A stretch of DNA of 64,000 bases, taken from IMG/VR virus record IMGVR_UViG_3300037041_001930, one strand, 5' to 3'. The position numbers and the translations under genes were made by a program. Position 1 is the first letter of the stretch, and each line of letters starts with the position of its first letter. The DNA comes from a virus (taxonomy: Duplodnaviria > Caudoviricetes). Below the pieces are notes generated by a model. That model made no database searches and had not been told where the DNA came from. It was given only the letters and a program-made list of their open reading frames with translations. This document shows positions 1 to 64,000 of this stretch, piece by piece.

Positions 1-2072
1 GAAGTCAAAATCAGATCAAACTTTTCGACAGACGAACCACCGCGAACAAGTATAGTCCCCCAGTAGTCATTCCCACCACCATCAATTAAGATGTGCTTGC
101 TCTTCGAGTAGCCTGTGAGGCTTATACTTGTGTACGTCCATATAGGTCCCTGTACGTTAAGCGCCTCGGATATCCCCACACCACCTGCGACTTTTAGCGC
201 CCCAGTGGTAGACGATGTCGACGATGTGGTGTTTGCAATCGCGAGTCCACCACTCGCAAGCGTGGAGTTATATGTCAGTAGCGTACTGCCCGCCTGGACG
301 TTAGCCCCTCCCCAGTAAGCTACCTGCCCGGTTACCCCATTACCAGATACGACAGATGTTGGTAGATCTGCCAGAACTAGAGATCGAAATGTAGGGATAC
401 CGTTGCCACTGCTTGGAGCGGCGTAGACAGTGTTGGCGGCCTGGGGACCTGTCAGCGCGACATATGCGGCGCTCGACAAATGGTAAGCCTCCCCTGATAC
501 CCCACCCTGTATACCAGCGGTGTCATTGTGATTGACGATCCCTGAAGAAGAAAAAGCGACTGCGAACGCAGAATCAATCTGTGTCGCCGTCTCCGATGAC
601 TTCATGACAATAATGCGCCCAACAAGTATCCCCTGCTTGGAAATAACAGCAGGTAAACTCGCAGGTGGCTGCGAGGCCTGTGCCTGCGCTAGCGTGTACG
701 ACGCGGTCCCGAGAACCACGAATAGTCCACTGTCTGAAACAGAGCGGTACACCCAAGAAACGCTGTAATGGTTATTCCCTATCGTCTGTAGTCCGGTACC
801 GTTGTCGTACTCACTATTACTGTACTGTGTGCGCGATACCGCAGTCCACACCCCAGGTGAGGCATGATAGTACAGATGATACGACGTCGTCCCGGAGCTA
901 ACTACACCAAGCGGAATCTCGCTCCCATCATACCACACCGTACCCGCAGAGACCTCGATCTGTCTTGACCCCGGGTCAGATAGCGATAACCCATCCTGCC
1001 ATCCAAAGCGCTCAGTGTGAATGAGTCGGTGGGCGATTTTATTCGATAGCCCATAACCATAGGCGCCAACGCAGAAGACATGACCCTCATTGATAAGCCC
1101 GGTGTTCTCCCAGAATAGGTTGCATACAGCGATGCGATTAGCATGGTTGATCAGAGTGTTGTCGGTAATGACCTCGTAAACTGGTGTGCCCGCGTTATAG
1201 AAGACAGTGAGGTAGTAATACGTGTTCGCTGAGAGCTGATAATTAGTCAGCTCAGGTATCACGAAGGACGTTGTATCCCCACTGAAGTCAGCGTTTGGAT
1301 TCAAATTAGCACTGATGCTCGACACATTGAGTAGGCCCGTGACGCCGATTGTAACTACAGGGACCGAGGTTCCCCCGCTACTGAGAAGGGAGCTTCGACC
1401 AATAATCTTGGTAATCGGCAATAGCGGGATGTCCGTGAAAACCAGAGAACGGAAGGCGGGGGCTGCTGGGTCTGCCACGGGATCCGCGGGGCCAGCGAAC
1501 ACGAGGCCTGGAATCTGAGGTGCCCACGCAGCAGTGAGCTCGCCCACCCCAGTAACAGGAGATCCTGTTACGGAAAACTCAGGGGGGAGTGCGAGACCAA
1601 CAGAGGTCACCGTCCCCACCCCAATCATACCGGACCATCCGCTACCGTTAAAGTGGAGATACGCCCCCGTGGCCTTGTTAAATGATATAGTCCCGAGGAC
1701 TGCAGGTACGAAGAACCATGCGCCATCCCGCCAGCTCGCATAGGCGTGGGCATGCCCGTCCCAGGCCCCGGTCGGGAGTGGTCCCACGATCCAGCGCTGC
1801 CCCGGCAAAGGGGCTACCGGCGGGGTGTTCGTGATGGTCTGAACAGGGTCACCCCAGAACCCATCAGCGATTCTGCGGTCAACGGTTCGCCGTGTGGTCA
1901 AATGGGCATCTGCGGTGGCGTCTACGCCGGCCACAGCGGCCACGAATGGATGGAGACCATCCGTGGTGACGACATCGGGCTCCAGGGTATCCGTGTCGAT
2001 AGGATTCGTAGGGGAAACCCTGCGAAGCTGGCGACCATCGAAGAACACTGGCTTCTGAGGAGTGCTTGGCAT
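1..2072 (-). CDS. DUF2793-domain tail-fibre-like virion protein (3' end runs off the window)
   Basis: Not in the ORF track because its stop lies outside the window. Manual translation from the ATG at 2072 (TAATG overlap with the 2072-2539 gene) gives an open frame to position 1: MPSTPQKPVFFDGRQL...PPVAPLPGQRWIVGPLPTGAWDGHAHAYASWRDGAWFFVP...YLHFNGSGW. This matches the DUF2793 pattern and is followed by Gly/Ser/Thr-rich fibre-like sequence. Confidence 0.85.
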   Translation of the reverse strand, partial: MPSTPQKPVFFDGRQLRRVSPTNPIDTDTLEPDVVTTDGLHPFVAAVAGVDATADAHLTTRRTVDRRIADGFWGDPVQTITNTPPVAPLPGQRWIVGPLPTGAWDGHAHAYASWRDGAWFFVPAVLGTISFNKATGAYLHFNGSGWSGMIGVGTVTSVGLALPPEFSVTGSPVTGVGELTAAWAPQIPGLVFAGPADPVADPAAPAFRSLVFTDIPLLPITKIIGRSSLLSSGGTSVPVVTIGVTGLLNVSSISANLNPNADFSGDTTSFVIPELTNYQLSANTYYYLTVFYNAGTPVYEVITDNTLINHANRIAVCNLFWENTGLINEGHVFCVGAYGYGLSNKIAHRLIHTERFGWQDGLSLSDPGSRQIEVSAGTVWYDGSEIPLGVVSSGTTSYHLYYHASPGVWTAVSRTQYSNSEYDNGTGLQTIGNNHYSVSWVYRSVSDSGLFVVLGTASYTLAQAQASQPPASLPAVISKQGILVGRIIVMKSSETATQIDSAFAVAFSSSGIVNHNDTAGIQGGVSGEAYHLSSAAYVALTGPQAANTVYAAPSSGNGIPTFRSLVLADLPTSVVSGNGVTGQVAYWGGANVQAGSTLLTYNSTLASGGLAIANTTSSTSSTTGALKVAGGVGISEALNVQGPIWTYTSISLTGYSKSKHILIDGGGNDYWGTILVRGGSSVEKFDLILT

Positions 2073-2539
2073 TATTCATCCTCGCCATCACGGCTCAAAA
2101 ACTTGTTGAGAAGATATGCGGAACCCAGGCCGAGGCCGGCGCCAGCAGCGGTGCCCCCTGCGGCGATACCAGTGGTCGCCATGGGACCCCCGTCGCCGTA
2201 ACGCGCATGCCGTCTGGCGACCTCACCACCGAGGCCAGCGCCGAGTTCGGTACCCGCGCCACCCAGGGCGCCAGTGATGGCCCCCTTCATGGTATCCCGG
2301 AGTTTGTCGCCCTTCTTCGCCGTGAGGTACTTGTAGGCGCCGAGACCGAGTCCACCGAGGAGAGCCCCCTTCCAGGGGACACTCATGCCCAGGGATTCCG
2401 CGAGACCAACCCCAGGTGTGGGATTCGGAGTCGGGAGATCGTAAACTGGAACAGGGGCACGCTCGGGCTGCGCGAGCAATGGAGTCGCCTCAGCGGCGAC
2501 TTTAACAAGACTGGAAGCCAAGAAGACGTCGAGTGTCAT
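2072..2539 (-). CDS. Glycine-zipper / hydrophobic-helix protein, probable virion protein
   Basis: 155-aa ORF with GxxxG-rich hydrophobic helices and an acidic C-terminus. Overlaps both neighbours by a few bases. Confidence 0.7.
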   Translation of the reverse strand: MTLDVFLASSLVKVAAEATPLLAQPERAPVPVYDLPTPNPTPGVGLAESLGMSVPWKGALLGGLGLGAYKYLTAKKGDKLRDTMKGAITGALGGAGTELGAGLGGEVARRHARYGDGGPMATTGIAAGGTAAGAGLGLGSAYLLNKFLSRDGEDE

Positions 2540-3273
2540 AGAATTACCGCCATGCTGAAATCAACGAGGGCTTTGGTAGTCGTCAGCGCCCTGCACAGGG
2601 GGACCGCGGCTTCAGCGGCAACACCGACGGCGTCGGGGTTGAGTACCCATTTGCCCGAGACATTGGAGAGATAGTAAACCCGGTTCGGAATCAGAGCTGA
2701 GGACCCCGTGAGATAGTTGATCTCACCTGAGGTGAGTTCGATGACGTGCCCGGGGAGTATGATGCCGAAGTCATCAACCGGTGGGTTCGGAGACGCGGGT
2801 ACCGTGGCGCTCAGGAGCCCCAGGGGTTCATAGATCCCGGCGGCAACTGAACCCGCGCCGGCGCTGGCGAGACCAACCTTCCCCGGACTCGATGTCCGCA
2901 CGGCGGCACCCTTGCGAAGGGATACCATGTTAGGGATTCCTGCGAACTGGGAGCCCGCTGAACTCCCGCTACCCCCGGTGTAGTTATAGGTGACCCCGCC
3001 ACTGCGATACCGTAAGGAGACCGCACCGCCGTCATCAAGGATCCAGAAGTCGCCTTCTTGAGGCGACACTGGATCACTCAGAAACCTGGGGATGATTATT
3101 CTGCCATCCCCACGGACACCGTGTTTAACGACGCCTTGGTTTTCCCATTGATCCAGGACAGCACCAGCGGCAACCTCGGCCTCCGTGTTCGCGGAGGCCA
3201 CGGGGCCCACACCGGGGCGCAGAATCCTGCGCTCTCCATTAGCGGGGTTATTGACTGAGCGGATGATCCCCAT
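2536..3273 (-). CDS. Putative virion structural protein
   Basis: 245-aa ORF, Gly/Ala/Val-rich. C-terminal G..YYLS...G motif is typical of phage decoration/fibre domains. Coupled to its neighbour by an ATGA overlap. Confidence 0.65.
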   Translation of the reverse strand: MGIIRSVNNPANGERRILRPGVGPVASANTEAEVAAGAVLDQWENQGVVKHGVRGDGRIIIPRFLSDPVSPQEGDFWILDDGGAVSLRYRSGGVTYNYTGGSGSSAGSQFAGIPNMVSLRKGAAVRTSSPGKVGLASAGAGSVAAGIYEPLGLLSATVPASPNPPVDDFGIILPGHVIELTSGEINYLTGSSALIPNRVYYLSNVSGKWVLNPDAVGVAAEAAVPLCRALTTTKALVDFSMAVIL

Positions 3274-3344
3274 GTGCGCAGCCTAAGGCTTCAAGCCGAC
3301 GAGGAAAGCCTATGCCCTCGCCCTGAACAGTCTCGGCGTCGAGA

Positions 3345-3602
3345 CTATTCAGGTTCCTCAACTGAAACCGCGGACAAGGGATCAGGCGACAGGGCTTCCA
3401 TGGTCCACCCGGTGAGCCCAGACATCTTGCGGAGCAAGTCGATCGTGGGGGTTCTCCGGTTCGCCTCGATGAGACTGAGGTAGGAGTCACTGACCCCCAG
3501 AGCTGCTGCCATCTTGTCCTGGGCGAGCCCGCATTCATGGCGGGCCTGCTTCCAGGCCTCACCGAGATTTCGGGGCTGGGGAGGCTTGGGCTTGTTAGTC
3601 AT
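3345..3602 (-). CDS. XRE/Cro-C1 family helix-turn-helix transcriptional regulator
   Basis: WKQARHECGLAQDKMAAALGVSDSYLSLIEANRRTPTIDLLRKM is a canonical HTH_3 pattern. Confidence 0.9.
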   Translation of the reverse strand: MTNKPKPPQPRNLGEAWKQARHECGLAQDKMAAALGVSDSYLSLIEANRRTPTIDLLRKMSGLTGWTMEALSPDPLSAVSVEEPE

Positions 3603-4345
3603 GATATCTTTCCTGCGGCGAAGTCCCGGAGGACCTGTTTCGCCATGGGGATGAAGTCCTGTACTGGGGTTCCCTCGGCGATGTCCATGATGGCCGCGGC
3701 GAGTTGCACCACACTTGTCGAGCCTCTAAGAGGACCCATGTCCTGCTTGGGTATCGAGGCTGGATCCCCGTATGCCACACCCACCGTGGTTTCCACAGGG
3801 GGCTCACTCAGGGGTCCATTGGTGTTGACCTGGTTGGGTGCCAGGGCTGCGCTGGCCCTGCAGGGGTCGGTAACACTGGGGCCAGGGGAGGTCATGCCGT
3901 GGACAACCCCGGGGCCACCATCGACGACATGGGCCTGATCTGGTGGGTTCATGAAGCCATGCTTGTTGGTCCCCGCGGCTTCCGCGGTCGCCAGGGTCTC
4001 CGCAACCGTTGGAGCCGCCATAGGCGGTTTCGCCACGTTCTGGTGTGTAGGGCTCGACTGGACCACGGACTCCCCGACAGCGGCACGTACCGCGGCCTGG
4101 ATCTCAGAGATCCGATTAGGATTGGCTTCAAGGGTGGTCGCAGGCATGAAGTCGGGACCATAGGCATTGGTGAGCATGTAATCCCTGCGCTCACCGATGA
4201 TGCCAGGGATCCACCGTCTGGCCTGCCCGAACATCGGGATGCCCTTGGTGCACTTCATGACCACCAGCATCCCGAAGGGATCAATGGCGGCGTGTGTGCA
4301 CCCCGGAAAGAATCGTTCGAGCTGTTCCCAGTTATAGGACGACAT
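3599..4345 (-). CDS. Hypothetical protein with Pro/Ala-rich low-complexity centre
   Basis: 248-aa ORF, ATGA overlap with the HTH gene, SD-like GAGG upstream. Confidence 0.7.
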   Translation of the reverse strand: MSSYNWEQLERFFPGCTHAAIDPFGMLVVMKCTKGIPMFGQARRWIPGIIGERRDYMLTNAYGPDFMPATTLEANPNRISEIQAAVRAAVGESVVQSSPTHQNVAKPPMAAPTVAETLATAEAAGTNKHGFMNPPDQAHVVDGGPGVVHGMTSPGPSVTDPCRASAALAPNQVNTNGPLSEPPVETTVGVAYGDPASIPKQDMGPLRGSTSVVQLAAAIMDIAEGTPVQDFIPMAKQVLRDFAAGKIS

Positions 4346-4377
4346 CGCAGCACCTCATGCCGCACAGCCTATGAGGG

Positions 4378-4392
4378 TTGACTCCCTGTAAA
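4378..4392. promoter_or_regulatory. TTGAC-N5-GTAAA motif copy (reads on + strand)
   Basis: TTGACTCCCTGTAAA in the intergenic gap upstream of the 3599-4345/HTH pair. Confidence 0.6.
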
Positions 4393-4405
4393 GAGACAAA
4401 ACGAG

Positions 4406-4439
4406 TCGAGGTCACGTCCCCGGGGAGACGTGACCTCGA
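4406..4439 (-). terminator. Intrinsic terminator after the 4459-4938 gene
   Basis: 13-bp perfect inverted repeat TCGAGGTCACGTC/GACGTGACCTCGA, followed on the minus strand by a T-rich stretch. Confidence 0.7.
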
Positions 4440-4458
4440 TTCCTAGAATCACTTGAGA

Positions 4459-4938
4459 TTAGGGAATGAAGGCGATGGCTTCGACGGCGACATCCCAACC
4501 CACGGTTTCAGCGGCGGCGCCGGTGACCTTGAGCTTGAGGACATTGGTGTCGTTGATCAAGGCGACGACATAGGCGGCTTCACCGATGTGATCAACCACA
4601 GTGGGGGAGCCGGATTCCAACAGGGTGACTGTTGAACCCACGACCTTGACGAGGTAGCGACGGATCTCGGCGGCGACTTTGGCACCATCGGATTTGCGAG
4701 CCACGGCTTTGACTTCGATCAGGCTGACGCTGCCATCGGCGAAGATGCCTGCGGGGAGGCGTTGGTCACCGTTCTGAAAGAGTTCAGTGGCGGTGGCGTT
4801 GGTTGTGGTGCCGAGGAAGTTGAATTTCTCGACATTACGGTTTTCCAGGGCACGCTTGGTCTTGGCGCGGCCTGTACTGCGTTCGCGGGAATCCACGGGA
4901 AGGCGGAGAGCGCCGGCTTCATTGATACCTTTGGTCAT
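4459..4938 (-). CDS. Putative virion structural protein (TTTNATATELF-type beta domain)
   Basis: 159-aa ORF with SD AGGAG and a strong C/G third-position bias. The GTTTNATATELF...IEVKAVAR pattern recalls phage fibre/decoration domains. Confidence 0.65.
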   Translation of the reverse strand: MTKGINEAGALRLPVDSRERSTGRAKTKRALENRNVEKFNFLGTTTNATATELFQNGDQRLPAGIFADGSVSLIEVKAVARKSDGAKVAAEIRRYLVKVVGSTVTLLESGSPTVVDHIGEAAYVVALINDTNVLKLKVTGAAAETVGWDVAVEAIAFIP

Positions 4939-5033
4939 GGGAAATCTCCTGGAAGAGTTGACGAGGACGTCGGTGAAGTCCCTAGAGTAAGTGGGATCTC
5001 AGGTTGTGGAAGAGGGGTTCGGCGTCGCCAGCA

Positions 5034-5064
5034 ATAAAAGGGCCCTCAGGTTTCCCTGAGGGCC
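5034..5064 (-). terminator. Intrinsic terminator downstream of the ribonucleotide reductase gene
   Basis: Minus strand reads GGCCCTCAGG-GAAA-CCTGAGGGCC-CTTTTATT: 10-bp stem, GNRA loop, U-tract. Confidence 0.85.
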
Positions 5065-5178
5065 GCTCCGACACCGAAGTGTCCACCAATCTATCACTGT
5101 CGCCCAATTCACCCACCCCTGAGGACCTGGGCGACCCCAGAAATCTACCATGGCTTGGGGATCCGACAAGGCCTACTA

Positions 5179-8100
5179 TCAGGCGTGTTGTAAGGTGCAG
5201 GCTCCACCCGCACATGCCATCTCAGGTTGGGTACCCTTGGTGCCATCGTGTTCCTCGACCATCAGGGAGTAGTCGACATCACGCCAGCTCCGGGTCAAAC
5301 GTTCCCAGAGGTGGAGGTTGTTGACTTCCTTGAGGCAATAGGTCATCTGCTTCAGCGCAGCGTCACGGTCAGCCTTGCGCTCATAAGTCATCTCTACTGG
5401 GCACTGGAAGTAATTCTCTGCGAACTTCCTGGCCCTACGTATCCAATCCTTCTTGAGTTCATGGACGTGCTCATAGGCCTCGCGGATGGCATCAGGGAGT
5501 GCATCGGGATCCCCAGGATATGGAACACCATTGGCGAGAACGGCGGCTTCACCAAGCCCCATCACGGTATCACATGCCAACCAGAGATTGTTACCAAAGG
5601 CGTGGAGTCCATCTACGATGAGACCAGATGCAAAGAAGGCGCCGCGACCATAGCGCTCCAGGATCTCACTTTCCGTGCGGACCTCGCAGAACGGGGCCTG
5701 GGGGTAATCGAGATCCCCTGATGTCCCCAGGATGCTGACCCCCGTGAAGGACTCACGGTTATCGTAGATGTACCGTGCCGCGGCCTCCTCTTGGGTCTGC
5801 CGGATCGTGATCGTGTTGGAGACATTGTGGTGCAGCCAGGGCTTCACTGCTCTCGCGGGGACACTGCCAGCGGCGACCCAGTTGTCCTGGGTGAGTTTGA
5901 CGTACTCGAGCTGCTTGAGCCCATTGACCTCGCGCCGCGTCAGGGCCTCATCGGAGGCCTCGATGCAGAACGTGATCACCGCGGTGTTACCATTGGGCTC
6001 CCACACCGAGCGTTCAATGGCATCGGGATTGTGGACCTTGAAGTATTGGAAGGGGGCCTCGTTGATGTTGGCCTGGGCCCTACGGAAGTATCTCTTGGCG
6101 TGCTGGGCATGAATACCGCTAGAGGTCCCGAGCAGGCAAGACGTCGAACCCGCGGGTTTAACACATGTCGCCCGTGCAGTTGGCCGGATACCCAGACGAG
6201 GTGCGAGATGCGCGTTGACATCGAGGATGAGCTGGGCCAGGGCGCGTTGCTTCTGGGGATCAAAAGACTGTGTGGGGTTGTCCATCATCCCGGTCATGGA
6301 GACCCCGAGCAGGGCCTCACGCTTCGCAATGCACTCGCTGACATTGCCGAGGTAGTCGAACTTGGTGTACCCGGCCTGGAGTGTGCCCAGGATCGCCGCA
6401 GCGGTACACGCGAGACCCCAGTCCTTATCGGTGCGGCACGCCTTCGCGTTGACTTCACAGAGGTTGCATTGCTTGGTGAGTACGTTGTTGAACACACAAC
6501 AATGTGTGTCCGGTTCCTCTAAGCAGTAGGTATCACCTTTTCCTAAGAAATTTACTGACCGGATTATCTGGTGCTTGCCCTTGCAGCGTGGGGTGTACCC
6601 CTTAGATGTATCCAAGCGATGACACGGTATCTTCTGGCACTCAGTAATCTGGATATACCATGATGCCTCAGTCCGTTCCCCAAAGTTGGTGGCGGCATCA
6701 TTATGAAGATTGACGGAGCACAGGATTCCAACTCGGCTTAATAGAAGCTGGGCGTCGCGACAACGTGACTCGGTACCGTAAATCCGGATACCATTGCCAG
6801 CCTGGGAACCATCGGCATCAGCCCACCCCGCGATGAATGATAAGATGCTATCCGATGACCACGCGTGTAGATCACGCAAGGCGTTCGGATCTCTTTTCAA
6901 TCGTGTAGCAAAACCAACGTCGATATCAAAAACGATATCAACTGAGTCGACCCCGTATCCTGGTTTCCTGACACGCGGGCCCCGCTTGCCATCTAGTGGT
7001 AGATCAATTTTAGGACCATATAGAGTTGCCTTCGCACGCCCTTTACCGTGAAGAGGTTCCGTGTGACCATCCCCAAGTAGGAAACCCATCTCATAGGCAC
7101 AGGGTTCATCGAGCCCTGGCTGCTCCTGAAAACCACTACGGGGAACATGGATGGGGTGATCCGAGAATTGTAATAGTTTACCAGTGGGCACCTCAGAGTA
7201 TCCCTTGCCAAATCTATCTTTTACCAACCAGACATGATCCTCAGTGCAGTCGAGAAAACTGCCATCGCTGAGCTCAACTCGATAGAGCTTCCGATTACTG
7301 CCAGTGGAAAACGGTTTAGCCACGCACCACCTGGTGCCATTCCATATCTTTATCTGCTTACCGACTACATCCTTGATAGCGTGGATGCCGTCCTCAGTCA
7401 TCAGAAGCGTATCCCCGCCGACGCAGAATGCCCAACCACTGAGCTCATCGTCTTGGTTGACTATTGCGGCGTGGGTGGATCCATCATTGAAATCGACGTC
7501 AACGAGCCGACGCCCATCCTGCAGTAACTGGGTACGTGATGCGGGGTCGTTCAGGATCTCCTTGAGATCCTTCCGAGAAATCGCGGGGTACATCCCAGTT
7601 TCCACGCAGGGGTTCACCATGAGCTCCGTGCTATCCGACCACACGAACCCGGGCTCCCCGTACTGGCGACGCGCCAACATGAAGATGTCATGGAAGGCTT
7701 CCCAGGAGGTCTCACCACGGATCAGCATCGCCGAGTTATTAGAACGCGCGCGCTGTGGGTTGTCCTGCATCCAGTTCCCAGTCTTCGCATTCATCATCTC
7801 GTGGTCGTCGACACTGAACAAGCAGATCGTGGCACTGCGGCGAACCCCGCCGGCGAGGACGGCATCCGAGGCGTGCATGATGATGTCATAGACGTCGATG
7901 GGGCGGAGACGGCAGTCCTCACCATGGCAGCGAGTCAGCGCGGCATCGAGGACCCCTCTGATCTTCTCTAGGGATGCTGACAGCGGCCCAGGCCCCGGGG
8001 CCTTGCCGGCACCCGTGCTCAGACTCGAGCCCTGGTTACGGATCCGGGAGTAATCGAAGCTGACATGACTGCCCATGTAATCAGAGAAGCATCCGGGGTG

Positions 8101-8661
8101 TTGGAAGGACACCTGGGAATCATTGCCTGGTGCGGTTTCTTCCGCGAACTCGTTCATACCACTGCCAAGACATCCATAGGACGCCAGGAGGACACCAAGG
8201 GCATCCGCCCAGCCTTCAACAGAGTCGGCAACCGTGAACACCTTGATCTGATGTTTATCCACGGCGATTAACTTGGGCAGCTTGGCGACGTGGTGGAGTT
8301 GAACCGAGAACCCGGTGCCGCAGCCACAGAGCAGGAGATACAAGCACTCCTGGAAGAAGCGGGGGCGATCCGCGTAGGACCCCGAGCAGTTGAACGCACG
8401 GGCTTCCTTCCTCAGGATAGGGGAACCTCCGAACTGAAGAGCTCTCTGGGAGCCTAGAACCAAACCAGCCTTCATGGCTTCCAGACAGGTCTTCAACTCA
8501 GCTTCGATATCAAACCCTTTGTACTTCGTGCGGTGCATGTCGATGACGCGTTCAAAACTCTCACTTGGTATCTCTCGGCGATTCAGTTCAGGGATAAAGC
8601 ATCCATAAGACGCTGCGAACTTATAGGCTGCTAGGGATTGCGTTGTCATATGACACTCCAT
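5179..8661 (-). CDS. nrdJ: Class II (adenosylcobalamin-dependent, monomeric RTPR-type) ribonucleotide reductase, intein-containing
   Basis: Motifs SQRALQFGG, FNCS, CGTGFSVQ, GGVRRSA, RARSNNS, GEPGF, NPCVE (thiyl Cys), CNL, TCVKPAGSTS, HNVSNT and the C-terminal CAGGAC redox pair. No ATP cone. True start may be the second Met at 8649. Confidence 0.95.
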   Translation of the reverse strand: MECHMTTQSLAAYKFAASYGCFIPELNRREIPSESFERVIDMHRTKYKGFDIEAELKTCLEAMKAGLVLGSQRALQFGGSPILRKEARAFNCSGSYADRPRFFQECLYLLLCGCGTGFSVQLHHVAKLPKLIAVDKHQIKVFTVADSVEGWADALGVLLASYGCLGSGMNEFAEETAPGNDSQVSFQHPGCFSDYMGSHVSFDYSRIRNQGSSLSTGAGKAPGPGPLSASLEKIRGVLDAALTRCHGEDCRLRPIDVYDIIMHASDAVLAGGVRRSATICLFSVDDHEMMNAKTGNWMQDNPQRARSNNSAMLIRGETSWEAFHDIFMLARRQYGEPGFVWSDSTELMVNPCVETGMYPAISRKDLKEILNDPASRTQLLQDGRRLVDVDFNDGSTHAAIVNQDDELSGWAFCVGGDTLLMTEDGIHAIKDVVGKQIKIWNGTRWCVAKPFSTGSNRKLYRVELSDGSFLDCTEDHVWLVKDRFGKGYSEVPTGKLLQFSDHPIHVPRSGFQEQPGLDEPCAYEMGFLLGDGHTEPLHGKGRAKATLYGPKIDLPLDGKRGPRVRKPGYGVDSVDIVFDIDVGFATRLKRDPNALRDLHAWSSDSILSFIAGWADADGSQAGNGIRIYGTESRCRDAQLLLSRVGILCSVNLHNDAATNFGERTEASWYIQITECQKIPCHRLDTSKGYTPRCKGKHQIIRSVNFLGKGDTYCLEEPDTHCCVFNNVLTKQCNLCEVNAKACRTDKDWGLACTAAAILGTLQAGYTKFDYLGNVSECIAKREALLGVSMTGMMDNPTQSFDPQKQRALAQLILDVNAHLAPRLGIRPTARATCVKPAGSTSCLLGTSSGIHAQHAKRYFRRAQANINEAPFQYFKVHNPDAIERSVWEPNGNTAVITFCIEASDEALTRREVNGLKQLEYVKLTQDNWVAAGSVPARAVKPWLHHNVSNTITIRQTQEEAAARYIYDNRESFTGVSILGTSGDLDYPQAPFCEVRTESEILERYGRGAFFASGLIVDGLHAFGNNLWLACDTVMGLGEAAVLANGVPYPGDPDALPDAIREAYEHVHELKKDWIRRARKFAENYFQCPVEMTYERKADRDAALKQMTYCLKEVNNLHLWERLTRSWRDVDYSLMVEEHDGTKGTQPEMACAGGACTLQHA
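6469..7425 (-). mobile_element. Intein (319 aa) with LAGLIDADG homing endonuclease, inside nrdJ
   Basis: N-junction GWAF|CVGGDTLLMTEDG, endonuclease blocks YEMGFLLGDG and FIAGWADADGS, C-junction HCCVFNNVLTKQ|CNLCE. Visibly AT-richer than the flanking extein sequence. Confidence 0.92.
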
Positions 8662-8705
8662 GTAGTCGTTGGTTTTTTCGTCACAGGTGCTACATCCTGT
8701 GGGGG

Positions 8706-8720
8706 TTTACTGTCAGTCAA
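8706..8720 (-). promoter_or_regulatory. TTGAC-N5-GTAAA motif copy upstream of nrdJ
   Basis: Minus strand TTGACTGACAGTAAAC, about 45 bp upstream of the nrdJ start. Confidence 0.65.
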
Positions 8721-8736
8721 GTCTGGTTGTGTTGGC

Positions 8737-9021
8737 CTAAGTGCGACGTCGGGTGGGTTGTGTTGCCACGCGTTCTGTTTCCAGAATGGTTACGCGTGTT
8801 TTCAAGTCTTCCACTGAATTCAGGAGATCAACACAGAGGTCAAGGAAGGGTGCGGACTCCTTGAGTTTCTTTTTAATCGGGGTAGATGTCGAGGGGGCCC
8901 CGGGCGCGCGGACCACTGGAGTCTTCCTGTAGCCGACACCATCGCCAGCGAGCATGCGGTCGGTGGTGGGCGCGTACTCCACCGGCGTACACCGTGGAGC
9001 CGGTTTCGTTTTCTTTTTCAT
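8737..9021 (-). CDS. Hypothetical basic protein with short coiled coil
   Basis: 94-aa ORF, Lys-rich N-terminus, LLNSVEDLKTRVTILE heptads. Confidence 0.65.
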   Translation of the reverse strand: MKKKTKPAPRCTPVEYAPTTDRMLAGDGVGYRKTPVVRAPGAPSTSTPIKKKLKESAPFLDLCVDLLNSVEDLKTRVTILETERVATQPTRRRT

Positions 9022-9024
9022 GAA

Positions 9025-9219
9025 TCACCCGACGGCTGCCATTGCAGCGGCGAAAGCGGCTTGCGGGAATCTCACCGTGGCGGCGTCGAGTCCCCGAAAT
9101 CTCACGTTCACAAAATTGGGATCATCGTCGGGAGCATACCAAGTGATCTTGGTAAGATCATAGGCAGGACCATCGGCCCCATTCGGATACCAGATCTGTG
9201 GGGATGTCACAAGTGCCAT
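9025..9219 (-). CDS. Free-standing ~60-aa module, paralogue of the C-terminal repeats of the 1122-aa protein
   Basis: 64-aa ORF with pattern W.P.G..G..YDL..I.W......V.VRF.......F...AF.AAM. Confidence 0.75.
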   Translation of the reverse strand: MALVTSPQIWYPNGADGPAYDLTKITWYAPDDDPNFVNVRFRGLDAATVRFPQAAFAAAMAAVG

Positions 9220-9290
9220 ACGATTCCCTTACTCTATCGAGGTCAAAGATGGCTGGATTCTGGCAGGTCAAGTCGAGGCGCAAGTCGGGG

Positions 9291-9485
9291 TCAGAACCCA
9301 GACCCCTCAGCGGCGTCCAGCGCAGCCGCCCATGCCACGGCATCAAAGGTGACAAGCACGTTGGGCTGCGAGGCAAAGCGGACAACAACCTTGTCGGTGC
9401 CGTAGGGCTGCCACATCACGGCTTCACGCACATTGTATGTGGCACCGCCGACAACAGGAGTAAAGAAGTTATCTGTGACAGCCAT
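9291..9485 (-). CDS. Free-standing ~60-aa module, second copy
   Basis: 64-aa ORF: FTPVVGGATYNVREAVMW...VVVRFASQPNVLVTFDAVAWAAAL. TAATG overlap with the upstream gene. Confidence 0.75.
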   Translation of the reverse strand: MAVTDNFFTPVVGGATYNVREAVMWQPYGTDKVVVRFASQPNVLVTFDAVAWAAALDAAEGSGF

Positions 9486-12400
9486 TATGACCTCGACTTC
9501 GACGCCTGCATGGCGGTCTCAAAAGCATTGAGATCAAAACTCACGTTGACATCAGGGGAATCAGCGAAACGTACAAGTGAAGGCGTGCTACGGTTCCAAG
9601 TCGCCACCCAATCCAGGTTATAGTACACGCTACCCCCATAGGGGTTCCACCACTGGAGACTCGAGGGCAGCGCTGCCAGGAACGTGGCGCGGGGGATGCG
9701 AAGCGGGGGATTCACTGGCATCTGGGAATCCTCGGCCATCGCCGAGTACGCCATCCAGACATCCACGTACCCCAGGGCCGGGTAATCCACATACCTCTGA
9801 ACGAAGAGCACGTTGAGCGTGGTCTGCCCAATGATGAGGTCAGGCAACGCCGAAGCTATAACAGGGCTGCCGAGGAGAGTCGGACTACTTGAACGCGAGA
9901 GGTCCCACTGGGTCAGGAACCAGGCACGACTGAAATGGATCGGGGAGTATGGGTTGCCAAAGAAGATCGCCGATATCGACTGGGTGTCGTCCTTAAACGA
10001 GACCAGCCAACGGAGATCATAGATAGCGCCATTACTGGATTCATAGAAATGTGAGCTACCAAAGATAACGTTGTGGTTGTCCCCGCGATCCTTGATACCC
10101 CCGCGCGCATACACCGGGCTCCCCGCACTGGCGTTACACCATGCTATGCCCTGAGAAGAGTTTCCTTTGATGTAGCTGCTCGAGCTCGCACCAGACCGGC
10201 TCACGAGATTCCAGGCCCCGGCGGCCTGGAGATCGAGACCCTCGATCTTGATCTGGCCACCACGCAGGGTTGCCCCGACATAGTTCAACAGTGCCGCTGA
10301 AGTCAGCGTGAGTGCACCAAAGGCGTCGAGCACCCTGGCGTGGAGATCCACACTGGACCCCGCGAGAGCCGTGAAGGCACCAGTGGTGAGTACGACATCA
10401 TTAGAAAGATCGAGAATCGTGCCGGCACCAGAGACCAGGATGGAAGGGAATGCTGCGGGGAGCCCACCGTTGATCTGGAACTGCTGACGCACCCCACCAA
10501 CGAAGTCAACTCTGGGGACTCCATTAGAGACCACGTTGACCCCGGCCCCGATGACCAGCTTCCCGGTAAACTTGGCAAGAGATGCACCTGCACCTGAATG
10601 CGGCATCGCCGCGATACCCCATCGAGTCGTACCCCCGGATCTACCGAGGGTGACATCACCATACGTGATGTCGACGACATCTGCGTTTCCAACGGGGTAA
10701 TCGAAAAAGTAATCGCTGCCGCCACCGGCGACATAGGTGTACGTGAAACTCGAGATATTCGCGATGACTCCGTCACGTGCCTGAATCTGCATGACCTTGT
10801 TACCAGATGTGCGCTTCGCGAGGAGACCCGCGATATTCACGTTTCCTGGCCCCTCGAATCGACATTCGAGATTTGCGGACGCACCAGTGGCCTCCATGGT
10901 GAAGCCACCTTGGAGGTCAACACTACCGTTGAATATGAGCCTACACAGGTTGCCCCAGAGACCCTTGAGAGTCACGGGAGACGTGAAGACGTGACCAGTG
11001 GGCACCGAGTAGATCGTGTTGCCACTGGGACCCTCACGGAACTCAATGGGGCACGTGAAGACCACACTGGCAGGGGCCGGCAGAGGAGTCGACTTCAGGG
11101 TGTCCAGGATGAGCGTGGGGGTTCCAGCAATCGTACTCCCCGACCCCGTGATCAGAGTGGGGTAGCTGGCCACACCCCCAGCTAACCGCAGATTCCCAGA
11201 CACAAGGGTGAGAACAACCCCGGTTCCAAGTGTGATCCCGAGGAGATTCGCACCAGGTCCGACAACAGTGATATTCATCAACTTCTCGGTACCACCCATG
11301 TCTAACACTGCGGAGTAGTTAAATGCGAGACGAGACGGTATCTTCTGAGAAGGCGTGGAACTGAATACCACTGAGGCCCCTGCGCAATCCACGGCCAGGA
11401 CACCGCCCCAACTATTGTTGGCATCAGTGATCGTAAACTTGGAGAAATCGAACACGTAGTTGTCGCGTCGAAGCGTGACATTGTTGTTCGCGTAATTTAT
11501 AGTTAAACCAGTTTCGACCACAGTAAGCGCGAAAGTCCATGTGAGCGCAGAGTCAATGGCAAGCCCGAAGACTTTGGAGCCCAGGGTAAGATTGCCGGTG
11601 CCCGCAGGGGAGTCACCCCCGATGAAAAAGTAATGGTTGGTGTTCAGCCCACTCGCGGTGAGCCCACCTGCGAAGGTGTTCGCCCCGGTGACATGGAAAC
11701 CGTTGTCATTCTCCATGGTGTTCTTAGTGGTCTGGGACACACAGGACAGCCCGGCCGAATAGCCGATCTCACTGCCGATGGCCCCTGACAAGTTGACCCG
11801 GCACCCCGCACTGGTCGGCATGATTATGAATGTGCGTGTCCCGGCACCATTGAGCAGCGTAATCGCACCTGTGAAATTCACAGGGCTCTGCGCTCTCACA
11901 TGGAGCTTTACAGTGCCCCCGACTTCGATGGCACCACTAAACGTGTAATTGGCACTCAAGCCCGCAGGCATCGAGATCGTAGAAGTCGTGTTGCCGATCC
12001 CCAGTGCCATGTTGGTCGCAAAGGTTCGGGTAGCTCCTGCATCGACATACCACTCGAAGTAGGAGCCCTCGTAGAGGGAGATCTTTCCGGTTCCAAAGGA
12101 GTGAGTAGTCGTGGCGCCAGAGTAACTCAAGGAGAGTTGAACCCCAGCGGCGACTACTGTATTCCGGTGAGCCGGGAATGTCGTCGAACTCGAGTGCGCG
12201 TAAGCCCCACCATTGACCAGGATGTCATGTGCACCGGTCACAGAACCCGTGGTGAGCAGGAATCCCGAGCTCGTGTTGTCGATCGTGAAATCCGTCTTCA
12301 GCAGAAGCGGAGCCGAGATCGTAACAGTGTTGGATCCCGAGACCTGGTAGTACCGGGAGATCGAGAGGTTGCCACCATTCGATGCCGCCAGGGTCTTTTC

Positions 12401-12853
12401 ACCACTGGAGTCACTGGTGATGGTCAATATCGTGGTGTCCCCGTAGAAGGTGAATACCTTGGTCCCCGAGTTCGTGAGATGTAACTTGGTGATGACTTTA
12501 CCAGCGAAGTCGTAAGTAGCCGTGGATTCAATGACCCATCTACCCGTGGCATCGCTTACAGTCACCCCACTGGATAACGCGAGAGCGGTGACCCCAGCAG
12601 CCATAACTGCGAAATCAAAGGTGCCTAAGCTGAGGGTGCCCGTGTAACCCGTGAAGACCGCAGTGTTGACCGTGAGATTCGCACTCAGGGTACACGCATC
12701 ATTGTTCCCCGCACCACTGCCATCAAAACGGATGTCATCGGCGGCAAGAGAGCCCGCGGCGGCCGCAGTGGTGCCCCCGATGTCCGTGGTGTAGTTCTGA
12801 CGCTTATTCGCGTCGGAGTCGCCGACTTTGTTGTGCCAATAAAGGGTGGCCAT
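9485..12853 (-). CDS. Large beta-helix (autotransporter-passenger-like) fibre/adhesin protein with three C-terminal ~60-aa modules
   Basis: 1122 aa, Gly/Thr/Ser-rich beta-strand repeats such as VTGANTFAGGLTASG, NLSGAIG and GTGKISL. No C-terminal autotransporter barrel. Confidence 0.75.
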   Translation of the reverse strand: MATLYWHNKVGDSDANKRQNYTTDIGGTTAAAAGSLAADDIRFDGSGAGNNDACTLSANLTVNTAVFTGYTGTLSLGTFDFAVMAAGVTALALSSGVTVSDATGRWVIESTATYDFAGKVITKLHLTNSGTKVFTFYGDTTILTITSDSSGEKTLAASNGGNLSISRYYQVSGSNTVTISAPLLLKTDFTIDNTSSGFLLTTGSVTGAHDILVNGGAYAHSSSTTFPAHRNTVVAAGVQLSLSYSGATTTHSFGTGKISLYEGSYFEWYVDAGATRTFATNMALGIGNTTSTISMPAGLSANYTFSGAIEVGGTVKLHVRAQSPVNFTGAITLLNGAGTRTFIIMPTSAGCRVNLSGAIGSEIGYSAGLSCVSQTTKNTMENDNGFHVTGANTFAGGLTASGLNTNHYFFIGGDSPAGTGNLTLGSKVFGLAIDSALTWTFALTVVETGLTINYANNNVTLRRDNYVFDFSKFTITDANNSWGGVLAVDCAGASVVFSSTPSQKIPSRLAFNYSAVLDMGGTEKLMNITVVGPGANLLGITLGTGVVLTLVSGNLRLAGGVASYPTLITGSGSTIAGTPTLILDTLKSTPLPAPASVVFTCPIEFREGPSGNTIYSVPTGHVFTSPVTLKGLWGNLCRLIFNGSVDLQGGFTMEATGASANLECRFEGPGNVNIAGLLAKRTSGNKVMQIQARDGVIANISSFTYTYVAGGGSDYFFDYPVGNADVVDITYGDVTLGRSGGTTRWGIAAMPHSGAGASLAKFTGKLVIGAGVNVVSNGVPRVDFVGGVRQQFQINGGLPAAFPSILVSGAGTILDLSNDVVLTTGAFTALAGSSVDLHARVLDAFGALTLTSAALLNYVGATLRGGQIKIEGLDLQAAGAWNLVSRSGASSSSYIKGNSSQGIAWCNASAGSPVYARGGIKDRGDNHNVIFGSSHFYESSNGAIYDLRWLVSFKDDTQSISAIFFGNPYSPIHFSRAWFLTQWDLSRSSSPTLLGSPVIASALPDLIIGQTTLNVLFVQRYVDYPALGYVDVWMAYSAMAEDSQMPVNPPLRIPRATFLAALPSSLQWWNPYGGSVYYNLDWVATWNRSTPSLVRFADSPDVNVSFDLNAFETAMQASKSRS

Positions 12854-12863
12854 TGTGCTGGCC

Positions 12864-13490
12864 TCAGAACTTGATCAGGCCGGTATGGTACCCAAATGAC
12901 TTCGAGGTGTAGTCTCCAAAGCAGCAGAGATGGAAGGCGGTGAGACTGTCGAGGGCATCCGTCCAATCTGACTTCAGGCGGCCCGTGACGTCTTCGACAC
13001 CACCACTGGGGATCGCTTGGATCCAGGACAGCAGCTTGATGTTGATCTCCGACGTCAGGTAGTAGGCGTCCTGACTCAAGGTGACCACGGCGCGTGCAAT
13101 CGAGAGGGCCTGAGCATTGATCTCATTGGCAGGGGTCGAGTTCCCGGCGTCCATCCAGACCGCGCAGGTCGTGGCCACCGCAGACTTCGTGGTCTTGGGG
13201 TCCACGGCTGCCAGCGTTGGCGCGGAATCATTGTTGACCGAGTAGAGGCGCCAGAGATCGGATCCCAGGGCGTACCATTTATCGACGGTGCGGCCATCAC
13301 CACGCCAGTTCTCGAAACGTGCAGCACGTGTTCCCGGGGCAACCCCCAGCGCAGGGATCATGTCGGCAAGCCAGACATCACGGAAGACTCGCCCGATCTG
13401 GGCAAGCTCTTTCTGGAGACGCATGATGTTGCGTGCGGTGTCCTGAATGCGGGTTTCGGTTTCACGTACCCGTGTTTCGATGATTGACAT
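12864..13490 (-). CDS. Hypothetical (probable virion) protein with N-terminal coiled coil
   Basis: Start moved to MSIIETR (ATG at 13490) to avoid overlap with the 13547-14056 gene; 208 aa. Confidence 0.65.
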   Translation of the reverse strand: MSIIETRVRETETRIQDTARNIMRLQKELAQIGRVFRDVWLADMIPALGVAPGTRAARFENWRGDGRTVDKWYALGSDLWRLYSVNNDSAPTLAAVDPKTTKSAVATTCAVWMDAGNSTPANEINAQALSIARAVVTLSQDAYYLTSEINIKLLSWIQAIPSGGVEDVTGRLKSDWTDALDSLTAFHLCCFGDYTSKSFGYHTGLIKF

Positions 13491-13546
13491 GTTGGCACCC
13501 CTATCGATTCGAGAGCTTATGTACGCCCCGGCGTCAGCAAGACCGC

Positions 13547-14056
13547 CTACTTGGTCACCGCGGTGTCGACAAGGGTATCCATCAGGGTATCCCAATCCGG
13601 GTACTTGATACGGCTGGGATCAATGCTGGGGCCCCCTGCAGTCAACGCAGTCGCGGGATCCAGGGAGGCCATGAGATCGAGGCGGACCCCACGGACGTAC
13701 TCGGCAAGGAAGGCATACTGGTCGACGAGCTCGGCCTCGGCCTGGGCGAGCTCCCCGACGGCATACCAGGCGTGCCGGGCGTAACCCAGCCTGGCCTCTA
13801 CGAGGAGGGCTCTGGCACTGCCCACATGCTTGCGCGCACAATCCAGGCATGTCGGCCGATTCGCGAGCTCGGCATTGATCTCGGTGAGGTCGACCCCACG
13901 CTCCTGGGCTTCCACGGCGTTCATGATAACCGTAGGGGGCACCCTTCGATCCTCGAGCCCTTCCATCATGGCGCGTACCCTTGGGAACGTATCCCTGGTG
14001 ATGCCCTCTGGGGCCGCATCAGGCTTGACGTAGCGGGTGTCGAATTCATGTGGCAT
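13547..14056 (-). CDS. Hypothetical protein with CxxCxxKH motif
   Basis: 169-aa ORF containing RPTCLDCARKHVG; SD-like GGAG upstream. Confidence 0.7.
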   Translation of the reverse strand: MPHEFDTRYVKPDAAPEGITRDTFPRVRAMMEGLEDRRVPPTVIMNAVEAQERGVDLTEINAELANRPTCLDCARKHVGSARALLVEARLGYARHAWYAVGELAQAEAELVDQYAFLAEYVRGVRLDLMASLDPATALTAGGPSIDPSRIKYPDWDTLMDTLVDTAVTK

Positions 14057-14066
14057 GGGTGGGCTC

Positions 14067-16544
14067 CTATTTGATCACGGTGAGATAATTGGTAAGCCTG
14101 TTGAACTCCAACTCAGCAAGAATCTGGTTGTGATGAAGCGGCTTCAGAAGGGCTGCTAGGGCGTCTGAAGCCGGGTGCGTACGACTCACGAGAACCCCGA
14201 GCCCAAACACCGCTGGGATCAGATATAGATCAAAATCCCCTGACCACATCTTGATGAAGTCCTCGATGGCAGTCAGGACTCCATTGCGCTCGCCCCCCGC
14301 GCGTAACGCGATGAAAAACTTTCCATTGCTCCGGAAACCAGATCCGGAGTGCACCATATCATTCAAGTCGACCCCAACGGAAGACGAGTTCGGTAGCAGG
14401 AACTCATCGGGGATACTGCTGGGGTCGTAATACTGGTCACGCCGCCCCCAGGGCCACCCTACATCGTAGATGACTGCTAAAAGCGGTTTCTTGTGGCGAT
14501 CACAGCTGACCTTAATAGCAGTCAACTCGTTATAGACGGTAAACCAGTTGTGATCGCCATCCAGCGACCACATATCGATGGCACCCGCACGGGGGATGGC
14601 GTCCAAACTGCGCCCACAGAACTTAGACAGCCTTTCTCCCTCGTTGAATTGCTGTAGCGAGTTGGGGTCGGTGTCCACCATTAACACTTTGCCGATGGCG
14701 CGCCCCGCACAGTAGTCCACCCATCGGCGCGTCATCCCACCGCCCTCAACACCGATCTCACAAACCGTGTTCACGCCGGCGGTCTCCGCGATATCCAGCA
14801 AGAGATTTGAGAACGTGCTCAAGGAGTGAAGCAGCGGGGGGCGTGAGAATCCATGCTTGGGGTTCACGTTAAAAAGAGCGTTGGCGAGATCGTACGCCTT
14901 AGGGGCTTCTGTGATCCTGGTGGCCTGGGCGACCTCAGGGGGCACATCAACCTGGGGGTGTCGCCACATGATATCGATCTCGCGGTACGTGATCGTGGAT
15001 GAATGCCGTGTAATCGTGGCGGCGACTCCACCGGGGGTAATCCCACTGAGATCTGGTTTATACAGGGGCCATAGGGCGACCGCGGCGTCCACAGCCTTAT
15101 GAGCGACATCAATGAGATCGGGATGATTCTCATGGGGAGCCCGAACAGGGGTGTCCCCTCTATACGTGATCAGAGAACCCACGACATCTTGATTGAAACT
15201 CTCGATACTCCACTTGGCACGCGTGAGTTCAGGTGGCATCATGACTGGAATGCAGTTCACGTTCGTATTGATACCTGCGAGGGCAACCATGCTGAACTGA
15301 TCCATGGGGCCTAACCCGAGGCGCGCCCATGCCCCCTTGAGAGATCTCCCACTCGCACGGATGTCGACCACTGTACGATCACGCAAGCACCCACGTAGAT
15401 AGGCGGCATAGGCGCCATCTGCGCTGGCCTCCGCCAAAGCGTTTCGGGATATGTTGACGATCTCAGCCTTCTTGCCCGTGATGCACTCGTACAGCTTGGT
15501 GAGTAAACAACAGTCCCGATAAATGAAAACTGGCTCGCGTTTCAAGGTCTCCTGCAGCCACTTCACGCCCATGCACAAGAACGGGATGTTCATGAGGACC
15601 TGCTCGGTCCACAACTGAGATCTCACACAATCCTTGGAGATGTGATATGGGTTGCTCCGCACGACATGACGCAACCAGGGGTACAAGGAGGGTACGTGTT
15701 TCGCGTACTCCCAGATATTACTGTCCCTGAAGAATAGCGCCTCGAGCCCGGCGGCGCGTGGGTTCGCGACATCACCATGGACGGCATCCCCGTAATGGCA
15801 CTGCGTGGTGCGCGCCAGGGGATCCCGCCACGTCGCCCCCGATGACTTGCCACCATAGGTAACCAGGATCTCGACACTCGCGGTGAGTCCGCACTTCACG
15901 AGAATCCGTCTGATGGCCTCAGCGGGGAGATACATGTCGGAGATGATGAGATCACCGTCTCGCACGAGACCCATGTTGGCCACGATTGGGTAAGCCTGGT
16001 TGACCTCCTCATCGATCTCCCGTGCCTTGGCAGCTGCGGTCTCGGATTCCGACCACTTGAACACCCCTGCAAGGCTGGCATAGATGGCATCAAGGGTGGA
16101 GCGCGTCGCCCCCTCGGCGGCGCGCCGTGCAGCCGTGAATCCAGGGATCCCGGTGGCCTTCTCGATGATCTCGAACACGGCAACGGGGTGTACACAGCGC
16201 CGGCCCACCAAGGTGTCAAAGCAATCCCAGCTCTGACGCCCCGTGAGATGCTCGGGCTCATGAATGGGTAACAGGTAGTGATATAAATTGGTGGTGTGGT
16301 AGTGACCTAGGAAACAATCCCACTTCATATCCTGGATATTGAAAGTTGAGGTCACCCCACCGGTCTGGTTCAGGAGAACCAAGGAGCCCTCGCGCAACTC
16401 CCATGACGACTCATTGGCGTGCGCGTACTCCCCGATCTTACCCCCTGGCAATAATCGCATGGGGCCGTAGGGCTGATACACCCCGTCCTTCCAGACCCTG
16501 CCAAACATGTAACGTCGCTGGAGAAACTCGGGGCTCGCTGCCAT
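14067..16544 (-). CDS. Multidomain glycan-modifying enzyme: HAD phosphatase + PRTase-type (ribofuranosyl) transferase + class I SAM methyltransferase
   Basis: HAD motifs SWDCFDTL, IISDMYLP, GGKSSG, HYGDAVHGD. PRTase-like FIYRDCCLL, ISRNAL, TVVDIRASGRSL. Methyltransferase_24-like VCEIGVEGGG, SLDGDHNWFTVYNEL, YDVGWPWGRRD, NGVLTAIEDF. Confidence 0.8.
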   Translation of the reverse strand: MAASPEFLQRRYMFGRVWKDGVYQPYGPMRLLPGGKIGEYAHANESSWELREGSLVLLNQTGGVTSTFNIQDMKWDCFLGHYHTTNLYHYLLPIHEPEHLTGRQSWDCFDTLVGRRCVHPVAVFEIIEKATGIPGFTAARRAAEGATRSTLDAIYASLAGVFKWSESETAAAKAREIDEEVNQAYPIVANMGLVRDGDLIISDMYLPAEAIRRILVKCGLTASVEILVTYGGKSSGATWRDPLARTTQCHYGDAVHGDVANPRAAGLEALFFRDSNIWEYAKHVPSLYPWLRHVVRSNPYHISKDCVRSQLWTEQVLMNIPFLCMGVKWLQETLKREPVFIYRDCCLLTKLYECITGKKAEIVNISRNALAEASADGAYAAYLRGCLRDRTVVDIRASGRSLKGAWARLGLGPMDQFSMVALAGINTNVNCIPVMMPPELTRAKWSIESFNQDVVGSLITYRGDTPVRAPHENHPDLIDVAHKAVDAAVALWPLYKPDLSGITPGGVAATITRHSSTITYREIDIMWRHPQVDVPPEVAQATRITEAPKAYDLANALFNVNPKHGFSRPPLLHSLSTFSNLLLDIAETAGVNTVCEIGVEGGGMTRRWVDYCAGRAIGKVLMVDTDPNSLQQFNEGERLSKFCGRSLDAIPRAGAIDMWSLDGDHNWFTVYNELTAIKVSCDRHKKPLLAVIYDVGWPWGRRDQYYDPSSIPDEFLLPNSSSVGVDLNDMVHSGSGFRSNGKFFIALRAGGERNGVLTAIEDFIKMWSGDFDLYLIPAVFGLGVLVSRTHPASDALAALLKPLHHNQILAELEFNRLTNYLTVIK

Positions 16545-16550
16545 ATCAGA

Positions 16551-18995
16551 TCACCTCGTCATGAAAGTGTAGGGGCCGACACCATCCCGGAAGTACCAGG
16601 CCGCGCCGACTAATGACCATGTTGGTTCCCCTGCGTTCGGGACCCCACGCGCCTTCGCCACGGGGTCAAAGTACCACCAGGGGAGTTCAACGAAATCAGT
16701 GGCCCTGATGTTGTCTGAGAGCACGGAGTCAAGCGACTGCATGGGAACCTGATTCATCCTAACCCTGGCCTTGCAGGCATCCCCCCAGGCCTCAACAGTG
16801 ACTGATGTGGCCGCAGCTCCGACTACCCTGGTCTGCACCTTGCCCTGGAGATCCTTGTAGCCAAAGGCCCCGGCACCAAGAGCACGGAGAGCGCTGGGGT
16901 CCCGGAGGACTTCGACATCAGCGTCGATGCAGATGCCACCGCTGGACGCGCTGAGTACCGCTGGCTTCGCGATCTCATTCAGGAGATCACGGGGGAGATC
17001 GGAGATCTTGGCCGCGAGGTCGTCTATGGCATCAGAGTCAAGACTATCGCCGGCGGCATAGAAACTAACAATGACAGCGTTGGTCTCAGGGGTGCTCTGC
17101 CACAAATTGACATCCCAGCCCAGGGCCGACAGCTTCTTGATGTTGTTGGCCACAGTGGCGGCAACCTCGCCCTCGATGGCGATGCCAATGCTCATGATGT
17201 GGATAACCTTGGGGATCGTGGGCTCATCAGCAGTCGGGGGATCCAGGGGATCCAAGCCGAATCCTTCGAGGTCGGTGAAGACGCCGGCCTGTTTGAGGAA
17301 CCTGAGGTACAGGCGTTCCTGTGGGGTATAGGCGCCCGCAGGGGGCTCCCCCCAGTACCGCATGTGCTTGGATTCAATGTGAGTGTCGATACCAGCGGTT
17401 ACAATAGTCTCCGCCCAGGTCTGTGCCCATCGAATCGCTTCGGCACCCGTGGAGAGCCCCCATGTCTCATGAATCAAGGGTGACTGTAGGAGGCGCTGGG
17501 CATACGCGGGATCCCAGACATCTGGCTTGGTCGCACTGATGTGCCGCAGTCTCGCGAGCACCTCGGCATACCGGGCACCCTGCACGGGATGGTCAAGCAC
17601 TCGAGGCCGGATTACAACTACACGCCAGGGCCTCAGTAGGGCCAGCCCGATCTCGAGGTCGTCGAGTGCACGGGGATGCAAGGGGTTCAACACCCAGTAA
17701 TCCGTGCGGGTACCCACGGGGTAACCGTCAAGACGCGGGAAGTTGACCCGTATAACGATGTCATCACTTTCGATGCCATCGACGCTTTCATCCCCGAGCA
17801 CCTTGGCAGTGGACCCATTGCCCACGATGACGGCCCTGCGGCTCCCATCGAGCTTATCGTTGTGCACCTTGATGGGCTTCGTGGACCCCGGGATATTCCA
17901 GGCACCATTGCGCGGTGGCATCCCCGCAGCGGCGAGAGCCTTGTCCTCGAGTTCGGCGAGGCGTTCAGTGGGCTTCCCGGGAGGTGTAGCCACGATCTCA
18001 GCAGTGTAGGCTGCCCATGCCGCCCTGACCCCGTCAACACTGAGTCCAGCCGAGTACCCCCAGGCGAGATCACGCAACGAATCCGTTACTATAGGGGGTG
18101 CGATTCGAGGCCTCGCTGAATCCACGGGATCCTTGAAGTGGCCGTCGTAGAGACCAGCCGAGGACTCCCTGGGGTTCACCTTGGAGTCATTGGTGGCCTG
18201 AGCCCTGGCATCAATGAAGGACTTGTAGGGGAAAGCAGTGAGCCCAGAGATCTGGGTGGTATTGAATACCTCGAATCCATGGTGGAGAAACTCGACCTGG
18301 AGCTGGGTGAACAATCCATTGAGGTACTCGAAGAGAGTATTGTTCTTAGCAGCGACTGCGGCGTCGACGACCTGATCATGGTTGTAGGCCCTCTTGGGAT
18401 CCATCTTGAAGTCGGCACCAACGAGGTAGACCCGCTTGAAACCCAGGATGTAGAGGATGCGGAGTGCAGCGACCATGGTGCTGCGACCACCTCTTACGGT
18501 ATCACTACCCTCCTGCCCCCAGTTGATGGTGTCCTCGTTCAGCCAGGTCTTGGCATCGAACTTGTCATTGCGCCGGATGAACCAGGTGTTCGGGCAATCC
18601 CGTGGGGTCTTCGCGAGGTGCTCACGAAGTGGCATGTCCTGGTAGGCCAGGGGATAGAACTTCGTGATCCCGGGATCCAGCCAGATCGAGTTCAGGAAGC
18701 GATGGGGTTCATCGAGGCCACACCAGAGCTGGGGACGCCAGCCCTGGGCGGCATTGTTGACCGCCATCGTGACGACCCCAGGAGTCGCTGAGAGCGCTTT
18801 GAGGTCGATGTCCCCTGCGCTGGGGCCCCCGCAGACCAGGAACGCCGTGGCGCCCTGGTAAGCGTGCCCCAGCCACGCGTTCTCCATCTGTGATGTAAAG
18901 AACACGGCGGGCTGGGAGCGCAGCACCCTCCCAGCCCGGGCCTCAGTTGAAGTCGTGATCTTGAAGACATCGTGACGCCCGGGGTGGGTGGTCAT
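16551..18995 (-). CDS. Triple glycosyltransferase-like fusion: Maf/DUF115-like + GT29 sialyltransferase-like + GT32 (DxD)
   Basis: Domain 1: FLVCGGPS, TMAVNN, RSTMVAALRILYILGFKRVYLVGADF. Domain 2 (from about aa 385): RAVIVGNG...IESDDIVIRVN...VGTRTD and LSTGAEAI...AGID. Domain 3: IPKVIH...GGICIDADVEVLR. Confidence 0.8.
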   Translation of the reverse strand: MTTHPGRHDVFKITTSTEARAGRVLRSQPAVFFTSQMENAWLGHAYQGATAFLVCGGPSAGDIDLKALSATPGVVTMAVNNAAQGWRPQLWCGLDEPHRFLNSIWLDPGITKFYPLAYQDMPLREHLAKTPRDCPNTWFIRRNDKFDAKTWLNEDTINWGQEGSDTVRGGRSTMVAALRILYILGFKRVYLVGADFKMDPKRAYNHDQVVDAAVAAKNNTLFEYLNGLFTQLQVEFLHHGFEVFNTTQISGLTAFPYKSFIDARAQATNDSKVNPRESSAGLYDGHFKDPVDSARPRIAPPIVTDSLRDLAWGYSAGLSVDGVRAAWAAYTAEIVATPPGKPTERLAELEDKALAAAGMPPRNGAWNIPGSTKPIKVHNDKLDGSRRAVIVGNGSTAKVLGDESVDGIESDDIVIRVNFPRLDGYPVGTRTDYWVLNPLHPRALDDLEIGLALLRPWRVVVIRPRVLDHPVQGARYAEVLARLRHISATKPDVWDPAYAQRLLQSPLIHETWGLSTGAEAIRWAQTWAETIVTAGIDTHIESKHMRYWGEPPAGAYTPQERLYLRFLKQAGVFTDLEGFGLDPLDPPTADEPTIPKVIHIMSIGIAIEGEVAATVANNIKKLSALGWDVNLWQSTPETNAVIVSFYAAGDSLDSDAIDDLAAKISDLPRDLLNEIAKPAVLSASSGGICIDADVEVLRDPSALRALGAGAFGYKDLQGKVQTRVVGAAATSVTVEAWGDACKARVRMNQVPMQSLDSVLSDNIRATDFVELPWWYFDPVAKARGVPNAGEPTWSLVGAAWYFRDGVGPYTFMTR

Positions 18996-18996
18996 A

Positions 18997-19305
18997 TCAA
19001 CTCCTTCGAGTCTTTTTCTTCTTGGCGTGCTCGCGGCGTGCGCGTGCCTTGATAACGCTGCTACGCTCTCTCAGGATCTTGAGCTGGCGGGCCTTCTCGG
19101 CCTCACGTGCCTCCAGGATTCGCTTGCGCCTGAGCGCACGGGCTTTCTCCAAGTGGTCATCACGGCTACCGGGGTGATCCCCGGTGGCCTTCTCATAGGC
19201 CGCACGTTCCTCGGGGGTCAGGATTCCCGGGGCTGCCTTGGGTTTCTCGGTCTCCTCGAGAACTGATGCCGTCGCGGCATCGATGACAGCGCTGAGGTCC
19301 TTCAT
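18997..19305 (-). CDS. Hypothetical basic helical protein
   Basis: 102-aa ORF, Arg/Lys-rich C-terminus, tightly packed with neighbours. Confidence 0.65.
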   Translation of the reverse strand: MKDLSAVIDAATASVLEETEKPKAAPGILTPEERAAYEKATGDHPGSRDDHLEKARALRRKRILEAREAEKARQLKILRERSSVIKARARREHAKKKKTRRS

Positions 19306-19796
19306 GACTTCACCTTCTTAGCCTTCGCCTTCTTCGACTTCGCAGTCTCGACACTGGAGACTTTCTTTTTCTTACTGGCTGCGGGCTGCTGAGATTTCAC
19401 TGTCTTCAACTTTTCCAGGACCTCCTTGGTAGCCATTGTCAGAGTTTTGACGATATCCTGGGTACCCTTGAATGTCGCCACCGCGGTACTCTTCAGGGCA
19501 TCGATGTGGGCCTGGGCAACCATGTTGTCCCCTTTGCGCGTGACCACCCATTGTATCCCCGCGATGGTGAGGCGCTGGGCTTCAGTCTCCACAGAACTGG
19601 CATTACCAGGGATCAGGCTCATGAGGCGTGACTGGGCCTTCAAGTAGAGCTCGCCCACGCCGCGTGGGGTCCTGATGGGGTTGATGGCTATGACTTTAGC
19701 GGTCTGGACGACGACGTTTAACATCGCGTCGATCTCCTTCATACGCTCGTAATGAGCCTGGCTGGCCGGGCTGGGGCATGCGGATTCCGATGACAT
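19302..19796 (-). CDS. Hypothetical protein with Lys-rich tail
   Basis: Start moved to MSSES (ATG 19796) behind SD AGAGGAG. Confidence 0.65.
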   Translation of the reverse strand: MSSESACPSPASQAHYERMKEIDAMLNVVVQTAKVIAINPIRTPRGVGELYLKAQSRLMSLIPGNASSVETEAQRLTIAGIQWVVTRKGDNMVAQAHIDALKSTAVATFKGTQDIVKTLTMATKEVLEKLKTVKSQQPAASKKKKVSSVETAKSKKAKAKKVKS

Positions 19797-19831
19797 ATAG
19801 TCTCCTCTGGGCGTGAGCCCATGTGGGTGGG

Positions 19832-19846
19832 TTGACTGACAGTAAA
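19832..19846. promoter_or_regulatory. TTGAC-N5-GTAAA motif copy (reads on + strand)
   Basis: GTTGACTGACAGTAAAC, identical core to the copy upstream of nrdJ, in the gap between two genes. Confidence 0.6.
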
Positions 19847-19864
19847 CCATGACTCCGTGCGGTG

Positions 19865-20146
19865 TCAAGTCGGTGGGGTGTCCGGGATATCCTTGATGGC
19901 CTGACGGGTGCGCGCGATTCCACCGGTAGCCGCGATAAACAAGTTCTGGATGTAATCCGTGCTCGCGCGTTCCTTGAACTCCTGTGCAGTTATTCCAGGG
20001 GTCCCCCCGAGCTGGGCAAGCGAGTTCCGCAAAGTCAGGGAGACCTGGTGGAGCTCAGCTGCACAGTTGATCACATTCTGAATCTCCGGTGGCAACTTGG
20101 TTGCCTGTGCCGGCTTCGAGGAGTTCAGCATTATCGTGTCCATCAT
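19865..20146 (-). CDS. Hypothetical protein
   Basis: 93-aa helical ORF directly downstream of the GT2-KpsS gene. Confidence 0.6.
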   Translation of the reverse strand: MMDTIMLNSSKPAQATKLPPEIQNVINCAAELHQVSLTLRNSLAQLGGTPGITAQEFKERASTDYIQNLFIAATGGIARTRQAIKDIPDTPPT

Positions 20147-20154
20147 ATAGTCCC

Positions 20155-21900
20155 TTAATCAATTGGTTTGAGCCCGAAGCGTTGGAGAACATCCCCAATG
20201 CTCGATGTACGCTGAACTCTAAGTGCCCAGTACCCGGCGAGAAGACGCTCGCGGTGGCGCCAGGGGTGGACCTGCAGGGGGCACTTCCCCAAGGCGACCA
20301 CGGGCACCCCAATCATGGCGGCCTCGATCAACGAGGTCGAATTGATTCCGACGACGACCTCGCTGACACGGGCGGCGTCATAGAAGTCCTTGACGACCTC
20401 GCGGCCCTCAATGCTGGCCCGTGCTGACCTCCAGGGCCGCTGGGACCCCGACTTGGGATGCGGGCGCACCACGATGTCATGACTCGGGTACATCGCGGCG
20501 ACGTGTTCAACAAACTCGCCCATGTTGCGGTAGGCACAGTGATACAAGATCTGGGAGTCATTCTCGATCTGGAGGGGGACGAGGACTCGCGATTTCTTGG
20601 GTTCCAGGGGATACTTGGCGCGGAGTTCAGAGACCCCCTCGCGGTATGCCTTGAGGTCGGCGTCGGTAACCCAGCCCAGGGGGCGCATGAGCATCGAATC
20701 CCCAGCGAAGCCATCGAGGTCGACGAGGAATGTTGAAGCCTGCGGGGCCACCCCCCACTCGAAGAAGGCATAGGGGATCTTCATGGCCTCACAGAGCGCC
20801 TTGGCGTTGCGACCATTGTGCTGGGCGCCATTCCAGATCACGACGAAGGCGGCCCTCTTGAGATCCCCGGCGACCTTGAAGAACTCGGTGTCGATGCCAA
20901 TGAAGGCGTAGGGGCGCCCCAGGGACTCCGCCCAGCGCTTCACGAAGCCCTGGCACTCGCTGCCATTCCAGCCAATGTAAACAATGGCGCCGTCATCGGC
21001 ACGGCGACCCGGGGCCTCCTCGGGCTCACATTCGCCCTGGGGGACCTCGTGGAGGCTCTCCTTGCCCGGCCAGGGATCAATGGGGGCCAAGACGGCATCG
21101 GAGGCCCTGACCTCGTAACCCATGGTGGCCCTGGTGTACACCGAGGTGAGCTCGCGTTCCAAGCGATCCGCCCACTTCGAGGGGGTCACAATCATGGTGG
21201 CACGGGTGACCCGGGCATGAAGCACGGCGACCCCGGCGTGGTGGAGGTAGAACCTCTGCGGCGACATCCAGGGACTCAGGGGTTCCTCGACGAACCCTGT
21301 GGGATTCCTGCCGAGCTCACGGTTGAGATGGTTGACCTGAAAGGGGAACTCGGCGATGACGCGCTGGGCAAAAATGACGTCATGGTTACGCATGACACCC
21401 TGGGGATACGTGATGCCCGCGTCTACAATGGCGGCGCGGCGGAAGAACGCGGCGTTATACCTCAGCGGGAACTTGCCCTCCAGGGACTGCCGGGTCACCG
21501 AATAATCGCCCCAGACCACGGAGTTGCGGACCACGGCTTCACTCGCCTTGAGCTCATGGGTCCACAACACGATGTCAGGAGACTTCTCGGCTTCCTGTTC
21601 GAGGACTGCGATACGGACTTCTTCGGAGAAATCCCTGTCGCCGTGGACCAAGATGAAGTCAGCTCTTGAGCGTGCGATGAGGAAGTTGAGGGCGGCACCG
21701 GGGCCAATGCGGTACGCACTCGTGAAGACCTCAATCCTGGAGTCAATCCCGCGTTCCTCCTCGATGAGCTCAGCGGTCTCCGCTGTGGCGGCATCACTGA
21801 ACACTAGGACGCGGTTGACCCCGCGAATCTTGAGGATGTTCTGGAGGGTGGCCTCGATGTGGGAGTTGTCATGGGTGACTAAGACGACGTCAGTGGTCAT
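20155..21900 (-). CDS. GT2 glycosyltransferase fused to a KpsS/KpsC-like (Capsule_synth) domain
   Basis: N-terminal GT-A pattern VVLVTHD...GPGAALN...ADFILVHGDRD. C-terminal FFEWG, LVPLQIENDSQI, VVRPHP, VVVGINSTSLIEAAMIGVPVVALG. Confidence 0.82.
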   Translation of the reverse strand: MTTDVVLVTHDNSHIEATLQNILKIRGVNRVLVFSDAATAETAELIEEERGIDSRIEVFTSAYRIGPGAALNFLIARSRADFILVHGDRDFSEEVRIAVLEQEAEKSPDIVLWTHELKASEAVVRNSVVWGDYSVTRQSLEGKFPLRYNAAFFRRAAIVDAGITYPQGVMRNHDVIFAQRVIAEFPFQVNHLNRELGRNPTGFVEEPLSPWMSPQRFYLHHAGVAVLHARVTRATMIVTPSKWADRLERELTSVYTRATMGYEVRASDAVLAPIDPWPGKESLHEVPQGECEPEEAPGRRADDGAIVYIGWNGSECQGFVKRWAESLGRPYAFIGIDTEFFKVAGDLKRAAFVVIWNGAQHNGRNAKALCEAMKIPYAFFEWGVAPQASTFLVDLDGFAGDSMLMRPLGWVTDADLKAYREGVSELRAKYPLEPKKSRVLVPLQIENDSQILYHCAYRNMGEFVEHVAAMYPSHDIVVRPHPKSGSQRPWRSARASIEGREVVKDFYDAARVSEVVVGINSTSLIEAAMIGVPVVALGKCPLQVHPWRHRERLLAGYWALRVQRTSSIGDVLQRFGLKPID

Positions 21901-22742
21901 ATCAGGCCTCCGACACCGTAGTCGATGGCAGCGAAGTTAATCTCCCCTCGTGGCGCCGTGGTATCGATGCCGAGGCCATGCCAGATCTCAGTGGTGACCT
22001 CGAAGGTGCCCTTGTCACCCATGGTGATCCGTGGCCATACCGCATCAGCGATGACGACGTGGTGACCACAGAAGCCCCCGCGGAGCACACATGTCTTATG
22101 GGGCAACGCGGAGGCCTTAGGAGCCCCGACGACAACCCTGGCGCCGACGTCACGCGCCAGCAGGGGATTCGCGGACAGCCTGGCCTTAATGGCAGCGCTG
22201 AGCAGCCATGCCTCGGGGTACACGACGAGATCACATGCGGAGACCATCACCGAGGTGACCTGCTCACCTGGCTTACTGGCATCGAGAAGGGTGGCACGCG
22301 AGATCACGGAGTCGAGAACCCCGAGCACCCTGGTGTCCACTGCGAATGCAAGAGGAGTGAGGATATCACGGGTGTACCAGTCCCAGAAGGATTCACCTGT
22401 CTTCAGGAGATCCGCGATTGATGACTTCGCGGTCACCGGGGTGCGCAGGATCGAGAACTTTACATCTCCCTTTACACCGGGTTCGACGACATTGGCGACG
22501 AGGACGTCCTTGGGGTTCGCGGCGAAGTGTGCCCTGGCAGCGTCGACATTGGCAGCAGGGGCATCCAGGGCGACACCGAAGACCTCGGCGAGGCTGCGGC
22601 GTGTCGGGGGCCACCACTTCATCGTGGTCGCCACGTTCTCCAACCACTCCAGGGTCCAGACCCCGAGGATGGCGTTGAATGCCACGGGGTCGGACTTCAC
22701 GGAGTCCAGGAGACCAACAGGGGATCCAGTGAATGGAGTCAT
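21897..22742 (-). CDS. Hypothetical protein, possible degenerate HK97-fold capsid paralogue
   Basis: 281 aa. The spine-helix-like SIADLLKTG..FWDWY...LAFAVDTRVLGVLD and the C-terminal G....EIWHGLGI recall large-phage capsid proteins (pattern only). Confidence 0.45.
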   Translation of the reverse strand: MTPFTGSPVGLLDSVKSDPVAFNAILGVWTLEWLENVATTMKWWPPTRRSLAEVFGVALDAPAANVDAARAHFAANPKDVLVANVVEPGVKGDVKFSILRTPVTAKSSIADLLKTGESFWDWYTRDILTPLAFAVDTRVLGVLDSVISRATLLDASKPGEQVTSVMVSACDLVVYPEAWLLSAAIKARLSANPLLARDVGARVVVGAPKASALPHKTCVLRGGFCGHHVVIADAVWPRITMGDKGTFEVTTEIWHGLGIDTTAPRGEINFAAIDYGVGGLI

Positions 22743-24106
22743 GAGTTCCTCGTCAAACGGAGACCACGGAAGGCGTCAGCGAAATCGATGACGCATGTAT
22801 AACTCAGGGTGACTTCAAGAATGCCGGATTTCGCTGCCTTTGTCTTCTCAGCCTTGGCTACCTTGAGTTCCTTTTCCTCAGCGCAGGCACGAACAAGGGC
22901 CTCCTCGAGCTCAAGAGACTTGTCACTCCTGGCCTGGGCGACCTCAGTGGCGAACTCGGGAAGCACGGGTTCCTGAGGTGTCTTCAAGAAGTCCTCAAGG
23001 GCCTGCTTGGCTGTTGCCGCCTTGATCACGGCGGCGCTATGGGCTTTCGTGGCCTCGTCGGCCGCAATCTTCCCGATGTCCTTGATGCGGATGCCATAGG
23101 CCCAGTGGTCTTCCTTGAACACACCGCCAGGACGCTTGAACACCGCGATGCCATGTGGCAGCGGTGTCGGGTCTTCCACGGCGACCTGGGCTGCCTTGAG
23201 ATCTCCGATGACTTCACCATTGGCGAGACCAATGGCAGCGTACATCTTGGAGTCCATGAGCACGGCATCGTTATCCAGGGTCAGCCTGACGAGAACATCG
23301 TGCTCGGGCCTCGTGGTGTCCACAAAGATGGTGTGGCCATCCAACGCGATATCCAGGTAATCCGCGATGCCCCTGCAGAGATGGTTGGCGAACCATTGCC
23401 GGAATGTCACACCTTGATTCGCGATATCACCGAGATCGACGACAGCCTTGACCACGAATATCTTGGCAGTCCCGTTCTCAGCGATGCCCTCGTGGCCATC
23501 GATGAAGTCGTGACGGAGCCCGGAGAGCTCAGGGATCACGGTGCCCTGGATCTCGGGTTTCCAGAGGCGTTGAAGACAAGAGTTCTCGAGCATCCACCAC
23601 GCCGCGAACTCCCTGCAGGTCTGGAACCCCATGAGGGCGTCCTCGAGGACCGCGGCGTAGAACGCAGCATTGAGCTCCCGGGCACGCTCGGGCCCCGGAC
23701 TCGCGAGTTCCACTGGTGGTACGTACCTCGGGGGTGCCGAGAGCGAATCGATATGAGCACCAATGGTCTTCCAATCCGGGGCTGCCACGATGCCGTCGAG
23801 CTCGGGATCCTTGATGTAATTCACTGAGTTGTTTAATACGAGGTTGCCATTGGGGAGCCGAGTCATCAGGATCTTGCCGGCATTGGCACGCGCCGCCGCA
23901 ATGGCCTGCCTGAGCTCCATGGTCATCGGGAGACCATCGGGCAACGAAGCCGGGTCAACGATCTGGGCCTTGTCGACGACATGAAGCCCTTTGGCCGCGA
24001 TGTGATTCTGTCGCCATTGCCCCAGGATCTCATCCCGTTTGTGGGCAAACGAGGATCCCAAGTTGATCTCAAAACCGCCTGAGACCATGTCGCCTTCGCG
24101 CAGCAT
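22739..24106 (-). CDS. Hypothetical protein, possible degenerate HK97-fold capsid paralogue with coiled-coil insertion
   Basis: 455 aa. VDLGDIANQGVTFRQWFANHLCRGIADYLD aligns by eye with the neighbouring 281-aa protein. Ala/Glu/Lys-rich helical insert near the C-terminus. Confidence 0.45.
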   Translation of the reverse strand: MLREGDMVSGGFEINLGSSFAHKRDEILGQWRQNHIAAKGLHVVDKAQIVDPASLPDGLPMTMELRQAIAAARANAGKILMTRLPNGNLVLNNSVNYIKDPELDGIVAAPDWKTIGAHIDSLSAPPRYVPPVELASPGPERARELNAAFYAAVLEDALMGFQTCREFAAWWMLENSCLQRLWKPEIQGTVIPELSGLRHDFIDGHEGIAENGTAKIFVVKAVVDLGDIANQGVTFRQWFANHLCRGIADYLDIALDGHTIFVDTTRPEHDVLVRLTLDNDAVLMDSKMYAAIGLANGEVIGDLKAAQVAVEDPTPLPHGIAVFKRPGGVFKEDHWAYGIRIKDIGKIAADEATKAHSAAVIKAATAKQALEDFLKTPQEPVLPEFATEVAQARSDKSLELEEALVRACAEEKELKVAKAEKTKAAKSGILEVTLSYTCVIDFADAFRGLRLTRNS

Positions 24107-24146
24107 AAACTCTCCTGGTTGGGGTGTGCCCTTACTGTGACCAGGG

Positions 24147-24161
24147 TTTACTGTGCGTCAA
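24147..24161 (-). promoter_or_regulatory. TTGAC-N5-GTAAA motif copy
   Basis: Minus strand TTGACGCACAGTAAAC, upstream of the 22739-24106 gene. Confidence 0.65.
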
Positions 24162-24173
24162 GTCTGCTGGGGG

Positions 24174-25115
24174 TCAGCCTTCTTCATCGGAGTCTTCGGA
24201 TTCGCCCTTACCCATCGTCTTGTATAACAAGGCGGCGAGGAGAGCTGCGGCGCCGCCACCAATGGCGATCTTGCCCCAGGGCAGCCCGGGTTCATCTGGC
24301 TTCGGTTTCCCGATGACATTGGAGACCCCGGTGATCGCGGCATCGCGGACACCACGATACGGGGCGCCACCCCATGAGGGTGCATTGGGATCCCCTGGCT
24401 TCGATGACAACTTGTCGCCAGTGGTCTGCAGAGCATTGAGAGCTGGAGTCGACGCGAGACCTGCGGCACCTGCGATGACTGCATTGCGATCCGCGGAGCG
24501 TTCTTTGCCAGGGGCCTGGTTGGCCTTGATGGCATCCACGGTCTGCTGACCAGTGTCCACTAGGGACTGGGCCTGTTCGATGGGGGCTGTCTTCGCTTTA
24601 AGCGCGGCCTCATTGGCGGCGTGATCCGCGACTGCCTTGGCATCGATCATGGGATCCTTGCCCTGGGCCTTCCCGGCGTCCCATACCAAGTCGTGCTGCT
24701 GTTTGTTTCTTTGTGCCACCGGGGTCGCCAGGGCTGCGGCGTATTCAGGACTGTACTTGATGCCGTTGGCATCAAGGGCAGCCAGAGATTTGTCGTGGAC
24801 ATCTTGCTCGGGGAGAACATCCTTGGGGGACTTGATGCCTGCCCTGCCGAGTTCGACTTTAAGATTGTCTTTGGCACCCCGGAGGAACCTCTGGGGCTGC
24901 TTGAGTGCGCGACCTCGGTTGAACGCACTTGCGGCCCCCATGACACCCTGAGTACCCAGGGCAGTGATCGCCGCTGAGTTGGCTTCGTCATTGGTGGCCC
25001 CGGCGACCTGATTGGCGCCATAGGCGAGCCCCGTAGGAGCCAAGGTGCGGAGAGCCTTGCCGCCAAGGCTAGGAAACTGGGCTTGGGTCCACCACTTCGG
25101 TACTGGGTTTGGCAT
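24174..25115 (-). CDS. Ala/Gly-rich protein with hydrophobic helices and acidic tail, probable internal virion protein
   Basis: Start at MPNPVP (25115) behind SD GGAGG. C-terminus PWGKIAIGGGAAALLAALLYK...GESEDSDEEG. Confidence 0.7.
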   Translation of the reverse strand: MPNPVPKWWTQAQFPSLGGKALRTLAPTGLAYGANQVAGATNDEANSAAITALGTQGVMGAASAFNRGRALKQPQRFLRGAKDNLKVELGRAGIKSPKDVLPEQDVHDKSLAALDANGIKYSPEYAAALATPVAQRNKQQHDLVWDAGKAQGKDPMIDAKAVADHAANEAALKAKTAPIEQAQSLVDTGQQTVDAIKANQAPGKERSADRNAVIAGAAGLASTPALNALQTTGDKLSSKPGDPNAPSWGGAPYRGVRDAAITGVSNVIGKPKPDEPGLPWGKIAIGGGAAALLAALLYKTMGKGESEDSDEEG

Positions 25116-25749
25116 GACGTGTCCTCCTGCTCCTGAGTCGGCGACCATCGGGTCGGTAAAATCTCAGGATATGATAGACGCGCCCCGAGGATAGCCCTGA
25201 GGCCTGGGCGACCTTCCTGAGACTCTTGAGATCCGCGTAGAGGGTGTGCACTGCTTTGATGTCCTCGGCTTCACCAGGAAGCAGCGCCGGCCTCTTGAGG
25301 CCAAACTTCTGGGCGACATAGAAGATGGTCGCGGGTGCCTTCCCCAGCTTCTCGGCGATGTCAGACAAACGGTCTCCAGCGTCGAGACGTTCTTGCATCC
25401 ACTTCAGGATCCCGGGATCCATGTTCCGTTTCGTGAACGCATACTTGGCGTGGAACCCAGGACCATGCTTGTAATACGCGGCGCGAACACTGGAGAGCTT
25501 GTGAGCCGTGCGCACCGAGATGACCTCGAGGTCCTGAGTCTTCGCGAACTCGGCTGCCCATTCATCTGGGGACATCGGCTTGGGGCGCGGACGCTTGGGT
25601 TTCGAGGGCTTCGATCTCCGGAGATCGCTGGGCAACGGCGCCGGCTTCGAGAGGTCAATGAACCCCTTGGGGATCTCTGAGAAGGCAACCACAGGGGCGT
25701 ATCGGATCCTGTCGCCCTGCGGACTCGGTCTTCCGATATCAATGGTCAT
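25069..25749 (-). CDS. Tandem helix-turn-helix DNA-binding protein
   Basis: Two HTH-like segments: RLSDIAEKLGKAPATIFYVAQKFGL and SLRKVAQASGLSSGRVYHILR. Confidence 0.75.
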   Translation of the reverse strand: MTIDIGRPSPQGDRIRYAPVVAFSEIPKGFIDLSKPAPLPSDLRRSKPSKPKRPRPKPMSPDEWAAEFAKTQDLEVISVRTAHKLSSVRAAYYKHGPGFHAKYAFTKRNMDPGILKWMQERLDAGDRLSDIAEKLGKAPATIFYVAQKFGLKRPALLPGEAEDIKAVHTLYADLKSLRKVAQASGLSSGRVYHILRFYRPDGRRLRSRRTRHAKPSTEVVDPSPVS

Positions 25750-25750
25750 C

Positions 25751-26059
25751 TCACCACTTCCCCAGTGGGCACTTGGATTCCGGGATCATGGTGAACTTGC
25801 TGACAAAGCAGTTGCACTTGGCACAGCGGCGGGCCCTGACTGGCGCTGCCACCGGTGATGACTCCACGCACTCCGAGCATTTGGCTAGGCGGATCAAGAT
25901 GGTGCCTTGATCCGCGTGTCCTGGCCGCGGGGGTAGCGACTGCTGCTGCTGCTGGGGTAGTGGAGGTGCCACCACAGAACTCACGGCGAGGACCGCCTTG
26001 GTGATCGGACCCGCGTTAGACGGATTCTGGCCCCACGGGGGCTGTGTTGTCGCCGGCAT
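25751..26059 (-). CDS. CPLGKW-family Cys-rich small protein
   Basis: RLAKCSEC...RCAKCNCFV...SKCPLGKW at the C-terminus. Confidence 0.75.
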   Translation of the reverse strand: MPATTQPPWGQNPSNAGPITKAVLAVSSVVAPPLPQQQQQSLPPRPGHADQGTILIRLAKCSECVESSPVAAPVRARRCAKCNCFVSKFTMIPESKCPLGKW

Positions 26060-26082
26060 TAGTGTTACCTCGTAATGGGGGT

Positions 26083-26478
26083 TTAATCTTTTGGATGCGC
26101 GCCTGTGAGCTCAGGAGGCCTTGGATTCTTGATGTCGTTATCTGCGATGACATCTGGGTTCTGGGGTTTCTGCAGGACTCGCGAGCAGAGTCCCGGCGGT
26201 GTCGGCAGTATGCTCTTCTGCGTTTCCCGGAGAACCCGAGATTCTTCCTCAGATAGTGTGCGCGGTTTTGTCTTCTCCGCGCTCTCGAGATACCGCGTGT
26301 AGTCCTCAGTGGTCTCGATAGCCCTGAGCATGGGGTACACGACGCCGATCTCACGCCCGGACTTGATGCCATCTCCAATGGCCTGCCTGGCCAGGATCAG
26401 AAGCATCTGGAGCTCCTTGAACGTCGGGGCACGAGGAGGGGTCATCTTTGGCATCTCAGGGGGAGGTGTGGGTGTCAT
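26083..26478 (-). CDS. Hypothetical protein
   Basis: 131-aa ORF, Pro-rich ends, preceded by a motif copy. Confidence 0.6.
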   Translation of the reverse strand: MTPTPPPEMPKMTPPRAPTFKELQMLLILARQAIGDGIKSGREIGVVYPMLRAIETTEDYTRYLESAEKTKPRTLSEEESRVLRETQKSILPTPPGLCSRVLQKPQNPDVIADNDIKNPRPPELTGAHPKD

Positions 26479-26497
26479 GGCTGCAAGGATGCCGGGG

Positions 26498-26512
26498 TTT
26501 ACTGGGGGTCAA
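26498..26512 (-). promoter_or_regulatory. TTGAC-N5-GTAAA motif copy
   Basis: Minus strand TTGACCCCCAGTAAAC, 20 bp upstream of the 26478 start codon. Confidence 0.65.
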
Positions 26513-26541
26513 GATGCGGGTGGTGCGTGAAACGTGTACAT

Positions 26542-26841
26542 CTACCACTTACCAAGTGGACACTTAAAAACTCTAACTCCGACGAACTTAGCAATAAAGT
26601 CACCAGCGGACTCAGCGCACTGCCTCTCCCGTGCAGGGGAATTGCTTGGGGACGACTGCATGCAGTCATGACAGATTTCCAGCCTACTCTGCACAGTTAT
26701 GCGGTCAGCCACATTGCTGACATGGAGGGGGCCATCGACACCGACAGAGGGGTCGTCTGGGGAGTTGGGGGGTGGTGCCCCCAAGACCACCAGTGCATGC
26801 CAAATCGTACCGAAGTTACTCTGTGGCTGATGTGGTGTCAT
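26542..26841 (-). CDS. CPLGKW-family protein, second paralogue
   Basis: RLEICHDC...RQCAES...FKCPLGKW. Start at 26841 gives an ATGA overlap with the upstream gene. Confidence 0.7.
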   Translation of the reverse strand: MTPHQPQSNFGTIWHALVVLGAPPPNSPDDPSVGVDGPLHVSNVADRITVQSRLEICHDCMQSSPSNSPARERQCAESAGDFIAKFVGVRVFKCPLGKW

Positions 26842-27737
26842 GGTGGAATACATGTCGACGTAAAGTTCCATGCGGTCCCCGAACCACCCTCGCAGTTCGG
26901 TATTACGATTATGCGAATTACACGTGATCCCGTGGGCACCAACGCATTAAAGGTGACACCAGTGATACCCACGCACCCGGTATCAAATAGGACCGTGCCT
27001 GTGGCAGCGGCTACAGTGGGTGAGCGTGGATTCGTTGGGTTCGAGGTCACGATAATACGATCCTTTTGCGTATATGTCGTGATCACGAATCTGATGGTTG
27101 TGCCTGCTGCGGGGGCACCCCAGTCTCTGCAGTAGCCTTCATCACCACCAGCGGCACTCAAGACGAGATCGCACAGCGGAGACACGCAGACACCACATGC
27201 AATCGTGTTGATATCAAATGGAATAGTTGTCTCGGGCCCACCCCCAAACGCGGAATCGCCCATAATTCTATTCATAATGGGGTGCCCGTCTCCCTGGGCC
27301 TCGCAGACCTGAAACAACGTCATAGACCCTATGTTACCAACATTACTCCAATTGATGCTATCTAGGATAATATGGTAAGCAGAGAACTCAGCGATTACAG
27401 GAATGTTCGGCGAGAAATGAAGCTGAGTATTAACTCCTCCAGCGATGAAGTCTGTCATCGCTGGAGTCGGTGGCAGCGCCGCTGGGAACTCACATTGCGC
27501 CTTCGTGAATGAGGAGAACCTCTCGGGGATAATGAGCTGCCCTGCGTAACCACCACCACTACCTAGCGTCAGCCATACCGGGTTCCCCAGGTTATTCTTG
27601 ATCAGTCTGCCGTTTACCTTGATTACGAAGGAGTGCGTTAGAAGACCAAGATCATCTGCGATCCAGATGCCGAGATCCCCTGTAGGGCAGGGTACCAGGG
27701 GGTTACAACACGAACACGTCGTAGGCCACTTGATCAT
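26838..27737 (-). CDS. Cys-rich putative virion protein
   Basis: 299 aa with N-terminal CSCCNPLVPC and a C-terminal beta domain (YTQKDRIIV...DTGCVG...IVIPNC...TAWNF). Confidence 0.65.
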   Translation of the reverse strand: MIKWPTTCSCCNPLVPCPTGDLGIWIADDLGLLTHSFVIKVNGRLIKNNLGNPVWLTLGSGGGYAGQLIIPERFSSFTKAQCEFPAALPPTPAMTDFIAGGVNTQLHFSPNIPVIAEFSAYHIILDSINWSNVGNIGSMTLFQVCEAQGDGHPIMNRIMGDSAFGGGPETTIPFDINTIACGVCVSPLCDLVLSAAGGDEGYCRDWGAPAAGTTIRFVITTYTQKDRIIVTSNPTNPRSPTVAAATGTVLFDTGCVGITGVTFNALVPTGSRVIRIIVIPNCEGGSGTAWNFTSTCIPP

Positions 27738-29788
27738 GAGTACATCTCAGAGCACAGCACGATGATCTTCTTCACGGAGTCATCACTGGAATCACAGATC
27801 TCGATCTCCCGGAACTTCAAGGGCAACGCGGCCTCCGCATTGGGGTTGCCATTCAGAATCGGGATGAGGTCCTGGTCATGATTGAGGATCAGGGCGTCAT
27901 CGAAGGTGCCCCCACTATCCGTGGTGTATCTCCAGGCCCAATCATGGGCCTGGTACTCCGTGGCGATGTCCCAGACGACCTTGCGGTAACGCTTGTCGTA
28001 GTCACCCACCCCCGCAGGTGAATGCGTACCAAACTCAGGGCACGTGTACCACTTCATCACCGTATAGTAGCCGTCTTGGACGTTGACGAGACCACCAATC
28101 ACGGTGTTTCCGGGGCCGAAGTCGTTCCCCTTGCTAACCGGTGTCCAGGACAGGCAGTAATCTTGGAGTTCAGCGAAATCGTAGGCATCACCAATACGGG
28201 CGTCATCCTCGTAATCCATGTAGAACACGAGTTGCCCCGGACGGGTGGGTGCCGTGAAATCCAATTCAGGTATCGTGGTCTGATCTGGGTTCCCCGCGAT
28301 GACGAGGTCGAGGCGCTTCATCACGAAGGCCCTGCGTTCATAGAGCTCAGAGGTGAACCAGGACATGACATCCCAGGATTCCGGGGCCTGGCCCAATGGG
28401 GCCTCTGGTGATGTCCCCTTCTCACCATCGGGGAGATCATCGGGATCCGGCATCACCGAGGGGCGATCACGGAACCTGAGCAGAGCAGTCGCCGTGGTGG
28501 GGTCATTGTAGTAGAACCAATCGAATGCGATCTCAGCGATGTTGAAGACCTCGGGGGACACCCCGGAATCGACACCGTACCGCCACGCCATGGCATGGTC
28601 GATTACGGGCTCCACGATCATGCACCACCCCTTGGTGTAGTGGCGGAAGATGGGCCGAGTCATCACGGCGTTGCCAGGGGGCTCCGAGGTCCACATCCCC
28701 GGGCTGTGGTCATCCGTGGGAGAGTTCTCGTAATTCGCCGCGGGGTCCAAGTAATACGTGGTGTGGCCTCTCAGGGGATGTGAGGCCGGGTTAATCCAGA
28801 AGCGACCCGAGACCACGACGGCGACGTTGCCATCGGCGTCCTGATCCGACCACAGGGCGACCCCGACTTCCTGCTGGGGATCCCTGACATTGACATTGGC
28901 GAACGTGGAGGCATCGCAGCTCGCGAGTTCCCATATCGCGGGGACGACATCGGTGCGGCGTGTCATAATCGCGGGCTGCACGATGTGTGCTGGGTTCTCG
29001 ACATTGTTGGGGGTATCTGGCTTCAACTTCAGGATCTTGGCATCCGGGGATCCCGAGGGCTTAATAGCCCAGACCGCGATGTGATCCGTGGACCCCGTGT
29101 CGACGTGGTGGATCATGGCGACCACGGGGCTCCAGACCTGAAGCGGTGGGGCATGGTAGTCATTCCAGCCATCCACGATTACGGGGTCACCCTCGGGGAA
29201 ATCTGTGCTGTCTGGCGTGAAGACATCGGGGTAGTACCCAAGGGGGATCCTGATGCCATCGGTCTCCTCCCCCTTGTCGCCATACATGGAGCCATCGGGG
29301 GCTATGAAAGCAAGACGGGCATAACGCCCCGGGAAGACGACCCCAGGACCGGCCTTGTTGGCTACTGCGAAACTCTGATCGGGGACCACGGCACCGGGGC
29401 CACCACCACTGAGTCCGAGGACGACGGCGTTGAACACCGCTGAGGTCGGGATCTCGACACAGGTGACCCCAGTGAACTCCCGGTACAACCGGATAACCAG
29501 GGCACCGGGTTCCCGGGCATGGGTGACATCTATCTCATAGGTCCGGCGGCCCTCGCCATCAATGGACACCGTGGCATCCAGGGTTCCAAAGAAGTAGATC
29601 GCGGCGGCGTACCAGGGCATCGGGGAGCCCGTTGATGATGTCACATGCGCGGGGATCCGGGTCGCCGTGAACTCACCGCTGAGGACCTCGACTTCGACTT
29701 CGCACGGGGGGTCGATGCCACCGGCGCCCCCAGGGGCCACGGAATCACGAATCTTACCGGTGAGCCGGCCCAGGTAGACATCAGCCAT
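27734..29788 (-). CDS. Large putative virion/tail protein
   Basis: 684-aa ORF, Asp/Pro/Trp-rich, beta-rich, in the structural gene block. Confidence 0.65.
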   Translation of the reverse strand: MADVYLGRLTGKIRDSVAPGGAGGIDPPCEVEVEVLSGEFTATRIPAHVTSSTGSPMPWYAAAIYFFGTLDATVSIDGEGRRTYEIDVTHAREPGALVIRLYREFTGVTCVEIPTSAVFNAVVLGLSGGGPGAVVPDQSFAVANKAGPGVVFPGRYARLAFIAPDGSMYGDKGEETDGIRIPLGYYPDVFTPDSTDFPEGDPVIVDGWNDYHAPPLQVWSPVVAMIHHVDTGSTDHIAVWAIKPSGSPDAKILKLKPDTPNNVENPAHIVQPAIMTRRTDVVPAIWELASCDASTFANVNVRDPQQEVGVALWSDQDADGNVAVVVSGRFWINPASHPLRGHTTYYLDPAANYENSPTDDHSPGMWTSEPPGNAVMTRPIFRHYTKGWCMIVEPVIDHAMAWRYGVDSGVSPEVFNIAEIAFDWFYYNDPTTATALLRFRDRPSVMPDPDDLPDGEKGTSPEAPLGQAPESWDVMSWFTSELYERRAFVMKRLDLVIAGNPDQTTIPELDFTAPTRPGQLVFYMDYEDDARIGDAYDFAELQDYCLSWTPVSKGNDFGPGNTVIGGLVNVQDGYYTVMKWYTCPEFGTHSPAGVGDYDKRYRKVVWDIATEYQAHDWAWRYTTDSGGTFDDALILNHDQDLIPILNGNPNAEAALPLKFREIEICDSSDDSVKKIIVLCSEMYS

Positions 29789-29806
29789 GGTGACCTCGTG
29801 AGGGCA

Positions 29807-30703
29807 TCATGGCTGAGTTGGCACCGGGGACAACTCGGCAAGGGCAGCGGTGATCTCCGATTTGTTGATCTCGATGATGTACGTGGCCTGGTCCTGGATC
29901 CCCGCGATGACCTCATAGTTCCCTGTCCGCGCACTCTCCCGGATCCCCATGGGGAACACAACAGACTTGATCTTCCGGGTCTCCCATGACGGCGGCGTCA
30001 GCCCACATGTCGCGATGAGTTCATCGGTGTCCAAGAACATGGGTTCGTAGGCGATGCCAGAGTTGTCCACGAAGCCCAGCCAGCCCTCGTAGACGTAGCC
30101 CTGCATGGTCAGCGTCGTGGTATGGAATGCTGCCAGCGACCACTCCGGAGTGATCCTAAGTGGTACGGAGCCCCCGCGGATATCAATCTCCAGGGGGCGC
30201 AGATTCTTGATGACTTCAAGCTCCCACCAGCACATGGTCTCCCGGCGTCCGGGGTGATAGATGATGACGTCGTCATGGGGGATCACGTTCTTGTGGCTGA
30301 CCCCTGGTGGTCTCGGGATCTCACGGATATCATAGACCTTCAGTTTGACGAGATCGAGGGGGGCATAGCGCTGCCCCCAGACCACACCACCTCGAGGGCC
30401 TCTCCCCGTCGCATACGCCCAGATCACGGCGGGCCCGAGATGGGGATGCCAGAACGGACGGACATCATGGGGTGCCATGCCCCCGGCTTCACCGAGTTCT
30501 ATCAAGTGGGTGTGAAAGCGAGTTGACTTCGTGGGCCTGGCGTCCAGGGGGCCCGAGATCAGCATGAAGGCCCGGGGACCGGCTTCATCCCGGATCCGCG
30601 CCGTCATGACTTCACCGGTGCGGAAATTACCATACCCCATGTTGTACGCCGAGATCTTCTCGATGCCGAACTCGCGCCAAGACTTTGGTTTGATGATCCT
30701 CAT
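29807..30703 (-). CDS. Five-bladed beta-propeller glycosidase/phosphorylase-like protein (GH43/GH130/DUF377 clan-like)
   Basis: YNMG, RPF, KNVIP, RGGSVPLRI..SLAAFH, YEGWLGF, VVFPMGI...EVIAGIQD follow the blade motifs of this superfamily. Confidence 0.65.
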   Translation of the reverse strand: MRIIKPKSWREFGIEKISAYNMGYGNFRTGEVMTARIRDEAGPRAFMLISGPLDARPTKSTRFHTHLIELGEAGGMAPHDVRPFWHPHLGPAVIWAYATGRGPRGGVVWGQRYAPLDLVKLKVYDIREIPRPPGVSHKNVIPHDDVIIYHPGRRETMCWWELEVIKNLRPLEIDIRGGSVPLRITPEWSLAAFHTTTLTMQGYVYEGWLGFVDNSGIAYEPMFLDTDELIATCGLTPPSWETRKIKSVVFPMGIRESARTGNYEVIAGIQDQATYIIEINKSEITAALAELSPVPTQP

Positions 30704-30709
30704 GCGTGG

Positions 30710-30898
30710 CTACAGCGGGGTGCCGTCATCATTGAGGATCTCGATAGCGGTGACCACACAGGTCATGCCGTCATGCCAGCGCTCGGTGAGCAGGCAGTCC
30801 GCGGACACCCCCTCCTCGAAGATCGTGCGCTTAATGGGGAGACACTTGCACGTACTGAAGTCCTGCTGATTGGACAACACAGTGATCTTGGTCTTCAT
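30710..30898 (-). CDS. Small hypothetical protein
   Basis: 62-aa ORF with SD AAGGA. Confidence 0.55.
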   Translation of the reverse strand: MKTKITVLSNQQDFSTCKCLPIKRTIFEEGVSADCLLTERWHDGMTCVVTAIEILNDDGTPL

Positions 30899-30956
30899 GG
30901 TTGATCCTTTGGTGGCGTATAAGTCATCCAGGCCCGGTACTTGTCGCAGCAGGACT

Positions 30957-31268
30957 TCAGGGAGTCTCGCAGCGCACGGGCTGTGTTGACGACGTAGGCA
31001 TAGACTGCGTAGGCGTAGAACATGGTTTATCTCGCTTGTTCAGAGTGATGAGGGTAATTATGAGGGCAGCCATCGCGAGTGAGAGGCCGGCGAGGGCGAT
31101 GCCCTTGGATACCTCGGAGTTCACATTGAACCAGTGGCCTCGGATCCCCGAGATCTCAAACCAGTGGTCTCGACGCCCACAGCGCTGGCAATCCCTGTGC
31201 TTGATGCTGATTGTCGTGGGTTGGAACACGATCCAGTCGTGACCTCTAAAGAAACATTTTAGGTTCAT
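30957..31268 (-). CDS. DUF1660-like Cys/His motif + transmembrane helix protein
   Basis: LKCFFRGHDW...DCQRCG followed by GIALAGLSLAMAALIITLITL. Confidence 0.65.
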   Translation of the reverse strand: MNLKCFFRGHDWIVFQPTTISIKHRDCQRCGRRDHWFEISGIRGHWFNVNSEVSKGIALAGLSLAMAALIITLITLNKRDKPCSTPTQSMPTSSTQPVRCETP

Positions 31269-31271
31269 GGG

Positions 31272-31571
31272 CTACCCCACTATGGATTCAATGACGTCTC
31301 TGCCGGCACGAGGCCCCCAGATGACGAGGTGGAAGAAACCGAAGCCCAGGGCCCCAGCACACGCCAGGGCGGCGCCGAGGTGCCACAGCGGCGACATCAG
31401 GATCTCGGACGTGGTTGTCGTACCCAGGTAGTCCGCGTGGGAGGGCGGCCCCGTGAGAACCATGATGACGTGGCCGAAGAACACCGCAGGGACCGCGAGG
31501 GCGAGCACGGGGCACAGCAGGGTGCCCAGGATGCCCCGGGTGATCGCTAAGACGAGCTGATGTGTGGTCAT
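31272..31571 (-). CDS. Small membrane protein
   Basis: Start MTTHQ (ATGA overlap); two or three hydrophobic segments. Confidence 0.6.
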   Translation of the reverse strand: MTTHQLVLAITRGILGTLLCPVLALAVPAVFFGHVIMVLTGPPSHADYLGTTTTSEILMSPLWHLGAALACAGALGFGFFHLVIWGPRAGRDVIESIVG

Positions 31572-31891
31572 GGCTTCTCTGCCTGAACTGGTGGTGGTGG
31601 GTTCGGGGTCTTGAAGCACAGAATAGGTGCAATGCACAGGAAGACGAAGAAGGCGAGGACAAACAGGAGGATCAGGATCACCTTCCATTTCGGGGGCTCG
31701 TAATCCGTGTTCTCCCAGGACCCCCGGGAAGAACCTCCCCACCCCGGCAACCAATACTGGGCGCGCCCGCATCTCATGCAGACCCTTACCGGGGGGTCAT
31801 AGGGTACCATGGGGTACGGAAAGATGTCCGCTGTGGTACGTGGGCGTGACTGTTCCCATTTATGGATGCCGAAGCAGCACAGTAAGCTCAT
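31568..31891 (-). CDS. DUF1660-like Cys/His motif + transmembrane helix protein, second paralogue
   Basis: LLCCFGIHKW...VCMRCG followed by VILILLFVLAFFVFLCIAPIL. Confidence 0.65.
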   Translation of the reverse strand: MSLLCCFGIHKWEQSRPRTTADIFPYPMVPYDPPVRVCMRCGRAQYWLPGWGGSSRGSWENTDYEPPKWKVILILLFVLAFFVFLCIAPILCFKTPNPPPPVQAEKP

Positions 31892-33069
31892 GACTCGACT
31901 CCCTCGGATAACGTGGCCGCCAGGGCCCACTCATTCGTTTTACCAGATTTGATCAGGAGCACGAGCTGGTGGATGTGGTGGACCCCCTGCTTACCCATGG
32001 TCTCCTTTATGTACCTTTGTTGGATGTCGAATCCAGGTGCACCCAGGACTACGGCGAGAACCCCTGCGGTATCACTGAGAACGAACTGAGCGGTCTCCTT
32101 GCAATACGCATCCGAGTAAAGAATGCGCGCCTTTTTATTCGCTATATTCGCAAGGGTGCTCTCACACACGTTAAAGCGGGATAGGTGTGGTTCATAGACG
32201 ATGAGCAGTTTTGTGTCCCGCAGCGCCGCCAGGGGGATCCCTGGGGACATCGCGGCGACAACTGCTTTGACCACAGTGGATACCCGGGTGTCCGGATCCG
32301 AGATACCAGAGACGATGGTTCCTAACAATGTCTCCGGAGAAAGGGACGTGAAGTCCTGGATGCCGGAGATATGAACCCCGCCTCGGAGGATATCCGCTGG
32401 GGTGAGCTCCGTGCTAATACCACCTGTATCTCTGATCTCTGGGGTACTCACCAAGGTGGCATTGTGCTCATAGGGCACCGAGGCTGCAGTGAGCTTGCGG
32501 GTCACCGCGACGACATGCCATGCCACGTTGTTCTCATTGTTGGAATCCACCATGATGTAGAGGTGGTCAACCGCAAGGTTTGTACCAAGGCCTGCCCATA
32601 GCCTCTTGAGCTTGGGAAAGATGTCCTTCATGGTTGTCGTGAGGTAGACTTGTGCTCTCTCGGCCTCCTGGAGCTGGGTGAACTCCATGTGCGTCTTCGC
32701 GTAGACATCACTGGATATCACATGCTTGCTCTCGAGGTCATCGACCAGGGAAGGCAGGGTGTGCTTCATGATGACTTCCACGAAACCCTCGCGATCCGAG
32801 TTCCTGGAAACCTGAACCATGGAGGTCGCCGGCAGGAAGGCGAACCTCTCGTCCTGGGAAACCAAGGTGGCATCACGAAGGCGCACCCAGGTGTCCACGA
32901 GAACCTGTCTCTGGGGATCATGGAGAGCGAACTCCTTCTCAAGGAGTTTGAGACGATGGCACTGATTGATGCCACCCATGAAGCCTAAATACCCGGAATC
33001 ACCGTGTGTGGTATCGGCTCGGCTATAGTTGAGGACATCCTTGATGGCCGTGTAGAGTTCAGGGGTCAT
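31888..33069 (-). CDS. Hypothetical protein, tandem family A member
   Basis: Start MTPELYTAIKDVL (ATGA overlap with the upstream gene); 393 aa. Confidence 0.7.
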   Translation of the reverse strand: MTPELYTAIKDVLNYSRADTTHGDSGYLGFMGGINQCHRLKLLEKEFALHDPQRQVLVDTWVRLRDATLVSQDERFAFLPATSMVQVSRNSDREGFVEVIMKHTLPSLVDDLESKHVISSDVYAKTHMEFTQLQEAERAQVYLTTTMKDIFPKLKRLWAGLGTNLAVDHLYIMVDSNNENNVAWHVVAVTRKLTAASVPYEHNATLVSTPEIRDTGGISTELTPADILRGGVHISGIQDFTSLSPETLLGTIVSGISDPDTRVSTVVKAVVAAMSPGIPLAALRDTKLLIVYEPHLSRFNVCESTLANIANKKARILYSDAYCKETAQFVLSDTAGVLAVVLGAPGFDIQQRYIKETMGKQGVHHIHQLVLLIKSGKTNEWALAATLSEGVES

Positions 33070-33722
33070 GATTGCTCTCCTTGGGGTTGGGCGGGGGTGG
33101 TGACCACGGGGAAGTCCCCGTTGGGTGTCGGGTTTCCGAGATCGACGCAACACGTGATGCGCTGGGTGTTCTCAACGATGACGACAAGGCACCACTGAAG
33201 CATCATGGAGTACCTGGAGTCCACAAATAGGATTGCCTTACGGAGCCGGGTTGGGTACCCAAGCCTGCCCACAGCGGCGGCGACCTCGGGGGCACACATG
33301 GCTACCATACGACGTGACATCTCGGCGGGGTCATGGAGGTGCCAGGGATCACTGGGGCTCCAGGTTTCCTTGGCGTAGACCTCGGAGCGCAGTGCACTCG
33401 TGAATGGTTTGCCGAGCCCAGAGTAATCCATACAGAAGTTTCCCACGCATGTCCGGATATTGAGAGGGTTGTCAAGTGCAGCATGGGGCATCTCAACAGT
33501 GAAGTCCCCGAGATCCATGCCGGTATCCTTGAACTCCTTGAAGATCCACGCCGACAGGGCCTCCTGAGGAGACCCCAGGTGCGCCCTATAGGCGTCGTGG
33601 AGATCGACGAGGAGCCCAACCATGTTGGCCTGCCTGACGTGCTCCGCGGGGTACACGAAGTTGCCATGACTCTTATGGGCGTCGAGGATGGCCTCGATGG
33701 CGTCGCGAAGTCTGGTGCTCAT
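33066..33722 (-). CDS. Hypothetical protein, tandem family A member
   Basis: Start MSTRLRDAIEAIL at 33722 (ATGA overlap); 218 aa. Confidence 0.7.
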   Translation of the reverse strand: MSTRLRDAIEAILDAHKSHGNFVYPAEHVRQANMVGLLVDLHDAYRAHLGSPQEALSAWIFKEFKDTGMDLGDFTVEMPHAALDNPLNIRTCVGNFCMDYSGLGKPFTSALRSEVYAKETWSPSDPWHLHDPAEMSRRMVAMCAPEVAAAVGRLGYPTRLRKAILFVDSRYSMMLQWCLVVIVENTQRITCCVDLGNPTPNGDFPVVTTPAQPQGEQS

Positions 33723-33940
33723 GGTTGGTCTCTCCTGGAGTCCAGGTAGTCGATGAATCTCTTGGTGGCCACATACATCCCGATCCCCCATGCACCGACG
33801 AGAGCATAGGCGAAACCAAAGGACATCGTCAGCTTGGGGTACGGGGAGACCCCGGTGATGCCGAGAACAAATAGGGAGACGCCTCCCGACACAATGATCA
33901 GCCCTAGGGCAAGGCCTTGCTTGGGTGTAGGTGGCTTCAT
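33719..33940 (-). CDS. Small two-TM membrane protein
   Basis: 73 aa, two hydrophobic helices, overlapping start/stop with both neighbours. Confidence 0.65.
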   Translation of the reverse strand: MKPPTPKQGLALGLIIVSGGVSLFVLGITGVSPYPKLTMSFGFAYALVGAWGIGMYVATKRFIDYLDSRRDQP

Positions 33941-34341
33941 GACTTAGCCTTCTCCGTAGAACGGAGCGCAGAAATAATGGAATCCGAGTAACCCGTGTTA
34001 AGGGCGATGTCATCTGCCTCGGCCTCTGCGGCTTTCTCGAGACGCTCGAGTCGAATCCACGCGTCTGTACCCTCTAGGATCTGCTGGGGAGCATGCGAGG
34101 TCTCAGTGACCACAAAGCAGGCCAGGAAGGCAGATGAATGCAAAACGAGCGCCTGCAGTGTATCCGTGGTATCTGGCAGAAGGGTAGCCTGGGCTACTGC
34201 GGCATCCAGGTTTCTCAGCCTTTCGCAGGACTCCGAACCATTCAAGACCTGACCTGGGGCGGAAAGCTCCGGTGGCAGCGTATAGTTCGAGATGACTAAG
34301 CCAACTGCTCTAAGCAGGGCTACGCGGGCGTCTAAGCTCAT
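33937..34341 (-). CDS. Hypothetical protein, tandem family A N-terminal motif
   Basis: Start MSLDARVALLRAVGLVISNY at 34341 behind SD GGAG. Confidence 0.6.
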   Translation of the reverse strand: MSLDARVALLRAVGLVISNYTLPPELSAPGQVLNGSESCERLRNLDAAVAQATLLPDTTDTLQALVLHSSAFLACFVVTETSHAPQQILEGTDAWIRLERLEKAAEAEADDIALNTGYSDSIISALRSTEKAKS

Positions 34342-34997
34342 GACTTCTCCTTTAGAGATGGTTTGGTTTTCTTCTTCGACTTCACCCAGTTCGCAGTTAC
34401 AACAACACACATGTCACCCATGCGATCCCGGAACAAGATGATCTCACCGAGGACCACACGGAACCCGGGGGCATGGAGTTCATTGAAATACTTTGCAGCC
34501 CCTGGCAGCGTGGAGTAGAGCAGGACCTTAGCAAGACTGACCATGTCATGGGAACTCCGCTCCCTGAGATACGATGACCTGATGACTGGGGAGCGCCACA
34601 CCGTGCAGTCGACATCCACACGCTCGAGCTGCACGGCCTTGGCATCATCATTGACATGCTCGACGCGCCGGGCACTCCACGTCGTGTTCTTATAGGCCAG
34701 ACAGCTCATTTCCTTGGAGAGCAGGTATTCCCCGTACTCGATGACCGTAGAGGCCACCGGGGTCTTCTCGCCCCTCCTGGCGTCCAGCTTCCGCTTCCAG
34801 TTCTGCCAACAGACATCAAGGGCACGCATGAGCTTGATGGACATCGCCCCGGTCTGCATCTGCTGGGGGGCCAGGCAGCCCTGAGGGGTCGGGTACGCCG
34901 CGATCACGGCTGCGATGGCATCACTGAGATCCCCTGAGCACCCCAGGAAGTCGTCATCTGGGGTCGAGGGCGGAGTCGTCATAGCTGATGAGGTCAT
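34338..34997 (-). CDS. Hypothetical protein, tandem family A member
   Basis: 219 aa containing LSDAIAAVIAAYP...LMRALD. Confidence 0.65.
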   Translation of the reverse strand: MTSSAMTTPPSTPDDDFLGCSGDLSDAIAAVIAAYPTPQGCLAPQQMQTGAMSIKLMRALDVCWQNWKRKLDARRGEKTPVASTVIEYGEYLLSKEMSCLAYKNTTWSARRVEHVNDDAKAVQLERVDVDCTVWRSPVIRSSYLRERSSHDMVSLAKVLLYSTLPGAAKYFNELHAPGFRVVLGEIILFRDRMGDMCVVVTANWVKSKKKTKPSLKEKS

Positions 34998-35051
34998 CGG
35001 GATCCCACTGTCTCGACGCTGGAGACTGTTGAGGGTTGGCGCCTACTGGCA

Positions 35052-35073
35052 TTCTGAATTCGTGAATTCAGAA
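35052..35073. repeat. Perfect inverted repeat TTCTGAATTC-GT-GAATTCAGAA
   Basis: 10-bp arms in the gap after the nuclease gene; possible terminator or protein-binding site. Confidence 0.55.
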
Positions 35074-35088
35074 CGGCAAAGCGTACTT

Positions 35089-35904
35089 TCATGATTTGGC
35101 CTCCACGGGGAGGAAGGTGTCGGGCTTGGAACCCGGGATGATGCCCTCGTAGTTCACCGGGGAGTGCCCGGCTTCTTTAGTCCCCCAGGTGCCCCGGACA
35201 CTCCAGGTATCCGTGGCGACATCATACTGGATCGCCGAGAACGCGGCCCGCTTCCCGTACTCCCGAATCGTGCGGCCGTCAGGCCTCCACCGGAACCCCA
35301 TCTCAGGGTTCGCCTTGAGATACTCGCGCTCCATGGCGACGACATCAAGGGTCAACACAGGCTTCCCCTGGGCCACTAAGTGCTTGTAGATCACGAGTTC
35401 CCGAAACCGGAACTCGGTGAACACGCGAGGTGAGCTCCTCCCTGGGGTTGTGTGCACCCTGGCTTCCTCACACATCAGGGGCTCCAGGGCACGCCGGCGC
35501 GCCGCCTTGTGGACATGCTGGGGTTTCCCTGGGATCACCTCGGTCTTGTAGACCAAGTGATGCCTCGTCGTCCCCTCGATGGGCTCATAGCTCTCGGAGA
35601 CCAGGATGCACCCGATACCCCGGAGCCCAGCGAGATCCTTGATCGCGAGGTGTGCCCAGCCCCGCTTCGGGAACGCGACATAGACGGCATCGTAGACCCC
35701 CTTGCGGACATGCTTCTCGGCTTGGGCGAGAACCCCGAGGTTCGCCGACGCCTTGACCTCGATGCCGATGAGACGCCCCTGGGGGTCCACCGCGGAGATA
35801 TCACAGAGGGCGCCGAGCTCGGGGTACACCGTCCACCCCTGGGCGACGAGCTCCCGGGAAACTGTAACAGCGACGCGTTCTTCTGGGGGGACATACGTGG
35901 GCAT
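35089..35904 (-). CDS. PD-(D/E)xK nuclease-family protein
   Basis: WTVYPEL..LCDISAVDPQGRLIGIEVKASANLGVLAQAEK...YVAFP...GIGCILV. Confidence 0.8.
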   Translation of the reverse strand: MPTYVPPEERVAVTVSRELVAQGWTVYPELGALCDISAVDPQGRLIGIEVKASANLGVLAQAEKHVRKGVYDAVYVAFPKRGWAHLAIKDLAGLRGIGCILVSESYEPIEGTTRHHLVYKTEVIPGKPQHVHKAARRRALEPLMCEEARVHTTPGRSSPRVFTEFRFRELVIYKHLVAQGKPVLTLDVVAMEREYLKANPEMGFRWRPDGRTIREYGKRAAFSAIQYDVATDTWSVRGTWGTKEAGHSPVNYEGIIPGSKPDTFLPVEAKS

Positions 35905-36102
35905 GGCATCACTTTCAATTCAAGATTCGTAGGTCTGGATGACCCCATACCGCAGACAGTGGTTTCGCGGGGTCGACTAAATAGTAATAAAATACATGAA
36001 GATATGTTTGATCGCCCACGTATTTTTGTCGGTACTGCTAGCGTGGTTTACTCAGAGTAATCCTCGTTCACGAAATGCAAGAGGCCTGGGTGACCCATAG
36101 AT

Positions 36103-36150
36103 AAAAAAAAGGGGCAGCACTGATCCCCTCGCGGAGACCAGTGCTGTCCT
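36103..36150 (-). terminator. Intrinsic terminator
   Basis: GGCAGCACTG...CAGTGCTGTC stem with an A8 tract on the plus strand (U-tract on the minus). Confidence 0.75.
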
Positions 36151-36169
36151 CAGTTGTCATCTCGTGTCC

Positions 36170-36433
36170 TCAGCCGTCATCCTCGACGATGCCGGCGGGG
36201 AACTGGGACACGAAAGCCTCAACCCTCCCGGTTAAGCAGGCATACGAGGATTCGATCTCCTTGAGGCGCTTCTGGTAATACATGATGACCTCGACGAAAG
36301 CGGCATCCCGTGTCTTCGCCCGCATGGCCAGATTCATGCCGCGGGTCTCATCATAGATCCAGAAGCCATCGTGGCATTCCGAGAGCGCTAGGGTGGGACT
36401 GAGTTCAGTGTGGGATATCGGGGGTCTCGCCAT
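36170..36433 (-). CDS. Conserved-looking small phage protein
   Basis: Start MARPPISHTELSPTLALSECHDGFWIYDETRGMNL at 36433; the longer ORF-track start is a shadow of the upstream gene. Confidence 0.65.
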   Translation of the reverse strand: MARPPISHTELSPTLALSECHDGFWIYDETRGMNLAMRAKTRDAAFVEVIMYYQKRLKEIESSYACLTGRVEAFVSQFPAGIVEDDG

Positions 36434-36923
36434 CTCTGGGCTCCTTGGGCTCCGGGGGTTCCGCCCCGATCTTGGTGTACCAATCACAGCGCATCGCGGC
36501 GACAGCGGCGAGGACATCCCTGGCGCGTTGGAGTCTGGACTCCGCGGATGCCACTTCAGTCTTCGCACGACAACACAGGTAAGCCCAGGCGTCATCCCAG
36601 GTATCGAAGTAGCGGTACTTGGTCTCATCGCAGTGGAAGCGCCTCTGGACCCCGTAATGAGGGAATCGTCGGTGGCCACCCCCGTAGAAGTTCCTGACCC
36701 CCTGGAAGTAATCCCTCCCATCAACCCTGACCTTCTCGGTGTACGGGATTTTGAGGATGGCGAGCTCACTGATATCAATGGGGCCCGACTTCTCGACCTG
36801 AAAGGCGAAGAGAACACGGGGCTCCTGGGGCTTGGTAAAGTCGACAACCCCCTCTTTAGTGCGCGGGAACTCCACGCGACCATTCTTCAGGGCCTCCTTG
36901 ACGTTTATCTTTTCTGTGCTCAT
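36405..36923 (-). CDS. Hypothetical protein
   Basis: Start MSTEKIN at 36923, ATGA overlap. Confidence 0.65.
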   Translation of the reverse strand: MSTEKINVKEALKNGRVEFPRTKEGVVDFTKPQEPRVLFAFQVEKSGPIDISELAILKIPYTEKVRVDGRDYFQGVRNFYGGGHRRFPHYGVQRRFHCDETKYRYFDTWDDAWAYLCCRAKTEVASAESRLQRARDVLAAVAAMRCDWYTKIGAEPPEPKEPRDGETPDIPH

Positions 36924-37225
36924 CCCGGGGTCCCCCCATCTAAGCGCTCGAGGACCTGACTGCGATGCCATCCCGAGGGCATGTTAGCGGCGAGCCATTT
37001 GAGGTCTTCCAGAGTCATCTCATCCAGGGAGTACACGATGACTCTGAAGGGCTCATGATTGTAGATCTTGGCCATGAGGGCCTTGAACTCCGGAAGTGTC
37101 CGGAGATCCTCGAGCTGGGGGTTCCTGAAGACTGTCCGGCTCACATAGCTCAGGAAGTAGTCGGTGTCGTACTGAACCTTATTGGCCTTGTAGGCCTCGA
37201 TCAGGGGGTGGTAGACGATGGGCAT
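36920..37225 (-). CDS. Tandem family B (HPxxxAYKANKxxYD) member 4
   Basis: HPLIEAYKANKVQYDTDYFL...PEFKALM...EPF...LEDLKWL. Confidence 0.75.
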   Translation of the reverse strand: MPIVYHPLIEAYKANKVQYDTDYFLSYVSRTVFRNPQLEDLRTLPEFKALMAKIYNHEPFRVIVYSLDEMTLEDLKWLAANMPSGWHRSQVLERLDGGTPG

Positions 37226-37743
37226 GTCTGGGACTCCTTTTTATCTGGCAGTATTACCTCGAGGAACTCACTGGGGTTCTGTCTGGCGTGCTCCAATGCC
37301 ACCATCTCCTCAAGTGCTGGCTTCAGGGCGATCTTCTCGAACATGGCATCGAAATCATTTTCAACCCCAGCCTTGATCTCATCGAGGACAGGCTTGGTGC
37401 CCTGTGGGCAGGAACCCATGTTACCCCTGGCCAGCGCAAGTGCGGTGTCGATGCCTGGTCTGTGGTCGAAGTGATCCATGACCTTACTGTAATGCCACCC
37501 GATTGGCATCTCAACCATCAACCACTGGAGATCCTCCAGTGACATCTCCCCAAGGCTCTCGATGATGGCGTTGAATGGGTCCGGGTTCTTCACGGTAGCC
37601 ATGAGACCCGTGTACCAGGGGTTCTCGCGAAGCCCGATGAGATGGGGGTTCCCCTGAACGCTCCAGTTCAGGGCCCCCAGGAAATAGTCTTGATCGTATT
37701 GTGCTTTATTGGCCTTGTAGGCCTCGACTAAATGGTGACCCAT
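37201..37743 (-). CDS. Tandem family B member 3 (C-terminally extended)
   Basis: HHLVEAYKANKAQYDQDYFL...DPF...LEDLQWL; SD GGAGG. Confidence 0.75.
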   Translation of the reverse strand: MGHHLVEAYKANKAQYDQDYFLGALNWSVQGNPHLIGLRENPWYTGLMATVKNPDPFNAIIESLGEMSLEDLQWLMVEMPIGWHYSKVMDHFDHRPGIDTALALARGNMGSCPQGTKPVLDEIKAGVENDFDAMFEKIALKPALEEMVALEHARQNPSEFLEVILPDKKESQTCPSSTTP

Positions 37744-37774
37744 GTGTGGTCCTCCGTTGTCATGTCTTGGTATG

Positions 37775-38191
37775 TTATCCCGTGCTAGATGCCACTGAGT
37801 CCCTGGGTTCGGGTTCCACCCAGGTCGAATTGTGAACCGAGTAGACGCGACGCGCGTACTCCTTTTCAGGAGGAGTCATGGCGTCGTGCATGGCCATGGC
37901 GAGATCCTGGACTCGCCGGCGCAGCTTGCAGGTCGGCAGGAAGATCTCGAGCCAGCGGAGATCCGAGTATCCCAGGGTGTCCACGACGGCCTCGATATCC
38001 GCGAAGGGTTCTCGGGTGGTCACCGTGGCCATGAGAGCCCGGAACTCAGGGCGCTCCAGGAGTTCTCCGCATTCCCCAAAGGAACACGTCTTCATGCCCT
38101 GCTCAATGAAGACCAGGGCGTTGTCGGCGTCGTAGCGCGCTTTATTGATCTTGTAGGCCTGCACCGAGGGGTGTGTGTGGGGTGTGGTCAT
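37775..38191 (-). CDS. Tandem family B member 2
   Basis: Start MTTPHTHPSVQAYKINKARYD...PEFRALM...EPF...YSDLRWL. Confidence 0.75.
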   Translation of the reverse strand: MTTPHTHPSVQAYKINKARYDADNALVFIEQGMKTCSFGECGELLERPEFRALMATVTTREPFADIEAVVDTLGYSDLRWLEIFLPTCKLRRRVQDLAMAMHDAMTPPEKEYARRVYSVHNSTWVEPEPRDSVASSTG

Positions 38192-38258
38192 AGGGTTGTT
38201 TTCCTTCTGGGAGTTGGATTCCCCAGGCTCCCCGTGATCTCGGCGTCGGATTGGCATG

Positions 38259-38594
38259 TCATCTCCACCACCCCCCGTATGCACTCCAGATCTCCTTGTT
38301 ACGGGAGATCACGGGTGCATACGCCGGGGATGTAATGGGAAGATTCTTCTCCAACCAGTTGAGATCATAGAGATCGAGCTCGGGTATCGCGTCAACAATG
38401 GCCTTGAAGGGATCAGGGTTCACCTGGGTCTTCATGAGGCCCTGGAACTCAGGGGTCCCCAGGACCCCCTGGAGTTCCCCCATCTGGGATTCCACCGAAG
38501 TCGAATCCCTGATGAAGTTCAGATAGTTGTCGGTGTCGTACTGGGCCTTGTTAGCCTTGTAGGCCGCGACTGCGGGGTGGTCGACTTTACTCAT
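38259..38594 (-). CDS. Tandem family B member 1
   Basis: Start MSKVDHPAVAAYKANKAQYDTDNYL...PEFQGLM...DPF...LYDLNWL; ATGA overlap with the DHH gene. Confidence 0.75.
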   Translation of the reverse strand: MSKVDHPAVAAYKANKAQYDTDNYLNFIRDSTSVESQMGELQGVLGTPEFQGLMKTQVNPDPFKAIVDAIPELDLYDLNWLEKNLPITSPAYAPVISRNKEIWSAYGGWWR

Positions 38595-39634
38595 CCCTGG
38601 GCTCCAAGGACCCCGAGGTGCTCGGAGCCCTGGATCGAGGCCTTCATTTGCTCCACCGTGGGGGTGCCATCTCGTCTCATGGAGAGCTGGGAGTCCTGCA
38701 GGGGCAGGGTGAACCCCGCGGCACTGGGGTGCCCATTGCCACCCCATTTCCGAGCTATGGCGGAGACATCGACACCTCCCTTACGGGAGCGCAGACTGAA
38801 TATCTTGGTCTCGTTCAATACCCGGTACATCACGGCGACGTCGATCCCGGGATCCCCGAGGAGTAAAGCGTTCCCGATCTCGGAGACCAGAGTCGTCGCG
38901 TTGACAACCCCGACGCGGTACCCAAACATGTCAGTCTTGACGGCCTCGTAGACATGACGCGAGATCACGCCGGCCTCATACTTCAAGATGGCCTCGCCGA
39001 CATCATAGAACTCATCGGGGCCCCTCCGATACTCATTCAGGGCCTCCAGGAAGCCCTGAGGAGTCATCGGGAACAACATGAGGTGCGCCGTCGCCGCCTT
39101 GGTCTGGGGATCCCTGAAGCGCCAGAGATCCCGATCCCCGATGTGGGCGACGAGACGCCGCGCACACGAGAAGACATGCGTGGAGCCCTCCCAGGAGGGG
39201 CTACCCAGCGGGGTGGCATCCTTGACCTCAAAGAACTCTTGTATGCAGAGCTCGGCACCACTGAAATCAGAGTTGAATCGGGTGAATAGATTATCCCAAC
39301 ATGGATCCCCCTTGAGACCCAAAAGGGAGGTCATGGCATCGACGTGGTGATCAATGATGAAAACCTTGCTGGCGACACCGGCTATCTCGGCCAGCGAGGC
39401 ACGATCACATGTAAAGTCGACCAAATAGACCTCACGGGGCTTCATCGCCTTGATCTCGGCAACAATATCGGCGAGCCCCTTGGGGTCATTGTACGCGCAC
39501 CCCCGGGTCTCCGGGGTCTTAAATGGAGTCCCCTTGGGGTGCTCCAAACAATGACGCTCAAATAAACCCTGAGAGGTCACCGCGGCAGCGGCAGCACCGT
39601 CCCAGCAATTCGCGTGGTAGATAATAAATTGCAT
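38591..39634 (-). CDS. DHH/DHHA1 family phosphoesterase (NrnA/NrnB-like)
   Basis: IIYHANCWDG, VYLVDF, IIDHH, SGAEL, DRDLWRF, FSLRS...DVSAIARKWGGNGHPSAAGF. Confidence 0.92.
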   Translation of the reverse strand: MQFIIYHANCWDGAAAAAVTSQGLFERHCLEHPKGTPFKTPETRGCAYNDPKGLADIVAEIKAMKPREVYLVDFTCDRASLAEIAGVASKVFIIDHHVDAMTSLLGLKGDPCWDNLFTRFNSDFSGAELCIQEFFEVKDATPLGSPSWEGSTHVFSCARRLVAHIGDRDLWRFRDPQTKAATAHLMLFPMTPQGFLEALNEYRRGPDEFYDVGEAILKYEAGVISRHVYEAVKTDMFGYRVGVVNATTLVSEIGNALLLGDPGIDVAVMYRVLNETKIFSLRSRKGGVDVSAIARKWGGNGHPSAAGFTLPLQDSQLSMRRDGTPTVEQMKASIQGSEHLGVLGAQG

Positions 39635-39666
39635 GGAGATCTCCTCGGGCATCATGTGCCCTGGCA

Positions 39667-40086
39667 TCACTTGGGTTTCTCGGCACTGGGGTCAATCTTT
39701 TTTTCCAGCGACATCAAGGTGACGATGTCGAGTTCGTGGAGGCTGCAGCCATAGTAGGTGACCCCGGTGCCTATGATGCCCCTGGAGTATGCAAACGATA
39801 TGGAGTCCACCTTGGCGTTCAAAGGAATCATGTGATAGCTCTCATTTAAGTACGCACACATATACATGATACCTTTGAGATCAATCCAGATCTGGCCGTG
39901 CTCCGGCTTGGGTTGCTCATGGGCGAGTTCCCGTCGATCCGCGGCATGGGCTTCCTCCATCTGCTGGAGATGGTACTTCGAGGTCGCCACGCGATCTCGG
40001 AGTCCTTTGAGATGGGCGACGCGTTCTGCAGGGGTGCCCTGGAATCTCGAGTGCACCCCTGCGCTTTCTGTGGTCATATCAGGCAT
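39667..40086 (-). CDS. Coiled-coil + GQ(I/V)W SH3-like module protein
   Basis: Helix followed by PKPEHGQIWIDLKGIMY. Confidence 0.65.
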   Translation of the reverse strand: MPDMTTESAGVHSRFQGTPAERVAHLKGLRDRVATSKYHLQQMEEAHAADRRELAHEQPKPEHGQIWIDLKGIMYMCAYLNESYHMIPLNAKVDSISFAYSRGIIGTGVTYYGCSLHELDIVTLMSLEKKIDPSAEKPK

Positions 40087-40108
40087 GTGGTTTCCTTGTT
40101 CTCAAGGG

Positions 40109-40846
40109 TTATGTGTTCTTGGTGTACTTGGCCTTGATCTTCGCCATGGTCTTCAGGGACTTGATGGCAGCGGTGTACTCGTCGTGGTATTGGGTACCCG
40201 GCTTGTACGTGGAGTCCACCCTGCGCTTGAACTCCGCCATGGTACCCATCCAGCAATCCGACCAGACGACATCCCGGGTGGCATTCCATGTCACCATGTC
40301 GCGTCGATCCCCTATCTGGGTAGTCGAGACCACGATGTCGTCGAGGATGGCCTCGCTGAAATCAACACCGGTGAAATCAGCGAAACTGGTGGAGGTCTCC
40401 CAGCTGCCGATGTCGGACTTGATGAGATAGGCACGGCGAAGGCATGCCCACTTCAGTGAAGCCCCGGACAGCTTGGTCTGGTCGAGCATGGCACCCGTGA
40501 GATTAGCCCTGTTTAGAACTGCCCGACGGAGGTCAGCACCGGTGAGAGTCGCCCCGGCTAAATCTGCGTCGCTGAGATACGCGTTCATGAGCCTGGTGCC
40601 CCGGAGCCCCGCATTACTCAGGTCAGCGCCTTCTAAGCTGGCGCCCTCCAGATTTGCACGATTCAAGTTGATGCCTGGCATAAAAGCCTTGTACAAATTG
40701 GCACCTCGGAGATCGGCTCCACTGAGGGAACACCCGACGAGACTGGTTTCACTGAGGACCGCACGTTCCCCTTTGGTGGTGTGACCCAGCCATCGTGCAT
40801 GGGAACTCAACACTTTATCCAAGTATTCCTGCGATATCGTTTTCAT
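40109..40846 (-). CDS. Pentapeptide-repeat protein
   Basis: Long A(D/N)LxxA repeats: GADLRGANLYKA...ANLEGASLEGADLSNAGLRG. Confidence 0.92.
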   Translation of the reverse strand: MKTISQEYLDKVLSSHARWLGHTTKGERAVLSETSLVGCSLSGADLRGANLYKAFMPGINLNRANLEGASLEGADLSNAGLRGTRLMNAYLSDADLAGATLTGADLRRAVLNRANLTGAMLDQTKLSGASLKWACLRRAYLIKSDIGSWETSTSFADFTGVDFSEAILDDIVVSTTQIGDRRDMVTWNATRDVVWSDCWMGTMAEFKRRVDSTYKPGTQYHDEYTAAIKSLKTMAKIKAKYTKNT

Positions 40847-40849
40847 GAC

Positions 40850-41389
40850 CTACCCCTTCTTGGGTTTCTGAGTATTCTCGGCATCACGCTGGCGGGACAT
40901 CGCGATGTATGCAGCGGTAACCGCATCGATCTTCTTCTTGATGTATCGTAGAATGAGATCCCGGTTCTTCGGCTTGGTACGCAACCATGCCGACCAGGGC
41001 CGGGCTCCACCCATGCCGTCTGCGAACCTGCATACCGATGCCTCGGTGAGGTCATTCATGATCTGTCTCCCGGTCTCATTCATGGCCTCGGTGACCTCGA
41101 CGTCACCTCCGGGGTTCGGCTTCGCGGCCCCCGGGTGGGACTTCTGAGCACGTGAGATCGCGATAAACGTCGCGATGGCCTGTTTCATCTTGTAAGTGAC
41201 CACTGCGATGACGAGATCCCGATTCGGAGTCTTCTTCACCTTACGGGTCCAGCTCGAGTTCCCCTGAGTGCCCCCCATTAGGTTGATATGCCGAACCATG
41301 CGGGCATCCTCGAGGTCGGCAAGAAAAGCGTCCGAGGCTTTAATCATGGTGTCAGTGATTTCAACATCTGGTTTTCGTGGTTTCCCCAT
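40850..41389 (-). CDS. Hypothetical protein with an internal tandem duplication
   Basis: Two ~75-aa repeats starting DVEITDTM and DVEVTEAM, both containing MGG...NRDL. Confidence 0.7.
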   Translation of the reverse strand: MGKPRKPDVEITDTMIKASDAFLADLEDARMVRHINLMGGTQGNSSWTRKVKKTPNRDLVIAVVTYKMKQAIATFIAISRAQKSHPGAAKPNPGGDVEVTEAMNETGRQIMNDLTEASVCRFADGMGGARPWSAWLRTKPKNRDLILRYIKKKIDAVTAAYIAMSRQRDAENTQKPKKG

Positions 41390-41406
41390 GGGGACCCCCT
41401 TCTTGG

Positions 41407-42696
41407 TTATTTGATGAAGCCTTGGTTCACGGCATCGGCGACACTGCCGATGTACGCGAAAGACTTCTTGATGGAGTCGACATGTGCGCTTCTCCCCTGG
41501 ATGCAGCCGTGGTCGGCGCGACCCGTGGGCATCAGGGCATGGAGCACGATGTTGCGATTCGTGATCGCCGTGATCATGTAACAGATCCCGGCTTGAATCC
41601 AGACCTGGTTGATGTCTGCCTTCAGGGGACCCCCGGAGGTCATACAGTCCAGGAGTCTGGTCTTGATCTTCTCGAGATCATGAAGCGCGGCTTCGGCGAC
41701 GATGGCACTGGGGTATGCGGTACCTATGCGCCCCGCGATCTGTGAGATGAGTTCGAGATCAGTGGGCAGCTTGGTGAACTCGGGATCCTCGAGATCGGGT
41801 ATGGTGGTCTTGGCGACACAGTTGGGGTTGCCTACCCCAACACCGCATTTGGTGTAACATGGCTGGTTGATGATAGACCCCGGGAAACCCCCGAGCTGAG
41901 CGGTCGCCGGAGGTGCCGCAGGGGCATGTGCCATCGGGATCACCTTGGCAGCAATGGATACGAACAGAGTGCGATCTGGGCCTTCGGGATCCCCGAGATG
42001 CTCGATACACGCGGCGGCATAGCACTCGAACTTACCCTCGAACAAGCACTCCCTCTGGCTAATGATCTGGATGTCACGATCAATGAAGTGTTCCCGATTG
42101 ACACCCTGGGGGCTCCGCGTGACCACCTTGAGTTCGTAGCGCTTGGTATCCTTGCTGTACTTGAAGTCAGCGATCTCAATGGGGTACTCGTTGAACCCCT
42201 TGGTACGCAGGATCAGCTTGCGGTCCTTGTGGAGCTCCGGGGGCAGCTCGGTGACCTCTGGCTCCACCAGAGTTTTCGGAGTCTCGATACCCTTCAGACC
42301 CGGAAACATGTCCTGAAGGAACTCGGGCCCAGGGGTAATCCCATCCCCTGCGAAGAAACTCACTCGGAGCTTCGAGAAATCATCCATGTTTCCGTTGTCG
42401 TCCCCGATGAATCGCATCGGCCAGGCAAATAGCTGTGGAAATACACGCGCACCCACGGCTGTGATCCTGGGGTCTCCTATCAAGACATCGTCGCCTACCC
42501 CGGGGATCACTGACAAACCATCGGGGTCCTCGATATCCAGGGTGAACACGTATTCACGGCGTACCGGGCTCCATATCGGGCTCCTGATCTTTGCCTTGAA
42601 CCCATGAGTCGCCATCAACCAGCATTTTACCTCCAGTGCGAGTCTCCCCGCACTGAATGCCTTGGCAGCCTCGGTAACTAATTTTTCTTCTGACAT
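41407..42696 (-). CDS. Hypothetical protein with C-terminal (G/N)QVW module
   Basis: 429 aa, ends LKADINQVWIQAG...FAYIGSVADAVNQGFIK. Confidence 0.7.
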   Translation of the reverse strand: MSEEKLVTEAAKAFSAGRLALEVKCWLMATHGFKAKIRSPIWSPVRREYVFTLDIEDPDGLSVIPGVGDDVLIGDPRITAVGARVFPQLFAWPMRFIGDDNGNMDDFSKLRVSFFAGDGITPGPEFLQDMFPGLKGIETPKTLVEPEVTELPPELHKDRKLILRTKGFNEYPIEIADFKYSKDTKRYELKVVTRSPQGVNREHFIDRDIQIISQRECLFEGKFECYAAACIEHLGDPEGPDRTLFVSIAAKVIPMAHAPAAPPATAQLGGFPGSIINQPCYTKCGVGVGNPNCVAKTTIPDLEDPEFTKLPTDLELISQIAGRIGTAYPSAIVAEAALHDLEKIKTRLLDCMTSGGPLKADINQVWIQAGICYMITAITNRNIVLHALMPTGRADHGCIQGRSAHVDSIKKSFAYIGSVADAVNQGFIK

Positions 42697-42720
42697 CTCG
42701 TGTCTCCTCGATGTAAGTGG

Positions 42721-43410
42721 TTATGGTAATACCAGGCCGTCCTGGACGAACCCATAGGTCGCCAGGAACTCAGCCATGGGGACTTCTTGGATCAGGCCCC
42801 CCTCGGCCTCAAATTGCTTCTTGACATCAACTCGCATCAACTTTACGGTTGATGTGCAGTACACACTGATCACGGAGTGGTAGCCGTCATGACAGTGCAC
42901 CCAGAGACCGCCAACCTTAACCGGCTTTGGGTTAATAGCGTATAGCTTTGCCCTGGCATTGGTGAGGCGTTCATGTGTCTCCACCCTCGCCTTATGTGCG
43001 GTGACAGCTTTGATCTCCTTGAAGAACTCGAGATCCCTCTTGGCGTAATACTGAAGCAAGGATGCCCCCAATGGGGTGCCCAGGTGGCCCAGGTACACGA
43101 ATCGCGTGTAGACCGCGTGCCCTGGGAAATCATCGAGGACTCCCTGGTCCACTCCAGCCCCGCTCGTCGGGGTGACAGGGTACAACCGAAACTTGCAAGG
43201 CGAGGCTTTTCTCTCCAGCACGTACAAGGTGTAGTCATCGGGGTCCAGGACCAAGGCCCCATTGGTGTAGTATTCCTCCCCTACCGTTTTTGGTGCCGCG
43301 CGCAGAGCGGCTTGGTAATGGGTATCCCGATCACCAACGGCCCATACGGCAGCCATGATGCTCTCCCGCGTGATCGCTGCCTCATCGGGAGTCTCATTGG
43401 ATTTAGACAT
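42721..43410 (-). CDS. Hypothetical protein with GxxW module
   Basis: 229 aa, helix followed by PVKVGGLWVH. Confidence 0.65.
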   Translation of the reverse strand: MSKSNETPDEAAITRESIMAAVWAVGDRDTHYQAALRAAPKTVGEEYYTNGALVLDPDDYTLYVLERKASPCKFRLYPVTPTSGAGVDQGVLDDFPGHAVYTRFVYLGHLGTPLGASLLQYYAKRDLEFFKEIKAVTAHKARVETHERLTNARAKLYAINPKPVKVGGLWVHCHDGYHSVISVYCTSTVKLMRVDVKKQFEAEGGLIQEVPMAEFLATYGFVQDGLVLP

Positions 43411-43411
43411 C

Positions 43412-43888
43412 TTACCCCCCTTTCGGGTTCTTGGATTTTAAGAAACCGGAATCGATGGCATCCGCGATACCCCCGATATAGAAGAAATTGCGTCGGAGGT
43501 CCACAGAGTCGACCTTGGTCTCGGCATCCCCGGGGACCCCTGGCATCAGGGGTAACAGGGAGACGTGGTCCTCGGCGCATCGACTCACAATGCAGGGTAC
43601 CCCGTGGTGCAGCCAGACCTGAGCGACTTCGACCTTCAATGGGTTCTCCTCATTGAAGCGCTGCACGATTCTCCTGCGGAGATTATCGATGTCCTCGGCC
43701 AAGTGGGCGAGTTCGGAGAGCAGGGTGTCCTCATAGGCCCGGGCACCCATGACAGCGCCAATAGCCCCACTCAAGTTATCAATGAGTTCTTCGTTGTTGA
43801 AGGGGCGGGCTTGTCGAGGGAATCTGGTGTCAGTTGCCAGGGCTTCTGCGAGTTTATTCGCCAACCCTTGCTTTGTATGTGATTTCAT
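43412..43888 (-). CDS. Coiled-coil + xQVW module protein
   Basis: LKVEVAQVWLHHG...FFYIGGIADAIDSGFLK, closely similar to the C-terminus of 41407-42696. Confidence 0.7.
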   Translation of the reverse strand: MKSHTKQGLANKLAEALATDTRFPRQARPFNNEELIDNLSGAIGAVMGARAYEDTLLSELAHLAEDIDNLRRRIVQRFNEENPLKVEVAQVWLHHGVPCIVSRCAEDHVSLLPLMPGVPGDAETKVDSVDLRRNFFYIGGIADAIDSGFLKSKNPKGG

Positions 43889-43890
43889 TT

Positions 43891-44205
43891 TTACCTCCGT
43901 GGGGTAGCCCCAATGGGGATGATGATGTCCATGGTGCCCGCGTACAGGAACTCCCTGCGGAGGCCCTGGGGTACCGCGGAGAGCTCAAGTGTCTTCGCTT
44001 TCAGGGGGACCATGAAGAGACCAGAATTTCCGATGTTCAAGTAGGGTGCACGTGCGGGGTCCACGATGACATGGGCCTTGAGCCCGTCACCAACCCAGAT
44101 CTGCCCATGCTTGATTTCCTCGGGGTTGATACGCTCGAGCTGATCCCCGGTGATCTCGAACCCGAAACCACGGGGTTCGAGGGGTTCTTTCTTTTTCTTA
44201 GCCAT
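43891..44205 (-). CDS. GQIW module protein
   Basis: Start MAKKKK behind SD AGGAGG; EEIKHGQIWVGDG...FLYAG. Confidence 0.65.
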   Translation of the reverse strand: MAKKKKEPLEPRGFGFEITGDQLERINPEEIKHGQIWVGDGLKAHVIVDPARAPYLNIGNSGLFMVPLKAKTLELSAVPQGLRREFLYAGTMDIIIPIGATPRR

Positions 44206-44227
44206 TGCTGGCCTCCTGTTATCCGAG

Positions 44228-44527
44228 TTATTTGTAATTCGAGAGGCGCTTCCAGCCGACCTGGGCGGGGCCCCATCCCTTGGTGCCCCCTCCCATTTCA
44301 GCAGGGCACCTCGAGGCGTCGACCAGGAGCTCCTCATCGAGGTGCTCCGCTGAGTTGAACTTGTAGAGCCAGTAACCAGCAGCCCACCCCCTCCCCGCAG
44401 GTTTCACGGCGATGAGGCATCTGGTGTTCTCTGGCAGGGCTAGATAGACGTCCCCCAGGCGCCCATAGGGGACCTGGTTACGCTCGAATATCGGAGCCTT
44501 GATTTTACGTGGCGGTGGAAATGGCAT
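44228..44527 (-). CDS. Hypothetical protein
   Basis: Start MPFPPP behind SD GGAGG. Confidence 0.6.
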   Translation of the reverse strand: MPFPPPRKIKAPIFERNQVPYGRLGDVYLALPENTRCLIAVKPAGRGWAAGYWLYKFNSAEHLDEELLVDASRCPAEMGGGTKGWGPAQVGWKRLSNYK

Positions 44528-44540
44528 CTTTGGCCTCCCA

Positions 44541-45113
44541 TTACGTGGGTTTATTGTGCTTTCTGCTGAACATGTTCTCGAACAGTCTCCATTCTTCTTC
44601 ACTGGCCTTCATCAAGGCGTCCTCACACTTATCTATTCTCCGCATCAACTTGGCGAATGAGTTGGCCTTTACATCGATGTCCCAGTCCACTCCGGGTTCA
44701 CCGGCATGACTTGAGTACGGCACACATTTAACAAAGGCGTCATAATTAGTGATGCCTTTGTATCCAGCCTGTATCGCCAACTCATTTGCCTTCTCGTAGT
44801 CTCCACCGGCCTGCTTCAAGAACTCCTTGGCCTCCTCGTAGTCGTCATCGAGCAGGCCCACGGTGTCCATGAGGGAACTGGGTTCGTCCCATTCTTCCCA
44901 TACCGCACCTGTGGCCACCCACATACTAGGAGATATGCGTTTAATTGTGACTTCCAGGAATCGGATCTCTTTGCGTGGGCCTGAATATATTGTCATCTCC
45001 TCGCCGGGTTTGAGTGCCTTTATCTGGGAATACACGCCGGGGGCATAGTCCTCCCAGTGGCCTTCACATGTTGACCAGCAGCCCCATTTCAAATCTACGT
45101 TTATGATACTCAT
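44541..45113 (-). CDS. Hypothetical acidic protein
   Basis: 190 aa, SD AAGGAG; contains a UBA-like EAKEFLKQAGGDYEKA segment. Confidence 0.7.
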   Translation of the reverse strand: MSIINVDLKWGCWSTCEGHWEDYAPGVYSQIKALKPGEEMTIYSGPRKEIRFLEVTIKRISPSMWVATGAVWEEWDEPSSLMDTVGLLDDDYEEAKEFLKQAGGDYEKANELAIQAGYKGITNYDAFVKCVPYSSHAGEPGVDWDIDVKANSFAKLMRRIDKCEDALMKASEEEWRLFENMFSRKHNKPT

Positions 45114-45255
45114 GATTCTCTCCTTGGTGGTTGTTTCCGGGTTATGCCCCGGCCACCGTGGAGAGCTGCTTTAGTAGTGCAGCCCATTGCTCCTGATACT
45201 GCGCTCCCTTATTGGGCGTGTATGATCAGGACCCCGGCTGAGCCGGGGCGGGTAA

Positions 45256-45903
45256 TCAGTTCAGCTTGCTGCTCGCAGACATGCCCTTATGGGGTGTCGT
45301 CTTCGAGATTCCTGCACAGCTCAAGAGAACCATGCAAGCGAATTTCTCCAGGCTGTTGGCGTCTTCGCCCAGCAGCTTCTTCATTGCAATACGCTCGATG
45401 TCATTGAGGCATCCCTCAATTAAATCAAAGTCCACATACAGGTATGCAGGCTGGATCCCCAACAAACCGGTATGTGTGCATTGCGCTTTTAACCCATCCC
45501 TGAGTTGCTCCATGAGCGACAGTTGGGATTTTTCTTGTTCGAGTGTAGGTTTAGCCATTTGTGATCCCCCCTTGGTTATTTGACTGGTCTCAGGATTGCT
45601 GGGCGTACTCCATGAGTTGCCACACCCACATACGAAATGTATGGGGCCAACTCGCTTGCCGACGTGGTCAGTCTTGCCCAGCAAGGCATGGTCACCGTCG
45701 CCATCATCGATTTGGCACCGGACGCGGGCTGTCATCTCAACGAACTGAGGTCTACACCCGCACCTGGGACACTTGGGCTCACATCTCTTATCAAAGACAG
45801 GGAGTGGGATGGACTCTCTTTGTTTTTGAAGAGGGGGGCCGAAGAGCTCCTCGTAGGCTTTTTTCCTGGCAGCTATCCATGCCTGATCTTTATCTTTCCC
45901 CAT
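45256..45903 (-). CDS. Cys-rich (Zn-ribbon-like) hypothetical protein, possibly a two-gene fusion
   Basis: Start MGKDKD behind GGAGG. CPRCGC and CGCG motifs; internal SD + ATG at 45558. Confidence 0.6.
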   Translation of the reverse strand: MGKDKDQAWIAARKKAYEELFGPPLQKQRESIPLPVFDKRCEPKCPRCGCRPQFVEMTARVRCQIDDGDGDHALLGKTDHVGKRVGPIHFVCGCGNSWSTPSNPETSQITKGGSQMAKPTLEQEKSQLSLMEQLRDGLKAQCTHTGLLGIQPAYLYVDFDLIEGCLNDIERIAMKKLLGEDANSLEKFACMVLLSCAGISKTTPHKGMSASSKLN

Positions 45904-45916
45904 ACTTATTGCCTCC

Positions 45917-45949
45917 AAAATAAGGACCCAGCAGATCATGCTGGGTCCT
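45917..45949 (-). terminator. Intrinsic terminator
   Basis: AGGACCCAGCA-gatca-TGCTGGGTCCT (11-bp stem) followed on the minus strand by TATTTT. Confidence 0.7.
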
Positions 45950-46009
45950 GGTTAATCAACTCGGCTTGTTCAAGTGTGCACGTAGCCATTCATAATCCCC
46001 CTCCCTGGG

Positions 46010-46198
46010 TTATTTGAATGGTCTCAGCGTTGCTGGGATGTACTCCATGAGCACCTCGTTGCTGCACATCCCATTTGCCTTCGCGGCAGCTGGGGTTGGA
46101 AACAGTTGAGCATCCTCTGGATGTTTAACATAAGAGTGATGACTGCCACTGGGGGCGACATAACCTTTGTTGTCAGTATTCCGGACGATATAGCCCAT
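46010..46198 (-). CDS. Small hypothetical protein
   Basis: 62 aa, SD AAGGAG, TAAACATG junction. Confidence 0.55.
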   Translation of the reverse strand: MGYIVRNTDNKGYVAPSGSHHSYVKHPEDAQLFPTPAAAKANGMCSNEVLMEYIPATLRPFK

Positions 46199-46200
46199 GT

Positions 46201-46413
46201 TTACTCCTTGTCTTCTGGGAACTCTGCATTGAAGAGTTCAAGGGCTTCGTCTTGGGTGTACCCGAAGTACATCTTGGACGCCCGGGTACCCCCACGCATC
46301 GCAGAGATGAGCAGGGCCCCAGAGTGGTGGATGGTTTCGATGGAGACATCACCGATGCACGTAGATGCGTTCCCGGGTTCCTTGAGGTAAGGGCCATCAC
46401 TTGCTGTCGGCAT
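46201..46413 (-). CDS. Small hypothetical protein
   Basis: 70-aa ORF ending MYFGYTQDEALELF. Confidence 0.55.
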   Translation of the reverse strand: MPTASDGPYLKEPGNASTCIGDVSIETIHHSGALLISAMRGGTRASKMYFGYTQDEALELFNAEFPEDKE

Positions 46414-48202
46414 GTGTACCCCCTTTGATGGCAGCAGTGATTAGCTCATCGATGTAGCCAACGAAGACAAGTCCATGCTTCCACAGCAGCTCACCGCCGA
46501 TGAAAACACGATCAAATGGTTTCTGCATGCGCATCGCATACTTATCCCCGGTATCCTCTGCACCCTGGACTATGAGGTCGAGATTACCCGCTGAGTCCTC
46601 CCATACCTGCCCCACCTCTAACTCAGGGACCAAGCGGTCGAGCTCACGCTGGTTCACCTCAATCTCAGTTTTGAGCTTCTGCATCCGGGCTACCAATGTG
46701 CGTGCATACGAAATCCTCAACGAGGAGGGTGCCATGCACTCGTTGATATCCTTGGCGGCCTGGTCAACCATGGCCCCTACGAGATCCACCCCAGCCATGG
46801 ACTTCGCGAGGTCGACCTCGGGGGGTTGCTTGCCATTCGTGAATCCGATGGGTGGTGGGTTCTCGGTTTCATCGATGACCACCATCGAGGAGTCCTGGCC
46901 ACGGATAACACCATCCTCGGGGAAGTGAACCTTCAGGGGATCATACTTCTTGAGATCTGACTCCGCGAACTCTTTTTCGTACTCGGCTAAATGCGTGGAG
47001 TTCAGATAAGGAACCCAGTTAAATGCCACAGGGTCATCGACGTGTTCACAGCTCACCGGGATCCCAGTGACATGGTAACAATTAAGCACCTTATTAAACA
47101 TGGTGCGTGTAATCTTTACGACTTGTTTGTAGAAAGTGCTCTCCTTTCTAACTACAACTGCGAGATCACCGGTAACAAACTTGGGCTGGTAGGTATGTGA
47201 ACACCCTGTGGCCTGGGGCTCATCGGCCCCCGTAGACGACGTGCAGCACTCAAGGTTGGATTTGGACTGCGCCATGCGGCTCTCTTCCTTGGCAGCCTCG
47301 GCATCGGCCATCACGGTGAGTGCGGGTGCCGGCGTGGTATCCCGGGACTTCCGGACAGTCTCGGTTCCTGGCTTCGGACCCAGACGACGTGACATCGCCA
47401 TGAGTTCCTTGACCTGGGAGAGATCCTGGATGTCCAAGCCGGGGCGATCTACCTTCCGGGTGTCCAGTGTGATCTTGAGCCCCTCGATGGTGGGGGCTCG
47501 GGTGCGCTCGCCCGCCTTGCTGAACTTGGTCTTGAACTCCTCGATGACATCCGGGATCCGGATGTTCTCCAGTGAGCGCTGGAGGAGGTAGCGCGCCCCC
47601 GAGGCATTCATCACCGAGGTATCCATCATGCGATGCGCGGTATATGTGAGGACCTGAATCGCCAATCTGGGGGTCTTGCTGCCCAGGGCTGTCATCGCAG
47701 CCGGGATGTCGATGATAGCCTTGACGGCATTGCTCACGGCGCGTGATGTGCGCTCGGAGTTGCGGTCATAGTGACGCACGATCTCGGGGAGGCGCTTGAG
47801 GACGATGTCTTCTACGATCTCGGTATGGGAGGTAATCGGCATGCTGAATCCTTTCGATTCAATGGTTTTTGGGTTACTGCCAGTTGAAGGTTTATTCAAT
47901 ACCTTTTCTTCGGCATCGCTAACCGAAACTGCTTCTCGGAGACAACAGAGAATCTTCTCTTCCTCGGGGGATCCTTTAACCGCATCGATTTTGTTTACGA
48001 TATTGATGAGTTTCTGGGCATGGCGTGGGCTCGTTCCGTTCCTCCACCCATATTGGTTTTTCAGGGTGTCCGCGATGTTGTTCTTTAGATTTCCACCCCG
48101 AGATTGAATCTCGGGGTGCGCTATTAGATCACGCACTAAGAGTACCATATCGAGTACGGTGAGTTGGCGTCGATGCAAACTGATCAAATGAGGCGTATCC
48201 AT
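46397..48202 (-). CDS. Mosaic hypothetical protein with C-terminal coiled coil + GQVW module
   Basis: 601 aa, SD GGAGG; alternating AT-rich and GC-rich segments; ends LEVGQVWEDSAG...LVFVGYI. Confidence 0.7.
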   Translation of the reverse strand: MDTPHLISLHRRQLTVLDMVLLVRDLIAHPEIQSRGGNLKNNIADTLKNQYGWRNGTSPRHAQKLINIVNKIDAVKGSPEEEKILCCLREAVSVSDAEEKVLNKPSTGSNPKTIESKGFSMPITSHTEIVEDIVLKRLPEIVRHYDRNSERTSRAVSNAVKAIIDIPAAMTALGSKTPRLAIQVLTYTAHRMMDTSVMNASGARYLLQRSLENIRIPDVIEEFKTKFSKAGERTRAPTIEGLKITLDTRKVDRPGLDIQDLSQVKELMAMSRRLGPKPGTETVRKSRDTTPAPALTVMADAEAAKEESRMAQSKSNLECCTSSTGADEPQATGCSHTYQPKFVTGDLAVVVRKESTFYKQVVKITRTMFNKVLNCYHVTGIPVSCEHVDDPVAFNWVPYLNSTHLAEYEKEFAESDLKKYDPLKVHFPEDGVIRGQDSSMVVIDETENPPPIGFTNGKQPPEVDLAKSMAGVDLVGAMVDQAAKDINECMAPSSLRISYARTLVARMQKLKTEIEVNQRELDRLVPELEVGQVWEDSAGNLDLIVQGAEDTGDKYAMRMQKPFDRVFIGGELLWKHGLVFVGYIDELITAAIKGGTHADSK

Positions 48203-48232
48203 ATCCTAGCCTCCAGAAGTGGATTGTGGTGC

Positions 48233-48775
48233 TCAGAACATCTTGCGGATGTCGCTATCAGTGAGGGTCACCCACTTGTTGCCATCGCGCTGGCTGAGGT
48301 CGACCTCGGGGAACTGCTTGAGGTTGTACTTTGTCTTGATGGTGTTGCAGCGATCCGCTGCATTACGTGCACGACGTGCCGAGGCCTTCCAGGCCTGACG
48401 AGGTGGCTTCGTGGAGTAGCGCCCCCGGTAAGCCAAGATGAGATCAGGGTGGGCTTCGTAGAGTGCCGTGGAGTTGTGGCAGACATGGCGGCGTGCGGCA
48501 CCGATGACATTGAAAGACAGGATGTACGGAGTCGCCTCGACCAGGACTTCACGGGGTTTCGTGAGGCCATGGTAGACATTGGCGTCCATGCCTTCGGCGA
48601 AGGCGATCTCGGCGACCAGGACCCCCACCGTGGAGTTGATGTGGTGCGGATTCGCGATCAGGAAGCGTTCAACGGCGATGCAGGCCGCGGAGAAGTCGAG
48701 AGCTGGTTTTGGGAGCACATCAGTGCTCGAAAACAAAGGAGGCAGAGTGGCGGAAGTGGACTTTTGCTTGGACAT
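48233..48775 (-). CDS. Hypothetical protein
   Basis: Start MSKQK behind GGGGAA. Confidence 0.6.
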   Translation of the reverse strand: MSKQKSTSATLPPLFSSTDVLPKPALDFSAACIAVERFLIANPHHINSTVGVLVAEIAFAEGMDANVYHGLTKPREVLVEATPYILSFNVIGAARRHVCHNSTALYEAHPDLILAYRGRYSTKPPRQAWKASARRARNAADRCNTIKTKYNLKQFPEVDLSQRDGNKWVTLTDSDIRKMF

Positions 48776-48860
48776 GGATTCCCCCGATTCGACTGGATGA
48801 GTCGACTGGTTATGGGGTTTCTTCAACACGGTGTGGCCCCTCTCGGGGCGATTTTGGATT

Positions 48861-49544
48861 TTATGCTGCGACGACCTCGGCCTCGAGCCGAGTGATCATG
48901 GGCAGAAGACGCTTGGTGATGTGGTCGACCACGGTGAAGTAGTCAGGGGTATCTACTGGGAACTCTTTGGCAGCTTGTTGCTCGCACTGGGCACGCATGA
49001 GTTTCAACCTGGGCAGGATGGCCTCGTCGATTTTGGCTAGGGAATCCTGTATCTTTGGAGATGATCTTGGCGATTGAAGCCTGACGCTTGACTCACATGC
49101 AGTGCCCCTCTTCAACTCACGCTTGGCCCCACGTCCAGCATCGTGTCTCTTAGACTGGTCTAAGGTGCGCTCATACAGTGAACGATGTGACCGCAAGATT
49201 TTGGCAGCAACCATTAGATTTGCGCTCGACGTGTCCTTTCGGAGCCCATACTTTCTACAAAACTTGTATTTTTCTTTCGGTTGTGCGAATATATTTGGAT
49301 CAACATTCACGATGTCACGGGCTACATCGGGATGCTTGAGTGGGTGAAATCCACCATTCCTACACAAAAAGGAGTCCCATACAGAACATACTGTGTCGCA
49401 AGTTATCTTCTGCAACACTCCAGCGGTTCCCCATTTTTCTGCACGTACCAGCTGCCTAAGTGTTTCAGTGCGATTTGGAGCACTAGCCACCTTTTCTGCG
49501 TTATTCACGATCAGCCAGCGTAGGCGTTCTCTGATGTTTTTCAT
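48861..49544 (-). CDS. Hypothetical basic protein
   Basis: 227 aa, SD GGAG, AT-rich 5' half. Confidence 0.65.
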   Translation of the reverse strand: MKNIRERLRWLIVNNAEKVASAPNRTETLRQLVRAEKWGTAGVLQKITCDTVCSVWDSFLCRNGGFHPLKHPDVARDIVNVDPNIFAQPKEKYKFCRKYGLRKDTSSANLMVAAKILRSHRSLYERTLDQSKRHDAGRGAKRELKRGTACESSVRLQSPRSSPKIQDSLAKIDEAILPRLKLMRAQCEQQAAKEFPVDTPDYFTVVDHITKRLLPMITRLEAEVVAA

Positions 49545-49565
49545 TGTCTTGTCTCCAAAGAATGA

Positions 49566-49590
49566 ACCCCTGCGGGATCACCGCAGGGGT
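49566..49590. terminator. GC-rich hairpin, probable terminator
   Basis: ACCCCTGCGG-gatca-CCGCAGGGGT with T-rich flanks. Confidence 0.65.
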
Positions 49591-49754
49591 CTTGATTTTT
49601 CTTTATCTATGGGTCCTCGGGGGCCTTGTGTCCCCAGCCCTCGGTTTACGCTTGGTCGCCCTCAGGAGACCACATGCGTAAGATCGAACAGAGCGAGAAA
49701 TCCCGTGTCATGTTCTTGATCATCATTGTTCTCGTCATCGCTGGGCTCGCCGTG

Positions 49755-50258
49755 TTATCCCACTTCCTGTAGGGTGTGGCCATCCCTGGCGTACAGGAAC
49801 TCACGTGGGCTAACGAGTCTCTCGCCGGCTTCCAATAACTTGTTGGCCAGCCGAACCGGGGTGTACTGGTGGGCCTTGATGCCCCTGACATCCCCGTAAT
49901 CGCCTTCCTGGAGCCCGCGAATCGTGAGCTCAGAGCAGAACCACTTATCAGCGGTCTGCCGCCCCCAGGGCAGCACGATGGAAAAGGCGACGCCAAGCCA
50001 GTCGTATTCGGCACCCACCTGGGAGTCACAGAATGCCCGCACCTTGGCCTCATCACCACCGCGGACCCCAATGCAGTCCCAGTCATTGGGATTCCAGCCC
50101 TGGGGGTCTAAGAGGTATCTGGCCTCATAGGCCGAGGAGACCCCAAAACGAGTGCCATCTGAAAACAAGAGTTCGCAGTGGCTATAGGGGCCTCTGCTGA
50201 AACAACGGATGAGGCGATCCTGAAGCGAATGGCCTCCCTTCCAGAATAACACGTACAT
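49755..50258 (-). CDS. Permuted papain-like NlpC/P60 (YiiX/YebB-like) amidase/peptidase
   Basis: GPYSHCELLF (His), YDWLG, KWFCSEL (Cys): the circularly permuted order. Confidence 0.85.
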   Translation of the reverse strand: MYVLFWKGGHSLQDRLIRCFSRGPYSHCELLFSDGTRFGVSSAYEARYLLDPQGWNPNDWDCIGVRGGDEAKVRAFCDSQVGAEYDWLGVAFSIVLPWGRQTADKWFCSELTIRGLQEGDYGDVRGIKAHQYTPVRLANKLLEAGERLVSPREFLYARDGHTLQEVG

Positions 50259-50268
50259 GACGTCCCTT

Positions 50269-50763
50269 TCATGGCCCCCGGGGTTGACGCTTCGCACGTG
50301 CCACGACGCCCTCACGCGGGGCGGGGTGGATGCGCTGCGCCCACGTCTTCACGTCATCGAGGTAATCATTACCCCTGCCCAGTAGGGCCCCGCGGACCCC
50401 CACATTGTAGGCGCGGACACTGGCGTCCCAAGAGCCCAAGCGGGCGTAGAGATCCTGCATGCGCCGGATGAATACGCTCTGGGCGAACTCGGTGTCCACG
50501 GCGAGATCGTCTACATCGCCGACTCCCATGGTTTCCCTGAAGACCGCAGGGGTCATCTGGAAGGGCCCACGTTCGCCGGCGCGACCACGCTTGCGGTTGA
50601 TGTAGACGATCTCCCCAGTGGGGGCATAGAACGATGAGGTCTCGACACCGAGGATCCCATGGAGTACCCACTGGGGGACTTCAGGGATCTCGGGGAGTGT
50701 GGCGGATACCGCTGAGAACACGGGTGCAAGACACAGTAACGCAATCAGGACTACTACTCGCAT
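50269..50763 (-). CDS. Soluble lytic transglycosylase (endolysin-like) with N-terminal signal peptide
   Basis: ILGVETSS (catalytic Glu), GPFQMTP, VRAYNVG; hydrophobic N-terminus MRVVVLIALLCLAPVFSAVSA. Confidence 0.85.
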   Translation of the reverse strand: MRVVVLIALLCLAPVFSAVSATLPEIPEVPQWVLHGILGVETSSFYAPTGEIVYINRKRGRAGERGPFQMTPAVFRETMGVGDVDDLAVDTEFAQSVFIRRMQDLYARLGSWDASVRAYNVGVRGALLGRGNDYLDDVKTWAQRIHPAPREGVVARAKRQPRGP

Positions 50764-51104
50764 GTAGACTCCTCGGGTAGTCGTGGTTGTGGAAACTCGA
50801 TCTCGGCTTCGAGATCGAGGTGGACATCGGGGTCATCTGGGTTCTCGGAAACCCCGATGCGGGCTTCTAAGGATGCCGGGTAGACCTTGCGAAGGAAGGG
50901 AAGCGCCATCGCGGCGTTCTCGGCAGAGAATCCATGGAACTCGGCCTCGTCTCCGAAATCAGAGATCTCGGCCTCCAGCAAGGCACGCTGAATCCTGGCA
51001 TCGGAGATGCCAAGTATCCAGTGCACCCTGCGGAGATGAACCAGCGCCAAGATCTCCAGCTTAGGAGACAGGGCAGCCATAATGGTGTACAGGGGTCGGA
51101 GCAT
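50754..51104 (-). CDS. Hypothetical protein
   Basis: 116-aa ORF in the coupled gene run. Confidence 0.55.
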   Translation of the reverse strand: MLRPLYTIMAALSPKLEILALVHLRRVHWILGISDARIQRALLEAEISDFGDEAEFHGFSAENAAMALPFLRKVYPASLEARIGVSENPDDPDVHLDLEAEIEFPQPRLPEESTCE

Positions 51105-51119
51105 GCCTTGCCCCAGGAC

Positions 51120-51503
51120 TCAGATCTTGATTCGCCGACCCACGGTTTCCAGGCGCTCACGGAGCGCATTGATAACACGCACCTTCTCGAAGATGTCACG
51201 CTTGGCCTGGTGGGACAGCTTCCCCGACTTCTTGGACTTCGAGGTGATGCCATCCAGGATGCCTACGATGCCAGAGGCGGCGTCGCGGAGAGCATCAATA
51301 AAGGACCCGGCATCGACCTGGATCTGTGGGTTACCCCCGGTGGTCGGCAGCTTGAGCACGAGCTCTTGCCGCCAGGGGCGAGCTGGTATCTTGTAGACCC
51401 CCTTGCGGATCACCTTGCAGCCATGGGCACCCTTCATGGATCCCGGCTTGCGTGGGGCCTCAACGGGCACAGTGGGGGCTTCAACGGGTTTGCGGGATGC
51501 CAT
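51120..51503 (-). CDS. Hypothetical basic protein
   Basis: 127 aa with SD AGAGGAG. Confidence 0.65.
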   Translation of the reverse strand: MASRKPVEAPTVPVEAPRKPGSMKGAHGCKVIRKGVYKIPARPWRQELVLKLPTTGGNPQIQVDAGSFIDALRDAASGIVGILDGITSKSKKSGKLSHQAKRDIFEKVRVINALRERLETVGRRIKI

Positions 51504-51543
51504 GTGATCTCCTCTTCGGCGAGATGATCACTACCCTTTACTT

Positions 51544-51936
51544 TCAGTCAAGTGCGTCAGTCTTGGCGGTCGGCGTGACCTGCATGCTGACCATGCCCAT
51601 CCCCGCCATACGCGCCGCCATCTCCGGCGAACACAGGTTACCCAGCACTGTACGTGGTGTCAGTAGTTTCCAGAGGCCCAGCGCTGCACCCAGGCCGATT
51701 AGCAACAGTGCCGCGCCTTGGTCTCCAACCCACCCACCCAACTCGATGTAATTGTGTTCCTTGCCATCCAGGGGGTCCATCTCGCAGAACACGCCCTTGT
51801 GGGCCGCCATCGCTGACTTCAGCGCGTCGGCCGTGGCATCAGGTGCCTTGCGCACACCGAAAAAGATCACATCGGCGTCGGCGTCTTCCGACTTACAATG
51901 GATGGAATTGCTTTGCAAATAGTCGATTAAACTCAT
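51544..51936 (-). CDS. Conserved-looking phage hypothetical protein
   Basis: Start MSLIDY behind AAAGGA; DGKEHNYIELGGWVGDQG..L..IGLG..LG.W.LLTP. Confidence 0.7.
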   Translation of the reverse strand: MSLIDYLQSNSIHCKSEDADADVIFFGVRKAPDATADALKSAMAAHKGVFCEMDPLDGKEHNYIELGGWVGDQGAALLLIGLGAALGLWKLLTPRTVLGNLCSPEMAARMAGMGMVSMQVTPTAKTDALD

Positions 51937-51992
51937 GGTGTTTCCTTTCGGGAAACAGTGGTTATTAAACACGACCAGTATGGTTATGGGTG

Positions 51993-52598
51993 TTATGGGG
52001 CCGCTGTTGCCGCCGCCGCAGATGCCGCCCTTAGCTCGGCCTGGCTCCACATCACTGACTTGCTTTCGCCCTTGTAGGGCAAAGCAAGTTTTTTATCCAG
52101 CAAATAGGCATTCAGGGATATTCCATCTTTATCATAGAACTCGACGATAGCTCTGCCGTATTTATCGAGTGACTTGGATTCACATGTCACGGCGCGCTTC
52201 ATCCATTCCACAACAATGGCTCGAACAGCGAGCCCAACTGGCTTCTGGGGGCCGGTGACTTCAGGGGTATCAAGCCCCTCGAGGCGGTAACACACCTTGC
52301 GCGAGATCTGGAATCCGAGGTCGAGGTTCACCCAACCCGAATCCCCGTCGTGGACATCGATGATGGACAGCACGGGATAAACGTAGGGTTTCATGCCTTT
52401 CAAGTATCGGGGTTTCTCGGCGGCGTCCACATACGCGGGACACTGGGGCAACACGGTTGTGGCCTCCACTGTAGTTACTGTCACCCTTGGCTTGTCACAT
52501 GCAGCCGCGATGTATATGAATATCATAGATAGCGAGAACACTACGAGGAGTAACCCAATAGCAGCTAGTATGGGCTTTACTAACTCAGAGTATTTCAT
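51993..52598 (-). CDS. Staphylococcal nuclease (SNase/thermonuclease) homologue with N-terminal membrane anchor
   Basis: VHDGDS, RLEGLDTPE, DKYGRAI, NAYLLDKKLALPY; N-terminal TM segment ending in AAAC. Confidence 0.9.
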   Translation of the reverse strand: MKYSELVKPILAAIGLLLVVFSLSMIFIYIAAACDKPRVTVTTVEATTVLPQCPAYVDAAEKPRYLKGMKPYVYPVLSIIDVHDGDSGWVNLDLGFQISRKVCYRLEGLDTPEVTGPQKPVGLAVRAIVVEWMKRAVTCESKSLDKYGRAIVEFYDKDGISLNAYLLDKKLALPYKGESKSVMWSQAELRAASAAAATAAP

Positions 52599-53143
52599 TA
52601 CCCCACCTTTCTGGCGACCTGGTATTGGTAGGTCTGCCTAATCAGGAGTGCGGAACCCGCCTTAATTGAGGCTGCAATGATTTCATCCTGGGTAGCCCGT
52701 GAGGACAACGTGAGATCACGGAATGCCATGAGATTGATACCACTGCGTGTCGCATCACCGAGCACGCTGACGTAATCACTGAAGACTGCGGATAACGAAT
52801 TGATGACCCCCTGACGAGGTGCCGCCCACTCGAACGTGGGTAACGCCGCTGCAATGGGGCCATCCGAATCGAACCTGACATATGTGAACCCGTCATGCCA
52901 CGCCTGACGGAGGATGTTGTCAAATGCCGGGCTGAACCCGAACATACTGGGCGTGTTTTCCTCGTCATAATCAGCGCAGTAGACCCAGTAGCCCCCATTG
53001 GTGTCATCCAGCATGAGTATCGGGTTGTCGGGCTCCCTGAGCCCGTCATGAATGGATTCTAGGATGTCGTGGTCAAGATGGGTGAGATGCGCTGTCGACA
53101 GCACGGCGACCTTCATGATCTCCTGAAATACGGACTTAGTCAT
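52598..53143 (-). CDS. DUF5983-like protein
   Basis: VLSTAHLT...GFTYVRFDSDG. Confidence 0.6.
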   Translation of the reverse strand: MTKSVFQEIMKVAVLSTAHLTHLDHDILESIHDGLREPDNPILMLDDTNGGYWVYCADYDEENTPSMFGFSPAFDNILRQAWHDGFTYVRFDSDGPIAAALPTFEWAAPRQGVINSLSAVFSDYVSVLGDATRSGINLMAFRDLTLSSRATQDEIIAASIKAGSALLIRQTYQYQVARKVG

Positions 53144-53373
53144 TCTACCTCCTGTGAGGCTTCATGGGGTTCAGCAACGGTATCGTGGCCCTCCAGGAAC
53201 ACGAGGCACTCGGCACGGGTGGGCTTCCGGCCAAGGAGTTTGATAAGTGCAGGCTCATCCTCGACGACAGCCCAGTCGTAGCCATCGTAGGGTGTGATGT
53301 CGATACCTGCGGCGAGGGCGTCGCGTGCTGACTTAGCACCGAGCTCGCGAATAGCAGCAAGGCTAATGCTCAT
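53140..53373 (-). CDS. Small hypothetical protein
   Basis: 77 aa, SD GGAGG, ATGA overlap downstream. Confidence 0.6.
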   Translation of the reverse strand: MSISLAAIRELGAKSARDALAAGIDITPYDGYDWAVVEDEPALIKLLGRKPTRAECLVFLEGHDTVAEPHEASQEVE

Positions 53374-53385
53374 GTCGTGGCCTCC

Positions 53386-53425
53386 AAAAAAAAGAACGAG
53401 GCCACGACATCGCTGCCGTGGCCTC
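53386..53425 (-). terminator. Intrinsic terminator after the MazG-like gene
   Basis: Minus strand GAGGCCACGGCA-GCGA-TGTCGTGGCCTC-GTTC-T8. Confidence 0.85.
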
Positions 53426-53447
53426 TTGGGTTCATGAAATCAGCGGT

Positions 53448-54275
53448 CTACTTGCGACCGTGCCCTTTGCCATGCTTGGGTGCTGGCTTCTCGACTTCGA
53501 CAGCCTTGGGGGCCTCGACTTCGGGGGTGTCATCATGGACCACGATGACAGGGTCAACTTTGTCTCCAGTGTCGAGACTGGTCTCGGGCTCTGAATCCCC
53601 CACGTGGCACAGGGAAACGGGTTCACTGGGTTCGACTGGCGCCACAGGAGCCGCTGGGGTGACCACTGGGGCGACCACTGGGGCTGCCACTGGGGCGATG
53701 GCACCGGCTTGATCCAGGATCGCACGTTCGGCGCTGAGATCGCGAGTAATCGCGGCTGCAGCGGTGAACACGGGCTTGGCGTTGAGCTTGGCGTAACGCC
53801 GAGCCAACTTGTCCCGGTTGCTCTGCCAACGCTTGACCTGGGTGCCCTCGATACGTGAATCCAGGAGAGCCTGGTACCAGTCGACATCACCGGATTCCTC
53901 GAGTAGGTTGGTGAGATCCAGTTGTTTCCCATCATACATCGCCTTGATCAAGGCCTGGACGAGTTCGCCGGCTTCAGTGGCGATACCAACAATGGCATGG
54001 AAAATCTGGGGATCCACGGGGAACGGTTTCGGTGCGGGTAGGGCACCGGCAACCATGGGGGCTGGGAATGGCTTCCCGTAGACCGTTGTTTTCTTGACGT
54101 GGTCGAGGACCTGGGATGCCTGCAGGAAGTCTTCGAGAGACTTCTTGAGGACCCCTCGATGCAGGCGATCCTCGAGATCAATCGCGGAGTCCGGGCATGC
54201 CGTGGACAACGCGGCTTCAGAGTAGGCCTCGGGGGTCGAAATGACGACCTGGCCATCCAATGGGTGATTTATCAT
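53448..54275 (-). CDS. MazG-like nucleoside-triphosphate pyrophosphohydrolase with Pro/Ala/Val-rich tail
   Basis: HAIVGIATEAGEL...LLEESGDVDWYQALL...NRDKLARRY (ExxE/EExGD metal motifs). Confidence 0.85.
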   Translation of the reverse strand: MINHPLDGQVVISTPEAYSEAALSTACPDSAIDLEDRLHRGVLKKSLEDFLQASQVLDHVKKTTVYGKPFPAPMVAGALPAPKPFPVDPQIFHAIVGIATEAGELVQALIKAMYDGKQLDLTNLLEESGDVDWYQALLDSRIEGTQVKRWQSNRDKLARRYAKLNAKPVFTAAAAITRDLSAERAILDQAGAIAPVAAPVVAPVVTPAAPVAPVEPSEPVSLCHVGDSEPETSLDTGDKVDPVIVVHDDTPEVEAPKAVEVEKPAPKHGKGHGRK

Positions 54276-54631
54276 TTAGCAACTCCTTTTTGAGTGTCTT
54301 GACATGGTGGAGGTCCATTTTCTCCGGATTCGCAGGGCCCACGACATGCACAGGGCTGACACGCCGAGCACCTCGTGGTATGGAAGTCTGCGTTCAGGCG
54401 AGCAATCGCGATCTTACTCCACGTGTTCGTGATCAGATAGGTGATGAGAACAGCACCCGTGGTGATCAAGAGGATGGGGTCAGTGAAGATGCCCTTGGCG
54501 AACCAGACCACGGCGAGGAAGCCGAGGACGAGTAAGAATCGTGAGGACGTCATCAATGTGGAGTCCTTGACGATTGGTTTCGTGGCATCGACGACTTGAG
54601 ATCGCGAGATCTCGAATCCGAGGATATTCAT
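54272..54631 (-). CDS. Two-TM membrane protein with Cys-rich C-terminal tail (holin-like topology)
   Basis: FLLVLGFLAVVWF and ILLITTGAVLITYLIT helices, followed by CSACQPCACRGPC. Confidence 0.6.
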   Translation of the reverse strand: MNILGFEISRSQVVDATKPIVKDSTLMTSSRFLLVLGFLAVVWFAKGIFTDPILLITTGAVLITYLITNTWSKIAIARLNADFHTTRCSACQPCACRGPCESGENGPPPCQDTQKGVAK

Positions 54632-54643
54632 GGGGTCCCTTTC

Positions 54644-55243
54644 CTAGAACCTGGCTTGTACGGAGAGCCCAGCAACAAGGCCAGGCTGGAGAGAACTATT
54701 ACCGCCGTAAGGAAGAGTGTACCAGCAGCCCAGGCCGAAGCAGTCCAAGGGCTCCGGAAAGTAATCCCGGGGCGCATACACGCTGGCACCGACGCCGAAG
54801 CGGTCATTGGTGAGTACGAGATCGGGAGATAGTGTACCGAAGAAGACGCGGACAGGGCTGGCGCGGAGGCCGACCTCGAGCTTTTGGTCGGCAAAGGACA
54901 TTCCAGCAATGGCACCGAAATCCCAGGCGTACTCGCCGAGATAAGTATCGGGCTTGTAGCTGACCTTGAAGGGGAACTTGGGGTCATTGGCTTGTCCGGG
55001 GTCCTCGTAGAGCACGCCACGGTTATCAGTGACAAACACACCAAGGACACCGTTAGTAGACTTGTCACGGAGGAAAAGAGTCCCGGTACCATCGGTGTCT
55101 TTCTTCCAATTCCAGTGCATCGAGGTGGCATCATACTTGATCACATCCTTCCCTGCAATTGAACTCCCGGGTTGCGCGGTCAGCGATGAATAGATCACCC
55201 AGCCCACAAATGCAATGATCGCGAAACCGAATATCTGATTCAT
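54644..55243 (-). CDS. Exported protein with amphipathic beta strands and terminal Phe (outer-membrane beta-barrel-like)
   Basis: N-terminal hydrophobic helix; strands WDFGAIAG, LEVGLRA, FGVGASV; ends GLSVQARF. Confidence 0.55.
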   Translation of the reverse strand: MNQIFGFAIIAFVGWVIYSSLTAQPGSSIAGKDVIKYDATSMHWNWKKDTDGTGTLFLRDKSTNGVLGVFVTDNRGVLYEDPGQANDPKFPFKVSYKPDTYLGEYAWDFGAIAGMSFADQKLEVGLRASPVRVFFGTLSPDLVLTNDRFGVGASVYAPRDYFPEPLDCFGLGCWYTLPYGGNSSLQPGLVAGLSVQARF

Positions 55244-55361
55244 GAGTATTTCACCCCATACGGCTGGGCTCGATTTCGCGCACACTCACGACTTGGCTAA
55301 TCAAGAATGCACGCTATGTTGAGCGCGCATGCTATGAGATCGGACTCAAAAGGAAAGCCTC

Positions 55362-55799
55362 ATGGATACCCCGACGACGACAAGCACCAGACGACGGACA
55401 GTGCTGAGACTTGACTACGATATCAACGGAGTCAGCGCGATCAGTGGATCCACTCAGGCCTGGTGCTCGCGTACGGCGTCGGATCCATTCAGTCTCCTGG
55501 ATCGTGTGAAATCAGCGAAACCAGAAGAAGACATCGCATTGCATGTTCATGGGTTCACGAACTCGATAGCGGTTGCACACTTGATGACCCTGTGGCGTGA
55601 ATGCTCGAATCGTGGCGCCCACTTACGAGTCATCCTGCTTAATCACCAATCACTTCAAATCCTCAAAGTTCTCGGTCTCGGTGAAATCCTGGATGCCAGA
55701 CTGTGTCCATTTAATTCTCGCAATCATGTGACCTGGGAACCCCCTACGGAACGGAATTGCGAATCCTGCAACAAACTGGACTGTGCAGTAGGGAATTAA
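55362..55799 (+). CDS. STAS-domain (anti-sigma-factor antagonist-like) protein
   Basis: GFTNSIAVAHLMTLWRECSNRGAHLRVILLNHQSLQILKVLGLGEIL fits the STAS core. SD AAGGA. Only credible plus-strand gene. Confidence 0.75.
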   Translation: MDTPTTTSTRRRTVLRLDYDINGVSAISGSTQAWCSRTASDPFSLLDRVKSAKPEEDIALHVHGFTNSIAVAHLMTLWRECSNRGAHLRVILLNHQSLQILKVLGLGEILDARLCPFNSRNHVTWEPPTERNCESCNKLDCAVGN

Positions 55800-56293
55800 G
55801 CCGGTGGGTTTAATTGTCGCCCGGCTTGCTCCCAGCCTCGATCCCAGCCTTCATGCAGCAGAGTACCCGTGGGATGCGGGTTCCCTGAGCGCGGTCTCCC
55901 GGCCTCGCGTGCCTTGGCACCCCTGACTCCTGAATCCCTGATGACCTCCCAGGATATCCTGGAAGGCTTGCCCACGTTGAGGTGGGGGTCCAAGGCCATC
56001 GCAATCGCGGCCTTGGCGTCGTCGACGAGATCCCCAGTGGCCCCATTGCGATCCATCCAGGCCACGAGAGCCTGGAGGGCGCGAAGCATGACTGCCTCGG
56101 AGCCATCACGGATGCAGATGGCATCGGGCTCAAAGGTGTCCATCCAACTCTCGGGCGTCGTATAAGCGACGACGAGGTGGAGGGCGTGATCGAAGTCTTC
56201 CTGGGGATCCGTGACGACACCGGAGTATCGACCATCGAGTCCCCTGGCGACGATACGCCAAGCATTGGATACAGGGTACTTGGGGGTCTCCAT
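55796..56293 (-). CDS. Hypothetical protein
   Basis: 165 aa. C-terminal GAKAREAGRPRSGNPH...W..GW resembles small Rmf-like phage motifs. Confidence 0.6.
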   Translation of the reverse strand: METPKYPVSNAWRIVARGLDGRYSGVVTDPQEDFDHALHLVVAYTTPESWMDTFEPDAICIRDGSEAVMLRALQALVAWMDRNGATGDLVDDAKAAIAMALDPHLNVGKPSRISWEVIRDSGVRGAKAREAGRPRSGNPHPTGTLLHEGWDRGWEQAGRQLNPPA

Positions 56294-56297
56294 AACC

Positions 56298-57815
56298 TCA
56301 GGCCTGCGCCGGGGGTGTCACGTGGGCCTCAATAGTTGCAGGGATCTCCGTGTGGCCCTTGGTGTCACCACCAGGGACCTCGCCAGGGGTACCCTGGGGC
56401 TCCTCGGCATTCTTGGGTGAATGGGCGAGATACAGAGTGGTCAGCAGTGCCTTGGTCTTCTCCAGGGCCTCATCGATGAGGATATCCCCAATCAGGGGTT
56501 CCAGGAGCTCGCGGACTTGTGACAGCGAGTTCTGGGCCTGGCTGATCACGATGTTGCCCCAGTAGATGAGTTCGTGTTGCTCGTTGAGAGCGGCGACCCC
56601 ACCTGCTGCCTTGATATCGGCGAGGACATCATCGATGACCGGGATGATCTCTCCTGCCATCTCGGATTCCGCGATGGGGATAGCCTCGGTCGTAATCGTG
56701 TGGACCACCTTCAGGGAGTTCACGGCACGACGTGCCTCGTCCTCATCGAGCTGCATGTGGATCCAGGCCACGGTCTCGGCGACCGCGTTCTGGATACTGC
56801 CTTTGCCTTCCAGCATGGCCCTGAACTCAGGGCTGGCTTCTGCGGATCTCTTGATCTTGGCGTCGAGCCGAGGCGACTTCATGCAGGCGAGCTGAAGCGT
56901 GTTGTGGAGCCGAGCATTGTACTCAGCAGATGCCTCGGCAGCGTAGACCTCCTCCTCGCTGGGCTCCACAACGGTGTCACGGAGCTCAATGGTCTTCGCA
57001 CGGGAGACCCCATAGGTGATGCCACTGACGACGCGATCGAGGAGCCAGTCATCGAACGATGGCTTGTCATCCCCGGCGTCTGCGGTCTCCAAGACGTAAT
57101 CGGTCTGCTGCTTCGCCTTGTCCAGGCTAGCACACCTCGCCTTGGCTTCCTGCAGGATGACCTCGGTCTGCGTGGCCATGTGTTCATGCACCAGCTTACT
57201 AATCTCATCAGCGGTGTACTTCGGCACGGGCTTCATCGTGAACCCGGGGTCACGCCTCCAGTCCTTGCCTGGCTTCCACTGCAGGTCCTCAATCAAGGCC
57301 TCGCGGATCCCGGCGAGCATCCTGCGCTCCCTGTCAGTCAAGGAGACCTTGTCGCCCTCGGCAACGGTTTCCACAGAACTGTCCTGGACCTCGATCTTGA
57401 ATGGGGAATCCACGGGAATCGCACCACCCCCTGTTGAGGGTTGAACCGGTACGAACACGAAGGCGTGCTTCCAGATCAGCTTCGCTGTCGGCAGCATGTA
57501 GAACTCAGTCCCGGTATCCCAGCCAATGGGCTGGTAAGGGGAATCCCCGTACTTGACGAAGACCACCTTGTTGTCAATGAACACACCGGTCTGGCACCAG
57601 AAGGTGCCAGCGTAGAGGCGGGAGAGCAGGATACGACCTTGCATGCCGTGACGGATGACCTTGGTGAGGAACCGATAGAGATGCACACGATCCAGCTTGC
57701 CCTCAGCGATTTCCTCAGGGGTCTTGGTGTCAGGTTTCAAGGCTTCCATGACCTGCTTGCGCAGGGCTTCCTTGCGTGCCTGGGCCTCGTCTTGGGCTAC
57801 TTCGATCTCCGCCAT
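56298..57815 (-). CDS. Large acidic hypothetical protein
   Basis: 505 aa, SD AGAGGAG, strong codon bias. Confidence 0.75.
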   Translation of the reverse strand: MAEIEVAQDEAQARKEALRKQVMEALKPDTKTPEEIAEGKLDRVHLYRFLTKVIRHGMQGRILLSRLYAGTFWCQTGVFIDNKVVFVKYGDSPYQPIGWDTGTEFYMLPTAKLIWKHAFVFVPVQPSTGGGAIPVDSPFKIEVQDSSVETVAEGDKVSLTDRERRMLAGIREALIEDLQWKPGKDWRRDPGFTMKPVPKYTADEISKLVHEHMATQTEVILQEAKARCASLDKAKQQTDYVLETADAGDDKPSFDDWLLDRVVSGITYGVSRAKTIELRDTVVEPSEEEVYAAEASAEYNARLHNTLQLACMKSPRLDAKIKRSAEASPEFRAMLEGKGSIQNAVAETVAWIHMQLDEDEARRAVNSLKVVHTITTEAIPIAESEMAGEIIPVIDDVLADIKAAGGVAALNEQHELIYWGNIVISQAQNSLSQVRELLEPLIGDILIDEALEKTKALLTTLYLAHSPKNAEEPQGTPGEVPGGDTKGHTEIPATIEAHVTPPAQA

Positions 57816-57855
57816 GTCGTGCTCCTCTTGGTGTGAGCACGCAGTTTGATTCAGG

Positions 57856-57870
57856 TTTTCCCTGAGTCAA
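57856..57870 (-). promoter_or_regulatory. TTGAC-N5-GTAAA motif, one mismatch
   Basis: Minus strand TTGACTCAGGGAAAAC upstream of the 505-aa gene. Confidence 0.5.
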
Positions 57871-57877
57871 CCCCGCA

Positions 57878-58480
57878 CTAATCCAGGCGATGGAGTAACC
57901 ATGCCTTGAGGAGCGCCCACTTCATCTTGAGGCGTGACCTCAGCCCTGGTTTGGCTGGGCATTCACCCGGAGTGAGTTGTACAACCGCCCCAATGTTTTT
58001 TGGAGCGGAGACATGGTGTTCCGTTATGGGCCGCCTGGCGAGCTCACGCTTGGCTTCAGCATTCCACATCTCACTCTGGATTCTACATCTGAAGTCGTCA
58101 CTGGTCGGCTCGTTTTCGAGACGGATGCCTTGCTTGGCGAACTGCTCGATGGCGCGTTCTCTGGCGACATCATCGAGATCCTTCAGGGTCTCCTGGGCAT
58201 CCTCGGCGTATTCAGTGAACGGGACCATGGGGCCATTCGTGCCAAAGCATCGCGAGTAGATCGCGATCATGCGGGCCTCACCGTTGAGGGTGATCTCATC
58301 AGGGAGGTTGAGGTCCTCCTGTGTCCACATCTGGGCCGGCGGGGGTGCGTGAATGTCGAACCCCCAACTAAATGCGGCGTCGACGAGATTAGCGCGTACC
58401 CAAGCCTCGGCTTGATCTCGTGCAACAACTTGATTCTCGGAGTCCGTGTAGACGGGTACGCGAACAATGACTTCAGTCAT
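57878..58480 (-). CDS. Hypothetical protein
   Basis: Start MTEVIV, ATGA overlap. Confidence 0.6.
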   Translation of the reverse strand: MTEVIVRVPVYTDSENQVVARDQAEAWVRANLVDAAFSWGFDIHAPPPAQMWTQEDLNLPDEITLNGEARMIAIYSRCFGTNGPMVPFTEYAEDAQETLKDLDDVARERAIEQFAKQGIRLENEPTSDDFRCRIQSEMWNAEAKRELARRPITEHHVSAPKNIGAVVQLTPGECPAKPGLRSRLKMKWALLKAWLLHRLD

Positions 58481-59172
58481 GAACCTTTTGCGAGACGTCT
58501 TGGGTTCGTTCGATGTGGCCACCATGAGACCTCCAGATCTTTATTGCTGATTGTTTTTCTTATGATCCTGCCGTCCCCAGGAGTATTGGGGCCTATATCC
58601 GGAGGGAACCTAGACCGCGTCATGATCCCCAACCCGACTTCATAGTTGTCAGTACAGTGCCCACAGAGGACTCCATGCTCTAGGCGGGACCCCACACCCT
58701 CAGTGATTGTGATCCCACACACGGCGCACTCGCCTACGATGAGCTTACCTGTCAAATCGAAACACTGCTGCACATGAGGTGCTCTCCACTTGTTCTTGGA
58801 GCGTGGATGCTCGACAACACAGGCGTCCAGGAACTCCTGCGCGATCCGTGCTTGCGCATCTTCTGCTTTACGTGAGTGCTTTTTGTATTGGTCTGGTTTC
58901 GTTGGCTTCTCGGGAGCATTTTTACGCGGCCTTCCCCTAGTAACATATTTCTTGGGAGGGGTATAGTTGGGCTGCGTGTACACTGGGGGCTCATGCTTTG
59001 GCTTATACTCCGGGTAGCCATCGCCGAGTCGCTGCAGCCAGGCATCAATGCTCACCGTCTCAGCAGCATGCCTCCCATCCTCGTCGATGGCTCCCTGGGT
59101 TTTCGCCGAGCTGGCCAAGACGTTCTGAATACCGCATTCTATCTGCGCATTCAAATCTTCTTTGCTTGACAT
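58477..59172 (-). CDS. AT-hook + Cys4 zinc-finger-like protein
   Basis: TRGRPRK, and CAVC...LCGHC near the C-terminus. Confidence 0.6.
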   Translation of the reverse strand: MSSKEDLNAQIECGIQNVLASSAKTQGAIDEDGRHAAETVSIDAWLQRLGDGYPEYKPKHEPPVYTQPNYTPPKKYVTRGRPRKNAPEKPTKPDQYKKHSRKAEDAQARIAQEFLDACVVEHPRSKNKWRAPHVQQCFDLTGKLIVGECAVCGITITEGVGSRLEHGVLCGHCTDNYEVGLGIMTRSRFPPDIGPNTPGDGRIIRKTISNKDLEVSWWPHRTNPRRLAKGS

Positions 59173-59184
59173 ACAGGCCTCCTT

Positions 59185-59418
59185 TCAAGTATCCATACGC
59201 TGTATCGTGATCCCCCACTTGGCCTGAAACTCGGCTTCATCCTTAACCTGTTTTTCCAGGTTCGCCATGGCCCTCTTATCGGCCTCCATTCTGGCGAGAA
59301 TCTTGGCGCGGCGGATCATGATTTCATTGTCTGGGAGCCCCAGGTACACCCGGGGGTTCAGATTTAAGTTGTTGGACAAGATGGTTGACATAGGCACTAC
59401 AGCTATTTTTGCAGACAT
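59185..59418 (-). CDS. Small coiled-coil protein
   Basis: Start MSAKIA behind strong SD AGGAGG; 77 aa. Confidence 0.55.
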   Translation of the reverse strand: MSAKIAVVPMSTILSNNLNLNPRVYLGLPDNEIMIRRAKILARMEADKRAMANLEKQVKDEAEFQAKWGITIQRMDT

Positions 59419-59887
59419 CTTTAACCTCCTGCATCGGGATGTTGTGGTCCCAGGTGGCATGCCTGACCCAGGAACGCCACGTCGACCACGGAGTGGTGTG
59501 AACTGGTGCCGCAAAAGCCGGGTTGCCCCTGATGTTCTTATAGAACTTGATCGTGACCTGGCGCCCCTTGGTATTGACTTCGATGACGAAGCGTCGACTC
59601 GGCCCCTTGGTGAAAGTATCACCGGGTTGTGGGAACACGTTGGGATCCCGGGGTACGGGATCCTGGTTGCCCGGCTTCCACAGGGGGTAATGGGGGTCGC
59701 TGACCAGTGCCCAGCCCTCGATGTCATCGTGGAGACGATACCGGATCTTGAGATCCCGGCTGTCCCTGAGTTGGGCCTTATTCCTCGAGACGGAGACCAC
59801 ACTGAATTCAGCCCCCTTACGAGACTTCCAGACCTGACCGGGGTGGAAGCTATGAACACGTTCATCAGGTATCGATGTCAGCATCAT
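59324..59887 (-). CDS. Tandem SH3-like (PGQVW / PGDTF) protein
   Basis: FHPGQVWKSRKG and FPQPGDTFTKG repeats; start MMLTS with ATGA overlap. Confidence 0.6.
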   Translation of the reverse strand: MMLTSIPDERVHSFHPGQVWKSRKGAEFSVVSVSRNKAQLRDSRDLKIRYRLHDDIEGWALVSDPHYPLWKPGNQDPVPRDPNVFPQPGDTFTKGPSRRFVIEVNTKGRQVTIKFYKNIRGNPAFAAPVHTTPWSTWRSWVRHATWDHNIPMQEVKDVCKNSCSAYVNHLVQQLKSEPPGVPGAPRQ

Positions 59888-60171
59888 GACTTCCTCCGGG
59901 GACCCACGAAGAAGTGATGGATGCCACTCCACTTCATGACCACACAGGGATTCCCGCAATAGACCCCCTTGTAGTACCTGACTGCCCAATCATTGCGCAG
60001 GAGGAGACCGTATTTGCGGCCATACTTGTTGGCCTCCATCCATTCCTTGAGATCCTCTTTATCCGCATACTTCACGAAGGTGCGATAAGTGATCTCGCGG
60101 GAGCTGTCATCGAAAGCGTCGACGTGACACCCGCAGGCGCCCACGCAGGTTCCAATTAGGCAGTAGCTCAT
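59884..60171 (-). CDS. Hypothetical protein
   Basis: Start MSYCLIGTC; ends YYKG.Y.G.PC....WSGIHHFF. Confidence 0.65.
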   Translation of the reverse strand: MSYCLIGTCVGACGCHVDAFDDSSREITYRTFVKYADKEDLKEWMEANKYGRKYGLLLRNDWAVRYYKGVYCGNPCVVMKWSGIHHFFVGPRRKS

Positions 60172-60890
60172 CTGACCTCCTCGAACTCGGCGAGCCATTG
60201 GGACGGTAGGGTCTCGTAGATCTTTTCTACGACTTCACGGGGGCTCGCCGTGCTGACATCAAGGACTGAGGTTGTAAAGGAGTGACCACTGAGATCGTGG
60301 AGCTCAATGGTGACCTGTTCGGCGCCCAGGTAACCGTCATCGACCCGACGGCGGAAGTCATCGTTCGCGGATTCAAAGCGATCCTTGCCACGATCACCGA
60401 CGAGGCGACTGCGGCGGACCTCAGGGGAAGCCCGCAGGAACACGTAGTGGATGTGCTGGGACACCGGGATGTACTTGTCGAACAGATACAGCGCAGTGGA
60501 GATCACGAGCTGTAGGGGCACCCCGTTGCCGTAACTCTGATAGGCCACCGTGCTCGGCCACAGGCGATCCATGATCACGGTGTAGCCATGGGAGAGAAGC
60601 CTGGCGGCCTCAGCCATGAGTTCAGCACGTGCTGCCAGGAATCCGAAGAACAGAGTGGGCACCTCTGCCTTCTGGTTGGGATCCAGCAGGATCGTGCGGA
60701 GCTTCTCGCCCAAGGCGGTGGTCCCAGGATCCCTGAGGATCTTCACCTTGTCCATTGAAGTCACCTTCCAGGGTGCCACACTTTGATCGATGACACACTG
60801 GGGGGTCACCAGGAACTCGGCGAGGTTGTGACATGCCAGGCTCTTGCCCGAGCCGTCTGGGCCATCCAGAATTATGAGTTTTGCAGTCAT
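60168..60890 (-). CDS. tmk: Thymidylate kinase
   Basis: P-loop LDGPDGSGKS, RDPGTT..GE.LR..LL, LFFGFLAARAE, IMDRLWPST.AYQ, DRFE. Confidence 0.92.
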   Translation of the reverse strand: MTAKLIILDGPDGSGKSLACHNLAEFLVTPQCVIDQSVAPWKVTSMDKVKILRDPGTTALGEKLRTILLDPNQKAEVPTLFFGFLAARAELMAEAARLLSHGYTVIMDRLWPSTVAYQSYGNGVPLQLVISTALYLFDKYIPVSQHIHYVFLRASPEVRRSRLVGDRGKDRFESANDDFRRRVDDGYLGAEQVTIELHDLSGHSFTTSVLDVSTASPREVVEKIYETLPSQWLAEFEEVR

Positions 60891-61270
60891 GAAATAAAAC
60901 CTCCATGAATGAGTGGTTTGGAATAGGGACGGATCATCAGAGGTGCAGTCTTTACTCCAACGATGTGCATTCGCAAGGCGAGATGCTGGGGGCGGAACGT
61001 GACGACGCCACCGTTGTGGCGGTAACACGCCGGTCTCTTGTAACGCGTGAAACTGATGAAGACACCGGCCTCAGTACGCTCGATGGCGTAATGGGTGAGG
61101 TGATGATCAGGACGGGGACCCAGGGCACGCTGGATGCGATCCGCAGTGGGGCTGAGATCGGCGCCTTCAATCCAGGCCTTGGCGGCCTCATGGATCACGT
61201 AGTCGTTGATATCACCGGTGGCCACGCAACACGCCCCGGTGTCCTCTGCACGAATAACAACCGAATTCAT
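60887..61270 (-). CDS. Hypothetical protein
   Basis: Start MNSVV behind GGAGG. Confidence 0.55.
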   Translation of the reverse strand: MNSVVIRAEDTGACCVATGDINDYVIHEAAKAWIEGADLSPTADRIQRALGPRPDHHLTHYAIERTEAGVFISFTRYKRPACYRHNGGVVTFRPQHLALRMHIVGVKTAPLMIRPYSKPLIHGGFIS

Positions 61271-61283
61271 AGTACCTCCCTGA

Positions 61284-61320
61284 ATAAAAAGAAACGTCGG
61301 TGTACTGAGTACACCGACGT
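61284..61320 (-). terminator. Intrinsic terminator
   Basis: ACGTCGGTGTAC/GTACACCGACGT 12-bp stem followed on the minus strand by TTCTTTTTATT. Confidence 0.8.
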
Positions 61321-61346
61321 CGTGGGACATCTAATTAAAGACGGCC

Positions 61347-61688
61347 TCAAAACTTCGTGGTCGCCGGGGCTCCTACCTGTGGGGGTTCCGCCTCGGCTTT
61401 TTCTTTTTCCTCGGCATCAGCGCCGACTTCGGGGACTTTAATGCCGGCGGCTGCAAAGGAAGTCGACAGGGCATCCACCAGGGGCTCTTCCTTGGTGAAC
61501 GTGGCACCGTGCTTGATATGCAGGACGACCTGCTTGCCACCATCAAGGGTGAGCAACAGGGTGTTGGCGTTGAGGAACGAGAAGCGACCTTGCAGCAGGG
61601 CGACACGAGCCGAGGCCTCGCAGACCTCAATGTTATTGGGGGTGCGGCCACCGGGGTTCAGGGTACCGGTACGCAGAAAGTTGATCAT
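61347..61688 (-). CDS. Hypothetical protein
   Basis: Start moved to MINFL (61688) because the longer TTG start coincides with the regulatory motif. Confidence 0.6.
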   Translation of the reverse strand: MINFLRTGTLNPGGRTPNNIEVCEASARVALLQGRFSFLNANTLLLTLDGGKQVVLHIKHGATFTKEEPLVDALSTSFAAAGIKVPEVGADAEEKEKAEAEPPQVGAPATTKF

Positions 61689-61745
61689 GTTGACTCCAGG
61701 GTGTTGTGCTGTCTTGCAGCGGGTGATGTCAGGATTCTGTAGCGG

Positions 61746-61760
61746 TTTACTCTCAGTCAA
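61746..61760 (-). promoter_or_regulatory. TTGAC-N5-GTAAA motif copy
   Basis: Minus strand TTGACTGAGAGTAAAC just downstream of ruvA. Confidence 0.65.
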
Positions 61761-61776
61761 GCCCCTCTGCGGGGGC

Positions 61777-62355
61777 TCATTTCCTCGCCTTACTGATCAG
61801 AGACTGGGCGATAAAGTTGGCGTCTCGTCCCGGGTTACTCAGAACCACATCCTTGATCTCACCGATGTCGAAACGTGCGCCGAGTCCGAGTGCCGAGAGA
61901 ATAGCATAGACCGCTGAAGTCGTCTGGTCGTATTGGAGATTCTCACGGGATTGGAATCGCACCTGAAGGGAGTCCACGAGTTTCTTGGCACCCGTGGGTC
62001 CAAACCCCTTAGTGATCTTCGCCAACGCGGCGACATCACCATTGGCAACCGCAGCGATGACCACTGCGGCGTCGACTGCGGTGGCCAAGCGATGTGCAGT
62101 CTTCGCTCCGATGCCGTCGACGTCCATGAGCTCTAAGGCAAGACGTCGAGAATCATATGTGTTGAACCCGAAGAGCACCTGCGACTTCTCAGTGAAGTGA
62201 TGGTAAATCCAATAGGAGGCGTCTCGCCCACACTGGGCGAGGTCTCCGTTGGTGTCGTGGATGGGGCGCACGAGGGCATAACCGATGTCCCCTGTACGCA
62301 AAACTACTTCAGTGGGGTTCACGGCGATGACACGTCCTAAGATATTGGCAATCAT
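61777..62355 (-). CDS. ruvA: Holliday junction branch migration DNA-binding subunit RuvA
   Basis: MIANILGRV...VVL..G.IGY, LFGF, L..VDGIGAKTA (HhH), ALAKITKGFGPTGAKKL (HhH2), plus a domain III-like tail. Confidence 0.88.
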   Translation of the reverse strand: MIANILGRVIAVNPTEVVLRTGDIGYALVRPIHDTNGDLAQCGRDASYWIYHHFTEKSQVLFGFNTYDSRRLALELMDVDGIGAKTAHRLATAVDAAVVIAAVANGDVAALAKITKGFGPTGAKKLVDSLQVRFQSRENLQYDQTTSAVYAILSALGLGARFDIGEIKDVVLSNPGRDANFIAQSLISKARK

Positions 62356-62359
62356 GTTT

Positions 62360-62914
62360 TCACCAGGGTTTGTTGAGGTGGTTGGCATTGGCGGGGCGGC
62401 TGACCAGCTCGCCCTTCAGGAAGTCGGATCCATTGGAGCCCATGTTGTTGCACGGCACCTCGAGGAAGTCGTCGAGGTTGGCATCAATGAGGCGCAGTGC
62501 CCTGGCAGCATACCGCAGGGCTCCACGCGAGGACACCGAGTTGCACTGGAAAATGGGGCAATAAACGCCATGCAGTCTAGCTTCCAGTATAAAACTTTCG
62601 TCACTGCACCCCTGCGATTCGCGCAGTTCCGCCCAGAAACTCTTCGGCTGATATTGCCGAAGTGCGATGTACACCAAAGCGTTATATGGGTACTTGTCTG
62701 GTCGCGCATGTGAACGCGGGTTTCCAATTTGACTCACCTCAATCCCTGCCACGACAGGCTCGCCATTTACATTGTTACATGGGCGCAGGACCCCTGCGTA
62801 ATAATAATCGCTGCCGCAATCATATGTGCACCGCACCTTCCAGGGGTGTGCTGGAAGTGGGCCGAGTTCCTCGATGAGGTTGGTGTACCGGATGTCAGGG
62901 ATGGTTGTTGGCAT
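62360..62914 (-). CDS. Hypothetical protein
   Basis: Start MPTTIPD at 62914 behind GGGAG. Confidence 0.6.
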   Translation of the reverse strand: MPTTIPDIRYTNLIEELGPLPAHPWKVRCTYDCGSDYYYAGVLRPCNNVNGEPVVAGIEVSQIGNPRSHARPDKYPYNALVYIALRQYQPKSFWAELRESQGCSDESFILEARLHGVYCPIFQCNSVSSRGALRYAARALRLIDANLDDFLEVPCNNMGSNGSDFLKGELVSRPANANHLNKPW

Positions 62915-63593
62915 TGTCGGCTCCCTTGTCGCTATGGCCGCGGAGGAACTCCTCGGCGGTGTCTGGTGCTTTGAACTTGGTGTCGGACTGGATGTCGTGG
63001 AGGATATCAATGGCATACCCATTGATCGTGGCGCTGATGGTCCCGTTGGTGGGGGTAGTATCAACTACCAAATGCACCAAGTGCTGGATAGGGAACCTGA
63101 CCTCGGGGTGCCGCCGGTACATGGAGGCTATCACTACGTTGCGCATCAAGCCATGAATTGTGGTGATCGTCGCAGCGGCGAGAAGACGAAACAATACACT
63201 TGGGGTAGTCTCTTTCATTGCGTCGAAGACACCCTTGGCTTCGGGTTCGGCATCGATGTGTGCCAGGAGCATACGCATCATTGAAATCAGATCCTGAGTC
63301 GCCGCGAAGTCTTCACCTGGGGAAGACGAGTCAGCGATATCCATGACACCTGCGAGCTCTTCGACCTGCGCGACATGACTCGAATGGATACTCGAAGGGG
63401 GTCTCTCTGAAAAGCGCTGGGAGACCCGCTCATTAACAAACGAATAAACGGTTTCATCAGCCTCCCGTTGCCTTATGGCCACGAACAGGCTTCTCGTGGC
63501 GATCAGAGATGTGAGCTCGCGCCGCGCCTGGGCGTCGAGCTCGATGGGACCAATGGGGAACAAGCGTTGGAGATCGCTGAGACTTGGAATCAT
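62895..63593 (-). CDS. Hypothetical helical protein
   Basis: 232 aa, ATGA overlap with the upstream gene. Confidence 0.6.
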   Translation of the reverse strand: MIPSLSDLQRLFPIGPIELDAQARRELTSLIATRSLFVAIRQREADETVYSFVNERVSQRFSERPPSSIHSSHVAQVEELAGVMDIADSSSPGEDFAATQDLISMMRMLLAHIDAEPEAKGVFDAMKETTPSVLFRLLAAATITTIHGLMRNVVIASMYRRHPEVRFPIQHLVHLVVDTTPTNGTISATINGYAIDILHDIQSDTKFKAPDTAEEFLRGHSDKGADNANNHP

Positions 63594-64000
63594 AACGGGA
63601 TTCCTTTCTTTGTTTTCTGATACGCGTTGACCAACCTGATGATCTCACTAACGGCGGCGTGGGAACTCTGGGTTCTCGCCGCGGAGTTCATGACCATGGC
63701 CAACAAGACCAGGACATGATCGTTGAGCATGGAGTGCTCTTGTATCCCCGGGGCCTGGACTCCCATAGCCTTAGCGGTGTGGGCCTGGATTCGGGCAAGC
63801 ATGAAGTCGCGGATATTCACGGCGTCTCGGGTGCGCCCGTTGTCCTTGAGGATCTCGAGCCCCCCTTTATCGGTTACCGCGACGATGACATCGCGTTCAC
63901 GACGCAGGGACTCAGCGATGCGATCCACGGTATCCGCATGCAGGGCCTTCATGGCTACAACAAAGGCAGGGACGAGTTCCGTGTTCGCATTGGACTCCAT
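63590..64000 (-). CDS. Hypothetical protein (may extend beyond the window)
   Basis: Open frame from the ATG at the last base of the window. Confidence 0.6.
   Translation of the reverse strand: MESNANTELVPAFVVAMKALHADTVDRIAESLRRERDVIVAVTDKGGLEILKDNGRTRDAVNIRDFMLARIQAHTAKAMGVQAPGIQEHSMLNDHVLVLLAMVMNSAARTQSSHAAVSEIIRLVNAYQKTKKGIPL

Follow-up and report, generated by a model that had tools for sequence, protein, structure and literature searches.

We describe here a phage operon that joins a conserved core of genes to a slot of swappable enzymes across seven related loci, a layout that we did not find described in the literature searched. This single co-directional operon occupies the (-) strand between about 24106 and about 13547 of the window (the whole stretch of 64,000 nucleotides that was analysed), and its products are predicted to be soluble, cytoplasmic glycan-building enzymes, of the kinds found in bacterial group 2 capsules, ABC-transporter-dependent O-antigens and flagellin glycosylation. 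The mechanism that we favour, with a confidence somewhat below even, is the cytoplasmic glycosylation of a phage protein from host donors, in which a short conserved glycan core would receive a strain-specific finish. An earlier note on this DNA is thereby partly confirmed in what it observed and partly supported in how it was interpreted. The three large co-oriented ORFs that it listed (825, 814 and 581 aa; here proteins 1, 2 and 3) are present exactly where it placed them, and of its count of about eight glycan-active domains, the support extends to seven, all of them transferase or modifying domains, while the eighth (GT29-like) is weak.

Operon layout and conservation

The operon (Table 1) is conserved in a lineage of uncultured freshwater-sediment phages of about 200-217 kb. 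The core common to the seven related loci comprises the genes for the 455-aa and 281-aa proteins, protein 3, the small ORFs, protein 2 and the 169-aa protein, with conservation reaching down to 31-46% identity. The variable slot has seven different fillings, all of them glycan enzymes: GT25 with SPASM; DUF5672 with GT25 and radical SAM; GT29-like with GT32; pyruvyl transferase with a 796-aa protein; pyruvyl transferase with methyltransferase and GT25/LicD; GT32 with methyltransferase; and, in the present phage, protein 1, a relative of which (about 95% identity) recurs in an independent study. Since each phage carries a different finishing enzyme in the slot, each member of the lineage probably makes its own glycan variant. 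The core genes have no relative among 50,697 GenBank phage records, so that there is no virion proteome to consult.

Table 1. Features of the operon and of the downstream fibre candidate (positions in the window).
Feature	Position	Strand	Remarks
455-aa protein	22739..24106	-	first gene of the conserved core
281-aa protein	21897..22742	-	gene overlaps each neighbour by 4 bases
Protein 3, 581 aa	20155..21900	-	GT2 + retaining beta-Kdo-transferase-like domain
Three small ORFs (93, 188, 102 aa)	18997..20146	-	between proteins 3 and 2
Protein 2, N-terminal Maf/DUF115/MptE-like sialyltransferase-fold domain	18165..18917	-	residues 27-277
Protein 2, middle region	17406..17873	-	residues about 375-530; sialylmotif-L-like stretch
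Protein 2, C-terminal diverged GT32-like (GT-A) domain	16656..17228	-	residues about 590-780
Protein 1, 825 aa	14067..16544	-	variable-slot gene; strain-specific
169-aa protein	13547..14056	-	directly downstream of the variable slot
1122-aa Ser/Thr/Gly-rich protein	9485..12853	-	fibre candidate

Even though the island had been placed within a virion gene module, its flanks consist of an intein-bearing ribonucleotide reductase and unknown or nucleotide-metabolism genes, and known virion genes were not recognised among its neighbours. Nor was a glycosidase found to correspond to the glycosidase-like gene reported about 8 kb away.

Transmembrane segments and exporters are absent from the operon block, and no exporter scored above threshold elsewhere in the genome; neither an amphipathic C-terminal helix bundle in the style of Bcs3 or KrkA, nor a flippase, nor a polyprenyl-phosphate or membrane-type lipid-linker initiating enzyme was seen. 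KdsA, KdsB/NeuA, NeuB, epimerase and nucleotidyltransferase are absent from the phage record, and CMP-sugar synthetase from the complete sibling genome. The lack of nucleotide-sugar synthesis and export genes, first noticed in the window, holds across the phage record. Without synthesis of activated donors, the phage must draw all of them from the host, as had been proposed for PRPP, CMP-sugars and SAM.

The three multi-domain enzymes

Protein 3 consists of a GT2 domain (residues 1-184, with D88-R-D90 as DxD motif) and a retaining beta-Kdo-transferase-like domain (about 300-581). Both exceed the Pfam cut-off (GT2, 28.8 bits; Capsule_synth, 36.7 bits), and profile matches were obtained to TarS (5tze, E 1.5e-11), WbbB (E 3.8e-5) and KpsC (E 1.5e-3). 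Following the motif definitions of PMC9587256 and PMC12887879, the catalytic motifs of the second domain (Q444xxxD448 and R479-x-H481-P482) are intact, and the spacing between Asp and His, 33 residues, is identical in WbbB. A CMP-Kdo-type retaining transferase is supported by sequence, and Kdo would be its donor.

The first domain of protein 2 carries the motif C-G-G-P-S (residues 55-59) and has a flagellin glycosyltransferase as its nearest structural relative; a Maf-type, CMP-nonulosonate/Kdo-type chemistry is supported as its predicted activity. Bacterial homologues of this domain also occur outside phage contexts (L009). The middle region, with the sialylmotif-L-like parts VGNGS (391-395) and DDIVIRVN (411-418), is possibly, by a weak likeness, a second, GT29-like nucleotide-sugar-binding domain. 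The C-terminal domain retains a DxD motif (D691-A-D693) and aligns with the relatives P0011, P0013 and P0014, which bear PF04488 (best E 4.4e-11); its profile match to the TcdB glucosyltransferase domain is weak (E 0.1), the structure model is poor over this part, and its GT32-like identity is weakly supported.

Protein 1 begins with a small beta domain (residues 1-75), followed by a HAD phosphoribose phosphatase (about 100-300; D107-C-F-D110-T111), a gPRT-like domain (about 300-545; R343-D344, S366-R367, D394, E448, N451) and a cation-dependent O-methyltransferase (566-825), in which the SAM and metal motifs are present (EIGVEGGG, 596-603; DGDHN, 662-666). Over residues about 95-375 it is homologous to CrpP and to the initial half of CriT (E 6.8e-36); the latter half of its gPRT domain gave no alignment to solved structures. 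Its reading as a ribofuranosyl module of the Bcs3 CrpP/CriT type, joined to a cation-dependent O-methyltransferase, is supported, as are the predicted addition of ribofuranose from PRPP and O-methylation. The methylated ribose of the earlier note agrees with these enzymes, as steps that are strain-specific and lie outside the conserved system. As for the families that it named, catalytic motifs are intact in the Kdo-type, HAD/gPRT, methyltransferase and DxD domains, while the GT29-like and GT32-like assignments are weakly supported.

Accessory proteins and fibre

The genes for the 455- and 281-aa proteins overlap that of protein 3 and are present in every relative. The two proteins are paralogues (hhalign of the two families: probability 96.6%, E 5.5e-10, 220 columns), the 455-aa one having an additional N-terminal part of about 150 residues, and the profile of the paralogue family finds the 281-aa ORF at E 2.4e-7 with no other match in the genome. 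The 455-aa protein ends in a Lys/Ala/Glu-rich helical tail, is kept in L002-L010 at 31-83% identity, and has no match in Pfam, PHROG or Atlas. The 281-aa protein, kept in all relatives, has no match in Pfam or PDB sequence searches; in the ESM Atlas its features correspond at 0.95 to clusters of the 'Phage capsid family', with 10 of the 10 best family hits in agreement, and because just 140 Atlas features are shared, the HK97 (capsid-like) fold is a lead only, for this protein as for its paralogue. The 281-aa protein is also a candidate glycan acceptor.

Two of the three small ORFs have strongly basic, Lys-rich tails. They show 44-78% identity in close relatives and no PHROG match, and in distant relatives their position is occupied by Phage_gp49_66 and DUF1653 small genes. 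The 169-aa protein, with no Pfam or PHROG match, is the best-conserved core protein in distant relatives (56-58% in L005 and L010, versus 33-46% for the enzymes).

The 1122-aa protein (Ser+Thr content, 21%), a candidate acceptor, is probably a beta-solenoid fibre, given the correspondence of its Atlas features, at 0.91, to PATR beta-solenoid clusters. Over its first 26 residues it shares 61% identity with an 861-aa discoidin-domain protein of L008. The proposed linkage to the fibre stands in L002/L006, where this protein is 83% identical, and fails in L003/L007, where only its last ~190 residues remain, as a 185-aa gene; the fibre is thus exchangeable and not an obligate partner.

Proposed mechanism and alternatives

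Donors, order of steps, acceptor and any benefit (shielding, altered adsorption) are what we infer. Host CMP-Kdo (or a CMP-nonulosonate), UDP-sugars, PRPP and SAM would serve as donors. Ser/Thr residues of a phage protein would first receive an O-linked acidic sugar from the Maf-like domain of protein 2; for Maf enzymes, cytoplasmic glycosylation of a soluble protein at Ser/Thr is known, as is acceptance of CMP-Kdo (PMC4065374, PMC11339370). Proteins 3 and 2 would then lengthen a short conserved core through their GT2, GT32-like and beta-Kdo-transferase-like domains, and the variable-slot enzymes would finish it strain-specifically. In the present phage, a beta-ribofuranose would be added by PRPP-dependent transfer and then freed of its 5-phosphate, an O-methyl cap being the other finishing step. 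Phage-specific 'glycotypes' would result. The 'polymer' previously envisaged is an overstatement, a short oligosaccharide suiting equally well. The likeliest acceptors would be the paralogous 455- and 281-aa proteins, co-translated with protein 3, or the exchangeable downstream Ser/Thr-rich fibre. The neighbourhood, of nucleotide-metabolism and DNA-binding-type genes and not of known virion genes, counts against this mechanism.

A less probable alternative is that the enzymes build or modify a lipid-linked polysaccharide, either an O-antigen end or a capsule-like chain carried by a Kdo-phosphatidylglycerol linker, which is exported by the host's own ABC transporter; the altered surface might, for example, block superinfection or keep released virions from re-adsorbing. 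The best-characterised members of every family belong to capsule/O-antigen synthesis (KpsC/WbbB, Bcs3, KrkA, GT2/TarS, GT25, pyruvyl transferases, LicD), and these bacterial enzymes likewise have no membrane segments; since group 2 capsules, too, are made by soluble or peripheral enzymes, a lipid acceptor is compatible with the absence of such segments here. In its serotype-like variability, the slot is moreover reminiscent of region 2 in the loci for group 2 capsules. However, the export, lipid-linker and helix-bundle elements listed above were not seen, capsule loci do not typically have a conserved core that includes a pair of non-enzymatic paralogues together with small basic proteins, and the acceptors best known for the Maf-type domain are proteins.

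Decoration of modified phage bases with a strain-specific glycan, evading restriction and other nucleic-acid-targeting defences, appears improbable. To our knowledge, no DNA-modifying system has Kdo-transferase-like, Maf-like or gPRT enzymes; furthermore, thymidylate-synthase-type hydroxymethylase, TET/JBP dioxygenase and C5-methyltransferase are all absent from the 171-kb record, and the first two also from the complete 216-kb sibling genome. This stands against the position of the island among nucleotide-metabolism genes (reductase, MazG-like, thymidylate kinase), the adjoining small basic proteins and HTH protein, the suitability of variable glycan enzymes for an arms race with restriction systems, and the documented hypermodification of DNA with diverse glycans by phage glycosyltransferases (bioRxiv 10.1101/2023.12.21.572611; PMC13326640). 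We give equally little credence to the glycosylation of a host protein (flagellin, pilin or other surface appendage) during takeover, or to a free oligosaccharide or small glycoconjugate, which the flagellin-glycosyltransferase likeness of protein 2 and the bacterial homologues of its first domain would favour, because the conserved linkage to the phage-specific 455-, 281- and 169-aa proteins suggests a phage-encoded partner.

Comparison with known systems

The fusion of enzymes had been considered unusual, but KrkA of E. coli K13, with GT140 beta-Kdo transferase, gPRT and HAD phosphatase in one chain (PMC12887879), Bcs3, with three enzymes in one protein (PMC10299916), and the viral multi-domain transferases A064R and A111/114R of chloroviruses (PMC7826918, PMC9614988) are precedents. 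The phage system resembles the soluble, multi-domain KrkA in combining a retaining beta-Kdo-type transferase with PRPP-dependent ribofuranose addition and dephosphorylation, with CMP-Kdo and PRPP, the presumed donors here, coming from central metabolism. KrkA, however, builds up a polymer of Ribf-Kdo repeats for export, starting from a lipid-linked primer, whereas the phage operon has no export context, carries the Kdo-type and ribose modules on separate proteins, and has the ribose module only in the present strain, fused to an O-methyltransferase; its Kdo-type domain matches Capsule_synth/GT99/GT107 by sequence in place of GT140.

Protein 1 has in common with Bcs3 (CroT-CrpP-CriT-SH3b; PMC10299916; PDB 8a0c, 9h50) and the 7shg ribofuranosyl transferase the nucleophile motif D-x-F-D-T and the Asp equivalent to catalytic D680, and with Bcs3 the order of phosphatase, then transferase; for E818 and E874, no counterparts could be placed by alignment. 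Instead of the TagF-like CroT domain and C-terminal amphipathic helices, it has a COMT/MycF-type O-methyltransferase and the small N-terminal beta domain. With WbbB (GT99) and KpsC (GT107; PMC9587256, PMC10148158), protein 3 shares QxxxD with the nucleophile Asp, (K/R)xHP with the phosphate-protonating His, and the above-cut-off Capsule_synth match; the WbbB alignment spans only about 100 residues, the general-base Glu was not mapped (E381 being a candidate), and the N-terminal GT2 fusion and phage origin are distinctive. Contrary to the Maf flagellin nonulosonic-acid glycosyltransferases (PDB 5mu5; PMC4065374; PMC11339370), protein 2 has no flanking Maf domains but two further transferase-like domains, and no flagellin is involved.

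A capsid glycan has been shown chemically in the mycobacteriophage (Freeman et al. 2023, summarised in PMC12619734) and chlorovirus (PMC7826918, PMC9614988) systems, whereas for the present operon a glycan is predicted from the genes, and their enzymes are GT2/GT4-type or rhamnosyl/xylosyl transferases, in contrast to the capsule-type Kdo, ribose and Maf families found here. Those systems likewise rely on virus-encoded glycosyltransferases, some fused to a methyltransferase, which work in the cytoplasm with host donors and equip virion proteins with a glycan that varies among strains, much as we propose for this phage lineage.

Organization of the operon and its surroundings

The source record of the window is a 171.6-kb IMG/VR virus genome, estimated by CheckV to be 79% complete; a complete sibling record, carrying terminal repeats, measures 216,043 bp. 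The three multi-domain ORFs announced by the earlier note (proteins 1, 2 and 3) are present with the claimed sizes, and all the features with coordinates are collected in the table below. From 24106 down to about 8737, every gene is co-directional, and most neighbours either overlap by 4 bases or stand 1-10 bases apart. Since, in addition, promoter and terminator scans of this block returned nothing above chance, it fits one long transcription unit.

The same note had placed this island inside a virion gene module, which its flanks do not bear out. Beyond the gene for a 1122-aa protein lies a ribonucleotide reductase gene, whose product carries an intein N-terminal splicing region (residues 413-476) between the two matching reductase halves (61-310 and 730-996). 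On the upstream side, a helix-turn-helix (HTH) protein and genes of unknown function are followed by a DHH phosphoesterase, a pentapeptide-repeat protein, a MazG-like enzyme and a thymidylate kinase, and the stretch with the DHH, MazG-like and thymidylate-kinase-like genes is a nucleotide-metabolism region rather than a structural one. The sole tail-fibre-like gene of the window is found at its very start. A glycosidase-like gene had also been claimed about 8 kb away; PHROG, Pfam and NCBIfam scans detected none in the ORFs within 10 kb. The gene meant may be that of a 684-aa protein, though nothing supports this; the protein, whose gene opens the syntenic block, is conserved, very acidic (net charge about -48) and free of family matches. 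As a separate observation, three small proteins of 102, 188 and 94 aa, in and beside the island, have strongly basic, Lys/Arg-rich C-terminal tails, and together with the HTH protein (+20) they probably represent several nucleic-acid-binding proteins in the block.

Coordinates of the features discussed in the text (window positions unless a comparison locus is named)
Feature	Position	Strand	Size	Assignment or remark
Tail-fibre-like gene	3-2072			
Ribonucleotide reductase	5179-8661	-	1160 aa	Adenosylcobalamin-dependent class II (RTPR/NrdJ-like), with intein
Small basic-tailed proteins	18997-19868; 8737-9021	-	102, 188, 94 aa	Lys/Arg-rich C-terminal tails
Two small genes	9025-9485	-	64 aa each	Follow the 1122-aa gene
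169-aa protein	13547-14056	-	169 aa	Just past the slot
Protein 1	14067-16544	-	825 aa	Slot occupant
Protein 2	16551-18995	-	814 aa	Core enzyme
Protein 3	20155-21900	-	581 aa	Core enzyme
281- and 455-aa genes	21897-24106	-	281, 455 aa	Adjacent paralogues without family assignment, retained alongside the glycan enzymes in every relative
HTH protein	25069-25749			
684-aa protein	27734-29788	-	684 aa	Head of the syntenic block
DHH/DHHA1 phosphoesterase	38591-39670	-		
Pentapeptide-repeat protein	40109-40846	-		Pfam E 1.9e-33
MazG-like pyrophosphatase	53448-54275	-		
Thymidylate-kinase-like protein	60168-61028	-		
Discoidin-domain protein	L008:18050-20635		861 aa	F5/8 type C (discoidin, sugar-binding) domains, in place of the beta-solenoid gene
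Separate C-terminal gene	L003:20284-20841		185 aa	Last ~190 residues of the 1122-aa protein
Bacterial locus	L009:10001-19620			Homologue of the Maf-like domain of protein 2

A conserved core with a variable slot

The same core recurs, with identities down to 31-46%, in seven related loci that come from independent metagenomes (L002-L008, L010). This core runs, in order, through the 684-aa protein, a 299-aa protein, the HTH protein, the 455- and 281-aa proteins, protein 3, small ORFs, protein 2, a variable position that we call the slot, and a 169-aa protein. Among the compared loci, the slot is occupied by protein 1 in this phage only, and its other fillings comprise a GT25 and SPASM combination; a DUF5672 protein, a GT25/DUF5672 protein and a radical SAM protein; a GT29-like and GT32 protein; a pyruvyl transferase with a 796-aa protein; a pyruvyl transferase, a methyltransferase and a GT25/LicD protein; and a GT32 and methyltransferase protein. 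Such swapping between close relatives implies diversifying selection on a glycan made by the phage, be it on the particle, the DNA or the infected cell. The 169-aa protein, without a Pfam or PHROG match, is the best-conserved protein of the block in distant relatives, at 56-58% identity against 33-46% for the enzymes.

The island and the 684-, 455- and 1122-aa proteins found no match by megablast and tblastn in 50,697 GenBank phage records, bar two weak matches to the HAD part of protein 1, so that there is no annotated or proteomically characterised relative to draw on. Scanning IMG/VR with the protein 3 family recovered two loci only. The moraphages (PMC12619734), which are without RNA polymerase genes, were considered as members of the same lineage and rejected.

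Enzymes of the core

Protein 3 combines two transferase domains. The first is a GT2 domain, with a Pfam Glycos_transf_2 match at residues 5-112 (28.8 bits, cut-off 23.3) and a DXD motif at D88-R-D90; the family profile of residues 1-184 matches TarS (5tze, E 1.5e-11), as well as heparosan and chondroitin synthases and GmaR. The second is a retaining beta-Kdo transferase-like domain, which matches Capsule_synth (PF05159) at residues 432-539 (36.7 bits, cut-off 20), a match also found in four close relatives, and whose profile finds WbbB (GT99, E 3.8e-5) and KpsC (GT107, E 1.5e-3) over about residues 440-545. Matches of this profile to designer pentatricopeptide proteins, with per-domain scores of 3-5 bits, were discarded as repeat artefacts. 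The signature of these transferases consists of QxxxD, which includes the nucleophile (Q228 and D232 in WbbB), and (K/R)xHP (H265) (PMC9587256, PMC12887879). Both motifs are present in protein 3 as Q444-I-E-N-D448 and R479-P-H481-P482, invariant in eight family members, and the Asp-His spacing of 33 residues equals that of D232 and H265 in WbbB. Known members also have a modified GT-B architecture and a general-base Glu in the N-terminal or linker region (E158 in WbbB, E66 in KpsC), for which the invariant E381 of protein 3, within FFEWG, is only a candidate.

Protein 2 contains a Maf/DUF115/MptE-like domain of the GT42-like sialyltransferase fold, with the central alpha/beta fold common to Maf, CstI/II and MptE. 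Its GT32-like region is less clear: PF04488 (GT32, Gly_transf_sug) does not match protein 2 itself and matches 4 of 20 relatives (best E 4.4e-11); in the alignment with those relatives, D691-A-D693 is kept and the N-terminal IPKxxHxxW is degraded, and the structure model is poor. The count of about eight glycan-active domains in the earlier note thus comes close, with seven supported and the eighth, a GT29-like (sialyltransferase) one in protein 2, weak. A homologue of the Maf-like domain was also seen on a bacterial contig, preceded by a pair of small genes, of which the second shows weak methyltransferase matches, and followed by a 2386-aa Ser-rich protein resembling a YD/RHS-repeat protein, which gives no clue to the acceptor.

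Protein 1, the occupant of the slot

An exhaustive HMMER search returned 2739 relatives of protein 1, split over its two modules. The profile of module A (about residues 100-500) matches Bcs3 at 384-713 (E 6.8e-36) and the ribofuranosyl transferase 7shg (E 8e-10). According to the published boundaries (PMC10299916), the Bcs3 match takes in CrpP, the phosphatase, in full and CriT, the PRPP-dependent transferase, over its first half. The HAD nucleophile of Bcs3 is D386, in D-I-F-D-T (PMC10299916), and protein 1 carries the HAD phosphatase nucleophile motif as D107-C-F-D110-T111, invariant in 48 homologues. Among the CriT acidic residues D680, E818 and E874, the alignment reaches the equivalent of D680 only, conserved as D344 (R343-D344, in an aligned 'SRD' block). 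The second half of the glycan-PRTase (gPRT) has its own family-wide motifs (V-D394, I-E448-x-x-N451 and G456), its profile gave no usable sequence alignment to Bcs3 or 7shg in the PDB, and the structure model is poor at 232-520. The use of PRPP and the formation of beta-ribofuranose on a glycan acceptor are predictions from sequence. The C-terminal part has the features of a cation-dependent class I O-methyltransferase (COMT/CCoAOMT/MycF; Pfam Methyltransf_24), namely a Rossmann fold, a Gly-rich SAM motif and Asp/Asp/Asn metal ligands. An artefact can be dismissed for protein 1: in an independent sediment study, one contig spans it with about 95% nucleotide identity, and two further studies contain pieces of it.

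In a metatranscriptome from a freshwater-sediment RNA library (run X21), short contigs with 90-99% identity map to the genes of proteins 2 and 3 and of the 281- and 455-aa pair (18054-23603), which hints at expression, DNA carry-over being a possible source. Most of protein 1 is without a contig in this run, a kind of data that cannot show absence.

Neighbouring proteins as candidate acceptors

The 455- and 281-aa genes are translationally coupled to the protein 3 gene, and their products are paralogous by hhalign (probability 96.6%, E 5.5e-10) and hmmsearch (E 2.4e-7). ESM Atlas features place the 281-aa protein at 0.95 to HK97 Phage_capsid clusters, while no match came from Pfam (E up to 10), from PF05065 run against the whole genome or from the PDB searched with its family profile, so we treat the capsid fold as a lead from language-model features. 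Complex prediction for the two proteins scored 0.01, which counts neither for nor against binding.

On the other side, the Ser/Thr/Gly-rich 1122-aa protein resembles PATR beta-solenoid clusters by Atlas features (0.91). Its first 26 residues are 61% identical to those of a discoidin-domain protein that the distant relative L008 encodes at the corresponding position, and this common start with different bodies is the pattern of exchangeable fibres, with a shared anchor and different tips. L003 and L007 lack the beta-solenoid body, and the last ~190 residues persist there as a separate gene, which suggests a modular tip or a chaperone-like unit and means that the 1122-aa protein is not an obligate partner.

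Proposed function and alternatives

The enzymes are of the soluble kind used in bacterial group 2 capsules, ABC-dependent O-antigens and flagellin glycosylation, and neither they nor the small ORFs of the block have transmembrane segments. The statement that the window holds no nucleotide-sugar synthesis or export genes extends to the whole 171.6-kb record, where no KdsA, KdsB/NeuA, NeuB, epimerase/dehydratase, nucleotidyltransferase or ABC exporter was detected, and a CMP-sugar synthetase is likewise absent from the complete sibling genome. Every donor must hence come from the host, and Gram-negative cells universally contain CMP-Kdo, PRPP, SAM and UDP-sugars. As all these predicted donors are present in E. 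coli, the system is directly testable. Maf enzymes act in the cytoplasm on Ser/Thr of folded proteins and accept CMP-Kdo (PMC4065374, PMC11339370, bioRxiv 10.1101/2020.06.03.131540). Taken together, the soluble enzymes, the host-derived donors and the Maf chemistry lead us to favour, tentatively, a model in which a phage protein is glycosylated in the cytoplasm. The chain would begin with the Maf-like domain of protein 2, predicted to place a nonulosonic acid or Kdo on Ser/Thr; a conserved core would be lengthened by the GT2, GT32-like and Kdo-type domains, and the slot enzymes would give it a strain-specific finish, here beta-ribofuranose with an O-methyl cap. Candidate acceptors are the 455/281-aa pair and the fibre.

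Remodelling of the host surface would draw on the same capsule-type enzymes and, with no exporter in the record, on exporters of the host; we consider it unlikely. Hypermodification of the phage DNA, for which the 171.6-kb record offers no thymidylate-synthase-type hydroxymethylase, TET/JBP or C5-methyltransferase and the complete sibling neither of the first two, seems improbable. Modification of a host protein or of a soluble product is given just as little weight.

For the glycosylation of a phage protein, a more specific version is somewhat doubtful as a whole. In it, the conserved core would act with an interchangeable 'serotype' cassette, and a dedicated capsid-fold pair or the exchangeable fibre would receive an acidic glycan, based on Kdo or a nonulosonate and made from host central-metabolism donors only.

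Comparison with known glycosylation systems

The combination of enzymes is not new in bacteria, where KrkA is a single chain with Kdo, gPRT and phosphatase modules and Bcs3 unites three enzymes, and multi-domain viral transferases exist in chloroviruses. In the searched literature, however, we found no report of capsule-type Kdo, PRPP-ribose or Maf-type enzymes in phages, nor, there or in GenBank phages, of a phage operon of such families that has both a conserved core and a serotype-like slot. To our knowledge, virion glycosylation by phage-encoded enzymes is chemically known for some mycobacteriophages only; in systems of their type the transferase genes adjoin capsid or tail-tube genes, and here the adjoining genes are those of a candidate capsid-like pair and a probable fibre. 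The operon would represent virus-encoded glycosylation, a known kind of system. It suggests that elaborate glycan systems made from capsule-type enzymes also exist in large environmental phages, and its compact, soluble, multi-domain enzymes could be of use for glycoengineering. Large self-contained glycan machineries are known in giant viruses of eukaryotes, and bacterial serotype loci share the layout of the operon, a conserved core with a slot whose finishing enzymes change from one close relative to the next. If the more specific version above is right, this operon would be a phage counterpart of both, giving each phage strain a surface glycotype of its own.

What the first reader, a model, noticed from the sequence alone, without database searches (positions are those of the whole stretch)
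16551..18995. Three different transferase-like domains in one chain, including a GT29 domain with recognisable sialylmotifs
Seen: domain 2 has equivalents of sialylmotif L (AVIVGNG...D.V.RVN...VGTRTD), S (LSTG.EAI...AGID), III (HMRYW) and a VS-like segment in which the usual His appears absent (YTPQERLYL). It is flanked by a Maf/DUF115-like domain (CGGPS...ST..AA......GFK.VYLVGADF) and a GT32 domain (IPKVIH...IDAD). Established: GT29 is mainly eukaryotic with scattered bacterial members; Maf proteins transfer nonulosonic acids to flagellin proteins. Inference: this may be a protein-priming plus elongation assembly line that glycosylates a virion protein directly.
Basis: partly seen in the sequence, partly recalled or inferred. 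Interest (0 to 1): 0.75.

Follow-up and report, generated by a model that had tools for sequence, protein, structure and literature searches.

The report
Three-module sugar-adding enzyme of phage
A large uncultured freshwater phage encodes one 814-residue protein that joins three different sugar-transferring modules, two of them shaped like sialic-acid-type transferases; it sits in a fast-changing gene block for building a sugar chain, but what that chain is attached to is still unknown.

Summary
Window 16551-18995 (minus strand) is one 814-aa ORF with three transferase-like domains.

- **D1 (about residues 30-290):** a confident model whose best solved match is the central catalytic domain of the flagellin glycosyltransferase Maf (Z 14.1).
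- **D2 (about 378-585):** resembles GT29 sialyltransferases by Pfam (just under the cut-off), by a profile search of the PDB, by Foldseek and by the ESM Atlas.
- **D3 (about 592-814):** gives no Pfam hit itself, but is clearly homologous (hhalign 99.3%) to relatives' domains that pass PF04488 (GT32). It keeps an invariant DxD.

D1 and D2 are under strong purifying selection (dN/dS 0.06-0.19). D3 evolves faster, and the domains have recombined separately.

The gene belongs to a conserved phage glycan island. Upstream lies a GT2 plus KpsC-like gene. Downstream is a slot whose enzyme differs in almost every relative.

Neither this phage nor a complete 216-kb relative encodes a CMP-sugar synthetase. 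Host CMP-Kdo is therefore the most likely acidic-sugar donor; this is an inference.

The acceptor is not shown. A virion protein is plausible, possibly the adjacent Ser/Thr-rich beta-solenoid fibre. A host glycolipid is the main rival.

This scan has already noted Maf-like phage transferases on other DNA. I class this as a new variant of a known kind.

The parts
16551..18995 (-). Whole gene: 814-aa three-domain glycosyltransferase (P0001)
   Evidence: ORF and translation. Full-length relatives are 63-89% identical in related phage contigs.
18126..18908 (-). D1, residues about 30-290: Maf/MptE-like sialyltransferase-fold module. Residues invariant across 93 family members: G57, N80, N81, D95, K112, G185, G193, D195, M198, Y204, N218.
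   Evidence: dN/dS 0.06-0.19.
17865..18125 (-). Residues 291-377: linker plus a helical N-terminal extension of D2. D351 is invariant.
   Evidence: Helices at model residues 11-27 and 35-47. GT29 chains align from model residue 1 onward. Alignment A2.
17241..17864 (-). D2, residues about 378-585: GT29-like sialyltransferase-fold module. Invariant residues: R416, G428, T431, D432, W434, V435, A520, W548. E560 is nearly invariant. There is no VS histidine.
   Evidence: dN/dS 0.12-0.18.
17682..17840 (-). Sialylmotif-L-like segment, residues 386-438
   Evidence: Aligned to PF00777 positions 49-107 and to the L motif of ST3Gal-I, ST6Gal-I, ST8Sia-III and ST6GalNAc-II.
16554..17222 (-). D3, residues about 592-814: GT32-type GT-A module
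   Evidence: hhalign 99.3% to PF04488-positive relatives. The relatives' profile hits GT32/GT44-type GT-A enzymes in the PDB. dN/dS 0.30-0.51.
16917..16925 (-). DxD motif of D3 (D691-A-D693)
   Evidence: Invariant in alignment A1, including PF04488-positive relatives.
14067..16544 (-). Variable 'decorating enzyme' slot. In this phage it holds an 825-aa protein with a C-terminal methyltransferase domain.
Evidence: Methyltransf_24 hit. The slot holds different enzymes in L173, L006, L174, L001 and L002-L004.
20155..21900 (-). Conserved island partner: GT2 domain fused to a Capsule_synth (KpsC/KpsS-type) domain
   Evidence: PF00535 and PF05159 both score over their cut-offs. The gene occupies the same position in L001, L002, L004, L006, L173 and L174.
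18997..19868 (-). Two small basic proteins (102 aa and 188 aa) conserved directly upstream of the three-domain gene
   Evidence: Translations. Proteins of similar size lie at the same position in relatives. No family hit.
21897..24106 (-). Conserved island genes of unknown function (281 aa and 455 aa)
   Evidence: Syntenic in L006, L173 and L174, with similar-sized genes in L001, L002 and L004. No family or Atlas hit.
9485..12853 (-). Candidate acceptor: 1122-aa fibre-like protein, rich in Ser/Thr and Gly
   Evidence: S+T is 21%, against 8-18% in the neighbouring proteins. The first 80 residues are 45% identical to a 1406-aa protein in L003, and the rest is divergent. The language-model search finds PATR/beta-solenoid clusters at score 0.91, which is only a lead.

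Best explanation
The gene encodes a soluble, three-module glycosyltransferase of a roughly 216-kb uncultured freshwater phage. It is the constant core of a phage glycan-building island.

Shown:
- D1 has the fold of the Maf central catalytic domain.
- D2 has the GT29/GT42 sialyltransferase fold, with a GT29-type L motif.
- D3 is a GT32-type GT-A domain with an intact DxD.
- D1 and D2 are unrelated in sequence to each other, and both are under strong purifying selection.
- The domains have recombined independently.
- The gene is flanked by a conserved GT2 plus KpsC-like gene and by a slot whose enzyme differs from lineage to lineage.

Inferred:
- D1 and D2 each transfer a 2-keto-3-deoxy acidic sugar from a CMP-activated donor.
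- The phage lineage encodes no CMP-sugar synthetase or NeuB-type synthase. The donor is therefore host-made, most likely CMP-Kdo of a Gram-negative host. The spread of the D1 family points to Verrucomicrobiota or Planctomycetota.
- D3 adds a hexose from a UDP- or GDP-sugar, using Mn2+ bound at the DxD.
- In D2, another acidic residue would have to replace the missing GT29 histidine as catalytic base. Glu560 and Asp432 are conserved candidates.
- The finished short acidic glycan is decorated differently in each lineage. It is most likely attached in the cytoplasm to a phage particle protein. The adjacent Ser/Thr-rich beta-solenoid fibre is the best candidate.
For: Domains:
- D1.
- D2.
- D3.
- D1 and D2 are not duplicates of each other: hhalign probability 5.7%.

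The domains are functional, not decaying. dN/dS is 0.06-0.19 for D1, 0.12-0.18 for D2 and 0.30-0.51 for D3. dS against L173 is mosaic, at 0.17, 0.63 and 0.08 for D1, D2 and D3.

Island and variable slot.

D1 and GT32 recur together. A GT32 domain is fused or adjacent in 12 of 80 viral loci and 17 of 80 genome loci, and the two are adjacent as separate genes in a Limisphaerales genome.

Donor:
- No PF02348 or PF03102 match in this record, nor in the complete 216-kb relative with terminal repeats.
- The KpsC/KpsS-type domain next door scores over its cut-off.
- Maf enzymes accept CMP-Kdo (PMC11339370).
- Plant GT29 members are proposed Kdo transferases, and some plant GT29-like proteins lack motifs III and VS (PMC11288761, PMC5811610).
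- WaaZ Kdo transferases are among D1's structural relatives, TM 0.61/0.69.
- One D1 family member has a CTP_transf_3 gene three genes away.

Target:
- No membrane segment is predicted.
- The fibre-like neighbour.
- The D1 family lies beside tape-measure genes in 34 of 80 viral loci and capsid genes in 17 of 80, and directly after a terminase gene in L012.

Host: genome hits to the D1 family are almost all MAGs of Verrucomicrobiota, Planctomycetota or Lentisphaerota.
Against: - No domain of this protein passes its own Pfam cut-off: PF00777 20.3 against 23 bits, PF01973 17.7 against 34.6 bits, and no PF04488 hit at all.
- D2 lacks the GT29 catalytic His. Its model is only moderate (pLDDT 68) and is below 50 just upstream of the VS-like segment. 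By Z-score it ties with non-transferase MptE-like proteins: SteA 10.9, HPPK 10.7, Cst-I 10.6.
- More distant relatives (P0010, P0011, P0013) have lost the GNG and R-x-N Asn residues of the L motif.
- No donor is shown. None of the 80 viral D1 loci has a CMP-sugar synthetase nearby, by a single-seed search. The donor class is therefore inferred from the fold alone.
- No acceptor is shown. D1 lacks Maf's flanking helical domains. WaaZ-like and KpsC-like relatives act on glycans or lipids, not proteins.
- The genes I scanned immediately flanking the island gave no structural-family hit.
- The tape-measure and capsid association probably comes from only a few related phage clades. It counts loci, not independent events.
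Confidence: 0.5

Rival explanations
1. The enzyme chemistry is the same, but the acceptor is a host envelope glycolipid rather than a virion protein. The island would remodel the LPS core or build a capsule-like, Kdo-primed glycan on a lipid during infection. That could block superinfection or stop progeny from sticking to cell debris.
For: - The conserved neighbour carries a KpsC/KpsS-type Capsule_synth domain over its cut-off.
- D1's structural relatives include WaaZ, the LPS-core Kdo III transferase, and MptE-like domains fused to teichoic-acid-type polymerases.
- Fusion or slot partners in relatives are LPS-type families: GT25, GT9 heptosyltransferase, LicD and pyruvyl transferase.
- D1 lacks Maf's protein-binding flanking domains.
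Against: - No flippase, polymerase, ABC exporter or membrane segment was seen in the island.
- In other phages the D1 family sits in head and tail modules.
- Hypervariable decoration fits a virion surface equally well.
Confidence: 0.3
2. D2 is not a working transferase. It would be a sialyltransferase-fold module that has lost catalysis and now binds the nucleotide sugar, the growing glycan or the acceptor, so the protein would add only two sugars.
For: - The catalytic His of motif VS is absent, and the first position of motif III is not conserved (R, T or A).
- Distant relatives have lost the GNG and R-x-N Asn residues.
- By structure it ties with non-transferase MptE-like proteins.
Against: - Purifying selection on D2 is as strong as on D1, with dN/dS 0.12-0.18.
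- Polar residues stay invariant or nearly so across relatives about 27% identical: D351, R416, T431, D432 and E560.
- This clade keeps a near-canonical L motif.
- Other sialyltransferase families use Asp as the catalytic base (my own knowledge of GT52 and GT80).
- Some plant GT29-like proteins also lack motifs III and VS (PMC5811610).
Confidence: 0.2
3. The island glycosylates phage DNA bases, a hypermodification that evades restriction, rather than a protein or lipid.
For: Phage glycosyltransferases that put multi-sugar glycans on DNA are known and common in metaviromes (bioRxiv 10.1101/2023.12.21.572611; PMC13326640). A ribonucleotide reductase gene lies about 8 kb away.
Against: - No thymidylate-synthase-like hydroxymethylase was found in this record or in the complete relative.
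- The Tet/JBP search found nothing, but its control also rang nowhere, so that result is uninformative.
- The fold families reported for DNA glycosylation are GT-A (TarP/JGT-like) and T4 beta-GT-like GT-B, not sialyltransferase-fold or KpsC-like.
Confidence: 0.04
4. D1 or D2, or both, are MptE-like pyrophosphokinases or SteA-like nucleotide-binding domains and do not transfer sugars.
For: The M. jannaschii HPPK and SteA are among the top structural matches: Z 11.2 for D1, and 10.7-10.9 for D2. PF01973 covers both kinds of protein.
Against: - For D1, Maf stands 3 Z units above HPPK.
- D2's sequence-level hits are only GT29.
- Every identifiable fusion and neighbour is a glycan enzyme.
Confidence: 0.04

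Closest known systems
Maf (motility accessory factor) flagellin glycosyltransferases, for example Magnetospirillum magneticum Maf (PDB 5mu5) and Clostridium botulinum Maf
   Same: D1 superposes on the central catalytic domain: Z 14.1, 201 residues, 17% identity. It shares the GxGPS-type N-terminal loop and the G-x-D-F block that also align to Cst-II. Maf enzymes are soluble cytoplasmic enzymes that use CMP-activated acidic sugars, and they accept CMP-Kdo (PMC11339370).
   Different: - Maf's N- and C-terminal helical domains are absent.
- PF01973 scores far below its cut-off.
- There is no flagellin gene and no nonulosonate pathway in the phage.
- Here the module is fused to two further transferases.
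- D1 belongs to its own large family. The search gave 1128 representative hits to the whole protein, and nearly all of the best 150 align to D1. The family is found mainly in phages and in Verrucomicrobiota and Planctomycetota.
CAZy GT29 sialyltransferases (ST3Gal-I, ST6Gal-I, ST8Sia-III, ST6GalNAc-II; bacterial and plant GT29-like proteins)
   Same: - The L motif aligns.
- The fold match spans the whole domain, including the N-terminal helices, with 190-197 aligned residues.
- The best Atlas match is a GT29 cluster.
- S-like and III-like strings lie in the right order.
- Bacterial GT29 proteins also lack the disulfide cysteines, and some plant members lack motifs III and VS and are proposed Kdo/Dha transferases (PMC5811610, PMC11288761).
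   Different: - The Pfam score is under the cut-off.
- Gln559 stands where a GT29-positive phage homologue has the VS His.
- Motif III begins with Arg, not His or Tyr.
- It is cytoplasmic, has no membrane anchor, and is embedded between two other transferase domains in a tailed phage.
Chlorovirus PBCV-1 multidomain glycosyltransferases A064R and A111/114R
   Same: A single virus-encoded polypeptide carries three transferase functions that build an unusual glycan independently of host glycosyltransferases (PMC7826918, PMC9614988).
   Different: Those belong to a eukaryotic giant virus, use other fold families, and have a proven target, the N-glycans of the major capsid protein. Here the virus is a tailed phage, two of the three modules have the sialyltransferase fold, and the target is unknown.
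Virion glycosylation of mycobacteriophages (Freeman et al. 2023, as cited in PMC12619734)
   Same: Phage-encoded glycosyltransferases decorate the phage's own capsid and tail-tube proteins. This is the only experimentally shown precedent for the proposed target class.
   Different: The enzyme families, host and glycan differ, and those systems have no multidomain fusion.
Group 2 capsule priming by KpsS/KpsC, and the LPS-core Kdo transferase WaaZ
   Same: The neighbouring gene has the KpsC/KpsS-type domain. WaaZ-family models are structural relatives of D1. Both use CMP-Kdo.
   Different: Those enzymes act on lipid or LPS acceptors at the membrane and work with exporters. No exporter or membrane protein was found in this island.

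Membership tests
GT29 (Pfam PF00777) | Score over the Pfam gathering cut-off (23 bits) | tested here: not met
   20.3 bits, E 4e-4, residues 380-438 only. Homologues P0014 (32.2 bits) and the L009 229-aa ORF (35.3 bits) pass, again on the L motif only.
GT29 (Pfam PF00777) | Sialylmotif L | tested here: met
   Residues 386-438 align to the L motif of ST3Gal-I, ST6Gal-I, ST8Sia-III and ST6GalNAc-II. Eight of the nine PDB profile hits are GT29, best E 0.002.
GT29 (Pfam PF00777) | Sialylmotif S | tested here: inconclusive
   An S-x-G ... G-I-D string at 514-537 lies in the right order, and S515, A518-A520 and G535 are conserved. No profile alignment reached this region.
GT29 (Pfam PF00777) | Motif III, (H/Y)-Y-(Y/F/W)-(E/D/Q/G) | tested here: inconclusive
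   The sequence is R545-Y-W-G. Y/F-W-G is conserved across relatives, but the first position varies (R, T or A).
GT29 (Pfam PF00777) | Motif VS with the catalytic His (H-x4-E) | tested here: not met
   The sequence is Y556-T-P-Q-E560. The L009 homologue has T-P-H at this place. E560 is nearly invariant.
GT29 (Pfam PF00777) | Sialyltransferase (GT-A variant) fold | tested here: met
   The Foldseek top 46 are all sialyltransferases, with ST8Sia-III best at E 2.7e-5. GT29 chains give Z 8-9 over 190-197 residues. The Atlas GT29 cluster gives TM 0.52/0.59. The model is only moderate, pLDDT 68.
GT29 (Pfam PF00777) | Inverting transfer from a CMP-activated ulosonic acid | not testable with these tools
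   Needs an enzyme assay.
Maf flagellin glycosyltransferases (Pfam PF01973) | Score over the Pfam gathering cut-off (34.6 bits) | tested here: not met
   17.7 bits, residues 158-197. 55 of 93 family members match at E <= 1e-3, best E 2.8e-7.
Maf flagellin glycosyltransferases (Pfam PF01973) | Fold of the central catalytic domain | tested here: met
   5mu5 gives Z 14.1, rmsd 3.9 and 201 aligned residues. Model residues 34-273 align to chain residues 255-520. Model pLDDT is 91.
Maf flagellin glycosyltransferases (Pfam PF01973) | Flanking N- and C-terminal helical domains | tested here: not met
   Only about 30 residues precede the catalytic core, and D2 follows it. The Maf match covers chain residues 255-520 of 632.
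Maf flagellin glycosyltransferases (Pfam PF01973) | Genomic link to flagellin and a nonulosonate pathway | tested here: not met
   No NeuB or CTP_transf_3 in this record or in the complete relative. The neighbours are glycan enzymes and phage genes.
Maf flagellin glycosyltransferases (Pfam PF01973) | O-glycosylation of protein Ser/Thr | not testable with these tools
   Needs co-expression and mass spectrometry.
GT32 (Pfam PF04488) | Direct Pfam match | tested here: not met
   No hit on P0001, even at E <= 10.
GT32 (Pfam PF04488) | Homology to domains that pass PF04488 | tested here: met
   hhalign of A4 against A5 gives 99.3%, E 3.5e-20, 203 columns. Members of A5 pass the cut-off at 31.6-43.3 bits. 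The A5 profile hits GT32/GT44-type GT-A enzymes in the PDB.
GT32 (Pfam PF04488) | DxD metal-binding motif after the G-G turn | tested here: met
   G686, G687, D691 and D693 are invariant in A1.
Multidomain viral glycan-building transferases (PBCV-1 A064R, A111/114R type) | Several transferase domains in one virus-encoded chain | tested here: met
   Three domains. Relatives carry the same three in another order (P0014: GT32, then MptE-like, then GT29).
Multidomain viral glycan-building transferases (PBCV-1 A064R, A111/114R type) | Acts on the virus's own capsid protein | not testable with these tools
   No cultured representative exists. Only gene position is available as evidence.

The most novel reading that the evidence does not exclude
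The phage hijacks the host's CMP-Kdo pool. With two unrelated sialyltransferase-fold modules in one chain, it builds an LPS-core-like or capsule-like acidic glycan directly on its own beta-solenoid fibre in the cytoplasm. One module would be a GT29-type enzyme that uses an acidic residue instead of the canonical histidine. The glycan would serve as a fast-diversifying virion coat. The swappable decorating-enzyme slot and domain-wise recombination would then be the phage counterpart of O-antigen or flagellin-glycan variation.
Probability: 0.2. Interest if true: 0.8.

Novelty: new variant of a known kind. Interest (0 to 1): 0.55.

Why it matters
Glycosylation of tailed-phage particles has been shown experimentally only for mycobacteriophages. 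GT29-type enzymes are regarded as mainly eukaryotic, with a few proteobacterial members.

This gene shows that a lineage of large freshwater phages keeps a GT29-like module under purifying selection. The module is fused to a Maf-like and a GT32 module, inside an island whose decorating enzyme changes between close relatives.

The D1 module belongs to a large unnamed family spread through phages and PVC-group bacteria. The family is often paired with GT32, and I found no paper describing it.

If the product is a virion glycan made from host CMP-Kdo, it would bear on how phages mask or vary their surfaces. It would also offer compact soluble enzymes for attaching acidic sugars.

The finding is an architecture with inferred chemistry. 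Neither donor nor acceptor is shown.

Tried and rejected
- **Nucleotide search against GenBank phages:** no match.
- **phmmer of the whole protein against PDB sequences:** nothing. Only profile searches reached known structures.
- **NCBIfam:** no hit for P0001. One family member gave a weak WaaZ hit.
- **PHROGs and Pfam on the genes I scanned around the island:** almost nothing, and no structural-family hit. I therefore could not confirm that the island lies inside a virion module.
- **D2 as a diverged duplicate of D1:** rejected, hhalign probability 5.7%.
- **Stand-alone short relatives of D2:** none in the word-indexed search. Only 3 IMG/VR loci matched.
- **Search for a CMP-sugar synthetase near 80 viral D1 loci:** none. 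This used a single seed, so its sensitivity is limited.
- **DNA-hypermodification reading:** no ThyS-like gene. The Tet/JBP search was uninformative because its control rang nowhere.
- **Large proteins near the gene in L001 and L002:** not homologous to the 1122-aa fibre-like protein. Adjacency of a fibre-like gene therefore holds in only some lineages.
- **K-x-A-(A/S/G) protease tag reported by earlier notes:** occurs once in this protein, K568-Q-A-G at the D2/D3 border. About one occurrence is expected by chance, so I give it no weight.
- **Atlas feature search on the 455-aa island protein:** no usable hit.
- **Not done:** No complex prediction was run.

Full report
**The gene**

Window 16551-18995 on the minus strand is one uninterrupted ORF of 814 residues. 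It lies in a long run of minus-strand genes in a 171.5-kb single-contig virus record, estimated 79% complete. Full-length relatives at 63-89% identity occur on phage contigs of up to 216 kb. One of these is a complete genome with terminal repeats.

**Domain 1 (residues about 30-290)**

On the protein itself Pfam gives only a sub-threshold MptE-like/Maf hit, 17.7 against 34.6 bits. PHROGs gives 'alpha-2,3-sialyltransferase' at E 9e-7.

An exhaustive search found 1128 representative proteins. Nearly all of the best 150 match this domain alone, at about 40% identity and in many architectures.

A 93-sequence profile (A3) hits the GT42 sialyltransferase Cst-II (E 0.006). The G-G-P-S loop and the G-x-D-F...Y block align.

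With that alignment AlphaFold gives a confident model, pLDDT 91. Its best solved match is the central catalytic domain of Magnetospirillum Maf. Foldseek gives E 4e-6, and Z is 14.1 over 201 residues, three units above the next match.

Only Maf residues 255-520 are matched, so Maf's flanking helical domains have no counterpart here.

In the ESM Atlas the nearest models are unnamed clusters from Planctomycetota and tailed phages (TM about 0.8). Next come MptE-like domains fused to GT2 or to teichoic-acid-type enzymes, and then the Kdo transferase family WaaZ, TM 0.61/0.69.

Eleven residues are invariant across the 93 sequences, including N80, N81, D95, K112, D195, Y204 and N218.

**Domain 2 (residues about 378-585, with a helical extension from about 310)**

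Pfam GT29 scores 20.3 bits on the L motif, against a cut-off of 23. Two homologues pass the cut-off:
- P0014, which carries the same three domains in the order GT32, MptE-like, GT29 (32.2 bits).
- A stand-alone 229-aa ORF on another viral contig (35.3 bits).

A 13-sequence profile searched against PDB sequences returns nine hits. Eight of them are GT29 enzymes aligned on the L motif.

The model is moderate, pLDDT 68. Its 46 best Foldseek matches are all sialyltransferases, with GT29 ahead of GT42. By Z-score, GT29, GT42, Maf, HPPK and SteA tie at 8-11, but only the GT29 chains cover the N-terminal helices as well. The best Atlas match is a chordate GT29 cluster, TM 0.52/0.59.

Where the GT29-positive viral homologue has T-P-H, this protein has T-P-Q-E. 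Motif III begins with Arg.

Residues that stay invariant or nearly so down to about 27% identity are D351, R416, T431, D432, W434, W548 and E560.

D2 is not a copy of D1: profile-profile probability is 5.7%.

**Domain 3 (residues about 592-814)**

The protein itself has no Pfam hit. Its clade aligns to the C-terminal domains of relatives that pass PF04488, with 99.3% probability. The G-G...D-x-D block is invariant. The relatives' profile hits GT32/GT44-type GT-A enzymes in the PDB, including the GT32 mannosyltransferase Och1. I did not fold D3.

**Selection and mosaicism**

Codon comparison with three relatives gives dN/dS of 0.06-0.19 for D1, 0.12-0.18 for D2 and 0.30-0.51 for D3. Against the closest relative, dS is 0.17, 0.63 and 0.08 for the three domains. 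Per-domain protein identities show the same patchwork.

Two conclusions follow:
- D2 is maintained, not decaying.
- The domains have been exchanged separately between phages.

**Context**

A block is conserved across relatives. In gene order it reads:
1. Proteins of 455 aa and 281 aa.
2. A GT2 fused to a KpsC/KpsS-type Capsule_synth domain, with both domains over their cut-offs.
3. Two small basic proteins.
4. The three-domain gene.
5. A variable slot.

The variable slot holds a different enzyme in almost every relative:
- Here: an 825-aa protein with a methyltransferase domain.
- In the 89%-identical relative: a 695-aa GT32 protein.
- In others: GT25 plus SPASM; DUF5672, GT25 and a radical SAM enzyme; UDP-galactopyranose mutase plus a methyltransferase; or a pyruvyl transferase with LicD and a cytidylyltransferase.

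Further downstream lies a 1122-aa protein with 21% Ser+Thr. Its first 80 residues are conserved in a 1406-aa protein of another relative, and the rest is divergent. This is the usual pattern of a fibre or receptor-binding protein. Language-model neighbours are PATR/beta-solenoid proteins, which I treat as a lead only.

The genes I scanned immediately flanking the island gave no structural-family hit.

**The wider D1 family**

The family has 244 loci in IMG/VR and 229 in species-representative genomes. Of the 80 best genome loci kept, almost all lie in MAGs of Verrucomicrobiota, Planctomycetota or Lentisphaerota, and many carry phage genes.

Among the 80 viral loci:
- The commonest neighbours are a tape-measure protein (34 loci) and a major capsid protein (17 loci).
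- One member follows the terminase gene directly.
- A GT32 domain is fused or adjacent in 12 of the 80 viral loci, and in 17 of the 80 genome loci.

In a Limisphaerales chromosome the two are adjacent as separate genes. These counts are of loci, not of independent lineages.

**Donor**

Neither this record nor the complete relative has a CMP-sugar synthetase (PF02348) or a NeuB-type synthase. The sialyltransferase fold is tied to CMP-activated 2-keto-3-deoxy sugars.

Four published or observed points bear on Kdo:
- Maf enzymes accept CMP-Kdo (PMC11339370).
- Plant GT29 members are proposed Kdo transferases (PMC11288761).
- Some plant GT29-like proteins lack motifs III and VS (PMC5811610).
- The neighbouring domain is of the CMP-Kdo-using KpsC/KpsS type.

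Host CMP-Kdo is therefore my best guess for D1 and D2. It is an inference.

**Acceptor**

The acceptor is not shown.

For a virion protein:
- The enzyme is probably soluble.
- The neighbour is fibre-like.
- The family sits in structural modules elsewhere.
- The precedents are mycobacteriophage virion glycosylation (cited in PMC12619734) and the three-function chlorovirus enzymes (PMC7826918).

For a host glycolipid:
- The relatives are KpsC-like and WaaZ-like.
- The partner families are of LPS type (GT25, GT9).
- Maf's protein-binding domains are absent.

DNA glycosylation has no support: no ThyS-like gene was found.

**Verdict**

I file D2 as GT29-like rather than a GT29 member, because the catalytic His and the Pfam cut-off are not met. 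I file D1 as Maf-core-like rather than a Maf.

I found no paper on phage Maf/DUF115 transferases or on jumbo-phage sialyltransferases. This scan has itself noted Maf-like phage transferases, and one GT29-type jumbo-phage enzyme, on other DNA. What is new here is the three-module fusion and its recombining, variable island. I class that as a new variant of a known kind.

Noticed in passing
window 14067-16544, compared with L173:11448-13535, L006:12438-13934, L174:11584-15758, L001:13257-15931 and L003:4485-7146: The slot just downstream of the three-domain gene holds a different glycan-modifying enzyme in nearly every relative, even at 89% identity of the flanking gene. It behaves like a swappable cassette.
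   Followed up: partly
window 16551-18995 against L173:9001-11445: Synonymous divergence differs about eight-fold between domains of the same gene pair: D1 0.17, D2 0.63, D3 0.08. This indicates recombination at the domain borders.
   Followed up: partly
window 9485-12853: A 1122-aa protein rich in Ser/Thr and Gly. Its 80-residue N-terminus is shared (45% identity) with a 1406-aa protein of a distant relative, and the rest is unrelated. It looks like a beta-solenoid fibre or receptor-binding protein, with PATR-like neighbours from Verrucomicrobiota.
   Followed up: partly
L093-L172 (genome-contig hits of D1): The D1 family in cellular genomes is almost confined to MAGs of Verrucomicrobiota, Planctomycetota and Lentisphaerota, and many loci carry phage genes. 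This hints that phages with this module, perhaps including this one, infect PVC-group bacteria.
   Followed up: partly
L009:6013-6702: A stand-alone 229-aa viral ORF passes the Pfam GT29 cut-off (35.3 bits) and has an H-x4-E string like motif VS. It sits beside ribonucleotide reductase and exonuclease genes on a 19.6-kb viral contig.
   Followed up: partly
P0010-P0103 (alignment A6); L057: Two D1-family members are fused to an Erv1/Alr sulfhydryl oxidase domain, and one D1 locus is on a giant-virus MAG contig. The module may therefore also occur in nucleocytoplasmic large DNA viruses.
   Followed up: no
window 5179-8661: The ribonucleotide reductase ORF is unusually long (1160 aa), and its PHROG match covers mainly residues 730-996. 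The homologous gene in a relative (L006) carries a LAGLIDADG domain, which suggests an intein.
   Followed up: no
window 18997-19868: Two small, very basic proteins (102 aa and 188 aa, with Lys/Arg-rich C-termini) are conserved directly upstream of the three-domain gene in all relatives. Neither has a family match.
   Followed up: no
window 17283-17294 (residues 568-571): K-Q-A-G sits at the D2/D3 border and matches the K-x-A-(A/S/G) tag that other notes on this genome read as a prohead-protease site. One such match per 814 residues is about what chance gives.
   Followed up: partly
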